Source: Planctomycetota bacterium (GTDB lineage: Bacteria > Planctomycetota > Planctomycetia > Pirellulales > Lacipirellulaceae). From it: DNA of 64,000 bases. The translations under genes were made by a program, and so were the position numbers. The number at the start of each line of letters is the position of its first letter. The stretch's first letter is position 1. The stretch lies in contig JBCCXZ010000001.1 of assembly GCA_039190745.1 (NCBI GenBank), positions 85,620 through 149,619 on the forward strand, written 5' to 3'. Shown here piece by piece: positions 1-64,000 of this stretch. The notes beneath the pieces are model-generated. The model saw nothing but the letters and a program-made list of their open reading frames with translations. It searched no databases and was not told where the DNA came from.

Positions 1-1405
1 CGGCCGCGTTCGCTGCGGTCTTCTCGGTTGCGATCCATTCGGCCTTGGTCTTGGAGAGCAGCTCTGCTTCGCGGCGTGCTTCGACGGGCAAATGCACCGA
101 GGGCAATAGACGCTCTGGGTGGAACCGCGCATCGCGGAGCCGCATCGCTGCCTCGGCTGCGCGTTGGTTGGCGCGGGTGTCGATCTCCGTCGGCAGACGC
201 AGCGTTCCGGAGAGCGTGGCGTGCGGGGGCGGGGGAGAGCCGAAGAGCTGCTGGCAGACGCGGTCGGTGATCTGGTCGTACTTGGCGCCGCCGATGCCGT
301 GGATAAACAAGTCGCTGACGAAGTAGCGGAAGAAGGCGGTCGTCATCAGGGCACGCGTGCGGACCTTGATGCCTCTGTCCGCGAGAACCGCGAGGGCGTC
401 TGCAATTGCCGCGGCGTCTCCGGCCGGCAGCGTGGCGAGCGGCTGTTGGCGGTTGGACAGTTCAATGTCGTTGCCTAGGCGGCGTGCGACCACGCCGCGG
501 CGGGTGGGGTCGGCATCGGTCCAGGCCCAGAGCGGCAGTTCGTGCCAGCCGTCTTCCACGGCGAGGTCGGGCATAGGCTGGGCGTTAGTCCGCAGGCGGT
601 GGGCGCGGCGGTAGTCGGCCAGGCATTCGTTGTACACCGGGGCGACCCGTTCGTGCTGGTGGATCAGAGAGGCGACTAGCCAGCGGAAGCCCGAGGTCTC
701 TGCAAGACCGCTTAGCGGGACCTGCAGGAGGGGGATGCCCCAGTCGCTTTCGCGGCGGTGGCGGGCCTCGGCGATGCCGCGGGAAAGGCAATCCGTCGCC
801 TTGCAACGATCAACGACCGTCGGCCACCAGCCTTGGACAAGCGGGTTTTCGAGAACGCTCGCCCCGGACTCGGCGACGCGGGCTGCAAACGAGTCGAGGA
901 GGCCGTGATCGCGGACTCGGCGCTGCTCGTGAGGGACGGGTGTGTCTGAGGCGTCGAAGGCTACGGGCGTGTACGCGGCGTTGCCGTTGTCGATGAGGGG
1001 GACCCGGATCGACGGGGTGCGGGCGAGGTCGCTGTCGATAACGACGTTGAGTGCGGCGCCGCCCAGCTGCTGGGCAAGCTGCGACGCAGCGGAGTTCTTC
1101 AGCCAGACGCCGGGGTGATATAGCTCGGGCTGGTGGCCCGTGACGATCAACGGCTGCGCCGGGTCGGCGTTGGGGAGCGCGTCGAGGTACTGTGAGGAGC
1201 CGCGTTTTGCCGCTTGGAGGGTCTCTTGACGGGTCTCGCGGGCAAGCTCGGCGAGCGGGCGGCCGAGCAACTCGGCGCGGTTCGCCTGGATCGCTTCGCG
1301 GTTGTGTTGGATAAGGCTTGGCCAGTCTTGCCAGCGCGGGACGGCGAGTCTCTCGCCGTCTTCGGTGGGCGCCCGGAAACGGCAGTATCCCTCGCCGCCG
1401 GTCAT
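1..1405 (-). CDS. BshC-like (bacillithiol cysteine-ligase-like) conserved protein, 3' end outside window; absent from ORF track
   Basis: Hand translation of segments in one frame from ATG 1405 (ATGA overlap with upstream stop) to the window edge: IVTGHQPELYHPGVWLKN ... DLFIHGIGGAKYDQITD; resembles the BshC motifs. Confidence 0.7.
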   Translation of the reverse strand, partial: MTGGEGYCRFRAPTEDGERLAVPRWQDWPSLIQHNREAIQANRAELLGRPLAELARETRQETLQAAKRGSSQYLDALPNADPAQPLIVTGHQPELYHPGVWLKNSAASQLAQQLGGAALNVVIDSDLARTPSIRVPLIDNGNAAYTPVAFDASDTPVPHEQRRVRDHGLLDSFAARVAESGASVLENPLVQGWWPTVVDRCKATDCLSRGIAEARHRRESDWGIPLLQVPLSGLAETSGFRWLVASLIHQHERVAPVYNECLADYRRAHRLRTNAQPMPDLAVEDGWHELPLWAWTDADPTRRGVVARRLGNDIELSNRQQPLATLPAGDAAAIADALAVLADRGIKVRTRALMTTAFFRYFVSDLFIHGIGGAKYDQITDRVCQQLFGSPPPPHATLSGTLRLPTEIDTRANQRAAEAAMRLRDARFHPERLLPSVHLPVEARREAELLSKTKAEWIATEKTAANAA

Positions 1406-2178
1406 GAACACCCGGCGAGCGTCGGGGCGGATTGGCCCGCGCGCTCGCGGGAGCGGCGCTGCGCTCGCCGCATCGCGTCCTCAATCACTTGGCGGTAGTA
1501 GGACAGGCGCGTCTCGGAGTCGTCGAGGTTGCCGCCGAAGGATCGCTCTTCGTCGAGGTAGATCAGCGGGACAGCGACCTCGCGGACGGTGAGCCCGGCG
1601 CAGGCGGCCTGGACCCATAGTTCGAGGGGCATGGCGTAGCCGGTCTCTTGCAGGCTGAGCTTCGCGAGGGCCGCGACGCGGTAGGCTTTGAAGCCACAGA
1701 AGGCGTCGGTGAGTTCGAGCCCGAGCTGCTGGTTGAGTTCGGCGGTGATCGTTTGGTTGATGCGTCGGCGGTCGGCGGGAGCCAGGTTGGGGTCGGTGTC
1801 CAGGCCGAGGTACCGGCTGCCGGAGACGATGTCCGCACCCCCGCAGGCCTGGGCGAGCTGCTGGATGCGTTGGGGTTCGTGCTGGCCGTCGCAGTCGATG
1901 GTGACCAGCATGTCGTAGCGGTGGAGTATGGCGAACTCGAAGGCCGTGCGGAGGGCGGCCCCGTAGCCCTGGTTCTCTGGGTGGAGGTGGACGAAGACGT
2001 CATTGCGCTTGGCGAGACGCTCGCGGGTTCCGTCGGTCGACCCGTCGTCGATCACGAGCACATCGGTCGCGTGCTTGACAACCTCGTCGAGCACTTCGGT
2101 GACGTGGGCGGCTTCGTTGTAGACGGGCAGGGCGGTGAGGAATCGCGCAGAGCAATCAGCGGGAAACGGATTCGGCAT
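1402..2178 (-). CDS. Glycosyltransferase family 2 (DPM1/polyprenol-phosphate sugar transferase-like)
   Basis: LPVYNE, VIDDGSTDGT, NQGYGAAL, TIDCDGQHEP, DIVSGSRY, TDAFCGFKAY; start assigned to ATG 2178. Confidence 0.9.
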   Translation of the reverse strand: MPNPFPADCSARFLTALPVYNEAAHVTEVLDEVVKHATDVLVIDDGSTDGTRERLAKRNDVFVHLHPENQGYGAALRTAFEFAILHRYDMLVTIDCDGQHEPQRIQQLAQACGGADIVSGSRYLGLDTDPNLAPADRRRINQTITAELNQQLGLELTDAFCGFKAYRVAALAKLSLQETGYAMPLELWVQAACAGLTVREVAVPLIYLDEERSFGGNLDDSETRLSYYRQVIEDAMRRAQRRSRERAGQSAPTLAGCS

Positions 2179-2387
2179 GCGGGGAGCACCGGGGGGAGCA
2201 AAACGGGTGAACGACTCGGCCGGATCAGACGCTCCCGGGCCGCTGTCGCTGCCGACCCCGAGCCGGTTTCGCGGCTGGGCGTGGGCGGGCTCCAAGAATC
2301 GGTGCTCTGCCAAGACCCACTTATTTTAGGCGTGCCGGTCGGACGGAACAAGCAAGCACGCTGGGCGGCCGGACCTGGGCGCCTGAT

Positions 2388-3182
2388 TCAGGCCTGGCGG
2401 AGGGGGTCGCGTTCGTCTTGGCTTGCCCAGACACGGACGTCGGGGAGCTGTTCGCCGAGGTAGTCGGCCAGCGCTTCCATCGCGAAGCGTTCGCTGGCGT
2501 AGTGCCCGGGCAAGATAAGCGAGATCCCCAACGCCTCGGCTTCGAGGCAGGTGTGGAAGGCTGCCTCGCCGGTGAGCATGCAATCGCAACGGCGGCTGGC
2601 CGCGTGGGCGAGCATCGACCCACCGCTGCCGCAGGCGATGGCCACGCTCTGCACGGTTCGGTCGTCGGGCCCGACTACCCGGAGTGTCGGGATGCCGAGG
2701 AAAGACTTCACGCGGGCGACCAGCTCTTCGAGCCTCACCGATTCGCCGACCAGTCCGTACCGACCGGCTCCGACATCGGCGGCGTGCGGGCTATCGGCGA
2801 CCGCGAGCGGCTGGATGCCGTGCAGGTCGAGCCCGAGGGCGAGGTGGGCGTTGATGCCGGTTTCGGCGGAGTCGAAAGCGGTGTGCGCGCTGTAGACGGC
2901 GACGCCCGCTCCGGCGAGGTCCAGGAGGAGTTTGCCCTGAGGGTCGGCGGTGGTGAGCCGTTGCACGGGCCGGAACATGACCGGGTGGTGCGAGACGACG
3001 AGCTGGGCCGACTCGCGGACCGCCTCGGCGGCGGTTGCCGGCGTGAGCGTGAGACAGGTCATCACACGCTGGACGGGCCGCTCGGGGTCGCCGACCAAGA
3101 GTCCGACGTTGTCCCAGTCTTCGGCGAGTTCGAGGGGGGCGAACTGCTTAAGGATGTCGACGACGTGGCTGACTTGGGGCAT
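2388..3182 (-). CDS. Nif3-like dinuclear metal-centre hexameric protein
   Basis: APLELAEDWDNVGLLVG, SHHPVMF, YSAHTAFD, ACGSGGS, GHYASE. Confidence 0.92.
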   Translation of the reverse strand: MPQVSHVVDILKQFAPLELAEDWDNVGLLVGDPERPVQRVMTCLTLTPATAAEAVRESAQLVVSHHPVMFRPVQRLTTADPQGKLLLDLAGAGVAVYSAHTAFDSAETGINAHLALGLDLHGIQPLAVADSPHAADVGAGRYGLVGESVRLEELVARVKSFLGIPTLRVVGPDDRTVQSVAIACGSGGSMLAHAASRRCDCMLTGEAAFHTCLEAEALGISLILPGHYASERFAMEALADYLGEQLPDVRVWASQDERDPLRQA

Positions 3183-3429
3183 CGTGCTGGTGTGCCGGAG
3201 GACGGGATGCGCTAGGCGGCGCATGGTACTTGCTGGCAAAGCGGCCGGCAAGCTGCGCGTCTTCTGGGTGGCGCCGACTGTCGGTGTCGTTTGCGACACG
3301 AGGTGATTGATTCTCGGAAGTAGAACGGTCCGCCTCTTGTGCTGCGCACACGGACAATCGGCCGACAGGCATTTGCTCGATGGCGTGCGTTTCGCGGCCG
3401 ACAGTCCGTGCCACCCGGGGGGGCGGCCG

Positions 3430-6048
3430 CTACTCCTCGGCGATGATCCGGTGATTGAAGACCCGCGGGCCGTCGACTTCTTCGATCCGGAGCCACAGTT
3501 CCTTGCCGAGCAGTTCCTTGCCGTTGGCGTAGCGGTAGGTCTTCAGGTCGTACTCGGGGCCGAGCTTGAAGACGCGCATCTGCTGCCGGCGCCTGCTCTC
3601 TGCGTAGAGCGAGCACTTGAAGTCGAGGAACTCGCCGGAGTGGTTGATCATCCGCTGCTCGATAATGAGGTTGCCGTCGTCGGTCAGGCGGGTGTGGACG
3701 TCGAGCTCGATCTCCGCGTCTCCGACTTCCAGGTTTCGGAAGACGCTGAACTCGTAGTCGGTGTCGGCGACGAAACGCAGGGTGGCGGTGATCGGGGCGT
3801 CGCCGCTGTCGGCGTTGAAGGGCAGCACGACCTCGAAGGGCCTGCGGGTGGTCTCTCCGGCGGCGAGCTTGAACTCAATCTTCTGCGGCACGATCTGCCA
3901 GCCGTCGGGCCCCTGGAGTTCGACCGTGCCGCCGGCGCCCTGCTTGAAGTTGTTGGTGATGACGATCTGGTTGCGGTGCGCGATGCCGAAGACGCTGGGG
4001 ATACGCGGGCTCTCGAAGCCGACGCTGAGCCGCATCTTCGCGACGTGCGGGTTGACGCCGACGACGAAGGTGGGCTGGGGCGAGACCTCGATCAACTGCC
4101 GGGCGCCCCGGGTTTTGTGCGGCTTGACCCGGCCCCAGATATCGAGCTGCTGGACCGAGCGGTCGTCGCCGAGGAAGATTTCTTCGGTGGTCGGGTTGCG
4201 GTTCCAGACGACCATCAGGACGCGGCCGTCGGTGGTCTGAAAGAGCCGGTTCTCGCTGTCGCCCTTCAGGCGGATCTGCCCCAGGTACTCGGCTCCGCTG
4301 AGCAGGAAGGCGGTAGTCCGCCAGGGCAGGAACAGTTCGCCGGGCGTGCCCTCGGTCTCCATGATGCCCTTGTCCGAGTCGAAAGGCCGCGAGATGAAGA
4401 TGCCCTCGGCCCCGTGGATCTTCGCGGCGAGCATCTGGTCGACCAGATCGCGGGAACGGTCTTCCAGCGAGTAGTGCTGCCGTGAGAGCGGTTCGACCAA
4501 CACCCAGCGGAGCGTCTGTTCGCGCTTGGGTAGTTGGAGGTAAGTGCCCAGCTCTTGGCCGGTGAGCGCGGGGGAGGCGGAGAACTGCTGGAACTCCCAG
4601 GTGGCGGTCCTCTCCGACTCGGTGGACTCGTTCCATGGCCAGCCGAAGCCGATGTTCACGTCCTGGCCGAAGCGGAACAGCTGGCTGCGGAGCTTGCGGA
4701 TTTCGGTTTCGAGGTCGTTGAAGTCGGCGAAGCTGGTGTCGTCGTCCAGGCCGAACTGCCACCACCGCACGCGGAGCGAGAGCCGTGTGAGCACCGCGTC
4801 GAGCGACGGGAGCCAGCTGGAGGGTTCGACCGAGAGGAGGTCGGCGATGGTGATGCTGCGGTCGACCTTTTGGCCCAGCTCGAGGTCAGAGGGCGGGCGG
4901 TCGACGACGCCGACCACCTCGATTTCGTCGGCCCCGAGCAGCTCGGTAAATACCACGAGCTCGTCGCCCCGTTCCGGCTCGGACTGTCCGTACCAGACGG
5001 GCAGCTTGACCCAGCTGACCGCGGCGCGGGGCAGGAGCAGGCGGAGGTGCTCGAAGGAGAGCGGGATGTCTTGCCCGGCAAGCGACCAGCCGAACTCGCC
5101 GCGGTCGGGTTTGGTCAAAGGCGGCACGACGGCGATGGACTTGATGCGTTGGTCCATCCGCCCGCGGTCGGTCTGCATGGTGACCCGCACGCGGTAGAAA
5201 CCGTGGGTTTTGATCGGCGGGTGCCAGGAGGTGCTGCCCTCGTAGCTCTTGCGTTGCGAGTCGGGGTCGACGATCTCGGAGGCCTTGCTGCGCTTCTCGG
5301 TGATGAGCTTGCCCTGGATCTGCAGCGAGCTCTTCGATTTGATGTGGCTGCTCGCGTCGAGCAGCTCGAACAGGATGTCGGGGTCCTGCTCACGGATTCC
5401 AGATAGGGAGCAGGTGACCATCACCTTGCTGGGGTCGTCGTAGACGTTGAAGGGGCTTCCCGTAACGACGGACATCTTGGGGAGCCGCGCGATCCAGATG
5501 TCGTCGATGGCGACCTCGCCTTCGAGGTCGGCGTGCTGGCCGCGTTCGACCTCGAGCGTGAACCGGGCGAGGGTCGCGTCGGGGTTGGCGTCTTTGACCG
5601 GGCCGATGTGCAGGTTGACCCAGCCGTTGGTGTTCTGGACCCACTCGCTGGGGAACGAGCTGAGCACCTCGTGCTTGTCGTTGCAGAAGTCGAGCCGGAC
5701 CCGGGAGCGGGCGTACTGGATGCCCGAGGCGCGGATCCTCGCCTCCATGGCGTAGCTGAATTTGCGGGACATCGAGGCGAGCGGGCCGCTCACCAGGGCG
5801 CTGCCGCCGTTCATGTGCACGGTGAGGCATCGGCCCGCTTGGGCGGTTTCGTCGTCCTCGAGCAGCACATCGACGTAGCGGGGGTGATCGGTGCTGTAAT
5901 GCCGGCGCCACTTGTCGGGCCAGTTGTCGTAGTTGACGTCGCGGGTGAAGTTGCACTCGTAGACGACCACCGCGTCGGGGTGGCGGTCTTGGCTACCGCG
6001 GGCAACGGGAGCGGCTAGAATCAGGGCCAGGATGCAGAGGGGACGCAT
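3430..6048 (-). CDS. Large secreted hypothetical protein (about 870 aa), carbohydrate-binding/GH-like and C-terminal Ig-like regions
   Basis: Long ORF; signal peptide MRPLCILALILAAPVARG; domain guesses from residue pattern only. Confidence 0.75.
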   Translation of the reverse strand: MRPLCILALILAAPVARGSQDRHPDAVVVYECNFTRDVNYDNWPDKWRRHYSTDHPRYVDVLLEDDETAQAGRCLTVHMNGGSALVSGPLASMSRKFSYAMEARIRASGIQYARSRVRLDFCNDKHEVLSSFPSEWVQNTNGWVNLHIGPVKDANPDATLARFTLEVERGQHADLEGEVAIDDIWIARLPKMSVVTGSPFNVYDDPSKVMVTCSLSGIREQDPDILFELLDASSHIKSKSSLQIQGKLITEKRSKASEIVDPDSQRKSYEGSTSWHPPIKTHGFYRVRVTMQTDRGRMDQRIKSIAVVPPLTKPDRGEFGWSLAGQDIPLSFEHLRLLLPRAAVSWVKLPVWYGQSEPERGDELVVFTELLGADEIEVVGVVDRPPSDLELGQKVDRSITIADLLSVEPSSWLPSLDAVLTRLSLRVRWWQFGLDDDTSFADFNDLETEIRKLRSQLFRFGQDVNIGFGWPWNESTESERTATWEFQQFSASPALTGQELGTYLQLPKREQTLRWVLVEPLSRQHYSLEDRSRDLVDQMLAAKIHGAEGIFISRPFDSDKGIMETEGTPGELFLPWRTTAFLLSGAEYLGQIRLKGDSENRLFQTTDGRVLMVVWNRNPTTEEIFLGDDRSVQQLDIWGRVKPHKTRGARQLIEVSPQPTFVVGVNPHVAKMRLSVGFESPRIPSVFGIAHRNQIVITNNFKQGAGGTVELQGPDGWQIVPQKIEFKLAAGETTRRPFEVVLPFNADSGDAPITATLRFVADTDYEFSVFRNLEVGDAEIELDVHTRLTDDGNLIIEQRMINHSGEFLDFKCSLYAESRRRQQMRVFKLGPEYDLKTYRYANGKELLGKELWLRIEEVDGPRVFNHRIIAEE

Positions 6049-6112
6049 AGCTGGGGGCCGCCGTGGGGCGATCCGGCGGGGGCTACGTTTGGCGGGCGGG
6101 GAGGATCGGCAC

Positions 6113-6895
6113 GTGCATAGCTTGAAGACCGCGGCGCAGACCGGCTGCTTCCGGCAGACCTTCAGGAAAGCATTGCACACCGCTGCGCAGATCGGGTGTA
6201 CCGGCGTGGAAATCGATGCCCGCGAGGAGCTGCGGCCTTCCGATTTGAGCGATACGGGGCTGCGGCAGCTGCGGAAATTGCTGGATGATCTGAATCTGAG
6301 GGTCGCGGCGGTCGCTTTCCCAACCCGCGGAGGCTTCGGCGAGCCGGCCCGGCAGCAGCAGCGAGTGGACGCGGCGCTGGCGGCAATGCAGATGGCGTCG
6401 CGGCTCGGGTGCCGCGCGATGCTGGTGAACGTGCAAGACGCTGACCGGGCGGAAAAGGGCGGGCCGCTGCACGCGGCGTTGGAGCTGCTCGCCGACCGGG
6501 GGCTGCATTACGGCGTGCAATTGGTCGGACGCGGCGGGGCCGTCCCGGCGGCTGCGCTCGGCACGCTTGCGGAGTCGCTGCCCGAGCACGGATTGCTCTT
6601 CGACATCGATCCCGGAGAGATCGTTTCTTCCGGCGGCAGCGTGGCCGAGCAGCTCGGCGGGCTGGGCGCTCGGGTGGGTTCGGTCCACGCGACCGACGCC
6701 TACCGCGACCTGGGGGCTGGGGCCGGCGTGGAAGTGCAGCTCGGACGGGGGGCGGTCGACTACGCCGAGGTGCTGGGGCTGCTGGAAGAGTTTGACTACC
6801 GAGGCTGGCTGACCGTGGCACGACGCGGCGGAGACCAGCCGGCCCAGGACATGGCCGCGGCGGTGAAGTTCCTCGAAGCCGTGGCCCGGGGGTAG
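6113..6895 (+). CDS. Sugar-phosphate isomerase/epimerase, TIM barrel (xylose isomerase-like/AP endonuclease 2 family)
   Basis: GCTGVEI, FDIDPG, VHATDA, LGRGAVDY...FDYRGWLTV; start GTG 6113 inferred. Confidence 0.8.
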   Translation: MHSLKTAAQTGCFRQTFRKALHTAAQIGCTGVEIDAREELRPSDLSDTGLRQLRKLLDDLNLRVAAVAFPTRGGFGEPARQQQRVDAALAAMQMASRLGCRAMLVNVQDADRAEKGGPLHAALELLADRGLHYGVQLVGRGGAVPAAALGTLAESLPEHGLLFDIDPGEIVSSGGSVAEQLGGLGARVGSVHATDAYRDLGAGAGVEVQLGRGAVDYAEVLGLLEEFDYRGWLTVARRGGDQPAQDMAAAVKFLEAVARG

Positions 6896-6902
6896 CGCGA
6901 CG

Positions 6903-7850
6903 ATGCCGACGCGGGAGGCCGCCACCGGGTACTTGTTCGCCTTGCCGTGGCTGGCGGGGTTCGCGTTGTTCGTGGCGTACCCGTTCGCGGCGACGTTGTG
7001 GTGGAGCTTCTGCGATTACGACCTGCTATCTTCGCCGCGGTTTGTGGGGTGGGAGAACTACCGGCGTCTGGCGTCGGAGTTAGCCGGGGGCGGGCGGCTG
7101 TGGCTGGCGGTGGTGAACACGGCCTACTACTGCGTGGCGAGTGTTGCTGCGTCGGTGGCGGTTGGCGTGGGGTTGGCGACGATGCTGTCGTGGAAGGTGC
7201 GCGGTCAGGCCGTGTACCGCACGCTTTGCTACTTGCCGTCGGTCGTGCCGGTGGTGGCTTCGGCCGTGCTGTGGGTCTGGCTGCTCGACCCGCAGTCTGG
7301 GCTGGTGAACGGCGTTCTCGGTGCGCTGCACCTGCCGGGGCAGGACTGGTTCCAGAGTACTAGCGCCGCCGCGCTGCCGGGGAGCTGGCCGACCGACGAG
7401 CCGGGCCGCGTCTTTGGCAGCAAAGACGGGCTGGTGTTGATGAGCGTGTGGGGCATCGGCAACCTGCTCATCATTTATTTGGCGGCGATCGCCGACGTGC
7501 CGGCGGAGCTGTACGAGGCGGCGGTGATCGACGGCGCCTCGCGGGCCCGTCGGTTCTGGCACGTGACGCTGCCGATGCTCACGCCGGTGGTGTTCTTCAA
7601 TGTGGTGATGGGGCTGATTCAGTCGGTGCAGGCTTTCACGGAGGTGTATCTGGTCAGCGACGGCCAGGGCGACCCGGCGGGGGCGACGTTGACGCTCTCG
7701 CTGCACTTGTTCCTGGTGGCGTTCAAGGAACTCGACATGGGGTATGCCTCGGCGATCGCTTGGGTGCTGTTCGTTGTCGTGACGTTGGTGACGGCGTGGT
7801 TGTTCCGTTCCTCTCGGCATTGGGTGCATACATATGGAGTGATCGTCTGA
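6903..7850 (+). CDS. Carbohydrate ABC transporter permease
   Basis: FVGWENY; EAA loop ELYEAAVIDGASRARRFWHVTLPMLTP; MGYASAIAW. Confidence 0.95.
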   Translation: MPTREAATGYLFALPWLAGFALFVAYPFAATLWWSFCDYDLLSSPRFVGWENYRRLASELAGGGRLWLAVVNTAYYCVASVAASVAVGVGLATMLSWKVRGQAVYRTLCYLPSVVPVVASAVLWVWLLDPQSGLVNGVLGALHLPGQDWFQSTSAAALPGSWPTDEPGRVFGSKDGLVLMSVWGIGNLLIIYLAAIADVPAELYEAAVIDGASRARRFWHVTLPMLTPVVFFNVVMGLIQSVQAFTEVYLVSDGQGDPAGATLTLSLHLFLVAFKELDMGYASAIAWVLFVVVTLVTAWLFRSSRHWVHTYGVIV

Positions 7851-9140
7851 TTGAGCCTTTCGACTAACGCCGCCCACGCACGGGAAGAAGTGGTGTTCTG
7901 GCACTTCTGGGGCGGGGCGGACCGGCCGGTGGTGGAGCGGATTGTCGAGGGGTTCAATGCGTCGCAGGACCGCTACCGCGTGCGGGCGATCGCGATGCCG
8001 GGGGCGAACCTCGACCTGAAGTTCTTCCTGAGCGTTGCGGGCGGCAGCCCGCCGGACGTCATGAACCAGGACGACCCGGTGGTGGCCGACTGGGCGCACC
8101 GCGGGCTCTTGGCGTCGCTCGAGGAGATGGCTTCCGCGGAAGAGCTTGAGCGGCTCGAGGGTTGGCTGTTCCCGGCGGCGCGGCGGCTGGGCTCTTTTGA
8201 CGGGCGGCTGTACGCGCTGTGCAACGGCTTGGATATCCGCGCGTTGTACTGCAACCAGACTTTGCTGGCCGAGCACGGGCTCTCGCCGCCGCGGACGTTG
8301 GAGGAACTCGATCGGATCGCGGAGACGATCGCGCCGCACCACGCCGAGGGCGACCGCACGCGGATGGGCTACCTGCCCGACCCTAGGCGGCTGTGGGCGT
8401 GGGGCGCGGCGTTCGGCGGCAGCTTCTATGACTCGGACGCGGAAGACGTGGAAGCGATGATCACGGCAGACTCGCCGCGTGTGCTCGACGCGCTGCGCTG
8501 GATGGGCGGCTACGCCGATCGTTACGGCCCCAGTGCGCTGGCGCGGTTCCGCTCGGGGGAGCAGGCGCTCACGGGGGCGAGCTTCACGCTGCTCAACAAC
8601 CGCCGGTACGCCGTGCAGATGGACGGCCAGTGGCGGCTGCGGGACGTGGCTGCGGTGCGGGCCCGGGCCGCGGAGCGGGGCGAGGCGTGCGACGAGATCA
8701 CGGTCGTGCCGCTGCCGCGCCCGGCGGGCGGGGTAGCCAACGCCGGGTGGGTGAACGGCAACTTCTTCGTCGTGCCGCACAACGCTCGGTCCAAAGACGG
8801 GGCGTGGGCTTTCATGAAATACTGGGCCGGCTTCGGAAACGAAGCGGCGGCCGGCGAAGCTTGTGCCGCGGGGGGGTGGATCCCGGCGTCGGAGCGGGTC
8901 GTCGCGAGCGAGGCGTACCAGGCGGCCATCGAGCGGGAACCGCTGCTGCGGGTGTTCGTCGACCTTGCCGCTAGCGAATACCAACAACCCGTGCCGCCGC
9001 TGCCTGTTGCTTCGCACTACTACCAGGAGGTGATCGGCGCCGCGCAGGACGTATTGTACCGCGGCGCGGACCCCGACGAGAGCCTGCGCGGGGCGGCTGA
9101 GCGTGTGCGGCGAAGGCTGCGGGGGGTGATGCAGCGATGA
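7851..9140 (+). CDS. Carbohydrate ABC transporter solute-binding protein (no complete signal peptide; same frame as the permease)
   Basis: VVFWHFWGG, AGGSPPDV, DGRLYALC, MDGQW, AWAFMKY. Confidence 0.88.
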   Translation: MSLSTNAAHAREEVVFWHFWGGADRPVVERIVEGFNASQDRYRVRAIAMPGANLDLKFFLSVAGGSPPDVMNQDDPVVADWAHRGLLASLEEMASAEELERLEGWLFPAARRLGSFDGRLYALCNGLDIRALYCNQTLLAEHGLSPPRTLEELDRIAETIAPHHAEGDRTRMGYLPDPRRLWAWGAAFGGSFYDSDAEDVEAMITADSPRVLDALRWMGGYADRYGPSALARFRSGEQALTGASFTLLNNRRYAVQMDGQWRLRDVAAVRARAAERGEACDEITVVPLPRPAGGVANAGWVNGNFFVVPHNARSKDGAWAFMKYWAGFGNEAAAGEACAAGGWIPASERVVASEAYQAAIEREPLLRVFVDLAASEYQQPVPPLPVASHYYQEVIGAAQDVLYRGADPDESLRGAAERVRRRLRGVMQR

Positions 9141-9982
9141 GCACGCCCACTAGTGAAAACGTCGTCGACCGACCGCCGCGCGGCGCCCACTTGTGGCTGG
9201 TCTTGGCGGCGGGGCTGTTCGCGCTGCCGCTGGTCTGGATGGTGCTCACGTCTCTGAAGACGCCGGACCAGATCAAGGCCGAGCCCTACGCCTGGCTGCC
9301 TCAGCCGCTGGCGGCGGGCAACTACGCGGAGAGCCTCTCGGCGATGCCGCTGGCGAGGTACCTCGGCAACACCCTGCTGCTGTGCATGGGGAGCGTCGCG
9401 GGGACGCTCGTCTCCTGCACCTGCGCCGCCTACGCGTTCGCGTTGTTGCGGTGGCCGGGGCGGGACGTTTGGTTCGGCGTGCTGATCGCCACGATGCTGC
9501 TGCCGTGGCAGGTGACGATGGCGCCGCGGTTTGAGATCATCCGCGCGGTCGGCCTCTACAACACGCTGGGTGAGCTCATCGTGCCGACTCTTTTTGGGAA
9601 CGCGTTTTACGTCTTCCTGCTGCGGCAGTTTTTTCTCACGGTTCCGCGGGAGACGCTCGACGCGGCGCGGATCGACGGCTGCGGCGAGGCGGCGGTGCTG
9701 TGGCGGATCGTGCTGCCGGTGGCGAGGCCGGCGTTGGCGACGGTGGCGCTCTTGCAGTTCGTGGCGGCGTGGAACGACTACGGCGGTCCGCTTCTGTACC
9801 TGAGCGACCCGCGGAAGTTCCCGCTCGCTTACGGGCTGGAGCAGTTCGTGAGCGCCCACTCGAGCGAGACGCACCTGATGTTGGCCGCGGCGGTGGTGTT
9901 CACGCTGCCGATTTTGGTGCTGTTCTTCCTGACGCAGCGGGTGTTCATCCGCGGCATCGCCACGACGGGGCTCAAGGGTTAG
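9137..9982 (+). CDS. Carbohydrate ABC transporter permease
   Basis: LLRQFFLTVPRETLDAARIDG, WNDY, TQRVFIRGIATTGLKG; ATGA overlap. Confidence 0.95.
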   Translation: MSTPTSENVVDRPPRGAHLWLVLAAGLFALPLVWMVLTSLKTPDQIKAEPYAWLPQPLAAGNYAESLSAMPLARYLGNTLLLCMGSVAGTLVSCTCAAYAFALLRWPGRDVWFGVLIATMLLPWQVTMAPRFEIIRAVGLYNTLGELIVPTLFGNAFYVFLLRQFFLTVPRETLDAARIDGCGEAAVLWRIVLPVARPALATVALLQFVAAWNDYGGPLLYLSDPRKFPLAYGLEQFVSAHSSETHLMLAAAVVFTLPILVLFFLTQRVFIRGIATTGLKG

Positions 9983-10316
9983 AGCCCTGGGCGCATGCAC
10001 CTACGGCGGTTGGTCCGCTGGGGGTTGCGTCGAGAGGCGACGCGGAGACTTTGCGGGCGGCTGAGGCGACTCAGGCCCGCGGCAAGAAGGCTACTTCTTG
10101 CGGTGACGGATCTTGGCCCGCATGCGGCGCTTTTTGCGACCGAGCTTGCGGCGGCCCTTTCCGGATTTCTTCGTTCCCAATTTCGGCTCCGAATACGAGG
10201 TTTGACAAACCAACAGGCTTGCCAAACCACAAGATTTGGTAGTGACGCTTGCCCCGCTCTGCCCGGCGCCCGGGCCAAACAGGCCGGGCTTGTGGGCCCC
10301 GCATCAGCGGGTTGAG

Positions 10317-10390
10317 TGGGCGATGCAGGGCTCGAACCTGCGACCCCTAGCTTGTCGAGCTAGTGCTCTAGCCAACTGAGCTAATCGCCC
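10317..10390 (-). tRNA. tRNA-Val(GAC)
   Basis: GGGCGATTAGCTCAGTTGG...CTAGC-TCGACAA-GCTAG...GGTTCGAGCCCTGCATCGCCCA; CCA not encoded. Confidence 0.93.
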
Positions 10391-10628
10391 TAGACGGGGC
10401 CCGTGAGCCCCGACCAGACCCAACAGAATAGCACGGCCCCCGGGGTTCGGCCAGTAGCAAACCCCGGCGGGGGCAAACAGCCGCTCCGGAGGATCCGTAT
10501 TGTGTGTGGCCGCCGATTGCGTTCTATTTGCAGGCTACGGAAATCTGGTGCCGGCCAGGGCCGCCCTAGTGCAGAGGGTTTTTCGGAAAGGTCCAGCAAG
10601 CCGGCGCCGCTCACCCCGCCCATTTGCC

Positions 10629-10793
10629 ATGCGTGCTCACCTGTACAAACTTGTGCTGGCGGTTGAACTGGCCTGCTTCTTAGCGGCCTGGGCGGTGGGT
10701 TTGGGCGTCTGCTTCTACGGCGACATCGCCGGCAGGCTGAAGGCCGAGAACAACTCGGTGGCGGCGTCTTCTGTGCGGTTGCCGGCGAAGTAG
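10629..10793 (+). CDS. Small single-TM hypothetical protein (54 aa)
   Basis: MRAHLYKLVLAVELACFLAAWAVGLGVCFYG: hydrophobic segment; intergenic position. Confidence 0.45.
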   Translation: MRAHLYKLVLAVELACFLAAWAVGLGVCFYGDIAGRLKAENNSVAASSVRLPAK

Positions 10794-10811
10794 CGGTAGC
10801 GGTTGGTCGCG

Positions 10812-11351
10812 ATGGCTGAACCACGCACCGCCATCCGATTTGGGCTTCGCTCCCTCTTGGCACTTACCGCGTTGATAGCGGTGTTGATGGGCTGCCTTGT
10901 CTCATACTGGCGTTGGTGGGAAAGGGGTTGGAATGACCCCCAGACTGGCCCCGTGACGTCTATGGAGGATTGGCCTCTGCCATTGGAGGAGCTCACGCAA
11001 GTGCAGGAAGGCGTGGAGGTGCAGTTGGATGGCTCTAACGTTCAGGTCTACTGCATTGAGAGTTTCTTCAACGACAAGTACATCTGGCGCATGCCGACCT
11101 CTCGTCGTCTCTTCGAGAAGTTAAAGGTAGACTGGAAGTTGTCGGAAGAGCTGGAGCAACCAGATTGGCCGACCTTCTTATACGTCTGGAACAACCTTTT
11201 GGAGATTCCTGAGTGGTGGTCCGCGAAGGATGCGAGGGCTGAAGAGTTGATATACCTAAGGACTCCGGAAGCGAAGGGCGACTACATCTACTGGGTGGCA
11301 TGGGACGAAGAGCAAGAGCTGTTGTACGTGTGCTACTCGTTCCAATGGTAA
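10812..11351 (+). CDS. Hypothetical membrane-anchored protein with planctomycete-type RFxLRxLL leader
   Basis: MAEPRTAIRFGLRSLLALTALIAVLMG; visibly more AT-rich than flanks. Confidence 0.7.
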   Translation: MAEPRTAIRFGLRSLLALTALIAVLMGCLVSYWRWWERGWNDPQTGPVTSMEDWPLPLEELTQVQEGVEVQLDGSNVQVYCIESFFNDKYIWRMPTSRRLFEKLKVDWKLSEELEQPDWPTFLYVWNNLLEIPEWWSAKDARAEELIYLRTPEAKGDYIYWVAWDEEQELLYVCYSFQW

Positions 11352-11388
11352 CGAGGCCCTCCCGGCGTGAATCAGACACCGATAAGGA

Positions 11389-12780
11389 TCACGTCGCGGT
11401 GGTAACGTCGTTCTCCGGCAGGTCGCCGATTTCTTCGAGCGTTTCGACCCCCGACGGTCCGTCGCTCGGCTGCCGCTTGCGGAGGTAGAGCTTGATGGGC
11501 ACCTCCTCGAACTGCAGCTGGTCGCGTACGGCGCCCAGCAGGTAGCGCTGGTAGGGCTTGGAGATCGCCCGCGGCTCGTTGCAGAAGAGCACGAGCGTAG
11601 GCGGCTGCGTGCCGACCTGCGTGCCGTAGTAGACCTTCGGCCGGCGGTTCTGGTGCAGCGGCGGCGGGTTGCGGCCGATGGCGTCGCGCAACAGGCGGTT
11701 GAGCTGGCCGGTAGAGACGCGTTGCCGCGACTGGTTGAAGAGCATCTGCCCGTGGTTCAAGAGCGCTTTGACGTTCTTGCCGGTCTCGCCGGTGATGAAG
11801 GCGATCGGCGCGTAGCGCATCGTGCGGAACGTGTCGTGCAGGTACCGGACCCACTTCTCGGTGGGCATGCTCTTGGCCATCAGGTCCCACTTGTTGACGA
11901 CGAAGATGCACGGCTTGTACTGCTGGGCGATGTAGTCGCTGAGCTGTTTGTCGACCTTGCTGATGCGCTGCCCGGCGTCGAGGAACAAGAACACGACGTC
12001 GGCGCGGCGGATGCTGCGCTGGGCTCGGTGCGTGCCGTAGAAGTCGATCGAGGCGCCGCGGCTCTGGGGGCGGCGGAGGCCGGGCGTGTCGATCGCGACG
12101 AAGCCCTTGCCGTCGAGCTCGAACCGCACGTCGACGCTGTCGCGGGTGGTGCCGGGCACCTCGCTCACAATCATGCGGGCCGCCTCGGCCAGCGTGTTGA
12201 CGAAGGTGCTCTTGCCGACGTTGCGGCGGCCGACGATGGCGACGCGCATCTCGGGTTCCGCCTCGCCGTCGTCGTCGCTCTCGGGGGGGAGGCGCTCGAC
12301 GATCATGTTCAAGAGCTGGGCCCGGTTGCGGTTCTGCAGCGTGCTCACCGGCAGGATCCGGCCCTTGCCGAGGCGGTAGAAGTCGTTGGCTTGGTCGTCG
12401 AACTTCTTGTCGTCGGTCTTGTTGGCGACGCAGATCACCGGGACGTCGAAGCTGCGGAGGCGTTGGGCGACTTCCTCGTCGAGCGGCGTGAGGCCGGCCT
12501 TGGTGTCGACGACAAAGAGGATGACGTCGGCCGACTCCATGGCGGTGCGGATCTGGTCTTCGATGTGCTGGGTGAGGTTGTCCTCGTCCTGGATGCCGAT
12601 GCCGCCGGTGTCGACCAGCTCGAAGTACCGCTCGTCGTGGCTGGTGAGGTGGTCGACCCGGTCGCGGGTGACGCCGGGGCGGTCTTCGACGATGGCGATC
12701 CGGATGCCGGCCAGCCAGTTGAGCAGGCTGCTCTTGCCCACGTTCGGGCGTCCGACGATGACAACCTGGGGGACCGGCAT
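11389..12780 (-). CDS. der: Ribosome biogenesis GTPase Der (EngA)
   Basis: Two G domains (GRPNVGKS, GRRNVGKS; DTGG/DTPG; NKTD/NKWD) and KH-like C-terminus; start ATG 12780. Confidence 0.97.
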   Translation of the reverse strand: MPVPQVVIVGRPNVGKSSLLNWLAGIRIAIVEDRPGVTRDRVDHLTSHDERYFELVDTGGIGIQDEDNLTQHIEDQIRTAMESADVILFVVDTKAGLTPLDEEVAQRLRSFDVPVICVANKTDDKKFDDQANDFYRLGKGRILPVSTLQNRNRAQLLNMIVERLPPESDDDGEAEPEMRVAIVGRRNVGKSTFVNTLAEAARMIVSEVPGTTRDSVDVRFELDGKGFVAIDTPGLRRPQSRGASIDFYGTHRAQRSIRRADVVFLFLDAGQRISKVDKQLSDYIAQQYKPCIFVVNKWDLMAKSMPTEKWVRYLHDTFRTMRYAPIAFITGETGKNVKALLNHGQMLFNQSRQRVSTGQLNRLLRDAIGRNPPPLHQNRRPKVYYGTQVGTQPPTLVLFCNEPRAISKPYQRYLLGAVRDQLQFEEVPIKLYLRKRQPSDGPSGVETLEEIGDLPENDVTTAT

Positions 12781-12970
12781 AGAGGAGCTCGCGGGCGGAG
12801 TACAGAGGAACGCTTTAGCATAGTCGACAGGCGCGGCGGACCCAAACGGTTCCGACGCGGGGCCGCAAGCGGGCCAGGCACGCGCCCCCCTGCCCTTTCC
12901 TGCTGTAGGACGTAAACTCAGGCCCGAGGGTTCGGAAATCTGTTCGTTCGGAGTGTTTCCACCCCCTCTT

Positions 12971-13063
12971 CTGTAGGAGGGCTCTCCGAGCCCGATGCCG
13001 TGCTGTGTTGGTACGGGTAATCGGGTTGGTACGGGGAATCGCCCTCGGAGAGGGCTCCTACAG
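12971..13063. repeat. GTAG-type REP inverted pair
   Basis: CTGTAGGAGGGCTCTCCGAGCCCGA ... TCGCCCTCGGAGAGGGCTCCTACAG; related copies at 16341-16365 and 25683-25757. Confidence 0.75.
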
Positions 13064-13092
13064 GTCCCGTAAAACCGACTCCGCCTCAGAGC

Positions 13093-13887
13093 ATGCCCGG
13101 TATGAGTTCGAACGACGCCTACTACCGAGCGGTCCGGCAGCAATTGGAGAGCCTTGCCGCTGCCGGTGTGCGGGACCTGCCTCGGGGCCGGGCGTTGCCG
13201 GTTCCGCAAGCTGCTTCTCAGCAGCCCGCCCAACCGCCCGCGGGGGCGGCCCCAACGGTCGCGGCCTCGGCGGCCAGCCAACAAACGATTGAGATGCCGT
13301 CTATGAGCGATTCTGAGGTGTCGGACGCCCCCTCGTTGGAGGTGCTGCGGCAGGAAGTGGCTGCCTGCACGCGGTGCGATGAATTGGCCGCCGGGCGGAC
13401 GCAGACGGTGTTTGGTGTGGGCGATTCCAACGCACGGCTCTGCTTTCTGGGCGAGGCGCCGGGGGCGGACGAGGATCGGCTGGGCGAGCCGTTCGTCGGG
13501 CGGGCCGGGCAGCTGCTCAACAAGATCCTCGAAGCGTGCGGCCTGAAGCGGGAAGAGGTTTACATCCTGAACATCCTCAAGTGCCGGCCCCCGGGGAATC
13601 GCAACCCCCTGCCGAGCGAGGCGGACAACTGCCGGCGGTTCTTGGACCGGCAGCTGGAGCTGATCTCGCCCGAGTTTGTGTGCTGCCTGGGGGCGGTTGG
13701 GGCGCAGAACTTCCTGGAAACCCAGACCGCGATCGGCAAGCTCCGCGGCGAGGTGCACCATGCACGGGGCGTGAAGGTGGTCTGCACCTACCACCCGGCG
13801 TACTTGTTGCGGAACCCTTCGGCGAAGAAGCAGACGTGGGAAGACATGAAGCTGCTGATGCGGGAGATGGGGACGCCCGTCGACTGA
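13093..13887 (+). CDS. Uracil-DNA glycosylase family 4 (Fe-S)
   Basis: [37 protein letters not shown]. Confidence 0.95.
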
Positions 13888-13903
13888 GTTGCAGGGGACA
13901 CAG

Positions 13904-13937
13904 TGCGGACTGCGGATTGCGGACTGCGGATTGGAAG
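13904..13937. repeat. Heptamer tandem repeat (TGCGGAY)4-TGGAAG
   Basis: tgcggac tgcggat tgcggac tgcggat tggaag; degenerate second copy at 36933-36966. Confidence 0.8.
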
Positions 13938-14267
13938 AAAGAGCAGGTGTTTGCTAGTCGCCGACCTACGCGTCGGCGGTCCGCTTTTAGGGGCGATTTG
14001 CTAGCGACGCCGGCACCGGCACGACTCGCACGAAGCGTGCGGATTCTCGGCCGTTCTGAGGAACCTTGCGGGTCGTACCGGTCGTGTGATTCTGCTTCTC
14101 GAATCTCTCAGCAGTGGGGCCGCCAAAGTGTTTGCAGGGGGGCGGCCCGTTGTTAGAGTCGAATCCGTTGCGGGGCGTTTCCCCTGCCCCACGCGAACGG
14201 AGTGAGCCGCGACGCCCATTCGGGCGATCCGGCGGCGTGACACAACGGACGACCAGCGGACAGCGAT

Positions 14268-14852
14268 ATGGCATCTGCGCGACCTACCCCTTTCGACCAA
14301 GCCCCTCGCGACGAGGTGGACCACTTGCTCCGCAACGCCCAGTTGCGCGACGCGCTCGAGCCGCTCTACGACGAGTCGATCGTGCGGGTGAACGTGAGCA
14401 GGATGACCACGTCGAGCGAGAACGCATTCCTGGAGTCGATGCTCGAGTGGGAGCGGGCTCCGATCCTGCCGATCTGCGACTGGTTCTCGCCTCGGCTGGA
14501 GCTGCCGCCGCCGCAGGAGCTGGCCGACCACGAGCTGGCAGTGCTGCTGCACCAGACGATCGGGCGGCTGTTCGAGGAGCACGTGGTGCTCGACTTCACC
14601 GACCACCTCAGCGACCGCGAGCTGTACCGCATCCTGTTCCGCGACATCCTGCCGGCGCAGGAGAAGCGGATCAAGCGCAGCAAGAGCTACCTGCATTGGG
14701 ACTGCGCAAACACCGACGACGACCCGACGACGTGGCTGCGCTACTACGCCAGCGAAGAAGACCGCGAGTCGTGGGCGCGCGAGACGGGCGAAGAGCTGCC
14801 GCCGGTTGACCAGCCGCCTTACCGCCGGCGGCTGCCGCGGGCGCCGATGTAG
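14268..14852 (+). CDS. Acidic hypothetical protein
   Basis: GC3-biased ORF; FTDHLSDRELY, WLRYYA. Confidence 0.8.
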   Translation: MASARPTPFDQAPRDEVDHLLRNAQLRDALEPLYDESIVRVNVSRMTTSSENAFLESMLEWERAPILPICDWFSPRLELPPPQELADHELAVLLHQTIGRLFEEHVVLDFTDHLSDRELYRILFRDILPAQEKRIKRSKSYLHWDCANTDDDPTTWLRYYASEEDRESWARETGEELPPVDQPPYRRRLPRAPM

Positions 14853-14905
14853 GCTCCTCGGTGCCGTTCCCGCGCGAGCGTGGGCATGGCACTAGACAGT
14901 TATCA

Positions 14906-16039
14906 CTAGAGCAGCTCGGGCCAGAGCGCGTCGCTCACCATCAGGCCCTCGCGGGTGAGTCGGACGCGGTCGCCGTCGTCGGTGAGCAGGCCTTCTGCCA
15001 CAAAGCGTGCGATCGGTTCGCCGGCGACCTCTTCCAGCGGTTTTCCCGCCGCGGCTTGGAAATCTACCCGGCCGACGCCCTCGATCCGCCGCAGGGCAAA
15101 GACGAGGTGCTCGCGGGCGCGTTCTTCGTCGGAGAGCCGCTCCATCTCGGCGATCGGTAGGCCGCCTTCCCGTGTGCGTTTGATATAGGTCGTGGGGCTG
15201 CGGTGGTTCGTCGATCGCACGCCAGCAACGTAACGCGCGGCACCGCACCCGGCCGCGAAGTAGGGGGCGCCCGACCAATAAACCTGGTTGTGCCTGCTGC
15301 GGCGTCCGGGCTTCGCGAAGTTCGAGACCTCGTAGTGCTCTAGCCCGGCGGCGGTGAGCGTGTCGATCGCCAGTTCGTACATCTGCCGTTCGAGCGTCTC
15401 GGGCGACTGCGGCAGGGCGCCCTGCTCGCGGCGGTTCCAGAACGACGTGCCCTTCTCGAATGTGAGGCCGTAGGTCGAGACGTGGTCTGGCTCGAGCTCC
15501 AAGAGCGCGGCGACGTCGGCACGCCACACTCCGAGGGTCTCGCCGGGCGCGGCGAAGATCAGGTCCACCGCCGTCCGCATGCCGTGCCGCTTGGCGAGCG
15601 CCATCGCCGCGGCGGTATCGAAGCCGGTGTGGCCGCGTTCGAGCGTGCCAAGCTTGGCGTTGTCGAACGATTGGGCGCCGAGGCTGAGCCGATTCACGCC
15701 CCAGGCGGCTAGCCTTTCGACGCGGGCGGGGTCGAGGTCTTCGGGGTTGGCCTCGAAGGTGTACTCGCCGCCCGGGGCGAGCGGGTGCCAGTGGGCCAGC
15801 GTTTCGCACAGCCGGTCGAGCTGCTCCACCGAGAGCCGCGTGGGGGTGCCGCCGCCGACGTAGAGCGTGTCGACCGGCTGCGGCGTGCCCAGCAGGGAGA
15901 GCTCTGTGGCGAGCGCGGCAAGGTAGTCGTCGGCGAGCTCGTCGCGGCCGGCGATCACCGAGAAGTTGCAGTAGCCGCAGCGGTGGCGGCAGAAGGGCAC
16001 GTGGACGTAGGCGGAGCGGGGCGTGGCGAGGTGGATCAT
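14906..16039 (-). CDS. hemW: Radical SAM heme chaperone HemW (HemN-like)
   Basis: YVHVPFCRHRCGYCNF, YVGGGTPT, EANPED, HYEVSNFA, HNQVYW. Confidence 0.92.
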   Translation of the reverse strand: MIHLATPRSAYVHVPFCRHRCGYCNFSVIAGRDELADDYLAALATELSLLGTPQPVDTLYVGGGTPTRLSVEQLDRLCETLAHWHPLAPGGEYTFEANPEDLDPARVERLAAWGVNRLSLGAQSFDNAKLGTLERGHTGFDTAAAMALAKRHGMRTAVDLIFAAPGETLGVWRADVAALLELEPDHVSTYGLTFEKGTSFWNRREQGALPQSPETLERQMYELAIDTLTAAGLEHYEVSNFAKPGRRSRHNQVYWSGAPYFAAGCGAARYVAGVRSTNHRSPTTYIKRTREGGLPIAEMERLSDEERAREHLVFALRRIEGVGRVDFQAAAGKPLEEVAGEPIARFVAEGLLTDDGDRVRLTREGLMVSDALWPELL

Positions 16040-16101
16040 GCCGGTTGGGCCGCCGACGCGTAGGTCGGCGGCTGCCAAGAACCGACCGCCCGGCGAGCGA
16101 G

Positions 16102-16174
16102 TGGAGCGGAGGAGAGTCGAACTCCCGACCTCTGCATTGCGAACGCAGCGCTCTCCCAACTGAGCTACCGCCCC
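16102..16174 (-). tRNA. tRNA-Ala(CGC)
   Basis: GGGGCGGTAGCTCAGTTGGGAGAGCG CTGCG-TTCGCAA-TGCAG AGGTCGGGAGTTCGACTCTCCTCCGCTCCA; G3:U70. Confidence 0.95.
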
Positions 16175-16242
16175 AAGTAAGCCCCGAATTCTAGGTCGAT
16201 CGCGGGGGGCTGTCTACTCTGCTGGCTTGCCGCATTGATTTC

Positions 16243-16412
16243 AAGGAGATGGGGAGATGTTGGGGATGGAGGGGGACAGGGACGAGGATGTTCTGGGGAG
16301 TTCGTCTGCGGCTGTTTAGGGGAATAATCGCAGAGCGAATTCGGCGTCGGAGACGCCTCCCACAATCCCGTTCCTTCATCGCCCGTATCTCCGACATCCC
16401 CCTATCTCCTTC
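16243..16412. repeat. About 170-bp element with purine-rich imperfect terminal inverted repeats enclosing a REP half
   Basis: AAGGAGATGGGGAGATGTTGGGGAT ... ATCTCCGACATCCCCCTATCTCCTT; sister element at 25636-25799. Confidence 0.65.
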
Positions 16413-16436
16413 GAGTCAATCGACTCTCCCGAGAGA

Positions 16437-16907
16437 CTAACGCGGGGAGCGTTTCGATTCGCCCAGGAAGGGGCGGAGTTCTTCGAAGAAGTCGCCCGCG
16501 TCTTCGAACTGGCGGTAGACGCTAGCGAAGCGGACGAACGCCACCTCGTCGAGGTCGCGGAGGTGGTCCATCACCAGCTCGCCTAGCCGCTGGCTGTCTA
16601 TCTCGGTATCGAACGAAGAATAGACGTCGTTCTCGATCGCGGCAACGGAGCGTTCGATGTCGCGGTCGGAGATGGGCCGCTTCCAGCAGGCGCGTTCGAG
16701 GCCCCGCTTGATTTTTTCACGCACGAAGGGCACGCGGGAGCCGTCCCGCTTGACGACCTTGATGGCCGACTCTTCGATGCGCTCGTAGGTGGTGTACCTG
16801 CGTCGGCAGCTGAGGCACTCGCGGCGGCGGCGGATCGCGAAGCCGTCCTGGCAGGCGCGGGAATCGATCACGCGGTCGTTGTCTTTGCGGCAGAAGGGGC
16901 ACTTCAT
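16437..16907 (-). CDS. nrdR: Transcriptional repressor NrdR
   Basis: MKCPFC..VIDSR..IRRRRECLSC..YTTYE; ATP cone; AFVRFASVY. Confidence 0.97.
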   Translation of the reverse strand: MKCPFCRKDNDRVIDSRACQDGFAIRRRRECLSCRRRYTTYERIEESAIKVVKRDGSRVPFVREKIKRGLERACWKRPISDRDIERSVAAIENDVYSSFDTEIDSQRLGELVMDHLRDLDEVAFVRFASVYRQFEDAGDFFEELRPFLGESKRSPR

Positions 16908-17013
16908 AGCCGCCACTATAACGGTCTGCGCGAACCGGTAAACCGCTTGACGGGTGCGGCGGCTAGCGTTTTGCCGCAACGCAGATAGCTAAGAGGACGC
17001 AGAGGCAGCTGCG

Positions 17014-18528
17014 TTACTTCTTGGCGGCGGTCCAGTCGCGGCGTTGGCGGCTAGAAGGGATGTCCATCGCCTTGCGGTACTTTGTGACCGTGCGGCGGGC
17101 GACCGTGATGCCGTGCTTGGCGAGTTCGGCGACGAGGGCGTCGTCGCTGTAGGGCTTGGTCTTGTCTTCATTGTCGACGATCTCTTGCAGCTTAAGTCGC
17201 ACCTTGTCCCAGGCGACCTCCTCGCCGTCGGCGCTGGTGGTGCCGCCCACGAAGAAACGTTTTAGCGGCAGGATGCCCCGCGGGGTCTGCATCCACTTGT
17301 CGTCCACCGCTCGGCTAACGGTGGTGACGTGCACGCCGACCTTGTCGGCGATCTGCTGCATCTTGAGCGGCTCGATGTGCTCGGGGCCGCTGTCGAGGAA
17401 CTTGGTCTGGTGGTCGACGATCGCCTGCGAGACGCGGGTGAGCGTGCTGCGGCGTTGCTCGATGGCCTCGATGAGCCACTGGGCCGAGTTGACTTTGCGT
17501 TTGATGTAGTCGCGGGTCTCGCCGGTGGTGCCCTCTTCTTGCAGCAGCCGGCGGTAGTAGGGGCTGATGTAGAGCGAGGGGAGGTCGCCCTCGGGCAGGC
17601 GCACCTCGTAGCCGCCCCCCTCGCGGCGGTCGACGTACACGTCGGGCGTGACGGCGGGGGCGAGCGTGTCGTTGAACTCGGCGCCCGGCTTGGGCTTGAG
17701 CGTGCGGAGGTCTTCCCACGCCTCTTGGATGGTCTCGATCGAGAACCCGGTCTTCTTCGAGATCAGGGGCAGGCGGTTGTTCTCGAGGTCCTCGAGGTGA
17801 TTCTCGATAAGCACCTGCAGCTCTTCGTAGAACAACAGTCCCGGCGTAAGCTGCAGCTGTAAACACTCCTTGAGGCTTCGGGCCGCGACGCCTGGGGGGT
17901 CGAGCCGCTGCACGATAGCTAGCGCCGTTTCGGCCGCTTCGAGCTGCGCTTTGCGCCAGGCGTCGGCCTCGCCGTTGAGTTCGACGGGCGCGGGCGGCAG
18001 CAGGTCTTCCAAAGAGGTCTTTAGGTATCCGTTGCTGTCGAGGTTGTAGATGATGCGGTCGCAGAACCAGCGGACGTCGTCCTGCAGCTCGTACCAGCTG
18101 AGCTGGTGGTGGAGGTAGTCGAGCAGCGACTCGGGCCGGGCGACCATGTTGGCCATGGTGTCGTGCCGGCGGTCGGACTCAGCCTCGATCTGCCCGCGTG
18201 AGGGGCGGCTCGCCTCCTCGTACTCGTCGGGCAGGTTCTCCGACATGTTCAGCAGGCGCTCGAAGTCGTCCTCGTTGTTGTTGTTCTCATCAACAACGAG
18301 TTCCTTCTCGCTCTCGGACGGCGCGTCGGGCGCCTCGGTTTCCTCGACGCCCTGCGACTCCTCGGTGGGCTCGATCTGATCGAGCACCGGGTTGTCTTCC
18401 ATCTCCTGCTCGATCCGCTCCTGCAGCGCCAGCACCGGGAGCTGCAAGATCTCCATCGACTGGATCATCCGCGGTGCAAGCACCTGCTTCTGAGCCATCT
18501 GCATTTGTTGGCCGAGGGACAGTCGCAT
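17014..18528 (-). CDS. rpoN: RNA polymerase sigma-54
   Basis: Q-rich region I; HTH VHVTTVSRA; RpoN box variant ARRTVTKYR. Confidence 0.97.
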   Translation of the reverse strand: MRLSLGQQMQMAQKQVLAPRMIQSMEILQLPVLALQERIEQEMEDNPVLDQIEPTEESQGVEETEAPDAPSESEKELVVDENNNNEDDFERLLNMSENLPDEYEEASRPSRGQIEAESDRRHDTMANMVARPESLLDYLHHQLSWYELQDDVRWFCDRIIYNLDSNGYLKTSLEDLLPPAPVELNGEADAWRKAQLEAAETALAIVQRLDPPGVAARSLKECLQLQLTPGLLFYEELQVLIENHLEDLENNRLPLISKKTGFSIETIQEAWEDLRTLKPKPGAEFNDTLAPAVTPDVYVDRREGGGYEVRLPEGDLPSLYISPYYRRLLQEEGTTGETRDYIKRKVNSAQWLIEAIEQRRSTLTRVSQAIVDHQTKFLDSGPEHIEPLKMQQIADKVGVHVTTVSRAVDDKWMQTPRGILPLKRFFVGGTTSADGEEVAWDKVRLKLQEIVDNEDKTKPYSDDALVAELAKHGITVARRTVTKYRKAMDIPSSRQRRDWTAAKK

Positions 18529-18884
18529 CGCTTCGGGCGGTTTCGCTTCCTGGAGTGGGTGAGGAGGTTTTCAGGCGGCTTCGTGGCCGCGGCGTGTGTA
18601 GCATACTGGGGCGTTCGACCGAAGGTCAAACAACCGCACGGGCCTTGCGGCTAGCACTCCGCCGGGCGCGGCGCTCGTGGCCTGCCGCCTTGATGGCCGC
18701 CTAAATGAAAGCGGAACAAACGTGTGCCCGGGGCAATGAATTCTATGCCATCGGTCGCGTAGAAGCGTTGAAGAAGCGCTGAAGAAACGTCGCGTTGAGC
18801 GGAACAAACGCAGGCGCCTTCGGGCCCGACCGGCACGACAATCGGAGCGATCGGCACGAACCGGCCCGGCACGCTCCGGAGCGG

Positions 18885-19244
18885 CTACCCATTGCCGCCG
18901 GGGTTGATCTGGCCGAGCGCCTCGGAGAGCCCCGGGAGGTTCATGCCGCCGGTGAGGCCCTGCATTTTCTCGGCGTGCAGTTCTTTGGTCTTCTGGTGGG
19001 CGGCGTTGATCGCCGCGGGCAGGAGGTCTTCGAGCAGCTCGCGGTCTTGCTTTTCGATCAGGCCGGGGTCGATCCGAACGGCGAGCACTTCGCCCACGCC
19101 GTTGGCGTCGACCTCCACCATGCCGGCCCCGCTGGAGCCGGTGACCTTCTCGCCGCGGAGCTCCTCCTGGAGCTGCTGCATCTTGCCGCCCATTTCCTGG
19201 GCCTGCTTCAGGATCGAGCCGATGTTGCCGAGGCCTTTGAGCAT
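18885..19244 (-). CDS. ybaB: YbaB/EbfC nucleoid-associated protein
   Basis: ILKQAQEM..GSSGAGMVEV..LLEDLLPAAINAA; downstream of dnaX. Confidence 0.93.
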   Translation of the reverse strand: MLKGLGNIGSILKQAQEMGGKMQQLQEELRGEKVTGSSGAGMVEVDANGVGEVLAVRIDPGLIEKQDRELLEDLLPAAINAAHQKTKELHAEKMQGLTGGMNLPGLSEALGQINPGGNG

Positions 19245-19280
19245 GGTCTTGCCTGTCGGGTGTGGGGTTTGCCGGGCCGG

Positions 19281-21101
19281 CTAGGGTTTGTCTCGCGGCG
19301 GGACGTAACGCAGCCCCGTCGCGTCGGCGTTGAACAGCTCGACGGCCTTCTGCACCATCGGCTCGGCGGCGACTTCCGCGTCGGTGCGTCGGCGTGGTTT
19401 CGGTGTTTCGGGTTGGGAGTCGTCCTTCGTGGGCGCGAACGTTTCAAACCGCAGCTTGATCGGCCGGCCGGCGGCAGCGGCGAGCAAGGCTTCGAGCCGC
19501 TCGGTGTTGGCCGGCTCTTGGCAGCGGTCGTAGGCCATCGCGTCTGCCTCTGAGAACCCTACCACAACTTCGCTGTCGGCGACGGAGAACCGCGCCGCCT
19601 GCGCGGCGAAACCGCCGAGCAGGCCTTCGAGCTGCTCGGTGGCTGTTTGCCAGAGTGTCGGCAGCTGAGCTGTATCGAGCGGGCTTTGTTTGTTTCCCGG
19701 CGAAGCCGGGGGCGGCGTCGGAGCGGCGGCGGCCTGCGGTTCGTCCGCTGATTGGGTTTCGGCAACGGCTTGGGGTTCGGTCGGCGCGGGCGGCGGGCTT
19801 GGTGGTTCTTTAGATTCGAGCGCCGATGGCTCAGCCTGCGGCTTCGGTAGGGAAGGCTTCGGGCTGGCCGGCTGGATTTGCGGGCGGGGCGGGGCCGTCG
19901 GCAGCGGCTCGCCTGTCTTGAGTGTTTCGACCAAGCCCGCGATCGCGTCGAGGTCTTCCAGCCGGCAGATCCGCACCAACGCCATCTCCGCGAGGGTGCG
20001 GGCCTGCGTCGTGAGGCGCATGCGGGCGGTGGTTTGGTCGAGCACCTGAATCACCGCGAGCAGCGTGTCGACGCCCCAGGCGCGGCCGATGTCGGCGATC
20101 TCCGCGTGCTGGGCGGGCAGGGTGTTCAGCATCTGCTCCGGCGGGCATCCGACCGCTTGGGTCAGCGCGTCGCGTGCCGCGGCGAGCAATTGGTCGATCA
20201 CCTGCCCCACCTCCGAGCCGTCGGCCAACGCTCCGTCGAACGCGGCGAGCGCGGCGGCCGCGTCTCGGTTGACCAGCGGACGGACGATGGCGGTCAGGCG
20301 GGCAGCCGGGGCGAGTCCTAGCAGGCTGGTGACATCGGCGGAGGTGATCTCACTGCCGCCGGTGGCGAGCAGTTGCTCCAAGAGCGACTGGCTGTCGCGC
20401 ATCGAGCCGGCTGCCCGCATGGCCAGGAGGGCGACCGCTTCGTCGTCGATCCGCACGCCCTCAGCCTCGGCGATCTGCATGAGCCGCTCTTGGATCGACC
20501 CGGTCTCGATGCCGGCAAAGTCGAACCGCTGGCAGCGGGAGAGGATGGTGATCGGGATCTTGTTGGGCTCGGTTGTGGCGAAGACAAACTTCACGTGCTC
20601 GGGCGGCTCTTCGAGCGTCTTCAAGAGGGCGTTGAATGCCTCTTTGGTGAGCATGTGTACTTCGTCGATGATGTACACCTTGTGCCGGGCGCGGCTGGGG
20701 CGGACGGCGACGTTCTGGCGGAGCTGTCGGATCTCGTCGATGCCGCGGTTGCTCGCGCCGTCGATCTCGAGCACGTCGACGTCGCCGCCGGCGGAGACGC
20801 TCTCGCAGAGCTCGCACTTGCACGGGGCGGCGACAGCGCTAGGGCAGTTGATCGCCTTGGCGAAGATGCGGGCGGCGGAGGTCTTGCCGACGCCACGGGC
20901 TCCGGTGAAGAGGTATGCGTGCCCGACGCGGCCGGAGAGGATCGCGGCCCGGAGGGCGTCCGCCACGTGCTCCTGGCCGATGAGGTCGTCGAATGTCTGG
21001 GGCCGATAGCGGCGGGCGACGACGACGTAGGGTTTTGCCGCGTTGGTTGCTGCGGTGGCCGGCGGGGAGGTCTCGGCGTGGTTTTCCGGGCCGTCGTTCA
21101 T
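19281..21101 (-). CDS. dnaX: DNA polymerase III subunit gamma/tau
   Basis: ARRYRPQTF, GARGVGKTS, EIDGASNRGID, IIDEVHML, SRCQRF. Confidence 0.97.
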   Translation of the reverse strand: MNDGPENHAETSPPATAATNAAKPYVVVARRYRPQTFDDLIGQEHVADALRAAILSGRVGHAYLFTGARGVGKTSAARIFAKAINCPSAVAAPCKCELCESVSAGGDVDVLEIDGASNRGIDEIRQLRQNVAVRPSRARHKVYIIDEVHMLTKEAFNALLKTLEEPPEHVKFVFATTEPNKIPITILSRCQRFDFAGIETGSIQERLMQIAEAEGVRIDDEAVALLAMRAAGSMRDSQSLLEQLLATGGSEITSADVTSLLGLAPAARLTAIVRPLVNRDAAAALAAFDGALADGSEVGQVIDQLLAAARDALTQAVGCPPEQMLNTLPAQHAEIADIGRAWGVDTLLAVIQVLDQTTARMRLTTQARTLAEMALVRICRLEDLDAIAGLVETLKTGEPLPTAPPRPQIQPASPKPSLPKPQAEPSALESKEPPSPPPAPTEPQAVAETQSADEPQAAAAPTPPPASPGNKQSPLDTAQLPTLWQTATEQLEGLLGGFAAQAARFSVADSEVVVGFSEADAMAYDRCQEPANTERLEALLAAAAGRPIKLRFETFAPTKDDSQPETPKPRRRTDAEVAAEPMVQKAVELFNADATGLRYVPPRDKP

Positions 21102-21272
21102 ACTAGGACCCGCTTTGAGGAACCCGACCCGTTCTGAGGAAGCCCGCCTGTTGCGGGTCGCGGCCGGGGCGGCGATCGGCGATACTTGGTTTTGTCGGGG
21201 GAGGCGTTTCGTCGAGAGTGGTCCGTCGAGCGGGCCCGTCGCTGCGGCGTGGCCGCCGGCCCCGCGGCCGCC

Positions 21273-21368
21273 GGCGAGAGGCCCCCACACAAAGAAGCAC
21301 AAGCTTATGGCTGCTGTGTTTCCACCCTGACCAGGTTCGCAAGGCCCCCATTGCAGGGACCTCTCGCC
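21273..21368 (-). ncRNA. ffs: Signal recognition particle RNA (small bacterial SRP/4.5S)
   Basis: Terminal stem GGCGAGAGG...CCTCTCGCC with helix-8 core GTCAGGGTGGAAACACAGCAGC; usual position upstream of dnaX. Confidence 0.88.
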
Positions 21369-21472
21369 AGCGGCCGGGGAAAGCTCCCGGCAAGCACATT
21401 ATCGTAGGAGTTTGCGGAGGGGCCGTCAAAGGCCGCCCCGCTCGGATGTAGCCCCGCAAGCGGCCCGCAGAG

Positions 21473-22372
21473 ATGCACGATTGGCGTAACCTGTACCCGT
21501 TCGAATCCCACCGGTTGGACCTGGACGGCGGCGCACTGCACTACCTGGACGAGGGCCCGGCCGACGCGGAAGAAACCCTGCTGTTTGTGCACGGCAACCC
21601 GACCTGGTCGTTCCACTGGCGGGATTTCATCCTCTCCCTCCGCGACCAACGGCGCTGCGTGGCGCCCGACCACTTGGGCTGCGGGCTGAGCGATCCGCAG
21701 CCGCGGCCGCTGCGCTTGGCGGACCACGTGGAAAACCTCGTCGCGCTCGTCGAGCGGCTCGACCTCCGCCGGGTGACGCTCGTGGCGCAGGACTGGGGCG
21801 GGGCGATCGGGCTGGGTACTGTGCTGCGGCAGCGGGAGCGGTTTGAGCGGTTGGTGCTGCTGAACACCGGGGCGTTCCCGCCGTGGTTCATCCCGTGGCG
21901 GATCCGCGTGTGCCGGTGGCCAGTGTTTGGCAAGCTCGCTCTGCAGGGGGCGAACGCTTTCTCGCGGGCGGCGTTAACGATGACGCTCAGCCGCACGCGG
22001 AGGCTGTCGCCGGAGGTCGCGGCCGGGTACCTGGCCCCGTACGACAGCTGGTCACGCCGGGCGGCCGTGTACCAGTTTGTGAAAGACATCCCGCTCGGTC
22101 CGTCGCACCCCACATGGCAGACGCTCGCCGAGATCGACGCGGGGTTGCCGGGGCTGGCAGGTGTGCCCGCGCTCTTGTGCTGGGGGATGCGTGACTGGTG
22201 CTTTACGCCGGAGTGTTTGGAAAAGTTCCGCGGCTATTGGCCGGGGGCGCGGGTGTTGGAAATCGCCGATGCCGGGCACTGGGTGGTCGAGGACGCTGCC
22301 GAGGAGTGTTTGCAGGAACTGCAAGGTTTCTTGAGCAATACGCGGCAGCCCGCGGCGGGGGCGGCGACATGA
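21473..22372 (+). CDS. oleB: Alpha/beta hydrolase, haloalkane dehalogenase subfamily III, probable OleB beta-lactone decarboxylase
   Basis: LYPFES, HYLDEG, HGNPTWSF, APDHLGCGLSD, QDWGG nucleophile, LLNTGAF, WGMRDWCF, AGHWVVED. Confidence 0.72.
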   Translation: MHDWRNLYPFESHRLDLDGGALHYLDEGPADAEETLLFVHGNPTWSFHWRDFILSLRDQRRCVAPDHLGCGLSDPQPRPLRLADHVENLVALVERLDLRRVTLVAQDWGGAIGLGTVLRQRERFERLVLLNTGAFPPWFIPWRIRVCRWPVFGKLALQGANAFSRAALTMTLSRTRRLSPEVAAGYLAPYDSWSRRAAVYQFVKDIPLGPSHPTWQTLAEIDAGLPGLAGVPALLCWGMRDWCFTPECLEKFRGYWPGARVLEIADAGHWVVEDAAEECLQELQGFLSNTRQPAAGAAT

Positions 22373-23280
22373 GCGGGGCGGCGACCGAACGAGCGATCGC
22401 GGGTGCGCCGCCGCTGACGCTGGGCGGGCAGGTGACGCTCGCCTGCCTCTGGGAGGCAACGGCCCCCAAGCCGGGCAATGTCTACCGCGGCGCCGACTTC
22501 GAGGACCTGACGTACGCCGACTTCGTGACCAGCGCGGCGGTGGCGGGGCCGGCGATCGAATCAACGATCACGCAAGGCGTCGGTCGTGCTATGTTCGAGG
22601 CGGTGCGCGCCACGCAAGCGGCGGTGGCTACGAACACCAATCTTGGGCTGGTGCTGCTGATCGGCCCGCTGGCCGCGGTGGAGGACGAGGCTGTTTCACA
22701 AGAGGCGGTGCTCGGCGTGCTCGACCGGCTTGACGCGGAGGACACCCGCTGGGTGTACGAGGCGATCCGCGCCGCTACGCCCGGCGGCCTGGGGGAGGCC
22801 GAGGAGGCCGACGTCCGCGATGCACCGCCGGAGGAGCCGCTGCGGGACGTGATGGCGCTGGCCGCCGAGCGTGACTTAGTGGCCCGGCAGTACGCCAACG
22901 GTTTTGCGGAAGTGCGGCGGCTGGCGGAGCGGATCGGCGACGCCGCGGCGGCCGGGACGCCGCTTGCGGACGCGATTGTGGACGCCTTTGTTGGGCAAAT
23001 TGCCGAGTGCCCAGACACGCTTATCTCGCGGAAGCTCGGCGCAGAGGTGGCCGCCGAGGCGTCGGCCCACGCCGGGCGAGCTGCGGCATCAAAGAAGCTC
23101 GGGCCCGACGCCTACCGTGCGGCGCTGGGCGACCTCGATTTCTGGCTGCGTGCGGACGGCCACCGACGCAACCCCGGGGCGACGGCCGACTTGATCGGGG
23201 CGGCGTTGTTTGTGCTCCTGCGACGCGGGCGGCTGCGGTGGCCGGTGCGGTTCTATGGCACAGAAGGGGGCGAGCGGTGA
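22369..23280 (+). CDS. CitG-like triphosphoribosyl-dephospho-CoA synthase family protein (Orf7-type, C1/H4MPT-linked)
   Basis: EATAPKPGNV, NTNLGLVLL, PDTLISRK, RRNPGATADL; ATGA overlap. Confidence 0.85.
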   Translation: MSGAATERAIAGAPPLTLGGQVTLACLWEATAPKPGNVYRGADFEDLTYADFVTSAAVAGPAIESTITQGVGRAMFEAVRATQAAVATNTNLGLVLLIGPLAAVEDEAVSQEAVLGVLDRLDAEDTRWVYEAIRAATPGGLGEAEEADVRDAPPEEPLRDVMALAAERDLVARQYANGFAEVRRLAERIGDAAAAGTPLADAIVDAFVGQIAECPDTLISRKLGAEVAAEASAHAGRAAASKKLGPDAYRAALGDLDFWLRADGHRRNPGATADLIGAALFVLLRRGRLRWPVRFYGTEGGER

Positions 23281-23771
23281 GCGAGCGTTACCACGTCCGG
23301 CTGGAGAAAGAGCGGCACGTCTTCTCCGCGGCCCACTTCATCACCTACGGCGACGACGTGTGCGAGCCGCTGCACGGCCACAACTACCGCGTGGGGGTCG
23401 AGGTCCACGGCCCGCTGGAGCAGAACCAGTACGTGGTGGACTTCATCCTGCTGCGGGACCGGCTGCAGGAGATCGTCGACGCGCTCGACCACAAGATGCT
23501 GCTGCCGACCGGGCACCCGACCATCTCGGTGCGTGCCGAGGGCGCCGAGGTCGTGGCTCGGCACGGCGAGCGGCGGTGGGTGTTCCCTGCTGAGGAGTGC
23601 GTTCTGCTGCCGGTGGAGAACACCACAGCGGAGCGGCTGGCGTGGTACATCGGCGGGCGGCTGCGCGAGTTGTTGCCGGTTGAAGCGGTTGCAGCGATCG
23701 ATCGGATGCGGGTCGCCGTCGACGAGTGCGACGGGCAGTGGGGCGTTTGTGAGTTCGACGGCACGGCCTGA
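23277..23771 (+). CDS. 6-pyruvoyl-tetrahydropterin synthase family (COG0720), CExxHGH type
   Basis: FSAAHF, CEPLHGHNY, LDHKML, NTTAERLA; GTGA overlap. Confidence 0.88.
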   Translation: MSERYHVRLEKERHVFSAAHFITYGDDVCEPLHGHNYRVGVEVHGPLEQNQYVVDFILLRDRLQEIVDALDHKMLLPTGHPTISVRAEGAEVVARHGERRWVFPAEECVLLPVENTTAERLAWYIGGRLRELLPVEAVAAIDRMRVAVDECDGQWGVCEFDGTA

Positions 23772-23911
23772 GCATGGCGCGGGTGAGAAAACACACAATC
23801 GCGTTGACGACCTAGGTGGGTGACCTAAGTTTTCCCCGGCGGGTAAGAACGCCAGGCGGGCCCTGTAAGCGACGTGGTCGGCCGTAGAACTGCCTTTACT
23901 GGGGAGCCGCA

Positions 23912-24391
23912 ATGCAAGCTGAGTACATCAACCCCTTCGTGCGTTCGGTCATCGACACGTTCTCGACGATGGTGGAGTGCGACGCCCGCCGGGGAGAGCT
24001 CGGCCTCGACAAACAAGGGCCCCGCCCGTACCCCGTGAGCGGGGTGATCGGCCTCTCGGGCCGCGCCGCGGGCACGGTGGTGATCAACCTGTCGGAAGAG
24101 GTGGCCCTGAAGGTCGCCTCGACGATGCTGATGACCGAGTACACCGAGGTCGACGCCGACGTGGTGGACGCGGTCGGCGAGCTGGCGAACGTTGTCGCCG
24201 GCGGAGCCAAGGCCGAGCTCGAGGAGTTTGCCCTCTCGGTGAGCTTGCCGAACGTCGTGACCGGCGTCGGCCACGAGGTGCGATTCCCATCGAACACCAC
24301 CCCGATCGCCGTGCCGTTCGACACCGACTTCGGGCCATTCGAGCTGCAGGTTGGGTTTGAGGCGGTCGAAGAGCCGCTGACGACCTGCTAG
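23912..24391 (+). CDS. cheX: Chemotaxis phosphatase CheX
   Basis: EYINPF, VSGVIGLSG, DAVGELANVVAG, SLPNVVTG. Confidence 0.92.
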   Translation: MQAEYINPFVRSVIDTFSTMVECDARRGELGLDKQGPRPYPVSGVIGLSGRAAGTVVINLSEEVALKVASTMLMTEYTEVDADVVDAVGELANVVAGGAKAELEEFALSVSLPNVVTGVGHEVRFPSNTTPIAVPFDTDFGPFELQVGFEAVEEPLTTC

Positions 24392-24416
24392 TCCGAATCG
24401 GCAACTAAGAACAGAC

Positions 24417-24450
24417 AAGCCGGCGCTGCTAGCAGTGCCGGCTTTTTCTT
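24417..24450 (+). terminator. Probable intrinsic terminator after cheX
   Basis: GC stem AAGCCGGCGCTG/CAGTGCCGGCTT followed by a T-rich tail. Confidence 0.6.
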
Positions 24451-24626
24451 GCGCGGCTTGCAATCGACGTCTGTCGTTAAAGTCTGCTCAAGTTGCCTAG
24501 GCCGGTCATTCGATGGAAAGAGCGAAGGCCCGTACTGAGCACGCTGCTGCGCGCGGACGGGCGATTGGCTCTTCGTGTCGAACTCTTCAACCCGACCGCC
24601 GCAACCTGTCTGCAGGCGAAACCAAG

Positions 24627-25619
24627 ATGTCGAACATCCGCCGGGCCGCGATTCTGCTCACCTCGCTCCCAGAGGAGGACGCGGCGGACTTGATGACGCA
24701 CCTCGACCAGAAGGAGATCGAGCTGGTCTCGATCGAGATTGCCAAGCTGCAGGCGATTAGTGCGGCCGAACAGGAGGCGGCGATCCTGCAGTTCGCCGAG
24801 TCGAACCCCAACGTGGTGGGCTCCGAGCCGGGCGGGCTGGACAGGGCCCGGGCGCTGGTGCAGAAGGCGCTCGGCAAAGAGGCGGGTCAGGCGATCGAGA
24901 ACATTAGGCACTCGATCGAGGCCGTGCCGTTCGCGTTCCTACGTCAGGTCGACAGCCAGAACGTGCTCACCTACCTGGTGGACGAGCACCCGCAGACGAT
25001 CGCGTTGGTGCTTTCGCACCTGCCGCCGCCCGAGGCGTCGGCGATCCTCGCCGGCCTGCCGCCCGACCGGCAGTTGAGCGTCGTGCAGCGCATCGCTGAG
25101 ATGGGGCAGACCAACCCTGAGATCATCGAGGAGGTCGAACGCGGGTTGGAGAAGCGGATGTCGAGCGTGATGAGCCAGAGCTTCGAGAACGCCGGCGGCG
25201 TCGGCGCCGTCGCCGAGATGCTCAACGTCACCGACCGCGCCACCGAGCGGAACCTGCTGGAGAATCTCTCGCAGGAGGACCCCGACCTGGTCGAGGAGAT
25301 CCGCCGGCTGATGTTCGTGTTCGAGGACGTCGCCAAGTTCAACGACAAGGACATCCAGACCATCCTGAAGAGCGTCGAGAACTCGCAGTGGGGGATGGCC
25401 CTGAAGGGCGCGAGCCCCGAACTGAAGCAGAAGGTCTTCCGCAACATGTCGCAGCGGGCCGGCGAGATGCTAAAGGAGGAGATGGAGTTCATCGGCGCGG
25501 TGAAGCTCTCGGCGGTCGAGGAGAAGCAGCAGGAGATTGTCGACATCATCCGCAACCTCGAAGACACCGGCGAGATCGAGATCAACGCCGGCGGCGAGGA
25601 GGAAGAGCTGGTTCAGTAG
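24627..25619 (+). CDS. fliG: Flagellar motor switch protein FliG
   Basis: RAAILL, EHPQTIALVLSHL, GGVGAVAEML, MFVFED, NMSQRA. Confidence 0.95.
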   Translation: MSNIRRAAILLTSLPEEDAADLMTHLDQKEIELVSIEIAKLQAISAAEQEAAILQFAESNPNVVGSEPGGLDRARALVQKALGKEAGQAIENIRHSIEAVPFAFLRQVDSQNVLTYLVDEHPQTIALVLSHLPPPEASAILAGLPPDRQLSVVQRIAEMGQTNPEIIEEVERGLEKRMSSVMSQSFENAGGVGAVAEMLNVTDRATERNLLENLSQEDPDLVEEIRRLMFVFEDVAKFNDKDIQTILKSVENSQWGMALKGASPELKQKVFRNMSQRAGEMLKEEMEFIGAVKLSAVEEKQQEIVDIIRNLEDTGEIEINAGGEEEELVQ

Positions 25620-25635
25620 TTGTGTCGATTGTCAC

Positions 25636-25799
25636 AAGGAGATGGGGGGTGGTTGGGGATAAGGGGGTGAAAGAACGGAAGACTGTAGGAGGCCTCTCTG
25701 AGGCCGATTTCGCTTCGCTGAGTTTTCTCTAGTCGGCTTCAGAGAGGCCTCCTACAGAAAACGATCCCCGTCATTTCCAACATCTCCCCTATCCCCTTC
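25636..25799. repeat. Purine-rich inverted-repeat element enclosing a GTAG-REP pair (25683-25757)
   Basis: AAGGAGATGGGGGGTGGTTGGGGAT ... CTGTAGGAGGCCTCTCTGAGGCCGA/TCGGCTTCAGAGAGGCCTCCTACAG ... CCAACATCTCCCCTATCCCCTT. Confidence 0.7.
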
Positions 25800-25893
25800 T
25801 CTTCCATGCGCCTCGTAAGCTAGGGCTCCTTGGACCGCTTGAGGCGTTCGGTTAGCATCGGCGTTCTTCCGCCCGCAGTGAGGACGCCCGCCG

Positions 25894-28512
25894 ATGGCTT
25901 CGGCTTCGAAACCACCCACCCCGATGATGCAGCAGTACCACGAGGCCAAAGAGGCCGCGGGGGACGCGCTTTTGCTCTTCCGGATGGGCGACTTCTACGA
26001 ACTCTTCTTCGAGGACGCGAAGACCGCCGCGGCGATGCTGGGTCTGTCTCTCACCAGCCGCGACAAGGGCGAAAACCCCGTGCCGATGGCGGGGTTCCCA
26101 CACCACCAGCTCGACCAGTACCTGGCGAAGATCATCGCCGCCGGCCGCCGCGCCGCGGTGTGCGAGCAGGTCGAGGACCCCCGGCAGGCGAAGGGCATCG
26201 TCCGCCGCGAGGTGACGCGCGTGGTGTCTCGGGGTACAGTGACCGACGACGCGCTGCTCGACCCCGCGGAGAACAATTTCCTGTTGGCCGTGGCACCGGG
26301 CGAGCCGTGCGGGCTGGCTTGGATCGACGTCAGCACCGGCCGGTTCGAGGCGGGCGTGTGCGACCCGTTCTGCCTGCCGGACGAGGTGGCGCGGCTGGAG
26401 CCGGCGGAGCTGCTCACTTCGGACGATGCCGCCCCGCTGCCGGCGGCGTGCAGCGAGAAGCGTATGGTCACCGGCCGGCCGGGCTGGGCGTTCGGCGTCG
26501 ACGCAGCGTACGACGCATTGCGGAAGCAATTCGGCGTGCAGACGCTCGACGGGTTCGGATTCACCGAAGACGACGCCCCGGCGGTGCGTGCGGCGGGCGC
26601 CGTGATCGATTACCTCAACGAGACCCAGCCGGGGCTCTTGGCGAACGTCGACCGCGTAACGCCGTACCGCGTGGGGCAGTCCCTGGAGATCGACGCCGCT
26701 TCGCGTCGGAGTTTGGAGATCACTCAGACGCTGCGTGACGGCCGGCGGGAGGGTTCGCTGTGGGCCGTGATCGACCGGACGGTCACGTCGGCGGGCGCGC
26801 GGCTCTTGGGCGATTGGCTCGCCAACCCGCTGACCGACCCGCGGCGGATCGAGGCGCGGCTTGAGGCGGTCGATGAGCTAGTCGGGGACGAGTCGCTCAC
26901 CAAGGCCATCCGTGAGCAGTTGCGCGGCGTCTACGACACGCAGCGGCTGCTCTCGCGCGTGGTGAGCGGCCGGGCGTCGCCCCGGGATCTGTCGTTTGTG
27001 GGGCGGACGCTCGCGCTGCTGCCCAAGCTGAAGGCGAAGCTCACCGGCCGGACGTCGGCCAGGCTGGGGCAGCTCGAGTCGCGGATCGACCTGTGCGGCG
27101 AGCTGCGCGACCGGCTCGACGGGGCGCTCGCGGACGACTGCCCGCTGACCAGCCGCGAGGGTGGCTTCATCCGCACCGAGTATAGCGAAGAGCTCGATCA
27201 ACTCCGCGAGCTGATGAAGGGCGGCAAGCGGTGGATGGCCGAGTACCAGGCGAAGGCTGTCGCCGAGAGCGGCATCCCCAACATCAAGGTCGGTTTCAAC
27301 AAAGTCTTTGGCTACTACCTGGAAGTCACGCACGCACACCGCGACAAGGTGCCGGCCGAGTTCATCCGCAAGCAGACGCTGAAGAACGCCGAGCGGTACA
27401 TCACGCCGGAGCTGAAGGAGTACGAAGAGAAGGTGCTCACCGCCCAGGAGCGGGCATTTGATCTCGAGCACGAGCTGTTTGTTGAGCTCCGCGGCGTGGT
27501 GGCCGATGCGGCGAAGCGGCTGCAAGCGACGGCGGCGGCGCTGGCGGAAATCGACGTGCTTGCGGGGCTCGCCGACCTCGCGCGTTCGAGCGGCTACGTC
27601 CGGCCGACAATCGTCGACGAGCCGGTCTTGGACATCACGGCCGGCCGGCACCCGGTGCTCGATGTGCTCGAGCCGGCCGGGACTTTCGTTCCGAATGACA
27701 TAGCGGTTAGCTCACAGTCCGAAGAATCCGCAATTCTGCTGATTACGGGCCCCAACATGGCGGGGAAGAGCACTTACATCCGGCAGGCGGCGCTCTTGCA
27801 GTTGCTCGCGCAGATCGGCAGCTTTGTGCCGGCCGAGCGGGCGACCGTCGGCGTGGCGGACCGGATTTTCGCCCGCGTGGGGGCGAGCGACGACCTGGCC
27901 GGCGGGCGGAGCACGTTTATGGTCGAGATGACCGAGACGGCCCGCATTCTCAACACGGCCACGCGGCGCAGCTTAGTGATCCTCGATGAGATCGGCCGCG
28001 GCACGAGCACCTACGACGGGCTCTCGCTGGCGTGGGCGGTGGTCGAGCACCTGCACAACGAGGTCGGCTGCCGGACCCTATTCGCCACGCACTACCACGA
28101 GCTAACCGAGCTGGCCGACGAGCTGCCGCGCGCCGGGAACCTCAACGTGGCGGTGAAGGAGTGGGAGGGCACAGTGGTGTTCCTGCACCGCATCGTGGCG
28201 GGGGCGGCGGACAAGAGCTACGGCATCCACGTGGCGGAGCTGGCCGGCGTGCCGCGGGGGGTCAATCGGCGAGCGGAGGAGATCCTTGCCGACCTGGAAG
28301 GCGGCCGCCGCCGGGTCGACGCGCCGCAGAACGGGGCGCCGCGTCCGTCGGGCGCTTATCAGATGAAGCTGTTCGAGACGGTCGACCACCCGCTCTTGGA
28401 GGCGATCCGCTCGGCCGACCTGGAGCAGACGACGCCGCTGGAGGCGCTGCAGCTGGTGGCGGCGTGGCAGCGGCAGCTCGAGGGCGAAGCGGCGAAGGCG
28501 AAGCCGCGCTAG
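25894..28512 (+). CDS. mutS: DNA mismatch repair protein MutS
   Basis: TPMMQQY, FRMGDFYELF, TGPNMAGKST, STFMVEM, DEIGRGTS, ATHYHEL. Confidence 0.98.
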   Translation: MASASKPPTPMMQQYHEAKEAAGDALLLFRMGDFYELFFEDAKTAAAMLGLSLTSRDKGENPVPMAGFPHHQLDQYLAKIIAAGRRAAVCEQVEDPRQAKGIVRREVTRVVSRGTVTDDALLDPAENNFLLAVAPGEPCGLAWIDVSTGRFEAGVCDPFCLPDEVARLEPAELLTSDDAAPLPAACSEKRMVTGRPGWAFGVDAAYDALRKQFGVQTLDGFGFTEDDAPAVRAAGAVIDYLNETQPGLLANVDRVTPYRVGQSLEIDAASRRSLEITQTLRDGRREGSLWAVIDRTVTSAGARLLGDWLANPLTDPRRIEARLEAVDELVGDESLTKAIREQLRGVYDTQRLLSRVVSGRASPRDLSFVGRTLALLPKLKAKLTGRTSARLGQLESRIDLCGELRDRLDGALADDCPLTSREGGFIRTEYSEELDQLRELMKGGKRWMAEYQAKAVAESGIPNIKVGFNKVFGYYLEVTHAHRDKVPAEFIRKQTLKNAERYITPELKEYEEKVLTAQERAFDLEHELFVELRGVVADAAKRLQATAAALAEIDVLAGLADLARSSGYVRPTIVDEPVLDITAGRHPVLDVLEPAGTFVPNDIAVSSQSEESAILLITGPNMAGKSTYIRQAALLQLLAQIGSFVPAERATVGVADRIFARVGASDDLAGGRSTFMVEMTETARILNTATRRSLVILDEIGRGTSTYDGLSLAWAVVEHLHNEVGCRTLFATHYHELTELADELPRAGNLNVAVKEWEGTVVFLHRIVAGAADKSYGIHVAELAGVPRGVNRRAEEILADLEGGRRRVDAPQNGAPRPSGAYQMKLFETVDHPLLEAIRSADLEQTTPLEALQLVAAWQRQLEGEAAKAKPR

Positions 28513-28716
28513 CCGCTCGTAGCAATATGCCTGACTCAGAGCCCCGAGCGTCAGCGAGGGGGCAAAAGGCGTGTGAACCGCGGAGGACGTGGAGGCAGTC
28601 AGAGAGGGGGGCTGGTTGGGGCGTTTACTCCGGTTGCTGGAATCTGCCCGAGGCGTACTCTAGGATGCAGGGGTGAGGCCTGCGGCAACCCATCCAAGTG
28701 ACGAGAGCGAACCTCC

Positions 28717-28971
28717 ATGAGCCCCAACGCCGAGAGCATTCTTGCTTCCGCGATGGAGTTGCCCGCCGAAGAGCGGGCGGCGCTGATCGATGCTCTGAAC
28801 CTGAGTCTGCTCCGCTCGGGTGTCGATGAGGGGCAGGCTGAAGAAGTGCAGAGCGCGTGGGGTGATGAGATCGCCCGGCGGCTGGAGGAGATCGAGAGCG
28901 GCAGGGTGAAGCTCGTGCCCGCGGACGAAGCCGAGAGGATGATCCGCGGCGATGAGCGACCTCAAGTTTGA
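28717..28971 (+). CDS. Addiction-module antitoxin (TIGR02574-like)
   Basis: LPAEERAALIDAL..AWGDEIARRLEEIESGRVKLVP; overlaps toxin. Confidence 0.85.
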   Translation: MSPNAESILASAMELPAEERAALIDALNLSLLRSGVDEGQAEEVQSAWGDEIARRLEEIESGRVKLVPADEAERMIRGDERPQV

Positions 28972-29257
28972 GTACCACTCTGAGGCGATCATAGAGGCGC
29001 ACGAAGCGTACCATTGGTACGCGTCTAAGAGCGAAGAAGTCGCCGATCGCTTCTGGTTGCGGCTACAGAGCAGACGGATTGCAGTCACACGGAACCCAGC
29101 CGTGTGGACGCCCTACCTGCGCGGCACGCGCTGCGTTCTGCTGAGGCCGTTTCCCTACGGCTTGGTATTCGTCGAGCGAGCCGACACGATTGTTGGCGTG
29201 GCGGTTGCTCATCTTCACCGCAGGCCGGGCTATTGGCGCGGTCGGCTTGAGGATTGA
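28952..29257 (+). CDS. RelE/ParE family type II toxin
   Basis: EA..EAYHWY, RCVLLRPFPYGLVF, VAVAHLHRRPGYW. Confidence 0.87.
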   Translation: MSDLKFEYHSEAIIEAHEAYHWYASKSEEVADRFWLRLQSRRIAVTRNPAVWTPYLRGTRCVLLRPFPYGLVFVERADTIVGVAVAHLHRRPGYWRGRLED

Positions 29258-29367
29258 TCGAGCACTTCTTTGGTGCCATGCCCACGCTTGCGTGGGCAAC
29301 CATCAACCGATTATCGTCATGGCCATGAAGGTGTGGACATAGTCCGGAGCACGGGAAGGAATGGTTT

Positions 29368-30234
29368 GTGGGTACTTTTTCTGAACGAATGGGCATAGTC
29401 GAAGTGCCGGCAATGCTTCAATTGGACGAGATGCCTCCAGCTCTCAAGAACTCACTCTGGAACGTTCTTCTCCTGACCTTCCAAGACAAGAACTGGAGCA
29501 ACTGGAACATAGTTTGTCGACACGCGGCGATTGGCTTCTACAAGGTGCCAGCGGATGAGTTGCCAATGCAAGAACACCAGAGTCTAGATTGGTTCAAGGT
29601 GCGCTTTTTCGCATTGCCCTGGTATCACGTCTACGATCTTGTAGAGTTCATAGTCACGCGACAGACCCTATTCGGTGAGATATCTGGCGGGAAGTCAGAA
29701 ACTCGGCTCCAGATTCTTCTTTCTGGAACCAATCGCGTGTTAGAGGAAGAGAGGGCCGGTTATCGTTTAACGCAAGGTGTATTCGCAGCGATAACAAGTA
29801 ACACTGAAACGGGAGAGATTCAAGAGGCGGTCCAGAACGCCAGTGCTCATGGTGTGCAAGGTGCTTCTACGCATCTTGACACTGCAATTAGGCATTTCAG
29901 CAAGCGACCCGATCCCGATTATCGAAACGCGATTAAGGAAGCAATAAGTGCGGTAGAATCGGCGGCGAAAGTGCTCTCTGGTGAGGCGGCCGGTGGTCTA
30001 GAGTCAGCACTGTCTGCGTTGTCTGAGAAGACAGAGCTTCATAGTGCACTCCGCAGCGCGTTCTGCAAGCTTTACGGTTATACGAGCGATGAGGATGGTA
30101 TCCGGCACGCCATTCTGGAAGAGAAAGACGTTGGGTTTGATGAAGCGAAGTACATGATTGTGTCATGCTCAGCATTCGTGAACTTCCTTATCGCGAAAGC
30201 AGTTAAGGCGGGAGTTATTGAGAGTGGACGGTAA
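29368..30234 (+). CDS. AbiJ-NTD4-like abortive-infection-type protein
   Basis: FSERMG..LKNSLWN, WYHVYDLVEF, DYRNAIKEAISAVES, KLYGYTSDEDGIRHA; visibly AT-richer. Confidence 0.72.
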   Translation: MGTFSERMGIVEVPAMLQLDEMPPALKNSLWNVLLLTFQDKNWSNWNIVCRHAAIGFYKVPADELPMQEHQSLDWFKVRFFALPWYHVYDLVEFIVTRQTLFGEISGGKSETRLQILLSGTNRVLEEERAGYRLTQGVFAAITSNTETGEIQEAVQNASAHGVQGASTHLDTAIRHFSKRPDPDYRNAIKEAISAVESAAKVLSGEAAGGLESALSALSEKTELHSALRSAFCKLYGYTSDEDGIRHAILEEKDVGFDEAKYMIVSCSAFVNFLIAKAVKAGVIESGR

Positions 30235-30317
30235 GTCAGGCGGCTGCAAAACCCATGCTTTCGTTGGTACTCACGACCGGACAGCATAGCGATTCAAGAA
30301 TTGCCATGGCGTACAGG

Positions 30318-32714
30318 TCAGTTGGTTGCCGGTGAGATCAGCAACTCCCGCAACCGCTCCTCAAACGCAACCCACGCTTCTCCTGTTAGGTACTCGTCCT
30401 GCGACACGCTCGATACCGTGCGGCGCTCGCCGGCGCGCACTTCGACCAGCGCGTTGCCCAGCGTGTTGACGGGGGTTTTCTTGAAAGCCTCAGAAGAGAG
30501 CCGACCCAGGTAGAACCGCTCGGCGGTGTCGGCCGTGAGCAGCTCGGCGTCGTCGATCCGGCCCGATTCTTTGAGCGCTAGGCGGCGTTCGGGCAGGCCG
30601 GCCAGGTCGAGCCGACCGGTTTTCATTCCGACCAGCCCGAGCATCGGGTTGTCCGCGTTGTGGTTCGCCCGGATCAGTTCGGCGTCGGGGTACGCCCGCA
30701 AGAAGCTGGCGGCGATGATGGCGAACTGCTCTTCGGTGAGTTGGTACATCGGCAGCCACTGGCAGAAGACGCCACCGTCGCGGAGCGCACGCCGGGCGGC
30801 CGTGAAGTGCTCGACGCTGAACAGCCGGCCCTCGCCGGCGCCGTAGGGGCGGTAGAGGTCGCCGGCGATGACGTCGTACTGGTCGACCGACGCGGCGACG
30901 TAGGTGCGGCCGTCTTCGACCACGGCCCGGGCCTGCGGGTTCTCGAAGAACCGCGCGTTGTAGTCCCCGAAGTGCAGCTGAGCGGCTTCGGCCACCAGCG
31001 GCGAGAGCTCGATGGCGGTCATCTCGCACGACGCGGAGAAGTCGAGGGCGGCGCCGGCAGAGATGCCGGTCGCCAGCCCGACGCAGCAGACCCGCTCGGG
31101 GTTGGGGTGCAGTAGCAGCGGCAGCAGCACTTGGCGCCGCTCGTCGCGCATCGAGCCGCTGCTGCCGAGCAGGTACTGGTTGTTGACGACGATGGCCCGG
31201 CCCCGCGAGCGGCTCTCGGTGACCATCAGCACGCCGTCGCGGCCAAACCGTGTGTCCAGCACTTCGGCGCCTTCGAGGGCCCGCGGGTTCAGGTAGGGGA
31301 TCCTTGGCAGCAGCGATCCGCCGAACGCGAGCGGGGTCGCGAACACGCCGAGGCCGATCGCCGTGCGCACGACGCCGGATCGGGCCCAAGGTCGGAGCAC
31401 CAGCACCGCGGCGGAACCGTAGATCGCACCCACGGCGGCGAAGCCGGCGTAGACGCCAAAGAGCGGCAGGACGGCGAGGTTCGTGAGCTCGGCCCCAACG
31501 ATGCCGCCGACGCCGTTGGCGGCGAGCAGCAGGCCGAGCCGCTCGCCGCGGCTGTCGCCCTCCTCGCTGCCGGTCCAGGCGAAGACGGTTGGCATCACCA
31601 TCCCGCCAAGCAGCAGCGCGGGGCCTACGGTGGTGAAGGCGAGCGCCCCGACCGCGAGCGTGAACCCGAGGGTGGTCGTCGCGAGCGCAGTGGGCAGCAG
31701 GTCTGCGGCGGAGACCTGATACAGCCCGCTGCTGCGGTAGAGCAGCCAGGGGGTGATCGCCGAGGTGATCGCGGCCCCCGCCAGGGCCAGCAGCAGCCAC
31801 CCTTTCGGCGACGAGCGGAACCTGAGAAGCAGTGGGAAGGCAATCGCCGCAACCGCGAGCAGCAGGATGACAACCGCCAGAACTGCGACGGTCGCTTGCA
31901 GCGACGAGGGCACGACCATGCCGAGGAGCCGGATCGCGAGGATCTCGAGCGTGAGCATGGCGGCGCCCGAACCGAACGAAAGCAGGAGCGCGGGGCGGAG
32001 CATGAGCGGCGGTTCGGTTGCGGCGGGTTTTGCGCGGCCGCTCTTCCTGCGGTCTCGCTTCGCCGATCTCGTGGGTTGCGGTTGGGCCGCGGGCGTATTC
32101 TCGGAGCGACGTAAGAACAGCGCAGCGGCGCCGATGGCAAGGTTCACCAGCGCGGCCGCCGCCATGCTGCCTACCACGCCGAACCGTCCCAAGAGCACGG
32201 TGCTGGTGACTAGCAACCCGATGACGCCTCCGAGCGTGTTCACGCCGTACAGCAGCACCCCCTGACGCGACAGTGTGGCCCGGCCGTCTAAGAGCGCTGC
32301 GGCGAAGAAGGGCAGGGTCATGCCCATCGGGATCGCGGGCGGCAGGACCACTACGATGCTCAGCAGCGTCTTGATCGAAGCGCCCTGCCAGCCGACGAGC
32401 CGGTCGGGGCCGAGGGCGGGCCAGATCCAGTCGGTCCACCAGGGCAGCGTCAGCGCGGGGACCGTAAGCAGGGCGATGGCCGCCTCGCAGCAGGCGATGG
32501 CGAGCCAGGCGGACTTGACCTTCGGCAGCAACCTTGCGGCGACGACCCCCCCGATGGCCAGGCCCAGGAAGAAACACCCGAAGACGCGTGAAGTGGCCTC
32601 ACCGGTGGCGCCCATGAGGTCGATCAGCCGCCGGGTCCACAGCAGCTCGTGGGAGAGCGCAGCCGCCCCGCTGAACAGAGCAAGCGTAAGCGTGAGGCGG
32701 GTGAGCTTGGCCAT
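30318..32714 (-). CDS. Multi-TM membrane protein fused to spermidine-synthase-like SAM-binding domain
   Basis: SGAAALSHELLWTR, LYGVNTLGG, VGLATGIS, IELSP, EDGRTY, YDVIAGD, QWLPMYQ. Confidence 0.88.
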   Translation of the reverse strand: MAKLTRLTLTLALFSGAAALSHELLWTRRLIDLMGATGEATSRVFGCFFLGLAIGGVVAARLLPKVKSAWLAIACCEAAIALLTVPALTLPWWTDWIWPALGPDRLVGWQGASIKTLLSIVVVLPPAIPMGMTLPFFAAALLDGRATLSRQGVLLYGVNTLGGVIGLLVTSTVLLGRFGVVGSMAAAALVNLAIGAAALFLRRSENTPAAQPQPTRSAKRDRRKSGRAKPAATEPPLMLRPALLLSFGSGAAMLTLEILAIRLLGMVVPSSLQATVAVLAVVILLLAVAAIAFPLLLRFRSSPKGWLLLALAGAAITSAITPWLLYRSSGLYQVSAADLLPTALATTTLGFTLAVGALAFTTVGPALLLGGMVMPTVFAWTGSEEGDSRGERLGLLLAANGVGGIVGAELTNLAVLPLFGVYAGFAAVGAIYGSAAVLVLRPWARSGVVRTAIGLGVFATPLAFGGSLLPRIPYLNPRALEGAEVLDTRFGRDGVLMVTESRSRGRAIVVNNQYLLGSSGSMRDERRQVLLPLLLHPNPERVCCVGLATGISAGAALDFSASCEMTAIELSPLVAEAAQLHFGDYNARFFENPQARAVVEDGRTYVAASVDQYDVIAGDLYRPYGAGEGRLFSVEHFTAARRALRDGGVFCQWLPMYQLTEEQFAIIAASFLRAYPDAELIRANHNADNPMLGLVGMKTGRLDLAGLPERRLALKESGRIDDAELLTADTAERFYLGRLSSEAFKKTPVNTLGNALVEVRAGERRTVSSVSQDEYLTGEAWVAFEERLRELLISPATN

Positions 32715-33117
32715 GGCGGGAGGCGGGTTCCTAGCGGTCTGGCTCGGTGGAGCGGATAGCGTTCTCAACGTCGCGGCGGGCCAAGCAGCCGTTTAGATCA
32801 CAAATCGCTGCTCGGTGCTACTGGGACGCCAGGTGACCGTTCCGGTACACAAGAAACGACCATCGCCGCGCCTTGCGCAGCTATGGACTGAGGCAAGTTG
32901 TTGGGGAGCGAGACTGCCGCCTGGGAGTCGCAGACAAACGGAGTCGGCGGTCGACGCCCCGCCGCACCGGCGCCACTCGGCGTACGGGGGCGACGCGGCG
33001 GACCGGCGTCGCCAAGCGAGAGGTTGCAACCTAAGCGCGGGCGACCGGGCGGCGGACCGGCGGTTTGGCCACGAACGGGTCGCCCGTGGCGACCGCAGGG
33101 CCGGGTTGTGCCGTGGG

Positions 33118-33882
33118 CTAGGCTGGGCTTCTCTCGAAGAGACCGACATTGTCGAGGGCAGCGGTGAGCTCGAAGCCTTCCCTTCGGATCGTGTCGATGA
33201 TCTGCAGTTGCTTCTCGACGCCGTAGATCTCGGGGTGGAACTCAACGACAGCCGTCCGGATGCAGTCGGGCAGATTCGGCTTGGCGAGCAGCATAGTCTC
33301 TTCGGAGCCCTCGATGTCGAGGACCAAGGCGTCTGGTCGCAGGTTGTGCTCACGCATCACGTCGCTGATGAAGATGCGGTTGTCGCACTCGTTGTCGCTG
33401 GGAGAGTCCGCGACGCCTTCTCCAAAGACGACGGTGCCGCCTAGCGAGCCGCCGGATTCGTCGAAGTCGAAAGAGAGCGGGATGCGCTCCATCAAGGGGA
33501 ATGCGAATCCCGTGAGAATCTCGACGTTGGGGCTGCTGCCCAGCCACTGCGACGAGTACTCGGTGATGGAAGGCGAGGCCTCGACGCTCACAACCCTTCC
33601 CGAGTCGCCGACGAGCTGCTGCAACACAGCCGTGACGATTCCGATAGAGCCGCCGAACTCAAGTACCTGATCGCCCGGTCGTATCGACCGTTTGCAGAGA
33701 GCCCTCTCGGCGAGCTCGTAGCCCTGCGGGTCGCGGCTGAGCAGCCGTTTCACCCCGAAGGAGTACGGTGCATTTCGGATCTGGATGCGGGCGGACTCGA
33801 CCTCGCAACTCTCTGGCCAGACCGATTCCGGCACCAAGTGCTTGAGGAGGAACCTCCGAGCGTAGAGTGCGGACTTGAGCAT
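33118..33882 (-). CDS. FkbM-family SAM-dependent methyltransferase
   Basis: VLEFGGSIG, VVSVEASP, LVLDIEGSE, VVEFHP. Confidence 0.82.
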   Translation of the reverse strand: MLKSALYARRFLLKHLVPESVWPESCEVESARIQIRNAPYSFGVKRLLSRDPQGYELAERALCKRSIRPGDQVLEFGGSIGIVTAVLQQLVGDSGRVVSVEASPSITEYSSQWLGSSPNVEILTGFAFPLMERIPLSFDFDESGGSLGGTVVFGEGVADSPSDNECDNRIFISDVMREHNLRPDALVLDIEGSEETMLLAKPNLPDCIRTAVVEFHPEIYGVEKQLQIIDTIRREGFELTAALDNVGLFERSPA

Positions 33883-33895
33883 TGGTGGTCCTGGG

Positions 33896-35677
33896 TTACT
33901 GATCGAGCTTGATGCCCAGCTCGCGGAGCTGCTTGAGGTCGACCGTGCCGGGGGCCTCGGTCATCAGGTCGGTCGCCTTCTGGGTCTTGGGGAAGGCGAT
34001 CACGTCGCGGATGCTCTCGAACTTGCCGCGGCTGAAGAGCATGACCCAGCGGTCGATGCCCAGGGCGATGCCGCCGTGCGGCGGGGCGCCGTACTGGAGG
34101 GCCTCGAGCAGGAAGCCGAACCGCTCTTTGGCGGTCTCCTCATCGATGCCCAAGAGGCCAAAGACCTGGCTCTGGACGCCGGCGTCGTGGATCCGGATCG
34201 TGCCGCCGCCGGCCTCGCTGCCGTTGATCACCAGGTCGTACGCCTTCGCCCGGCACTTGCCGGGATCGGAGTCGAGCAGCTCGACGTGTTCGTCGAGCGG
34301 GGCGGTGAACGGGTGGTGCATCGCCTGCCAGCGCTTCTCGTCCGCGTCGTACTCGAACATGGGGAACTCGGTCACCCACGAGAAGTGCATCGCCTCTTTA
34401 TCGTAGAGTTGCATCTCGCGTCCGATCTTGGTCCGCAGGGCGTGCAGCACCTTGCAGGTGGCGGCCCAGTCAGCGGCGGAGAAGAGGATCAGGTCGCCTG
34501 GCTCGGCGCCCATCCGCTCGCTGAACTCCTGCAGCAACTCGGGCGTGAAGAACTTGGCGATCGTGCCGCCGAGCGAGCCGTCTTCCTCCACCTTGAACCA
34601 GGCGAGGCCCTTAGCGCCGTGCTCCTTGACGAACTCGGTGAGGGCGTCGATGCCGCGGCGACTGTAGTGGCTCTGGCCGTTCTTGACGCACAGCGCGCGG
34701 ACGGCGCTGCCCTCGGCCTCGGCGACGTTCTTGAACACAGCGAACTCGCTCTTGGCGGCCAGGTCGGTGCAGTCGACGATTTCCAGGCCGAAACGCAGGT
34801 CGGGGGCGTCGTGGCCGAAGCGACGCATCGCCTCGTCGTAGGTCATGCAGGGCAGCGGCGTGGTGACCTCGACGCCCAGCACCTCCTGGGCGAGCTGGGC
34901 GACCAGGCCGTCGATCTCGCCGGTGACGTCGTCCTGCTCGACGAACGACATCTCGAGGTCGAGCTGGGTGAACTCGGGCTGCCGGTCGGCGCGGAGGTCT
35001 TCGTCGCGGAAGCAGCGGGCGACCTGCACGTAGCGGTCGTAGCCAGCGATCATCAGGATCTGTTTGTAGAGCTGCGGCGACTGTGGCAGGGCATAGAAGG
35101 CTCCGTTGTGCACGCGGCTGGGCACGAGGTAGTCGCGGGCGCCCTCTGGGGTGCTGCGGCCGAGGACGGGCGTCTCGACGTCGATGAAGCCGCGCTCCTC
35201 AAAGTAGTCGCGCATGCCCTTCACCAGCCGGGCGCGGAGGAGGATGGCCTCCTGCATCTCGGGCCGCCGGAGGTCGAGGTAGCGGTGCTTCAGGCGGAGG
35301 TCTTCGCCGGGCAGCTCCTTCACGGTGGGGCTCGGCGAGACGGGCGGGGTGAGGCTCTTGTTGAGCAGCTCCAGCTTCGTGACCCGTACTTCGATCGCGC
35401 CGGTCTTCAGTTTGGGGTTGGCCATCCCCTCGGGCCGCGCGGCGACGTTGCCTTCGACGCGGATGACGTACTCGGCACGGAGCACCTTGCTCTCCTCGAT
35501 CACCTCAGCCGACGAGTCGGGCGGGTTGAACACCACCTGCGTCAGGCCGTAGCGGTCGCGGAGGTCGACGAAGAGCCCGCCGCCGTGGTCGCGGTAGGTG
35601 TCGACCCATCCGCAGAGGGTGACGGTTTGGCCGATGGCGGCGTCGGTGAGCTCGCCGCAGGTGTGGGACCTAAGCAC
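33896..35677 (-). CDS. aspS: Aspartate--tRNA ligase
   Basis: RSHTCGEL, STPEGARDY, FRDEDLRADRQPEFTQLD, HHPFT, PPHGGIALGIDR; start GTG 35677. Confidence 0.98.
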   Translation of the reverse strand: MLRSHTCGELTDAAIGQTVTLCGWVDTYRDHGGGLFVDLRDRYGLTQVVFNPPDSSAEVIEESKVLRAEYVIRVEGNVAARPEGMANPKLKTGAIEVRVTKLELLNKSLTPPVSPSPTVKELPGEDLRLKHRYLDLRRPEMQEAILLRARLVKGMRDYFEERGFIDVETPVLGRSTPEGARDYLVPSRVHNGAFYALPQSPQLYKQILMIAGYDRYVQVARCFRDEDLRADRQPEFTQLDLEMSFVEQDDVTGEIDGLVAQLAQEVLGVEVTTPLPCMTYDEAMRRFGHDAPDLRFGLEIVDCTDLAAKSEFAVFKNVAEAEGSAVRALCVKNGQSHYSRRGIDALTEFVKEHGAKGLAWFKVEEDGSLGGTIAKFFTPELLQEFSERMGAEPGDLILFSAADWAATCKVLHALRTKIGREMQLYDKEAMHFSWVTEFPMFEYDADEKRWQAMHHPFTAPLDEHVELLDSDPGKCRAKAYDLVINGSEAGGGTIRIHDAGVQSQVFGLLGIDEETAKERFGFLLEALQYGAPPHGGIALGIDRWVMLFSRGKFESIRDVIAFPKTQKATDLMTEAPGTVDLKQLRELGIKLDQ

Positions 35678-35703
35678 GGGTGCCTCGCTTTGATTTATGG
35701 GGG

Positions 35704-35851
35704 CACCACGGAGGCACGAGGACACGGACGAGAAACAAGTGGGAACACTAATCGACGCTAATCTGCACTAATCTGATTAGTGAAGATCAGTGCTTATTAT
35801 TGTTCCTACCTTTCTCTTGTCTCTTTCTGTGTCCTCTGTGCCTCCGTGGTG
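35704..35851. repeat. Inverted-repeat element CACCACGGAGGCAC.../...GTGCCTCCGTGGTG with internal CTAATC 10-bp repeats
   Basis: Direct reading of the aspS-oleD intergenic region. Confidence 0.7.
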
Positions 35852-35922
35852 AACGCTCTCTTCTCTCGACTCGACCGGGGCGGCCGAAAACCTGGGATTG
35901 TATTTCCCCGGCGTCCCAGCCG

Positions 35923-36927
35923 CTAGGCTTGGGTCTGGAGCCATTGGCCCAGTCGTTCCATGCCTTCTCCGGTAGATACAGTGGGCCGGTACCCGAGGTC
36001 GCGTTCTGCGGCGGCGGTGCTGAACCAGTGGCTGTGGGCGAGCTGGGCGGCGAGGAAGCGGGTCATCGGCGGTTCGCTTTTCAGACCCAGCGTGCGGTAG
36101 GCGAGTTCGCAGGCGTGGCCCAGGCGGCTGGCGGTGCTGAGGGAGATCGACTTCTTGACGGGCGGGACATCGGCGAGAGCGAGGATCTCGTCGATCCACT
36201 GCCAGCAGTTCACCGGCTCGGCCTGGGAGATGAAGTACGCCTTGCCGGCTGCGGCAGGGTTTGGGGCGGCGAGTGCGTTGATCGCAAACAAGTGCGCAGC
36301 GGCGGCGTTCTCGACGTAGACCATCGCCACGCGGTTCGTGCCGTCGCCCACGCGGCGGAGCCGGCCGGACTTCGCGCGAGCGATGAGTCGGGGGATGAGG
36401 TGGTTGTCGCGCGGGCCCCAGATCAGGTGCGGGCGGAGCGCGCAGGTCTTCAGGCCGTCACCATTGGCCACGAGCACCTCGGCTTCGGCCATCGCCTTCG
36501 AGCGGGAGTAGTGGCCGGCGTTTTTGGCGAGCCACTCAGTGCCGTAGGGGACCGACTCGTCGACGCCTTCGTGATCACGGCCGTCGAACACCACGCTTGG
36601 GCTGGAGGTGTAGACCAGCCGGCCGACGCCGTGCTCGCGGCAGGCGGCGAGCACGTTGCGCGTGCCGAGGAGGTTCGTGTCGTGGTAGGGCTGCCACCGC
36701 ATGGCGATGCCGGGCAACGCGGCGGTGTGGACGACGCACTCGCAGTCGGCGACCGCTCGGGAGACGGTATCGGCGTCGGTGACGTCGCCGCGGACGACCT
36801 CGGCGCCGAGCGCTTCCAGCTCCGGGTAGGCGCCACGCGCGAACACGCGCACCGCGTCGCCGCGGGCCAGGAGCTGCTCGACGATGTAGCGGCCGAGGAA
36901 CCCGCCGCCGCCGGTCACGAGAAACAT
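35923..36927 (-). CDS. oleD: NAD-dependent 3-beta-HSD-like reductase, probable OleD
   Basis: VTGGGGFLG, YTSSPSVVF, YSRSK, LRPHLIWGPRD; adjacent to oleC. Confidence 0.8.
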   Translation of the reverse strand: MFLVTGGGGFLGRYIVEQLLARGDAVRVFARGAYPELEALGAEVVRGDVTDADTVSRAVADCECVVHTAALPGIAMRWQPYHDTNLLGTRNVLAACREHGVGRLVYTSSPSVVFDGRDHEGVDESVPYGTEWLAKNAGHYSRSKAMAEAEVLVANGDGLKTCALRPHLIWGPRDNHLIPRLIARAKSGRLRRVGDGTNRVAMVYVENAAAAHLFAINALAAPNPAAAGKAYFISQAEPVNCWQWIDEILALADVPPVKKSISLSTASRLGHACELAYRTLGLKSEPPMTRFLAAQLAHSHWFSTAAAERDLGYRPTVSTGEGMERLGQWLQTQA

Positions 36928-36985
36928 ACGATTGCGGATATCGGATTGCGGAATGCGGATTGGAAGCGGGTGGGGCGTCTCTTGG

Positions 36986-38725
36986 TCATTTAGCCCCGGG
37001 CGACTCGCCCGGGGCTATGTGATTGGAGTACAGCCTGCGGGTCGGATGAGTCTTGGGCCAGTCGTTGGCCAATTCTTTCGCGGCCCATTCGGCCAGTTGT
37101 TCTCGGTTGATCTTCGAGTTGTGGCGTACGTCGACGGGCAGTGATTTACGGATCAAGAACACGTTGATCGACCGTGTGTGCTCGTGCTGCTCTGCCAACG
37201 AGGCGAGTTCTTCCACCAGTGTCGTGCGGATGCTGGATTCTGGTTCCACTACTAACACGGGCGTCTTGCCTTCGGACGGGCCTGTACCCACCAGCGCGGA
37301 TCGCTTCACTCTCGGGTGGGTGTTGAAGACCGCTTCGACGGGGATGGTGAAGAGCGTACCCTCCTTTGTCTCGACACGCTGTGATTTACGGCCGCAGTAC
37401 CAGAAGTACTCTTGGTCGTCGAAGTAGCCGACGTCGCCCATGCGGTGCCAGACGGCGTTGCCGTCGGCGATCTTCGCCAGGTCGTTGGCCCGCTCTGCCA
37501 AGAGATAGTTCGGGCTTACTTGGGGGGCTCGTACGATCAACTCGCCGATCTCACCCGTTGGCAGCTCCTCCACTTCGCTGATGTCCGCGATCGGATCGTC
37601 GGTGATGCGAATGACCTTCCACTCTGCCGAGTCGTACTTGCGGCCGACGCAAACGCCGGCGCCCCTGGTGGTCTTCTCGGCCGTTCCGTTCAGTACTTTC
37701 TTGGCTTCGATCGTGGCGACCGGCAGCGCCTCGGTGGCGCCGTAGGGGGTGTGCATTTCCGCCTCGGGGTGGACGCACTGGAGCGTGCGGTGGAGCACCT
37801 CGGCGGGGACTGGCGCGCCGCAGGAGAAGACGCGGCGGAGTGTGGGGATGCTGTCGCCCGTCCGCTCGCAGTGGCGGCTCAGCTTGTCCCACACCGCGGG
37901 GGAGGCGAAGGCGTTGGTCACCCGCCAATCGTTGGCCGCGGCGAGCAGGTTCTTGCACTCGGCCGACGCGGGGCGCGAGAAGTCCATCTTGGGGAAGACG
38001 GTCGTCACTCCCATCGCCGAGTTGAACAGCCCGAACAACGCGAAACAGGAGAGGTCCACCCCGCCGGCGGCGAGGCCGTACTGGTGCTGGATGTCGGCCG
38101 CTTGCTGGTCGAACATCCGGTGCGTGTAGAGCACGCCCTTGGGCGGGCCGGTGCTGCCGGAGGTGAAGATGATCGCGGCGGGGGCGTCGGCGGCCGTGGC
38201 CGGCAGCGGCGTGGAGGAGTTCATCCCATCGCGGAGCAGTTGGCCATAGGTCGACCCGCCCCAGAACCAGCGGCGGCCGACGGTGACGTTCAGCTTGGCT
38301 TGGGGGAACCGCTGCCGCAGCACCGTGCGGACCGCCTGGGCGGGGCTGATCGCAACGAAGCCGGCCGGCTCGACCGACGCCAGGCACCGCAGCAGGTGCT
38401 GGCGGCCCATGCCGGGGTCGATCATCACGGTGGTCGCCCCCGAGCGGAGCAGGGCGAACACGAGCTTCACAAACTCCACGCCCGGCTTCACGAGCAGCGC
38501 GAGCCGCGTCTGCGGCGTGACGCCGAGGTCGACCAAACCGCGTGCGAGGGCGGTTGCGTCGCGGTCGAGCTCGGCAAAGGTACAGGTGCGGTAAGAGTTG
38601 TTGCCCGCGGGTGTGTCCCCGCCGGGGTGCGCAACGGCGATCGCATCGGGCGACGCCGCGGCGACCGCGGCGAGGCGGTCGGCGACGTTGACGGCAGGGG
38701 CTTCGAGGGTCGCGGGGCTGGCCAT
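36986..38725 (-). CDS. oleC: AMP-dependent ligase, probable OleC beta-lactone synthetase
   Basis: IDPGMG, FTSGSTGPPKG, TPYGATEALP, WHRMGDVGY, CGRKSQRV, LPVDVRHNSKINRE. Confidence 0.82.
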   Translation of the reverse strand: MASPATLEAPAVNVADRLAAVAAASPDAIAVAHPGGDTPAGNNSYRTCTFAELDRDATALARGLVDLGVTPQTRLALLVKPGVEFVKLVFALLRSGATTVMIDPGMGRQHLLRCLASVEPAGFVAISPAQAVRTVLRQRFPQAKLNVTVGRRWFWGGSTYGQLLRDGMNSSTPLPATAADAPAAIIFTSGSTGPPKGVLYTHRMFDQQAADIQHQYGLAAGGVDLSCFALFGLFNSAMGVTTVFPKMDFSRPASAECKNLLAAANDWRVTNAFASPAVWDKLSRHCERTGDSIPTLRRVFSCGAPVPAEVLHRTLQCVHPEAEMHTPYGATEALPVATIEAKKVLNGTAEKTTRGAGVCVGRKYDSAEWKVIRITDDPIADISEVEELPTGEIGELIVRAPQVSPNYLLAERANDLAKIADGNAVWHRMGDVGYFDDQEYFWYCGRKSQRVETKEGTLFTIPVEAVFNTHPRVKRSALVGTGPSEGKTPVLVVEPESSIRTTLVEELASLAEQHEHTRSINVFLIRKSLPVDVRHNSKINREQLAEWAAKELANDWPKTHPTRRLYSNHIAPGESPGAK

Positions 38726-38770
38726 CGGGCCATTGTGGCGGATCGGGGCCCCGCCCGCGAGCGGCCTGGT

Positions 38771-39250
38771 CTACATCACCGAGTCTTTGATTAGCAGCAG
38801 CTGCTCACTAGCCATCTGCCCGAACTCTTTGAACGAGATCAGATTCTGCCCGACGCCCTCGTTGACGATGCCCATTTGGCAGAGGCCGTAGCGGGCCACG
38901 GCGAACTGGGCGATTGCCCAGCGGGCGATCGTGAACTGCGCCAGGCTGAACATGCCGATGCCGAACTGGGAGATGTTCACCAACCCCACCCCGAACTGGC
39001 CGATGGCGACTACGCCTTTAGCGACCACCGGCCTGGAACATATCTGGCCCGGTTGCTTGCGGTACTTGAAGGCAATGTGCAGCAGCGGGATGCCGAAGAT
39101 TGCGGCCTTCGATTTGTACTCGAAGCCGTAGGAAAGCCGCTTCTTGGCCGGGAGAGCGACCCCACACTGGGGGCAGATGGCCGCGTTGACGCTCACGCGG
39201 TGGTCGCAGTCGCGGCATTGGACCATCTTCGTGGCGGCGGTTGCGGTCAT
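38771..39250 (-). CDS. Zn-ribbon protein with five hydrophobic decapeptide repeats
   Basis: CRDC...CPQC; FEYKSKAAIFGIPLLHI; repeated xxxxxQFxxx. Confidence 0.75.
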   Translation of the reverse strand: MTATAATKMVQCRDCDHRVSVNAAICPQCGVALPAKKRLSYGFEYKSKAAIFGIPLLHIAFKYRKQPGQICSRPVVAKGVVAIGQFGVGLVNISQFGIGMFSLAQFTIARWAIAQFAVARYGLCQMGIVNEGVGQNLISFKEFGQMASEQLLLIKDSVM

Positions 39251-39345
39251 CTGCTCTGCTTCGTTCTAAGCGTTTAACCAGACGCGATGCCCCCGCCAGC
39301 CCGGCGGCGGAGCCTCCCCCGCCGAGCAGCTTACCCGCGGCCGCC

Positions 39346-40983
39346 TCAAGTCTCCTGGGGCGGCGTCTGCTGCAAGGGGGCGCCGTTCTCGGGGACATTC
39401 GCGGCCGCTTCGGCGATCTTGGAACTTTTATCGCCTTCTCCGGCAAGTTTTGCCAGCGCTTCCGGGATCTCGACCCCGCCGATGTCCCGCATCACCTGCA
39501 TCATGGGGGGCAGCGTGCCGGCCATGCCGTGCAGGAAGTCGGCCGTGTTGGTGCGTCCGTCCTTGCCGCCGCCGTTCTCCCAGACGACGACCTTGTCGAA
39601 CTTGATGTTCGAGATCGCCTGGGCCGACGACTCGGCGAGGTTGTCGAGGTGCTCGAGCATCATGAGCTGGAAGGCCTCGGTGGCCCCGCCGCAGGCCTCG
39701 ACGATCTGCTTTAGGCCGTCGCCCTTCTTGGCGAGGATCTCGTACTGACCGCGGGCCTCGGCTTCGAGCTTGGCGTAGATCGCCGCGGCCTGGCCTTCGG
39801 CCTCCAGCCGGCGCTTCTCGGCCTCGGCCTCGGCCTCGACGACGATCTTGGCCTTCTCCGCCTTGGCGGGGGCCTCGAGTTTGGCACGCTGCTCCGCCTC
39901 GACGCGTTGGGCCTCGGCCAGTGCGGCCTTGGCCATCGCGTGGGCCTCCGTCTCCAGCACGGCCGCCTCGGCCTCACGCTTGCGGGACTCGCCCCGTTCG
40001 TAGGCTTCGGACTTCTCGGTGAGCAGCGTCGCCTGCGACTGGGCGACCTTCGCCTCGGCGACGTTCTCGCCGTCGACCGCCGCGGCGTTCGCCTCGGCGA
40101 CCGAGATACGCTTCTCACGCTCGGCGTCTTTCACCTGCATCTCGCGTTGGAACTCGGCCGCACGCTCCCCGACGATCTGCTCTTTGTCGAGCTCCGCCAC
40201 GCGGACGGCCTGCTCGCGGGCGGCCTCGCGGGTGCCGATCTCGCGGAGCTTCGTGGCGTTGGCGACGGAGACTTCCTTCTCGCGATTGGCGTCGGCGACG
40301 CGGATCTCGCCCTGCTTCTCTTCGTCGGCGACGTCGCCGCGGGCCTGCTGGATCGCCTGCGAGGCGGCCTTCTGGCCGATCGCGTCGATGTAGCCCGACT
40401 CGTCGGTGATGTCGGTGATGTTCACGTTGATCAGCACCAGGCCGATCTTTTTCAGCTCCGGCTCGACCGAGCCCTGGATGTGCTGCAGGAAGTTGTCGCG
40501 GTCACGGTTGATGTCCTCGATCCGCATCGAGGCGATCACCTGGCGGAGCTGGCCGAAGATGATCTCCTCGGCCTGCTGGCGGATCTCGTCGGTGGTGAGG
40601 TCCAGCAGGCGGATGGCGGCGTTGGTCATCACCTCCGGCTGCGTGCCGACGGCGACGGTGAACACGCTGGGGACGTTCACACGGATGTTCTCGATGGAGA
40701 GCGCGCCGCGGAGGGAGATCTCGATCTGGATCGGTTCGAGGCTGAGGTAGCGGTAGTCTTGGAACAGGGGCCAGACGAACGAGGCGCCGCCGTGCACGGT
40801 CTTGGCGGCCGAGCCCTTGGCGGTCTTACCGAAGATCACCAGCACCTGGTTGGACGAGCAGCGTTTATAGTTGCTCTTCAGCAAGATTATCGTGGAGAAG
40901 AACGAGATCACGATCAGGCCGGCGAGCACGGCGAGCCAAAACATAGTGGCGCCGGTCACTTCGGCGAGCAGGAGCATCGGCAT
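39346..40983 (-). CDS. Flotillin/SPFH-domain protein
   Basis: N-terminal TM; SPFH (GQLRQVIASMRIEDINRDR); EA-rich coiled coil; IKFDKVVVWE. Confidence 0.92.
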   Translation of the reverse strand: MPMLLLAEVTGATMFWLAVLAGLIVISFFSTIILLKSNYKRCSSNQVLVIFGKTAKGSAAKTVHGGASFVWPLFQDYRYLSLEPIQIEISLRGALSIENIRVNVPSVFTVAVGTQPEVMTNAAIRLLDLTTDEIRQQAEEIIFGQLRQVIASMRIEDINRDRDNFLQHIQGSVEPELKKIGLVLINVNITDITDESGYIDAIGQKAASQAIQQARGDVADEEKQGEIRVADANREKEVSVANATKLREIGTREAAREQAVRVAELDKEQIVGERAAEFQREMQVKDAEREKRISVAEANAAAVDGENVAEAKVAQSQATLLTEKSEAYERGESRKREAEAAVLETEAHAMAKAALAEAQRVEAEQRAKLEAPAKAEKAKIVVEAEAEAEKRRLEAEGQAAAIYAKLEAEARGQYEILAKKGDGLKQIVEACGGATEAFQLMMLEHLDNLAESSAQAISNIKFDKVVVWENGGGKDGRTNTADFLHGMAGTLPPMMQVMRDIGGVEIPEALAKLAGEGDKSSKIAEAAANVPENGAPLQQTPPQET

Positions 40984-41144
40984 CGGTTTATCCCCCGTTG
41001 TTGGTGACGTTCGTTTCGTGTGGGTGTATCGGTGGCGTCGCCCGTCGGAGCGGGCGCGCGGAGTCGCTCCGCAAACATAGCTCGCGTCCGTGCTACCGCG
41101 GGGACCGCCCGAGGCGGCGCGGCCGCTACAACCGCTCCCAGCGG

Positions 41145-41807
41145 TCAGACTTCAGCGACTGATCGGGCCCGGCGGACGCGGAGCGTGTCCGTGCCGACGA
41201 TCTCGACCACTTCGACGGTCTCGCCTGTCTTGAGCGGCTCGGCGTCGTCGGTTACCGCAGCGTACTCGACGATGCGGTTCTGCATTGTGAGCTGGACCTT
41301 CCCCACGCCGCCGTCGCCGGCGGGGACGGGGATGTAGACGGTAGCTTCTTTGCCGCGGGCCAAGCCGATCCGCTGGTTGCCCGAGGAGGTGAGCTTCGAG
41401 ATCGACAGCATCAGCCAGTACATGCCGTACATGGCGGCGAGGCCGACGGCCGAAGCGATCACCAGCGAGACGCCCTGGGCGTAGCCGGCGGAGGTGCAGG
41501 CCTTGCCGGCGATACCGAAGAAGGCGAGCGCCGCGATAATCGTGCGGAACGAGACCACGCCGAACAGCCAGGAGCTTTGGGCGGCTTGGTACTCGGCGTC
41601 GGCGGCGGTGCGGAGCGAGGTGTCGTGGTCGCCGGCGATGTCGACGTCGCCAAAGTCAGCGTCCCCGCCGATGTCTGCGCCGCCGTCGAAATCATCGACG
41701 CCCAGGTCGGAGCCGTCCTCACCCATGCCGAGCAGGGTCATCAGGAATTGGCACACCATGACGGTCCCGCCGATGACCGCCGCGACTAAGAAGATCAAAT
41801 CCAGCAT
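41145..41807 (-). CDS. NfeD-like flotillin partner
   Basis: TM helices plus C-terminal OB-fold (ATVYIPVP..GKVQ..GETVEVVEI); upstream of flotillin. Confidence 0.8.
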   Translation of the reverse strand: MLDLIFLVAAVIGGTVMVCQFLMTLLGMGEDGSDLGVDDFDGGADIGGDADFGDVDIAGDHDTSLRTAADAEYQAAQSSWLFGVVSFRTIIAALAFFGIAGKACTSAGYAQGVSLVIASAVGLAAMYGMYWLMLSISKLTSSGNQRIGLARGKEATVYIPVPAGDGGVGKVQLTMQNRIVEYAAVTDDAEPLKTGETVEVVEIVGTDTLRVRRARSVAEV

Positions 41808-42008
41808 CGATCGCGTCCCCCGTTGACCGCTTGGATAAATCGAACGCCTCCCGCTCCGTGTGACGTTGATTGTAGCGTGCTCGCCGCGTTCCTTGCGCAG
41901 AAACCCGGCGGCGGGAGCGGTGTTCTGTGTGAGTTTGGTTCGCTGGTACTTCGCCGGAGCGGGCGGGATCTTGCCCGGAATCCCAACCGGGAATTGCCCT
42001 GTTTACAG

Positions 42009-42887
42009 CTATTCCGATTGTGCCAGAGAGGCGACGTGTCTCAGTAGTAGCGCCGCCACGTCGACGCCGGTCGCCCGGGCAAGCCGCTGCCAGCCGGGGC
42101 AGGCGTTGACTTCGATCGCGAAGAGGGCTCCGTCGGCCGCGGGCAGCAGGTCGACGCCGGCGACCGTGGCGCCCACCGCCGCGGCGGCCTGCTGGGCGAG
42201 CATGGCCAGCTCGGCCGTCACTTCGAGCGGCGTGCAGACGGCGCCGCGGCTGGCGTTCGTGCGCCAGTCTCCCGGGTTGGCGCGCTGCATCCCGAGCACA
42301 CGGTCGCCAATCACCAAGAGCCGCAGGTCGCGCCCGCCGTGGTCGATGAACTCCTGCAGGTAGAGCACCGAGCCGACCTGCTCCAGCGCCCGGAACACAC
42401 GCTCGGCGACGGCTTCGTCGGTCACGCGGGTGATGCCGCGGCCCTCAGCTCCGAAGACGGGCTTTACCACGGCGTCGCCGCCCAGATCACGGAAGGCAAT
42501 CAGCGCGTCGTCGGTCGTCTGGCAGCACGCCGTCCGCGGCACGGCGAGCCCCGCGGCCTGCAGGCGGGCGGTCGCGAGGTATTTGTCGACGGCCGCCTCG
42601 ATGGTCTTGGCCGGGTTGACGACCGCCACGCCGGCGGCTTCCAGTTGGGCCAGCGCGTCCATGCGGAAGACGACCTGCTCGAGGCTCCCCGGCGGCATCG
42701 CGCGGACGATCACCGCGTCGAGGTCATCCAAATCGTGCTCGCCCGAAGAGACGCGGGCGCCGGGCGGCTCAACGGTCGATCGGAGGCGCGTATAAGCCAG
42801 CGGCACGATCTCGTGAGCTTCGCCAGCAGCCCGTACCAGGTCGCCCAGGTGCCAACCGCCGTTTGCTCCGAGGACGCCGATGCGCAT
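42009..42887 (-). CDS. RimK-family ATP-grasp glutamate ligase (Orf5/MptN-like)
   Basis: GSLEQVVFRMDAL, DKYLAT, VVKPVFGAEGRG, DWRTNASRG, IEVNACPGW; abuts mch. Confidence 0.9.
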   Translation of the reverse strand: MRIGVLGANGGWHLGDLVRAAGEAHEIVPLAYTRLRSTVEPPGARVSSGEHDLDDLDAVIVRAMPPGSLEQVVFRMDALAQLEAAGVAVVNPAKTIEAAVDKYLATARLQAAGLAVPRTACCQTTDDALIAFRDLGGDAVVKPVFGAEGRGITRVTDEAVAERVFRALEQVGSVLYLQEFIDHGGRDLRLLVIGDRVLGMQRANPGDWRTNASRGAVCTPLEVTAELAMLAQQAAAAVGATVAGVDLLPAADGALFAIEVNACPGWQRLARATGVDVAALLLRHVASLAQSE

Positions 42888-43844
42888 CTACGACGCCCCG
42901 CTCACGGAATCGAACGACGCGTCGAGCACTTCGCGGTTCACGCCGCCGAAGCGGAATGCGTTGCCCGTCTCGGCGTTGTGCAGAGCGATCTCCGCGGGGC
43001 TGAAGAGCAGCGGGTCGATCTTGTAGAAGTCGTGGTCGTAGGCGCGGAGCACCTCGGCGAACGGGCGGCCGTAGTCGGCCGAGGCGGAGCTCGGGACGCG
43101 GGGGCCGATTGCTTTGAGCGAGGCGTCGTCGCCCCGGACGGTGAGCGTCACTTGTCCGCCGTAGAGGATCGCGTCGTTGGTGACGCCGATCGCGGCGAGG
43201 TCGTCGCCGGCGACCGGCGGCATCGGCGCTGTGCCGCGGCCGGATTGGATGCGCTCGAGGTCGAAGCCAAGCTCGTGCAGCTTGTGCAGTGCGGTCTCGA
43301 CGCTGCGGGCGGCGATCTGCACCGTGCCCGCCGGGCTGCTGGTGGGCGCCACCAGCAGCGTGAGCCGCTCCGGCGGCACGCAGCACTTCTCGGCGATGCC
43401 GGTGCACACGTCCGAGCCAGGCAGTTTGGCCGACTCGAGTACGCCGACGCAGTGCTCCGCCTGTTCGCGCCGGCCGATGTGGTCGAACAGTTCCTCTCGT
43501 CCGGCGGCGGCACGCATGGGTCCCGAGCCCATCGCAAAGTAGCCCTCGCCTTTCACTTCCCAGCCGGCGTACTGCGACGCCATACAGGCGGCAACGGGAT
43601 CTTCCGTTTCGACCGAGACGGTTGCTTCGTCAGCGGCGACCCTCGCGAGGTCGGCCAGGCAGACGCGTGCGAGCATCACACCAGCGGCGACGCTGCCCGG
43701 AGCGTTGACCCCGAAGTCCCAGAGCGCGGCTCCACCGGCGTTCGACCGGGCGATCCCGAGGCCTTCGGACTCCTGTTCAAGGTTTCGGCAGAGCAACGCC
43801 GCGCGTGCGTTCAGTCCGAGCTGATTAGCGGGGGAGTTGTGCAT
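42888..43844 (-). CDS. mch: Methenyltetrahydromethanopterin cyclohydrolase
   Basis: ACMASQYAGW, FAMGSGPMRA, QIAARSVETALHKLH, TNDAILYGG, DFYKIDPLLFSPA. Confidence 0.95.
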   Translation of the reverse strand: MHNSPANQLGLNARAALLCRNLEQESEGLGIARSNAGGAALWDFGVNAPGSVAAGVMLARVCLADLARVAADEATVSVETEDPVAACMASQYAGWEVKGEGYFAMGSGPMRAAAGREELFDHIGRREQAEHCVGVLESAKLPGSDVCTGIAEKCCVPPERLTLLVAPTSSPAGTVQIAARSVETALHKLHELGFDLERIQSGRGTAPMPPVAGDDLAAIGVTNDAILYGGQVTLTVRGDDASLKAIGPRVPSSASADYGRPFAEVLRAYDHDFYKIDPLLFSPAEIALHNAETGNAFRFGGVNREVLDASFDSVSGAS

Positions 43845-43855
43845 CCTGCGGCGGC

Positions 43856-46078
43856 TCAGCTCTCGGGTTGGGTGTCTGAGGGGGTTTCGGGTGCTTGGCG
43901 GGCCTGCTGCATGCGTTGGTAGATGCCCCGCACGGCCGGGTCCCCCGGTCGGAGCCGCTCCATCTGCCCCAGTGCGTCGACCGCGAGTTGCCACTCGCCC
44001 TCTTGCTCAGCCAGCAAGGCCAGCGCGAGCCAGTTCTCGTAGGCGTCCGGCTCTAGCTTGCACGCCTCCGCCAGGAAGGAGAGCGCTTCTTCGCCACGCT
44101 CCAGCAAGTACAACAGCATACCGAGGCGGTAGCGCGGCTCGGCGTTGTCGGGCAGGATTTTGCAGTCGCGCTTCAGCAGCTCCGCCTCTTCGGTTCTCAG
44201 CTCGCGGATCTCGGAGGAGTCGCCCGACTCTTGCTCAAGCACCCGGGCCAGCTCCCAACGCGGGCCGGTGAGGTAGGGCTCCATGCGGATCGCGTCGCGC
44301 ATGGCTTGAACCGCGTCGTCGGTCCTGCCGAGCGACTGTTAGAGCGCCGCCCGCTGCATGTTGGTGCCGGCGCGGTCGAGGATCACCTCCTGCCCTGTCT
44401 GGTACTCTTCGAGCGCTTCCTGGAGGATCGGCTCGTGCTCGGTGCCCTGCAGCTGCGGGGCGCGCTCCACCAGCCGGCTGGCGGCTGCGAAGCGGACGAG
44501 GCGGGCGCTGTCTCGCAGGTGCCAGGCCGATTCCAGCGCCATCTCGTCGATCGAGCGTTCGGCCGCCGCACGCAACGCCGTGGCCCGCACGAGCGGGCTC
44601 CGCTCGTCGACCGCTTCGCGGCAGAGCTTCTGCGCCTCGGCGTCTGCGATCCGGCCGAGTGCCCGCACCGCGGTGGCGTGGACGATCTCCGGGTAGTCTC
44701 GGCGGAGTACCTCGCGGAGCATCTCCACAGCCTCGGGCTTGCCCTCCCAGCCGGCAGCGAGCGCTGGCGCGTAGTGGGGGTCGTCGGGCCGCTTGTCGCC
44801 GTACCACTCGCGGACTGCTTCGGCCGCCCAGGCGGCGTCCTCCTCGGGCTTGGTGTGGCAGTCGTTGCAGGCGTTGGGCGTGCCCAGCTCCACGCTCAGG
44901 TCGGGCCGCGGGACGCGGAAGCTGTGGTCGCGGCGCCCGTCGACCACCATGTAATGTCTCTCGGGCATGTGGCAGTTGACGCACTGCTGGGCCGCTTCCC
45001 CGGCGCCGGCGTGGTGGTGGTGACCAGCGCCGTCGTACTTCCCGGGTTGGTGGCACTGGGCGCACAGCTGGTTGCCTTCGAACTTTAGCTTGAGCGAGTG
45101 CGGGTTGTGGCAGTCGGTGCACTTCACGTTTTCGTGGTACATCTTGCTCTGCAGGAACGAGCCGTAGACGTACACCTCGTCGAGGATCTGCCCGTCCGCG
45201 TGGTACAGGCCCGGCTCGAGCAGCGACGGCGCGAAGTGATCGAAGAACCGGTTGCCGGCGTGCCAGTCGCCGTGGATGGCCGTCCTCCGAGAGTGGCACG
45301 GGGCGCAGGCTTCGAGCTGCTTGCGGTTGCTCGCGTTCTTCAAGCCGCTCAAGGCGTAGCCGCGGCGGCGGTCCCAGAAGAGCGACCGGCTCTCGGCCAA
45401 TTCGGCGTGCAGGCTCCCCGGGCCGTGGCACGCCTCGCAGCTGACGTCGATTTCCGAGTAGGTGGTGTCATAGGTGTTGGAGGCGAGCGTGAAGTTTTTC
45501 TGTAGGTTGGTCGAGTGGCACTCGGCGCACATGGTGTTCCAGTTTTGTGCAAGGCCCGTCCAGTGCAGGGGGTCGTCTGGCTCCAGTCGCTCGTCGACCG
45601 CGTCGGGCGGCGGCACGTAGAACCATTCGTTGCGGACGGTGTCCCAAGAGACGCGGAGGACTTGCACACGGCCGCCCTCGAGCTCGACCATGTACTGCTG
45701 CAGCGGGTCGACGCCGAACGTGTAGTCGACGCGGTAGTCGTGCATCTCCCCGTCGGGGCCCTCGGTGCGGACCCAGTACTCGGCGCCCTTGCGGTAGAAC
45801 CGGGTGGTGACGCCCAGCCGGGTGAATTCGGCGTTGTCGAAATCGCCCAGCACGGTGTCGTCGGTCGCGAGCTCCATCGCCCGGTCGTGGTGGGATCCGG
45901 CCCAGTCAGAGGCCTCTTGCTGGTGACAGCTGATGCAGCGTTCGCGGCCGACGTAGCCGGCGACCGCCTCCTCGGGGATAGCGACGTACCAGTCGGCCAG
46001 GCAGCCGAGCCCGAAGAGGGCGAGCAGCCCCGCGAAGACGGCGGCCTTGCCGGGGCGTCGGTTGGGGGGCGTGGTCAT
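43856..46078 (-). pseudogene. Octaheme cytochrome c with HEAT and TPR domains, interrupted by an in-frame TAA at 44339-44341
   Basis: 8 CxxCH motifs; frame continues through the stop: QRAAL*QSLGRTDDAVQAMRDAIRMEP into TPRs. Confidence 0.8.
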
Positions 46079-46286
46079 ACGCGGGGCGTCTGAGAGATTA
46101 CTGGCGTCCGAGGCCGGCGGCGGACGATGAATCCCCGGCGGCGGTCCTGTCCAGCATAGCCCGAGGCCGCGGTGCACGCACGGCGTGGCCGGCTGCCCCG
46201 CGGCAGGGCTGGCCACACCGTGGAGCGGGGCGATACAATACGCGGCCCAATTGGCTTAGCGGTTCCTCACCGCTGCAGCCGACGAT

Positions 46287-46360
46287 GGCGGAGTAGCTCA
46301 GTTGGTTAGAGCAGCGGAATCATAATCCGCGTGTCGGGGGTTCGAGTCCCTCCTCCGCTA
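46287..46360 (+). tRNA. tRNA with CAT anticodon, probably elongator Met
   Basis: GGCGGAGTAGCTCAGTTGGTTAGAGCA GCGGA-ATCATAA-TCCGC GTGTCGGGGGTTCGAGTCCCTCCTCCGCTA; lacks initiator GGG/CCC stem. Confidence 0.92.
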
Positions 46361-46366
46361 CTTGCT

Positions 46367-46406
46367 TCTTGTCTGCGACGGCTGGGTCTTGTCTGCGACG
46401 GCTGGG
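46367..46406. repeat. Perfect 20-bp tandem duplication
   Basis: TCTTGTCTGCGACGGCTGGG x2, 6 nt after the tRNA. Confidence 0.9.
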
Positions 46407-46504
46407 CGTCACACGACGCACTTTCTTGTAGCCGCTGCCCGGCTTGGTCAGCAGCAACGCGGCGGGGCTCCCGAGGCGGTTACTTCAAGACCCGCTTGGG
46501 CGGG

Positions 46505-48652
46505 TTATTTGCCGCTCGATCCCCGCAGTTGCCGGAAGAGCCACTCACCGAGGGTTGAGCTCGCGTCGGCGACGCGGACGACTACCCGTCGGCCGCAAGC
46601 AAGCTCCGCGGCCGCGCTGGAGGGCAGCTTGAGCGTGCCCTTGAAGTGAATTTCTAGCAACTCGACCCCTGCAGACTCGGCTGCTTCGGTCGGATCTGCC
46701 GGATGCTCAACCAGCAGTGTGCCGCCGTTTTCCGCCGCGAGTGCGGGGTGCGAGAGTCGCTTTGCGCCGCGGGGCTCTAGTGTACCGCCCGCCAGTGAAG
46801 CCCCTTCGAGTGATCCGAAACCTCCCACGCTCAGCGGCACAAGCAGGGATTCACTTATTCCAGCTCGGTAGCGAACAAGTTCTTGCTCGGGGATCAGAAA
46901 CTCGACGCACTTGGCCGATTCATCGCCAAGTTCCACTACGGCGCTTCCTTGGTCGAGGTAGCGCCCGGTGAGCGAGTCGAGCCCTCTGGATACGACGCGG
47001 CCATTCGTCGGCGATCGAACGGTTAGGGCGTCGGTCTTCCGTTGGAGGTCCAGCCGCTCTGCCTCCAGGGCGGAGTGCCGTTCAAGCTCCGCCTCCAGGC
47101 TCGCCAGCTCGTGGGAGTTTCGGAGCTGCCTGCAACGCAGTTGTGAGGCTTCGAGTTTGAGTTCCACTGCGGCGAGGCCCTGGGAAAGCTCTCGGTTGAC
47201 CAGGGTCACCAGGGGCTGCCCGGCCGCGACCGGTTGGCCGTCGTGAACGTGCACTCGCTCGACAAATCCGGCTACTTCGTTGCGGGCGACGGAGTCGTCT
47301 TGGTAGGCAACGATACCGAGCGTCGCCGTGCCGGTGGGGCTCGGCAGAGTGGCCAGTCCGGCCGTGATCAATGCTGTGGCGGCCACACCGAGCGTTGCGA
47401 ATCGCCAGAGTCCCTGGCGGTCATTTCGGTACTTGCTTCTTAGTTGCTCACAAAGACGCCAAGCTGGGCGGCCGAACCACGTCGTCCCAGCCGTCAGAGC
47501 GAGCACCACGCCGGCTCCCCCCCACAGCCGCGACGCCCCCAGCAGCAGCCCGACGCTGACGAAGACCCGCCACCCGAAGGCCAACACACCGTAAGTTCTC
47601 GCAAACAGCGAAGCGGTCGATGGGCGTGTTGTTCCCGGCGCCGTGCCGAAGAACAGCCGGGCGGCGGCCGACTTGATCCAGCGGTTCCCGTCTGCGTAGA
47701 GGTTTGGCATCTCGAGCAGGTCGGCGAGCAGGTAGTAGCCGTCGAAACGCATGAGGGGGTTGGCGTTAAACAGCACTGTTGTGAGGCTCGCCGCCAGCAC
47801 GACGTTGGCGCTCCACTGATGCAGCAACCCCGGTTCGGTCAAGGCCCACACGAGCGAGGCCGCCGACGCGGACACGAGTTCGGCCTGCATGCCTGCTGCG
47901 GCGACGTGCATGCGTTGCCACTTCGAGCGGAGTCGCCAGCAAGAGGAAACGTCGACATAGGGGAGCGGAAAGAACAGCACCATCAGGACGCCGACTCCGC
48001 CGATCCTGCCCCCGTAGCGTTGGCAGGCGACGGCGTGGGCCAACTCGTGCAGCACCTTCAAGAGCAGCCAGCTAAGGACCAGCAAACACTGATTGAACGG
48101 GCTAAAGACTCCGCTGAGCGAATCATAGAATTCTCCCCGCTTGAACAGGACCAAGACGAATGCCGCTAGACAGGCGACCACGGCGGCGGCGGTTGCCCGG
48201 GGGCTCAACAGCGGCGCCGCATGTCGGCTCAGACTGTCGAGCCACCTGCCGGGGTGGTACCGGGGTGACTGGATGACGAGCGGGTTCCACGGGGTCGCAG
48301 GCTGCGCGGCGTGGGGCTGCTCTTCCGGCTGTGCCGTGTGAATCAAGCCTTGCCCGCGTGCCCACGCCAGGAGCCGTTGGGCTTCGTCCCCGGTGAAAGC
48401 AGGGAGGCCCTTGTCTTCCGCACGCCGGTTCGCAGCGCCGAGGGCTCCGTCTGCGGCTTCGCAACCCAGAGAGGTCAGCAGGGCGTACTCTCTGGGGCCA
48501 ACTCGGTAGAACTTGCGGCGCAGCGGGTCCTCGATAACAAACTCGACCCGTCCTCGCCGACGCTGCGGGCGGAAGACAAGGTCGGCTCGGAGCGACAGCG
48601 GTTCGGCCAAAGCGGTATGGGCGTTTGGCCGGGCTCTTGTGGTTGCGATCAC
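46505..48652 (-). CDS. M50 (site-2) membrane metalloprotease fused to an HlyD/MFP-type domain; PqqD-like N-terminus
   Basis: HELAH, AAAGM, NANPLMRFDGYY; then lipoyl-hairpin-lipoyl (GFVERVHVHDGQPVAAGQPL ... LTVRSPTNGRV). Confidence 0.85.
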   Translation of the reverse strand: MIATTRARPNAHTALAEPLSLRADLVFRPQRRRGRVEFVIEDPLRRKFYRVGPREYALLTSLGCEAADGALGAANRRAEDKGLPAFTGDEAQRLLAWARGQGLIHTAQPEEQPHAAQPATPWNPLVIQSPRYHPGRWLDSLSRHAAPLLSPRATAAAVVACLAAFVLVLFKRGEFYDSLSGVFSPFNQCLLVLSWLLLKVLHELAHAVACQRYGGRIGGVGVLMVLFFPLPYVDVSSCWRLRSKWQRMHVAAAGMQAELVSASAASLVWALTEPGLLHQWSANVVLAASLTTVLFNANPLMRFDGYYLLADLLEMPNLYADGNRWIKSAAARLFFGTAPGTTRPSTASLFARTYGVLAFGWRVFVSVGLLLGASRLWGGAGVVLALTAGTTWFGRPAWRLCEQLRSKYRNDRQGLWRFATLGVAATALITAGLATLPSPTGTATLGIVAYQDDSVARNEVAGFVERVHVHDGQPVAAGQPLVTLVNRELSQGLAAVELKLEASQLRCRQLRNSHELASLEAELERHSALEAERLDLQRKTDALTVRSPTNGRVVSRGLDSLTGRYLDQGSAVVELGDESAKCVEFLIPEQELVRYRAGISESLLVPLSVGGFGSLEGASLAGGTLEPRGAKRLSHPALAAENGGTLLVEHPADPTEAAESAGVELLEIHFKGTLKLPSSAAAELACGRRVVVRVADASSTLGEWLFRQLRGSSGK

Positions 48653-48655
48653 GGC

Positions 48656-50056
48656 CTACCACCCCCACCAGCGGGATGCCTTTTCCATCGGCTGATGGAA
48701 CCAACTCCAGCTGAGTGTGGCCCACGGTCCACGCACCCTTGCCCGTCCCGTCATCCCCGGGCGGAGCAGATGATCTTGGTTGTCGAGTTCTAACTCGCCG
48801 ACGAACACTTGCTCGTGCCCGCGGAGTTCCGCCTGCGGGTGGATCCGGCTCAGCTTCCCCTCCCAAGTCCGTCCGGGGAAAGCGTCGAACTTGACAATCG
48901 TGTCGGCCCCGGCTGTTGCGTAGCCGACCTCGGACTCAGGAAGCAACACCTCGACCACGAGCCGATCGAGCGGGGCGACCTCAAAGAGCGACTGCCCCGT
49001 CTCCAGGGGAGCGCCCTGGACCCGCGAGAGGTCGCCGCTGACGACGCAGCCGTTGATCGGGCTCACGATGCGGAGCTGCGAGAGCCGGTCTCGCAGCAGG
49101 GCGATCCGGAGCTGGATCTCGCGGGCTTCGAGTGCGGCGAGTTGGGCCTCGGCGGTCGCACGCTTGGCCCTGGCCGAGTCGGCGGCTTTCTTGGCGCGTG
49201 CGTGCTCCGCTTCCAACACAGACAACTCTTGTTCCAATTCGTTCCCGTCCAACACCGCAAGCAGTTGACCCTCGTGGACGAGGTCTCCGCACTGCGCGGC
49301 CGCCGTGCTCAGCGTGGCGTCGAACGGGGCCGCCACGTAACGGGTGACTTTCGGCTGCGCCACACAGTCGCACCGGACGCTGTACGGCACAGGCGCGAAG
49401 GCCAAGAGAACGAGCCCGATGGCTGCCCCCAGGGCGAGCCGCCGTTTACGGCGGGAGTTCATTTTCTCTGACAGCGTGTCGAGCGCTACTCGCGCGGCTC
49501 CCCGATCAGCCCGTCGGAGTGTTGCGAATGCATCGGCAAAAGGTTCGGAGACCCCTTGGAGGGTGCGGTCGGCAAGAGCGCAGTCGCCGGGGTCGTCTCC
49601 CCAGGCGAGGCAGACGCCGATCGTCTTCTCGCCGGAGTTCCGGAGACCAATGCTGACGATCCACTCGCAGCCGAGTTGCCCGGCGAGCTGCGTGAGCGTG
49701 CGGGGACACTCCGCCGCCGCGTCGCCCCTCACCCAACGGGCAGCCTTCTCCCAATACAACGCTTCGTCCATCGCGGCTTCCATGTCGCGTGTCCGCTCGG
49801 ATCCGCGGTCGATTGATGGAACGCCGCTGACCGACATGAGGCTAGCGACCCCGCTGCGGTCGACTTCCCCGAAGGCAACTTGCGCATTGCCGAGTCGCCG
49901 GGCGAGTAACTCGGTCGCCGCTTGGGTGCTCTCTGACGCTTGGCGACCATCGAGCAACACCCCGACGAGATCGAGCGCCAAGTCGCTCACGCCCGAAGGT
50001 GCTCCGGCGTCTTTGCGTTCTTGCGTCCGCGTCCGCTGATTGGTCGTGGTCTGCAT
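48656..50056 (-). CDS. HlyD-family periplasmic adaptor with N-terminal GAF-like domain
   Basis: AAMDEA in soluble N-terminus; TM; VAAPFDATL, IVSPINGCVVSGDL, LRPGMTGRA. Confidence 0.85.
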   Translation of the reverse strand: MQTTTNQRTRTQERKDAGAPSGVSDLALDLVGVLLDGRQASESTQAATELLARRLGNAQVAFGEVDRSGVASLMSVSGVPSIDRGSERTRDMEAAMDEALYWEKAARWVRGDAAAECPRTLTQLAGQLGCEWIVSIGLRNSGEKTIGVCLAWGDDPGDCALADRTLQGVSEPFADAFATLRRADRGAARVALDTLSEKMNSRRKRRLALGAAIGLVLLAFAPVPYSVRCDCVAQPKVTRYVAAPFDATLSTAAAQCGDLVHEGQLLAVLDGNELEQELSVLEAEHARAKKAADSARAKRATAEAQLAALEAREIQLRIALLRDRLSQLRIVSPINGCVVSGDLSRVQGAPLETGQSLFEVAPLDRLVVEVLLPESEVGYATAGADTIVKFDAFPGRTWEGKLSRIHPQAELRGHEQVFVGELELDNQDHLLRPGMTGRARVRGPWATLSWSWFHQPMEKASRWWGW

Positions 50057-50088
50057 GGGAGTGCTCCTCGCCGAGGCCAGCGGGGCCG

Positions 50089-50985
50089 TTAAGGCGTCGC
50101 GAGCCGGCAGGCCTGACCGCTCCGCAGGCGACCGTCGAGGTTGGGGATGCGGACCTTTACGGTCGCGGTGCCGCTCTCTGCGTCGAGGACAGGAGAGACG
50201 AACTCGACCACCCCTTGGTGCTGCTCGCCGGTCTCAGTCACGCTCACCTGCAGGCGTTGGCCTTCTTCGAACAGCGCGGCCTCGGCCCCAAGCACGTTGA
50301 AGTTTGCGACCAAGGGGTCTAACTGGACCACGGTGAACAGGACCGGGTCGTTCGGGGCCGTGAACTCGCCGACCTGCTTGTAGACGTCGGTGACGACACC
50401 GCGTATGGGGGCACGGATGGTCCGCCGCTCGATCTGAACGAGTATCCGCTTGTGCTCGAGTTCTTTCAGCCTCAGGTTTTCCTCGGCTTGAGCCAGCTGG
50501 CCCTGAGCGATGGTCAGATCGGCCCGGGCGCGTTCCATCTCGTCGTGGCTCGCGTGGCCCTTGGCCCAGACCGACTCGATCGCCGCGGCACGTTGCTGCC
50601 GGAGCCGTACCTCCGCCTCGGACGCGGTGAGACGCCCGCGCGCGTCTTTGCCGGCCTCCGCGATCGCCAGCAGCGCTTCGTGCAACTCGGTGTCCAGCCG
50701 GGCCAGCGGCTCTCCGGCCTCGACCGGCTGCCCGATCTCGACCAGCAGTTCCTTAACGATCCCCGATTCGGGCGCAGCCACACGGATGGTCTTGTGGGGC
50801 TCGGTGAAGGCCTCGAACACCGACCATTCTGCGTCGGAGTCCGGCAAATTCGCGTCGTACTCTCCGCGAGAGTCCTGGGAGACTCCAATGACCACAACCA
50901 CACACGCTAGGGCGCCTAAGGTCTTGGGGAAAAACCGGGTCTTCAGGGAAGGCCGGTTCGTGACAAAGAACACGGGAGATTTCAT
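50089..50985 (-). CDS. RND-type membrane fusion protein (periplasmic adaptor)
   Basis: VAAPESGIVKELLVEIGQPVEAGEPL, IRAPIRGVV, SPVLDAESGT, LRSGQ; start ATG 50985 inferred. Confidence 0.88.
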   Translation of the reverse strand: MKSPVFFVTNRPSLKTRFFPKTLGALACVVVVIGVSQDSRGEYDANLPDSDAEWSVFEAFTEPHKTIRVAAPESGIVKELLVEIGQPVEAGEPLARLDTELHEALLAIAEAGKDARGRLTASEAEVRLRQQRAAAIESVWAKGHASHDEMERARADLTIAQGQLAQAEENLRLKELEHKRILVQIERRTIRAPIRGVVTDVYKQVGEFTAPNDPVLFTVVQLDPLVANFNVLGAEAALFEEGQRLQVSVTETGEQHQGVVEFVSPVLDAESGTATVKVRIPNLDGRLRSGQACRLATP

Positions 50986-51191
50986 GGGGATACCTAGCTG
51001 AGGGGGATCATCAACGCCCCGCCAACCAGCTCCGCACGCGATCGTCCAGCGCTGCACGCGATCGCTAGGTGGTTTTCTTCAGGGCCCAGAAACGTAGCCC
51101 ACAGATCACATTCGAGCGGCCGTGAGAGCTGAATCAGAGAGCGCCCCAGGCGGGCATTGAAATAGCGCGGGCCGATCGCGCGGCTTGCGGG

Positions 51192-53030
51192 TCAGGGCTG
51201 TTCGCCCCGGGGGATCTCTTCAGGCGCCGCCGCCGGTGCAACCGGCTCAGCCGGCAGAATCACGGGATACCCTGCGGCCGTCTCAACTTGATCAGAGAGC
51301 AGTGTGCCCAAGGCCCGTTGCAGCTCTGCGTCCGCCAGCGCCTGCCGCACCTGCGCGGCCACCACCTGCTGCTCCTCCTCGACGAGCCGGTCTTCCGCGT
51401 TGAGCAGGTCGTCGAGCACGAAGCTGGTCGACTGCTCGTACCCGGGCAGCATCCGCCACCGCTCGGTGAGGTACTCGACCTCGGCCCGGGTCGCCTCGAG
51501 CGCGGCCAATCGGGCGATGAATTCTTGGTGGACGATGCGCACTTCGCGGTTGGCGATCTCAACCTCCGCGCCCAGTTCGGCAGTCGCGGTACTCAACTGG
51601 CGGGAGAGCCGGGCCAGCTCGAGCTGCCGCTGACGCAGCCGGGCCCGCGCCTGCCGGCGCCCCAAGGGGACCTCAATGGCCAGCCCGGCCGTGTAGCTCG
51701 GCGCCCCTTCGCTGAACTGGTCGCCAAACGACCGGCCGACGTCGTACTCCCCGGTGAGCCCGTTGACGTAGCCATCCAGCACCAAGGCCAACGAGGGCAG
51801 CAACTGGTTCTTGGCCACGTCGGTGCGCACCGCGTTCGCCTTGATCTGAGCCAGCAGGTTGTCGATCTCCGGCCGGTGTTGGAGGGCTGTCTGTTTTGCC
51901 AGGCAGAGGTCGCCGAAGGCCGGGTGATCGACCGGGGCGTCGGCCGGCAGCAGCTCGGGGCCGCCTCGGCCGCACAGCCGTGGGGAGTTGACCAGAGAAC
52001 GCAGCTGGGCCTCGGCGTTGCGGACCCCCGCCTGTGCGCGGATCAAGTCCGCCCGCCGCGAGGCGACCTTCGAGCGCGCGCGTGCGATCTGGCTCCGGAG
52101 CGCATCAATCTGCCGGCGGTTCTCCAGCTCTTTCTGGATTCTTACTGCCCGGTCGAGGTTGCGTTGCTTCTGCAGCACCAGAGAACGCTGCAAGTAGAGC
52201 TGCCAGTACTGCCGGACGACCTTCAGGAGGTGGTCTTGCAGGCCCTCCAGGTATTCATCCCAGGCGACGCGCGTGTCGACGCTCGCGAGCACGATTAGGC
52301 TGCGGTTCACCTTCTTGCCCGCGTCACGGAGCAAGGGCTGCCGGAGGCTGACCGAGAGGCGCGTTTGAGCCTGGTCATTCGGGATGAAGAAGGTCGAGTT
52401 GCTCTCCTGAAGGATGAGTTGCTGCGAGACCTCCACCGAGGCGCCCGTCTGGGTCTTCCGGCGGTAGCCGATGTTCTCGGTGACGGTCTCTTCCAAGAAC
52501 CTGGGCACGCCGCCGGTGGTCAAGAAACTGCCGACCGGCTCATCGCGGTCGAACCAACGGTTCTCCAAGAAAACCGTGGCGTCGAACGCGGCCTCGGCTT
52601 GGGTGATGCGGGTTTCCCCAATGGCGGGCAGCACCCGCAGCGATTGGATCTGGTGAGAGTGGCTTAAGGCCTCGACCGCGATGTCTTCGAGCGTGAGCGC
52701 CACCGTGGGGCCGATCCCCCGTTGCGGCGTCCGGACCTCCTCTGCCCACCAAAGCTTCTTGTTGGCTGCGACAGCTGCATCGACCTCTTCGGGCTCCGTG
52801 CTTGCGGATGCACTCGGCGGCGTCAGCGGTTCCGGGCGGGCCGGTTGGGGCTGGTAGGGCCGCTCCTGCTCCGGGAAGACAACCGGCGGCAGATCGACAA
52901 GCGTGCTGCCGGCTATCGGATGAGGCGGGGGAGCGAAACCGGCCGCGTGCGGCTGCGGCGACGCGCAGCAGCAGGCAGCCTGGCCGGCGACCAGGCAGAG
53001 CAACGCCAACACGAACCCCTCAAAGCGCAT
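51192..53030 (-). CDS. TolC-family outer membrane channel
   Basis: Signal peptide; LTLEDIAVEAL, LRQPLLRDAG, ALQHRPEI, KNQLLPSL, LQRALGTLL. Confidence 0.9.
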   Translation of the reverse strand: MRFEGFVLALLCLVAGQAACCCASPQPHAAGFAPPPHPIAGSTLVDLPPVVFPEQERPYQPQPARPEPLTPPSASASTEPEEVDAAVAANKKLWWAEEVRTPQRGIGPTVALTLEDIAVEALSHSHQIQSLRVLPAIGETRITQAEAAFDATVFLENRWFDRDEPVGSFLTTGGVPRFLEETVTENIGYRRKTQTGASVEVSQQLILQESNSTFFIPNDQAQTRLSVSLRQPLLRDAGKKVNRSLIVLASVDTRVAWDEYLEGLQDHLLKVVRQYWQLYLQRSLVLQKQRNLDRAVRIQKELENRRQIDALRSQIARARSKVASRRADLIRAQAGVRNAEAQLRSLVNSPRLCGRGGPELLPADAPVDHPAFGDLCLAKQTALQHRPEIDNLLAQIKANAVRTDVAKNQLLPSLALVLDGYVNGLTGEYDVGRSFGDQFSEGAPSYTAGLAIEVPLGRRQARARLRQRQLELARLSRQLSTATAELGAEVEIANREVRIVHQEFIARLAALEATRAEVEYLTERWRMLPGYEQSTSFVLDDLLNAEDRLVEEEQQVVAAQVRQALADAELQRALGTLLSDQVETAAGYPVILPAEPVAPAAAPEEIPRGEQP

Positions 53031-53442
53031 CCCGTACTGCGGCCGACTTACCGTCGACCCCCCCTCTCAACCAGCTGCTCCGGACGCTCAATCGTCCTTG
53101 TCCTCTTATCGTTTATCGTCGAGGTTGGGTCTGTGCGGCTTAGTCTAGTTTTGAGGTAGGGCTTAGCTCGTGCACCTCTACGCTCGGAGCAACCGCGACA
53201 GTCCTCAGAACCGGTAAAGTTTCCCTCGCACAAAATCTCCACCAGCCAGGGATTGCACAAACCCGCAAGGCTGGATCGATCGACCCGCAAAAAGGCGAGT
53301 CCGACTGGAGATGCGCAGGCGTGACCTAGCCTTTTCCGTGCTACAGACCGGGGAATCCTCTTGAAGCTCCCTTGGTCAGCAGCACACGGAGAACGAGAGC
53401 AATCTCGTCTCGGATTTGCGTCAAAGAACCGAGCCTTGACTG

Positions 53443-56400
53443 ATGCTGCGGCCTGCCTTCCTGCGAATGAAACGTCTTGCCTTCGGCGGCGCCGAGCCGG
53501 TTGTCGGCGCGCCGGCGGCCACGCTCGACGTGGCCTTGCTGGAGGACCGCATCCTCTACAGCGCGACCCCGCTCCCCGTGGACGTTGACGCTGTTGTAGA
53601 CGCGGTTCCTGACGATGCTTTACTTGAACCCGGTGTAGAGCAGGTCCTCGCGGAGCCCCAGGACGACTCGGGTTCAGACGGCACGCCTGCCGCGGATGGC
53701 GGAGACGATTCTCTACTGACGACTGACGGGGGCCTCGAACAACAAGCGGTCGGCGATAAGCTGTACTGGGCCGATTTCACTGGCGAACGCATCGTGCGTT
53801 CCGACCTGGACGGCTCAAACGTCGAGGATGTCGTCACCGGCATCTCCGGGCCCGGCGGCATCGCGATCGACGACGTCAGCGGAAAGGTCTACTGGTCGGA
53901 GTTCTTCTCCGGCAGGATCCGTCGAGCGGACCTAGACGGCTCGAACGTCGAAGACGTCGTCACCGGAGTCGAGGGACCGAGCGGCATCGACATCGACGAG
54001 TCGGCCGGCAAGCTTTACTTCGTCGAGAACGGGCTCTTCACCAACAAAATCCGTCGCGTCGACCTCGACGGCTCGAACGACGAAGACCTGATTACGTCCG
54101 GGCTATCCAACCCCGAGGTGGTCCACCTCGATGTTGCGGGCGGCAAGATGTACTGGACCGACAGCTTCACTAGCAAGCTGCAACGGTCGAACCTCGACGG
54201 CTCGTCGGTCGAAGACATCGTCACTAGCGTCTCGGGGCCGCGGGCGGTGGCGATCGACAACGCGGGCGGCAAGGTCTACTGGATCCAGGACGGCTTAGGA
54301 GACAACCGCGTCCGCCGCGCAGACCTCGACGGGGGAAACGTTGAAGACTTGGTGACATCTGGGCTCACCACGCCGTACGGGCTTGCCATCGATCTCGACG
54401 AAAGCAAGCTCTACTGGACAGACCGGGATACCAACAAGATCCAGCGGTCGGACCTCGACGGCGGCAACGTCGAAGACATCCTCACCGGGGTAGACTTCCC
54501 CGTGAACCTGGTGATCAGCAACGCGGGCGTCGACCCCGCACCAGTCATCACAGGCCTCGACGGCGATGCCCTCACCTACCCCGAGGGCAGTGGCGCCCAG
54601 GTCATCGACCAGGGCGGTGACGCAACGGTCGTCGATCCCGATTCAACCGACTTCCAGGGTGGGACCCTCACGGTCAGGATCAGTGTCGGCGGCGTCACCG
54701 GAGAAGACATCCTCTTCATCCGCGACCAGGGCCCCGGGGCGGGCAACATTTGGATCGAAGGGTCAACCGTCCGTTACGGCCCCACTGCGGCTGGCCTGTC
54801 GATCGGCACTTACAGCGGCGGCACGGGTGGTGCACCGCTAGTGATTGCGCTAGATGACGAGGCAACCCCCGAAGCATTATCCCTGCTGCTGCGGAACATC
54901 ACCTACGAAAACACTGAGGGTAGCAACCCCACGGCCGGCACGCGGACCGTGGGCTTCGATCTCGACGACGGCGACGGCAACCTCAGCGGCACGCAAACCA
55001 CCAGCGTGGAGGTGCAGAGCACGAACGACGAGCAGAGCCTCGACGTGAATCTGCCTCTTGCACTGAATGAAGGCGGCTCGGACACCATCGACAACACTTT
55101 GCTGGCAACCAGCGACCCCGACCATGCCGCTATGCTCCTCTCCTACACGGTGAGCTCCGGGCCAACCAACGGCCAACTCTTCCGCTCGGGCGTCGCCGCG
55201 ACGAGCTTTACCCAGGCCGACGTCGACGCGGGCCTGATCACCTACCAGCACGACGGCGGCGAAACCGTCTCCGACAGCTTCACTTTCACCGTCGACGACG
55301 GGGAGGGCGTCGTCAGCGGAGGCACGTTTAGCATCTCTGTCTACCCGGTGAACGACGAGCAACAGCTGGTCACCAATAGTACGCGCAGCGTGGGCCAGGG
55401 AATGACGGCAACCCTCGGCAATGCGTTCTTGCGTACGACCGACGTGGACAACACCGCCGACCAGATTGTGTACACGGTGAACGCCGCGCCGGCCAACGGG
55501 ACGCTGCTAGTGGACGGGACCCCCAGCGGGTCGTTCACGCAGCAGCAGGTCGACGCCGGCATGGTGGCGTACCAGCACGACGGCTCGGCCACCGTGAGCG
55601 ATTCGTTCTCCTTTACCGTCGACGACGGAGAGGGAGTCGCGACCGCGAGTACGTTCAACATCACGGTCACCGGCGTCGACTTCGAAGAGTCGCTCGACGT
55701 GAACCTGCCTCTCAGTCTCGGCGAGGGCGCCGCCGCGACGATCGACAACACCCTGCTCTCCGCGAGCGACGCCGACAACACTGCCGTTCAGCTTGTATAC
55801 ACAATCGGATCGGGGCCGACGAACGGTGCGATCCTAGTGGACGGTTTCGTAGCCGCCGGCTTTACCCAAGCAGACGTCGACGCGGGCTTGGTGAGCTACC
55901 AGCACGACGGCGGCGAGACCACGGGCGACTCCTTCACGTTCAGCCTCGACGACGGGTCGGGAGACGCGACGGTCGGCACTTTCCAGATCGGTGTGACGCC
56001 CGTCAACGACGAGCAGACGCTCGCCGTCAACGCAGGCTTAACCGTGAACGAGGGCGCCGTTTCGGTCATCAGCAACACGGTTCTGTCGACAACCGACGCC
56101 GACAACTCGTCCGACGAGATTGTCTACACCGTGACCGGGGCGCCTCCGGGAGGGAAAGTTCTACTGTCGGGTGCCCCCGCGACCAGCTTCACCCAGGCCC
56201 ACATCAATGCGGGGCTGGTCACTTACCAGAACGACGGCGGCGAGGCAAACTCCGATAGCTTTTCGTTCACTGTCGACGACGGCGCCGGGGCGGTCACGGC
56301 GGGCGTTTTCACGGTGAACATCACGCCGCAGAATGATGAACAAAGCTTATCCGTGAATCTCCCGCTGGGGATCGCAGAGGGCGGCGTGGGAACCATCACC

Positions 56401-58317
56401 GGGGCTCTGCTATCGGCCACAGACGTCGACAACACGGCCGCAGAGTTGGCGTACTCCGTCACGAGCAGCCCCTCCAGCGGCGCGGTGCTGCTCTCCGGGG
56501 CAGCAACGACCGGCTTCACCCAAGACGATCTCGACAACGGCCTGGTGACCTACCAGCACGACGGCGGCGAGGCGACGGCCGACTCGTTTACCTTCTCGGT
56601 TGACGACGGCCAGGGCTCGGCCACCGCGGGCGTCTTTATGATCAATGTCACGCCGATCAACGACGAGCAGAGTCTGGCGCTCAACTCGCCGCTGGTGATC
56701 GCCGAAGGCGCCACGGGGCTGATAGACGGCAGCTTGCTCGCGGCGGCCGACCCCGACAACACGGCGACCGAACTGACCTACACAATCACCGGGGCAACGT
56801 CCAACGGCGTGTTGCTGCTGAGCGGCTCGACGACGACCGTGTTCACGCAGGCGGAGCTGGACGCGGGTCTGGTCTCCTACACGCACGACGGCGGCCCATC
56901 GACCACGGATCAGTTCACCTTCAACGTCGACGACGGAGCCGGGACTGCGACGGCCGGCGCCTTCTCGATCGTGATCAACAACACAAACGACGCGCCGCTG
57001 GTTTCGACGCCGGTGAGCGTGACGATTGCAGAAGACGGAGCCTTCGCGCCGCTCGCCTTTACCATCTCCGACGAGGAAACGGCCGCCGGTGACCTGACCG
57101 TCACGGCGACCTCCGGGGATCAGTCGCTGTTCGCCGATGCCGGGCTCACAATCGGCGGGGCCGACTCCGACCGCACCATCTCCGGCGCTGCCGTGGCCGA
57201 CCAGTCGGGCGGGCCGGTGGTCATCACTCTCAGTGTGAGTGATGGCGTCAACACTTCCCACGTGCAGTTCTCCGTGACGGTCACCCCAGCGGCGGACGCA
57301 CCCATTGCGGACGCGGACTCCTACCGCACCTCGGAGGGAGCAACGCTGATTGTCGCGGGCCCGGGCGTGCTGATCGGGGACTCCGACGCCGACGCGGACG
57401 CGATCACCGCGGTGCTCGACACCGCCCCCGCCAACGGGACCCTCGCGCTGCGAGCGGACGGCGGCTTCACGTACACGCCAGACGCCGGGTTTGTCGGCAG
57501 CGACCAATTCACCTACCGAGCCCACGACGGGGCTCTGTCGAGTGCGCCCGCGACGGTCACGATCGAAGTGGCGGCTTCGATCGCCCCCCCGCCTCCCGTC
57601 ACCGACCCGCCGCCGGACACACGCTCCCCCGAAGAGCCGGTGGCCGAGGACCCGCCTTCCAGCGAGGAAGAGCCCTCCAGGGGGGACACAGAAACCCCGG
57701 CGCCAGAAAGCCCCGGGGGCCCGACAGATCTCGCGCCTCCGTCGGACGACCGCAGCAACAATCCGCCCACCGCCGAGGGCCCGCGTGAGGTGCTGGCTGT
57801 GCCGCCCGCCGCCGACGAGACGCCCGTAGAAGCGGGTGACGAGGTTGCCGCGGCAGGCGATTCCCTACCCGCCGAATTCACCCGAGACTCGGACACCCGA
57901 TCCACCAAGCTCGACGCGGTACTCCGACGCCAGGAAGTCCGTAACGCGACCCTGGGCGACTACACCTTCGTCTTGGAAACCAGCCCCCTGTGGGACGACC
58001 TGAACCAGCTCGACGAGATGGTCGAGCAGTCGTCGGACTTCAATCAGCTGGCGATCGGGTCGGCCCTGGGGATGACCTCGAGCCTAACGGCGGGGTACGT
58101 GCTCTGGCTCATGCGGGGCGGCTACCTGCTCAGCAGCATGCTCGCGCAGATGCCGGCATGGTCGTTCGTCGACCCACTGCCGGTGCTCGAGTTCCTTACC
58201 AAGCAAGACGAAGACGACGACGAAGACTCGGTTGAGGGCATGCTGGAAAAACACAACCGCCGCCCGGATCCCGAGGCGCCGCAAAACGACAATCAACCCG
58301 TCAGCACGAGTGAATAG
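53443..58317 (+). CDS. Large adhesin-like protein: LEPR-XLL motif, 6 YWTD repeats, Ig-like, 6 cadherin/CSPG repeats, 2 Ig-like, Pro-rich linker, hydrophobic C-terminal tail
   Basis: LLEDRILYS; KLYWTD-like x6; NDEQ...FTQADVDAGLxxYQHDG x6 at 327-nt period; GYVLWLMRGGYLLSSMLAQMPAWSFVDPLPVL. Confidence 0.92.
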   Translation: MLRPAFLRMKRLAFGGAEPVVGAPAATLDVALLEDRILYSATPLPVDVDAVVDAVPDDALLEPGVEQVLAEPQDDSGSDGTPAADGGDDSLLTTDGGLEQQAVGDKLYWADFTGERIVRSDLDGSNVEDVVTGISGPGGIAIDDVSGKVYWSEFFSGRIRRADLDGSNVEDVVTGVEGPSGIDIDESAGKLYFVENGLFTNKIRRVDLDGSNDEDLITSGLSNPEVVHLDVAGGKMYWTDSFTSKLQRSNLDGSSVEDIVTSVSGPRAVAIDNAGGKVYWIQDGLGDNRVRRADLDGGNVEDLVTSGLTTPYGLAIDLDESKLYWTDRDTNKIQRSDLDGGNVEDILTGVDFPVNLVISNAGVDPAPVITGLDGDALTYPEGSGAQVIDQGGDATVVDPDSTDFQGGTLTVRISVGGVTGEDILFIRDQGPGAGNIWIEGSTVRYGPTAAGLSIGTYSGGTGGAPLVIALDDEATPEALSLLLRNITYENTEGSNPTAGTRTVGFDLDDGDGNLSGTQTTSVEVQSTNDEQSLDVNLPLALNEGGSDTIDNTLLATSDPDHAAMLLSYTVSSGPTNGQLFRSGVAATSFTQADVDAGLITYQHDGGETVSDSFTFTVDDGEGVVSGGTFSISVYPVNDEQQLVTNSTRSVGQGMTATLGNAFLRTTDVDNTADQIVYTVNAAPANGTLLVDGTPSGSFTQQQVDAGMVAYQHDGSATVSDSFSFTVDDGEGVATASTFNITVTGVDFEESLDVNLPLSLGEGAAATIDNTLLSASDADNTAVQLVYTIGSGPTNGAILVDGFVAAGFTQADVDAGLVSYQHDGGETTGDSFTFSLDDGSGDATVGTFQIGVTPVNDEQTLAVNAGLTVNEGAVSVISNTVLSTTDADNSSDEIVYTVTGAPPGGKVLLSGAPATSFTQAHINAGLVTYQNDGGEANSDSFSFTVDDGAGAVTAGVFTVNITPQNDEQSLSVNLPLGIAEGGVGTITGALLSATDVDNTAAELAYSVTSSPSSGAVLLSGAATTGFTQDDLDNGLVTYQHDGGEATADSFTFSVDDGQGSATAGVFMINVTPINDEQSLALNSPLVIAEGATGLIDGSLLAAADPDNTATELTYTITGATSNGVLLLSGSTTTVFTQAELDAGLVSYTHDGGPSTTDQFTFNVDDGAGTATAGAFSIVINNTNDAPLVSTPVSVTIAEDGAFAPLAFTISDEETAAGDLTVTATSGDQSLFADAGLTIGGADSDRTISGAAVADQSGGPVVITLSVSDGVNTSHVQFSVTVTPAADAPIADADSYRTSEGATLIVAGPGVLIGDSDADADAITAVLDTAPANGTLALRADGGFTYTPDAGFVGSDQFTYRAHDGALSSAPATVTIEVAASIAPPPPVTDPPPDTRSPEEPVAEDPPSSEEEPSRGDTETPAPESPGGPTDLAPPSDDRSNNPPTAEGPREVLAVPPAADETPVEAGDEVAAAGDSLPAEFTRDSDTRSTKLDAVLRRQEVRNATLGDYTFVLETSPLWDDLNQLDEMVEQSSDFNQLAIGSALGMTSSLTAGYVLWLMRGGYLLSSMLAQMPAWSFVDPLPVLEFLTKQDEDDDEDSVEGMLEKHNRRPDPEAPQNDNQPVSTSE

Positions 58318-61036
58318 CGCCATGCTGTGGTTCTCTGCAAAGTCCCGGATCGCGTTCGGGCAGGTCTGCCTGCTTTCGAGCATCATCCTCCTGGCGATCG
58401 TGCTCGGCATCGTGCCAGACCGCCAGCAAGCGGTGCTCGAGGGCCGGGCGAGTTTGTGTGAGGCGGTAGCCATTCAGGCATCGATGCTTGTAGGCCCGCG
58501 TGGCGCCGAACGATTGCAATCGTTGCTGGATGCGGTGGTGCGGCGTAACGATGAACTGCTTTCGGTAGGACTGCGCCGAAGGGACGGCAGGCTCGTGGCC
58601 GCCGGGGGAGAGCACGCGGGTCATTGGCAACCGTTGTCGGACGAGCGTTCGCTCGACCGCCAGATCCAGGTCCCCATCCATTCCCGCGGCGGAGAGCAGC
58701 GGTGGGGAACGCTTGAGTTCTGCTTCGAACCGCTCCACGCCGAGGGCGCGTGGGCCCTGCTGGAGAACTCCTGGCTCCGACTCATCCTGTTCGTCGGCGC
58801 CCTCAGCGGGCTGCTCAACTACCACTACCTCGGCAAGATGCTGCAGCATCTCGACCCGTCGAAGACCGTCCCCGCGCGCGTGCGGTCGGCCCTGAACCGA
58901 CTGGCAGAAGGCCTGCTCGTGATCGACCGCCGAGGCTGCGTCGTGCTGGCGAACGATGCGCTAGCGGGGAACCTGGGCAGCACCTCCGACGAGCTCTTGG
59001 GCAACAAGGTTTCGTCGATCGAGTGGATCGAGTCGGACGGGAGGCTCGCCGAGGGGCCGTTCCCCTGGGAGATCGCGCAGGCCACCGGCGAGGCCCAACT
59101 GGGCGTGAGCATCGGACTGCAAACCGCCGACCGCGGGCGCGTCCGCTACATCGTCAACGCCACCCCCGTCCTCGATCAGCAGGGAAAGAGCCGCGGAGTC
59201 TTCGCGAGCTTCGACGACGTGACCCAACTCGAAGAGACCAAGATCGAGCTCGAGACGACCAAGGCCGAGGCCGAGGAGGCCAACAACGCCAAGAGCGAGT
59301 TCCTCGCCCGCATGAGCCACGAGATCCGCACGCCGATGAACGCCATCCTAGGGTTCACGGACGTGCTCCGCCGCGGCTTCGAAACCACCGAGCACGATCG
59401 GATCGACTACCTGAACACGATTCACTCAAGCGGCAAGCACCTGCTGCACCTGATCAACGACATCCTCGACCTCTCGAAGGTCGAAGCCGGCAAGCTCGAA
59501 CTCGAGCGGCGCGAGTGCAACGCCCTGCAGCTGATCGCCGAGGTCATTACCGTGATGCGGGCCAAGGCCGACGAGAAGTCGCTCGAACTCTCGCTCGAAA
59601 CCCCCAGCCCGGTTCCCGAAACTATTGTTACCGACCCTACCCGGCTGCGCCAGATCGTGACGAACCTCGTCGGGAACGCGATCAAATTCACCGAGCAGGG
59701 CGGTGTCCGGGTCACCCTCAGGCTCGCGGACGGGGAAGGGGCGCCGCTCTTGGCGATCGATGTCGCCGACACCGGCATCGGCATGTCGTCCGATGCGCAG
59801 CAACGCGTCTTCGACCCGTTCTCGCAGGCTGACGCTACCGTGACACGCCGTTTCGGGGGCACGGGCCTGGGGCTCTCGATCAGCAAGAGCTTCGCCGAGG
59901 CCCTCGGCGGGGCGATCACCGTCGAGAGCGAGCCGGGCCGCGGCACCACCTTCACGGCCTCGATAGCAACCGGGCCGATCGACAACGTACCGCGCGTGAC
60001 CGCGGAAGAGATCACCGCAAGGATCTCCCCCTCCGCCATCGGCGAGCGAAACGTGGTGAGCCTCCGGGGCGTCTCGGTTCTGGTTACCGACGACGGCGAG
60101 GCCAACCGGAAACTGGCGGGCTTGGTCCTTCGGCGCGCCGGGGCCTCCGTCGACGAAGCGTGCAACGGGGCCGAAGCGATTCAACGGATCGAGCAAGGCA
60201 GCTTCGACATCGTCCTGATGGACATGCAGATGCCCGTCATGGACGGCATGACCGCAACTGGTCGCCTCCGCGATGAAGGAGCCGAGCTCCCGATCATCGC
60301 CCTCACGGCGGACGCCATGAAGGGCACCGAACAGCGGTGCCTAGAAGCCGGATTCAGCGGCTACTTGACCAAACCGATCGACACCGACTTGCTGCTTAGC
60401 ACAATCGCCGATCAGCTCGGGATCGACGCCACGGGCAACGACGCATCGAAATCAGTGCAGACCGAAGACCTCGGCGAATCCCCTCGGAATCAAGCATTTA
60501 TTGCTTCGTTCTCCGAGTGGTACGCACGGAGCGGCATCGAACAAATCGCGGCCGAAGCACTGCGGATGCCTGGTCCCGAAGCCGAGCAGATTGCAAGTGT
60601 GTGTCAGACGCTCTCAGAAATAAGCTCGCTTCACCAAGCCGGAACCGCCCACGCTGAGCAAGGCACAGACTATGACCTGCGACCCGAACAGGCGGCGGGA
60701 GCGGATGTTGAGCCGCCCATCCTCTCAACGCTTCCGGTGGAAGACGACGAAATGCGGCAGATTGTCTGCGGCTGGACCGAGCGTCTTGGGGAACAACTCA
60801 CGGCGATGCAAAACGCAATTGACCGCAGCGACGCTGAGGAAACCGCAAGGCTGGCTCACTGGCTGAAGGGCTCGGCCGGGACGGTCGGCTTTTCAGACTT
60901 TACCGAGCCGGCCAAGCGACTGGAGAAGCACGCCAAACTCGCCGAGATGCAGCAGGCCGCTGAAGAGCTCAAAGTGATCGTGAGTTTGTCACAGAGGATC
61001 AGCCTGCCAAACACCGATACCGGGCTGCCACTTTAG
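58310..61036 (+). CDS. Hybrid sensor histidine kinase (TM-periplasmic-TM, PAS, HisKA, HATPase, REC, HPt)
   Basis: MSHEIRTPMN, NLVGNAIKFT, DTGIG, GGTGLGL, LMDMQMPVMDG, AHWLKGSAG; start GTG 58310 or ATG 58322. Confidence 0.95.
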   Translation: MNSAMLWFSAKSRIAFGQVCLLSSIILLAIVLGIVPDRQQAVLEGRASLCEAVAIQASMLVGPRGAERLQSLLDAVVRRNDELLSVGLRRRDGRLVAAGGEHAGHWQPLSDERSLDRQIQVPIHSRGGEQRWGTLEFCFEPLHAEGAWALLENSWLRLILFVGALSGLLNYHYLGKMLQHLDPSKTVPARVRSALNRLAEGLLVIDRRGCVVLANDALAGNLGSTSDELLGNKVSSIEWIESDGRLAEGPFPWEIAQATGEAQLGVSIGLQTADRGRVRYIVNATPVLDQQGKSRGVFASFDDVTQLEETKIELETTKAEAEEANNAKSEFLARMSHEIRTPMNAILGFTDVLRRGFETTEHDRIDYLNTIHSSGKHLLHLINDILDLSKVEAGKLELERRECNALQLIAEVITVMRAKADEKSLELSLETPSPVPETIVTDPTRLRQIVTNLVGNAIKFTEQGGVRVTLRLADGEGAPLLAIDVADTGIGMSSDAQQRVFDPFSQADATVTRRFGGTGLGLSISKSFAEALGGAITVESEPGRGTTFTASIATGPIDNVPRVTAEEITARISPSAIGERNVVSLRGVSVLVTDDGEANRKLAGLVLRRAGASVDEACNGAEAIQRIEQGSFDIVLMDMQMPVMDGMTATGRLRDEGAELPIIALTADAMKGTEQRCLEAGFSGYLTKPIDTDLLLSTIADQLGIDATGNDASKSVQTEDLGESPRNQAFIASFSEWYARSGIEQIAAEALRMPGPEAEQIASVCQTLSEISSLHQAGTAHAEQGTDYDLRPEQAAGADVEPPILSTLPVEDDEMRQIVCGWTERLGEQLTAMQNAIDRSDAEETARLAHWLKGSAGTVGFSDFTEPAKRLEKHAKLAEMQQAAEELKVIVSLSQRISLPNTDTGLPL

Positions 61037-61225
61037 AGTGCGGCTAGCCGCGATAAAGACCTGCCGCAATGTGAGTTGCAACGTCTACCCATGACCTAGG
61101 GTTTTGAAGTTTCCCAGGATGTCCAAGCACTTGCAATCGCTATTAAAGTTTGGCCTCGGGAAGCATTGGGCCTTGGGAAGCCAAAGCGATGCCGACAAGG
61201 CGGCGTCGACTAACAGCATGAGTGA

Positions 61226-62440
61226 GTGATTCCCCATAGCGTAATGATGGCGGTAATGAAAAGTACTTTAACATGGGGAACTCCCGCAATTCACAGCGGT
61301 GCGGGTGAGGAAGTCGCCGAGAGCCAAAGCGTGCTGGCTCCCACGCCAGACGGTGCCCCGTCCGGCAAGATCATGATCGTCGACGACGAGGAGTTCAACA
61401 TCCTGGTCGTACGCCGTTTCCTCCGTGAGGCCGGCTACTCGGAATTCGTAACGATCGTCGATCCCACCGAAGCGGTGGACACGGCCCGCTACGAGTCGCC
61501 CGACATCTTGCTCCTGGACATCGTGATGCCCGGGCTCAGCGGGCTCGAAGTTCTCCGGCAGCTCAAGTCCAACCCTCAACTGTCTCAGATCCCCGTCATC
61601 ATCCTCACGGCGTCGTCTGAGCAACCCGTCAAGCTGGAAGCGCTCGAACTCGGCGCGACCGATTTTCTCGCTAAACCGGTCGACCCCAGCGAACTCCGTC
61701 TCCGCGTCAAGAACACGCTCACGATCAAGGCTCAGCAGGACTACCTCGCGAACTACTCCACCGCGCTCGAGGAAGAGGTGCGGCAGCGTACGGCCGAGCT
61801 CGAAGACTCCCGGCGCGAGGTGGTTCACTGTCTGGCCCGCGCCGCGGAGTCACGCGACGAGCAAACAGGGCATCACATCGTGAGGGTCGGCCTGTACGCG
61901 GGCGTGATTGCAGAACAGCTTGGGTACTGCAGACGAGATGTCGAGATGCTGAAACTTGCGGCGCTGCTGCACGACGTCGGCAAGATCGGCGTGCCCGACG
62001 CGATCCTGCGGAAGCCCGGGAAGCTCGCCCCGCTCGAGTTCGAAGTGATGAAGGGGCACTGCGACCTCGGCAGTTCGATAATTCGGCCTTTACCAGTCGG
62101 AGGTTCTTCCGGCGCATCTCCCGCTTCTCCCGGGCACGCCAGCCCGCTGATGCGACTGGCCGCGGTGATTGCCGAGTCGCACCACGAGAAATGGGATGGC
62201 ACGGGCTACCCCAAGGGACTGAAGGGAGAAGCGATCCCCATGGAGGGGCGGATCGTGGCGGTGGCCGATGTGTTCGATGCGCTCACCAACAAGCGGCCGT
62301 ACAAGAAAGCGCTGCCGTTGGAAGAGACCCTCGAAATCATGGAACAGAGTCGGGGCACGCACTTCGACCCGATAGTGCTAGATGCTTTTCTCTCCCGTTT
62401 GCCTGACGTTATCCGCGTGAGTGACAAGTACAGCGACTAG
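61226..62440 (+). CDS. REC + HD-GYP c-di-GMP phosphodiesterase (RpfG-like)
   Basis: IVDDE, LLDIVMP; LHDVGKIG, HHEKWDGTGYP, VADVFDAL..RPYK; start uncertain. Confidence 0.94.
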   Translation: MIPHSVMMAVMKSTLTWGTPAIHSGAGEEVAESQSVLAPTPDGAPSGKIMIVDDEEFNILVVRRFLREAGYSEFVTIVDPTEAVDTARYESPDILLLDIVMPGLSGLEVLRQLKSNPQLSQIPVIILTASSEQPVKLEALELGATDFLAKPVDPSELRLRVKNTLTIKAQQDYLANYSTALEEEVRQRTAELEDSRREVVHCLARAAESRDEQTGHHIVRVGLYAGVIAEQLGYCRRDVEMLKLAALLHDVGKIGVPDAILRKPGKLAPLEFEVMKGHCDLGSSIIRPLPVGGSSGASPASPGHASPLMRLAAVIAESHHEKWDGTGYPKGLKGEAIPMEGRIVAVADVFDALTNKRPYKKALPLEETLEIMEQSRGTHFDPIVLDAFLSRLPDVIRVSDKYSD

Positions 62441-62543
62441 AAGCGTCGGGGCATTCTCTTCTACCGCCGCTTTTTTTGGTGAAAACCGCTCGCTCCGTTC
62501 GGTCGATTCCCCATCCAGAACCGACTCGAACCGGCCCCGCGCG

Positions 62544-63323
62544 ATGCTTAAGCGAGAGTTCGTCGACCGAGAAAACCTGATTGCGTATTGCCGAGAACAG
62601 TTCCCGGAGGCCGTGGCAGTCGACGATCACGTCTCAGAGACCCGCGGCGGCCTTGCCGAGGCGAGAGTGCGGCTCGCGGCTGTCGAGCCGGTCGCCTACG
62701 GACGCACACGCAACGCCCTTTCTGGCAGCGTCACCGGACTCTCGCCTTACCTCCGGCACGGAGTTCTAGGGCTCGCCGAAACCGTGCGGGCCGTGAAGCA
62801 GAGTGTCGGCTCGCCCGCGTCAGCGCAGAAGCTCCTCCAGGAGCTCGCGTGGCGTGATTACTACCGCCGCGTGCTCGACCATCTCGGCGACGGAGTCTGG
62901 GAGGACTGTGAGCCGTACAAGACCGGCTGGGACGCGGAGGACTACGCCGAGCAGATGCCCGAGGACGTAATCGCCGCGTCCACGGGCAAAGACTTCGTCG
63001 ACGGGGCCGTGGGCGAGCTCTACGAAACGGGGTACCTCCACAATCAACTGCGGATGAAGCTGGCCTCTTACCTCGTCCATTGGCGCCGCGTGCGTTGGCA
63101 GGCCGGCGCCGCGTGGATGTTCTCGCACTTGTTGGACGGCGACCTCGCCTCCAACAACCTCTCGTGGCAATGGGTCGCGAGCACGTTCGCCAGTAAGCCC
63201 TACATCTTCAATCAGGAGAACCTCATCAAGGTCACTGAGGGCCGCTACCGGGGCGTCGACGCGGACGGCACCTCGCCTTTCGCGGGCACTTACGACGAAC
63301 TCGGCGCGAGGCTCTTTCGATGA
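62544..63323 (+). CDS. Stand-alone photolyase FAD-binding/catalytic domain
   Basis: YGRTRN, VTGLSPYLRHG, QELAWRDY, TGYLHNQLRMKLASY, LLDGDLASNNLSWQWVAST. Confidence 0.88.
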   Translation: MLKREFVDRENLIAYCREQFPEAVAVDDHVSETRGGLAEARVRLAAVEPVAYGRTRNALSGSVTGLSPYLRHGVLGLAETVRAVKQSVGSPASAQKLLQELAWRDYYRRVLDHLGDGVWEDCEPYKTGWDAEDYAEQMPEDVIAASTGKDFVDGAVGELYETGYLHNQLRMKLASYLVHWRRVRWQAGAAWMFSHLLDGDLASNNLSWQWVASTFASKPYIFNQENLIKVTEGRYRGVDADGTSPFAGTYDELGARLFR

Positions 63324-63733
63324 CCAATGCTCCCGCAAACGCGGTTCTCTGGGTTCACGACGAGATGCTCTCACCTCAATGGCTCGTCGAAGACCGGCCG
63401 GCCGTTTTTGTGTTCGACGAAGACTGGATCCGGGACGAACGTTTGTCGCTTAAACGGATAGTCTTCCTGTACGAGTGCCTGCTCGAGATGCCGGGCGTAG
63501 AGGTCCGCAAGGGCCGCGTCGAGCAGGAGGTGCAGGCCTTTGCAGACCGGCACGGGGCCGACACGATCTATACCGCCAGCAGCCCGCTTCCTCGGATCAA
63601 ACGCCAGGGCGTCTCGCTCAGCGTCGAGTGGATCCCTCCGGAGGAAATCGTCAGCCTGCCGGCGGAGACCGATCTAAAGAGGTTCAGCCGCTACTGGCGC
63701 CGTGCCGAGAAGCAGGTGCTCCGGCCTGAGTAA
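63320..63733 (+). CDS. Small Rossmann-like protein resembling the photolyase antenna domain
   Basis: VLWVHDEML, PAVFVFD, SLKRIVFLYECL, KRFSRYWRRA; ATGA overlap. Confidence 0.7.
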   Translation: MTNAPANAVLWVHDEMLSPQWLVEDRPAVFVFDEDWIRDERLSLKRIVFLYECLLEMPGVEVRKGRVEQEVQAFADRHGADTIYTASSPLPRIKRQGVSLSVEWIPPEEIVSLPAETDLKRFSRYWRRAEKQVLRPE

Positions 63734-63739
63734 GGCCAC

Positions 63740-64000
63740 TCAGGTAGCCGCCGGCTGGAGCGGCCGCAGGCTCGCACGCGTATCGGCGATGCCGATCTCG
63801 CGCCGCTCTCGACCGAGGAAACAGTTGACGGTCTCGAATCCGCACTCGGCGAGCAGGTCGAGCGCGTCCTCGAACCGGTCGGCGACCCGCTCGGGGCAGT
63901 GCGCGTCGGCGCCGATCACCACCGGGATACTGCGGGCTGACATCTCCCGCAGCATCGCCGGGAAGGGGTTCATCTCCTGGATCGCCTTGTTCAATCCCGA
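63740..64000 (-). CDS. PHP-family (HisJ-type) histidinol-phosphatase, 3' part only
   Basis: SGLNKAIQEMNP, IPVVIGADAHCPERV. Confidence 0.75.
   Translation of the reverse strand, partial: SGLNKAIQEMNPFPAMLREMSARSIPVVIGADAHCPERVADRFEDALDLLAECGFETVNCFLGRERREIGIADTRASLRPLQPAAT

Follow-up and report, generated by a model that had tools for sequence, protein, structure and literature searches.

Giant adhesins are exported by type I systems such as HlyBD–TolC and LapBCE, the latter serving LapA and being associated with LapD and LapG. LapA tethering is also stated in a recent preprint on Chlorobium (10.64898/2026.03.19.712371). A module devoid of ABC transporter was described by Kamneva, Poudel and Ward in 2015 on purely computational grounds: in the sections of their paper cited here (PMC4452313), it consists of a locus for a secondary SecA_DEAD protein, an M50–HlyD fusion, a GAF–HlyD protein, an HlyD protein and sometimes an OEP protein, the M50 protein being proposed as the pore and SecA_DEAD as the ATPase, and some of its components may be encoded away from the locus. 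We found neither a follow-up of this work nor an experiment on any member in the open-access literature. Large surface proteins bearing the N-terminal LEPR-XLL (NF012209) or Planc_extracel (PF07595) motif have been reported as well. For planctomycetes, the motif has been described as a novel export signal (PMC8567305), and in Chlorobium, LEPRxLL giants encoded beside tolC leave the cell by a route that the authors hypothesize, proposing SapC, TolC and a HlyD (10.64898/2026.03.19.712371); the word peptidase does not occur in the preprint. Neither source, in the parts used, connects the motif with an M50/RRE machine, and no paper assigning this leader to any machine was found in the open-access literature.

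We determined computationally the gene content of the present locus and its domains, catalytic motifs, RRE fold, leader, linker, C-terminal tail, linkage to a sensor and extra-operon SecA2, starting from a window of 64,000 nucleotides (the whole stretch of DNA that was analysed). Judging from the named matches of its proteins, this DNA probably comes from a planctomycete. Four genes on the reverse strand encode a TolC-family outer membrane factor (OMF; 51192–53030; PF02321, with TIGR01844 below cut-off), a plain MFP with a hydrophobic anchor at its N-terminus (50089–51057; Pfam, NCBIfam), a protein made of a GAF-like domain, one TM helix and an MFP (48656–50056; Pfam and homology) and an M50–MFP fusion in which an RRE and an M50 site-2 protease precede a HlyD-type MFP (46505–48652, called start at 48610, 701 aa). 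As originally predicted, they face a divergent gene on the forward strand, which encodes a 1624-aa adhesin, the putative cargo (53443–58317; ORF, Pfam/NCBIfam domains). A gap of 134 bp (51058–51191) separates tolC from mfp, at the position occupied by a secondary secA gene in operons of the same layout. Past the cargo gene, on the same strand, come a hybrid sensor kinase gene (58322–61036), which starts 4 bp past the cargo stop, and a gene for a REC–HD-GYP response regulator of the c-di-GMP phosphodiesterase type (61226–62440; Pfam, NCBIfam). All seven ORFs are open, and catalytic residues are intact. In the operon products, Pfam recognizes OEP, three HlyD-type domains and, weakly, Peptidase_M50. 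Promoter-like sites occur at chance level (2 found versus 1.6 expected in a promoter scan); terminator-like sites number 22 versus 11, most of them within genes.

The absence of an ABC or RND pump from the locus was borne out: none of the five proteins (TolC, MFP, GAF-like MFP, M50–MFP and cargo) contains a Walker A motif, and Pfam likewise reveals no ABC, RND or SecA gene among the four operon genes and the cargo gene. Among the operon products, the M50 fusion alone is indeed a polytopic inner-membrane protein. The GAF-like designation rests on homology: the GAF-like MFP itself has no Pfam GAF match, but its N-terminal domain resembles, at an HMM E of 1.8e-27, the domain next to the membrane in longer proteins of the family, and in one of these Pfam recognizes a GAF domain at that place. 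Beyond the original prediction, the analysis brought to light the RRE, a secondary SecA, two paralogous M50–MFP cassettes elsewhere in the genome (contigs C8 and C16), the C-terminal domain of the cargo, the sensor kinase and the HD-GYP protein. M50–MFP proteins are present in 71 of the 71 genomes of the family.

The locus is a member of the module predicted in 2015, in a variant whose ATPase is encoded outside the operon and which includes a tail–sensor unit. Like that module, it combines an M50–HlyD fusion, a GAF–HlyD protein (here by homology), a plain HlyD protein and an OEP protein without an ABC transporter (PMC4452313, sections cited); unlike it, it has no secondary secA (secA2) in the operon, the gene being absent at the locus and present on contig C23. 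Those sections mention neither a cargo nor a leader, an RRE, a C-terminal tail or a sensor for the module. Since an M50 pore and a SecA_DEAD ATPase were proposed there, the main inference of the original prediction, that the M50 fusion may replace the pump, was already in print, and its statement that no mechanistic description of this architecture was known must be withdrawn. For the tail–sensor unit, we found no prior description in the open-access literature. With the type I systems of giant adhesins, the present system has in common a duct made of MFP and a TolC-family OMF, a repeat adhesin without signal peptide, a probable retention at the surface and a link to c-di-GMP. By contrast, it has three MFP domains and no ABC transporter: none was found in the locus, none is conserved in homologous loci and none in the genome reaches the type I cut-off. 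Its cargo bears an N-terminal leader instead of the C-terminal RTX signal of type I substrates, being devoid of GGxGxD repeats and ending in a different conserved domain in place of the C-terminal secretion signal, and it has a predicted C-terminal inner-membrane anchor in place of an N-terminal periplasmic plug.

In the AF2 model of the M50–MFP fusion (pLDDT 90, 118-sequence alignment), the protein begins with an RRE fold of the leader-binding type, for which leader binding is predicted. This domain (48332–48598, reverse strand), made of three strands and three helices, is predicted to be cytoplasmic: about seven long helices appear to lie between the RRE and the MFP, which would place the former inside and the latter outside. 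Residues 5–93 resemble leader-bound RREs (TbiB1–leader 5v1u, Z 9.4, rmsd 3.1, 82 aligned; 6jx3, Z 9.3), the M50 core resembles RseP and SpoIVFB (Z 9.9) and the remainder is an MFP. The RRE and M50 matches came from a VIA search, the whole-model Foldseek search having listed MFPs only. At the profile level, the RRE region matches PqqD 3g2b (E 7e-4), and PqqD PF05402 was found in 28 of 97 family members. In the M50 core, the zinc-binding motif HELAH (HExxH; 48035–48049, reverse strand) and the NxNP..DG residues show no variation among 118 homologues, and HExxH is also kept in all 76 M50–MFP sequences of the tree set; the zinc ligands (HExxH and NxxPxxxxDG) sit within membrane helices, as in M50 site-2 proteases. 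Among the NCBIfam models, the daptide RRE-protease NF041824 comes closest (E 8e-48; 163 bits versus a cut-off of 300 bits). The corresponding daptide enzyme, MpaP, removes a leader with an ELExMEAP motif (bioRxiv 10.1101/2023.03.08.531785, in the part used here); it likewise has an RRE fused to an intramembrane site-2 protease, but its substrates are short RiPP precursors and neither an MFP nor a TolC belongs to it. By analogy with MpaP, the M50 site of the fusion probably clips the LEPR-XLL leader.

The cargo comprises a LEPR-XLL leader, a YWTD-type beta-propeller, six Cadherin_3 domains, an Ig/tandem-95 repeat, a disordered linker and a C-terminal tail. As anticipated, hydropathy and motif checks revealed neither a Sec signal peptide nor RTX repeats: no hydropathy peak of at least 1.3 and no hydrophobic signal peptide was found before residue 1084, and the cargo contains no GGxGxD repeat; it contains no Cys either. 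The leader motif, of LEPR-XLL/Planc_extracel type (53524–53571, forward strand; NF012209 and pattern), scores 18.2 bits with NF012209 on a 40-aa fragment and 15.8 bits on the whole cargo, for a curated cut-off of 17. About 15 other proteins of the genome bear leaders of this type. Leaders were counted by pattern searches, the pattern matching 15 of 17 cognate leaders, whereas a first leader HMM missed most of them. In the M50 tree, the leader subtype tracks the M50 clade; as cassette and cargo are inherited together, we did not count this as co-evolution.

Ahead of the tail lies a Pro/Glu/Ser-rich linker of about 130–150 residues (57570–57966, forward strand; disorder comparison), proposed to be a trans-envelope tether. 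A disorder-rich, beta-poor segment precedes the tail in all 47 tail-bearing proteins of at least 600 aa, with a crude median of 130 residues, in a test that is itself crude and uses beta-sandwich repeats as the comparison set. Tripartite ducts are about 30 nm long; an extended linker of about 130 residues would measure about 40 nm and should therefore be long enough to span one.

The tail (57967–58242, forward strand; column statistics) is a conserved C-terminal domain composed of an amphipathic helix, a charge-free segment (58051–58113), an R–GG element, PAW, DP and an acidic end. In an alignment of 89 sequences, a nearly charge-free stretch of 21 residues is followed by R (94%), GG and a second uncharged stretch, then by an invariant P and W, by DP and by the acidic end (sequence L159 was left out of this alignment, A6, on account of misregistration). 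The helix is moderately hydrophobic: the best 19-residue KD mean is 1.31 in the cargo and has a median of 1.55 in the 89 sequences. A search with the last 120 residues as query yielded 3751 representatives (threshold E 0.001), and a scan of 53 members assigned the tail to no family of Pfam or NCBIfam. The PxW..DP element lies no more than 88 residues from the C-terminus in 149 of the 150 best matches (range 39–88 aa). A LEPR-XLL leader is present in 30 of 40 tail matches of at least 1000 aa, versus 0 of 119 and 0 of 117 controls. Single-sequence AF2 modelling of the tail gave a pLDDT of 56, and a tblastn search of plasmids with the tail gave no match. The tail is patchy at every level sampled (2 of 71 genomes of the family, 5 of 251 of the phylum, 42 of 401 of the class), which marks the tail-bearing cassette as accessory.

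The kinase encoded directly downstream consists of a TM segment, a Cache-like periplasmic module, a second TM segment, PAS, HisKA, HATPase, REC and Hpt. Its N-terminal TM–periplasmic–TM module (hereafter, the sensor) has no Pfam match in the seven members scanned; language-model features place the periplasmic part near the sCache, CHASE, GAPES4 and LapD_MoxY_N clusters, as a lead. The sensor is found fused to kinase or to GGDEF/HD-GYP outputs. In the class sample, it is present in 40 of the 42 tail-bearing genomes versus 17 of the 359 tail-less ones, and tail and sensor copy numbers are correlated (rho 0.90, 401 genomes), counts in which related genomes are not independent and to which four sample genomes contributed sequences of the sensor profile. 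A sensor gene lies directly downstream of the tail gene in 41 of 69 places, and in 3 of 3 in a second phylum; it is absent directly behind the other 28, and of 81 sensor genes, 40 are located elsewhere than immediately behind a detected tail. Complex prediction with two copies of the N-terminal module and the cargo tail gave no answer (score 0.00), the fold of the partner being uncertain, and carries no weight here. That the tail of a large tagged adhesin usually comes with a dedicated sensor suggests an anchored surface feeler.

We then turned to the motor. Of the homologous loci L012–L095, those with an M50 core were counted, 83 in all, 22 of them with wide flanks; a single-protein query of genome contigs had yielded 5 related loci. 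SecA2 was seen in 33 of the 83 loci. Among the 22 with wide flanks, 15 have SecA2, 11 an OMF, 3 an ABC NBD (at no fixed position) and none an RND pump. Calling the system pump-less is thus right as regards ABC and RND proteins, no ABC gene being conserved in the neighbourhood, but not as regards SecA2, which is frequent in these loci and of which the present genome holds an orphan copy. Indeed, the original prediction had itself named the routine presence of a SecA-type ATPase in homologous loci as an observation that would speak against it, and for this lineage that is largely what the 15 wide loci show. Four operons of the same layout have secA2 between tolC and mfp (G662, G724, G915 and G831), and five others lack it (G886, G841, G034, G031 and G035), as does the present one. 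Using SecA2 from five similar loci as queries, we found no SecA2 remnant in the 64,000-nt window, the tolC–mfp gap included. On the M50 tree, SecA-less operons are scattered, and the sister sequence of the present M50 protein has SecA2 (the trees, of 63 and 76 rows, were restricted to loci whose context is known or that have a leader next to them).

The genome contains two SecA_DEAD genes, one for the housekeeping SecA and one, on C23, for a SecA2 of 653 aa with intact ATPase motifs, no SecA_SW match and no adjoining module genes. This SecA2 is found as a single copy in 70 of the 71 family genomes (69 of 70 relatives), with 70–94% identity, and a secondary SecA is likewise encoded elsewhere in all five other genomes with a SecA-less operon that were checked. 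The C23 protein is only 37–44% identical to the SecA2 of same-layout operons, its score being about as close as that of the housekeeping SecA, and its use by the present cassette is for that reason an assumption; no SecA2 of the cognate type was found in the assembly, which is 95% complete. Elsewhere, in the phylum to which a Geobacter MAG belongs, M50–MFP occurs in 16 of 201 genomes. Two or more SecA_DEAD genes are present in 7 of these 16 versus 5 of the 185 others, and the remaining 9 show a single one, the housekeeping SecA. Five of these nine, rechecked at E 0.01, have no secondary SecA, and two of the five are nearly single-contig assemblies, which indicates that SecA2 is not a universal requirement. 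A single clade (support 0.999) comprises seven loci whose genomes have one SecA_DEAD match (E 1e-50); three of these loci have LEPR/DUF4347 giants, near which OMF, MFPs and M50 are seen. Since SecA-less operons are scattered and some genomes have only the housekeeping SecA, the motor is separable from the cassette. It is usually a dedicated SecA2, is here probably supplied in trans and, in some lineages, is probably the housekeeping SecA or is dispensed with altogether.

The explanation that best fits these data, and to which we give about an even chance, is that the locus is one cassette of the SecA-associated, type-I-like module that has no ABC pump, and is dedicated to the adjacent adhesin. 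The latter would be exported leader first by a SecA-type motor acting in trans, with the tail as its tether and the sensor as its signalling partner. On the cytoplasmic side, the LEPR-XLL leader would be bound by the RRE of the M50 fusion and probably clipped by the M50 site, and a SecA-type ATPase, most likely the C23 protein and otherwise the housekeeping SecA, would push the chain, still unfolded and led by its N-terminus, through a ring formed by the three proteins with MFP domains and into TolC. Export would halt at the C-terminal charge-free helix, so that the adhesin would remain fixed to the inner membrane while its linker runs through the duct, and tail and sensor would together report attachment or the state of export to the phosphorelay and the HD-GYP c-di-GMP enzyme. 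The operon could be partly crippled, the C23 protein being distant from the operon-type SecA2. A stronger version of this idea, in which a recently acquired cassette has lost its cognate secA2 and is decaying and no longer works, could account for the rarity of the tail in the family and for the lack of a cognate-type SecA2 in the assembly. We find it very unlikely, in view of the open frames of all seven genes, of the intact catalytic residues and of the recurrence, in other lineages, of SecA-less operons whose frames are open.

Other schemes differ as to what moves the chain. In line with the original prediction, export could do without any ATPase, the M50/MFP ring gating the cargo; the proton motive force or folding of the repeats outside the cell would then move the chain, SecA2 being an optional helper; the clade of loci from genomes with a single SecA_DEAD match and the repeated loss of secA2 from operons would fit such a scheme. 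It is nonetheless unlikely, as all these genomes have a housekeeping SecA that could serve, and as SecA2 is strongly enriched along with M50–MFP and highly conserved in the family. SecA normally works on SecYEG, which is in favour of a two-step process where SecYEG, with SecA or SecA2, takes the cargo across the inner membrane, the role of the M50 protein is confined to processing either the leader or, in a sortase-like release, the C-terminal helix, and MFP–TolC takes over the periplasmic chain. The small-residue-rich helix of the tail may also resemble the substrates of intramembrane proteases, and Chlorobium symbiosis proteins are reported, in the part of the preprint used here, to be periplasmic in the absence of the partner (10.64898/2026.03.19.712371). 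We nevertheless consider two-step export unlikely: the leader is devoid of a hydrophobic core, the wing/scaffold domain, which has been implicated in the contact with SecYEG, is missing from SecA2 (PMC4452313, sections cited), and the tail is not the general M50 substrate, since the genome has a single tail gene against about 15 other leader proteins and the paralogous cassettes serve leader proteins without tail. Finally, three ABC_membrane exporters are encoded in the genome, and one of them might power an ordinary type I system from a distance, with the M50 fusion as an accessory. This is highly improbable: two of the three have MsbA-type models as their nearest match, the type I cut-off is reached by none, the third is accompanied on C17 by an MFP and an OMF of its own, homologous loci have no conserved ABC neighbour and the cargo has no RTX repeats.

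Many of the largest bacterial proteins bear the LEPR-XLL/Planc_extracel leader, and the present cassette makes testable the questions of whether the RRE is the receptor of this leader, which SecA powers export and whether the adhesin acts as a tethered sensor, as it offers a small cargo, a complete duct and a built-in readout in the form of the kinase and the HD-GYP protein. We tentatively suggest, as a possibility that is rather less likely than its contrary, that the cassette represents a distinct class of one-step secretion, in which an RRE-protease reads the leader and threads giant proteins N-terminus first through a hetero-oligomeric MFP–TolC duct, with a SecA-type motor or none, and in which the adhesin would be a trans-envelope receptor whose inner-membrane tail signals surface contact to a partner kinase or c-di-GMP enzyme. 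If this is true, two widespread unannotated domains would receive a name, a route that does without an ABC pump would join the known modes of secretion, and surface sensing would gain a new form.

In addition to the operon in the window, the source genome (G000) carries a second cassette on contig C8 (G000:C8:1-12535, locus L008), made up of a LEPR-XLL giant bearing domains of the RTX, laminin G and cadherin types, an MFP, an RRE-M50-MFP and a GAF-MFP, together with an OMF on the opposite strand; in the clade of this cassette (4 loci), the cargo leaders end in LLSATW. A third cassette, on contig C16 (G000:C16:20099-25515; L010:12100-17516), consists of a GAF-MFP, an MFP and an RRE-M50-MFP, with neither OMF nor cargo adjoining. 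It seems to be the copy common to the whole family, and it may serve the scattered proteins (about 15) that bear a Planc_extracel leader. The same genome encodes an orphan secondary SecA on contig C23 (G000:C23:1255-3216, L007), which displays 70-94% identity across the family, i.e. a conservation like that of a housekeeping gene.

Just downstream of the window operon, also on the minus strand, lie a gene for a multiheme cytochrome c with HEAT repeats (44339-46216) and, after it, a TPR-like ORF (43856-44302). The minus-strand ORFs at 42009-43994 presumably encode a methenyl-H4MPT cyclohydrolase and a RimK-type ligase, C1-transfer genes typical in planctomycetes. We take the minus-strand pair at 39346-41807 to be Flotillin/SPFH-like and NfeD-like, and assume that two plus-strand ORFs (62421-63733) correspond to a photolyase-like protein.

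At the comparison locus L165 (G283:C5:702478-704019), about 1.5 kb separates the tail gene from the sensor gene; the short ORF in this gap is, we presume from its appearance by eye, transposase-like.

The RRE-M50-MFP cassettes L260-L269 (genomes G337, G479, G492, G413 and G503) form one clade, some members of which are adjoined by LEPR/DUF4347 giants. The housekeeping SecA is the only SecA in these genomes, and this clade provides the best candidates for a form that is either motorless or driven by SecA1.
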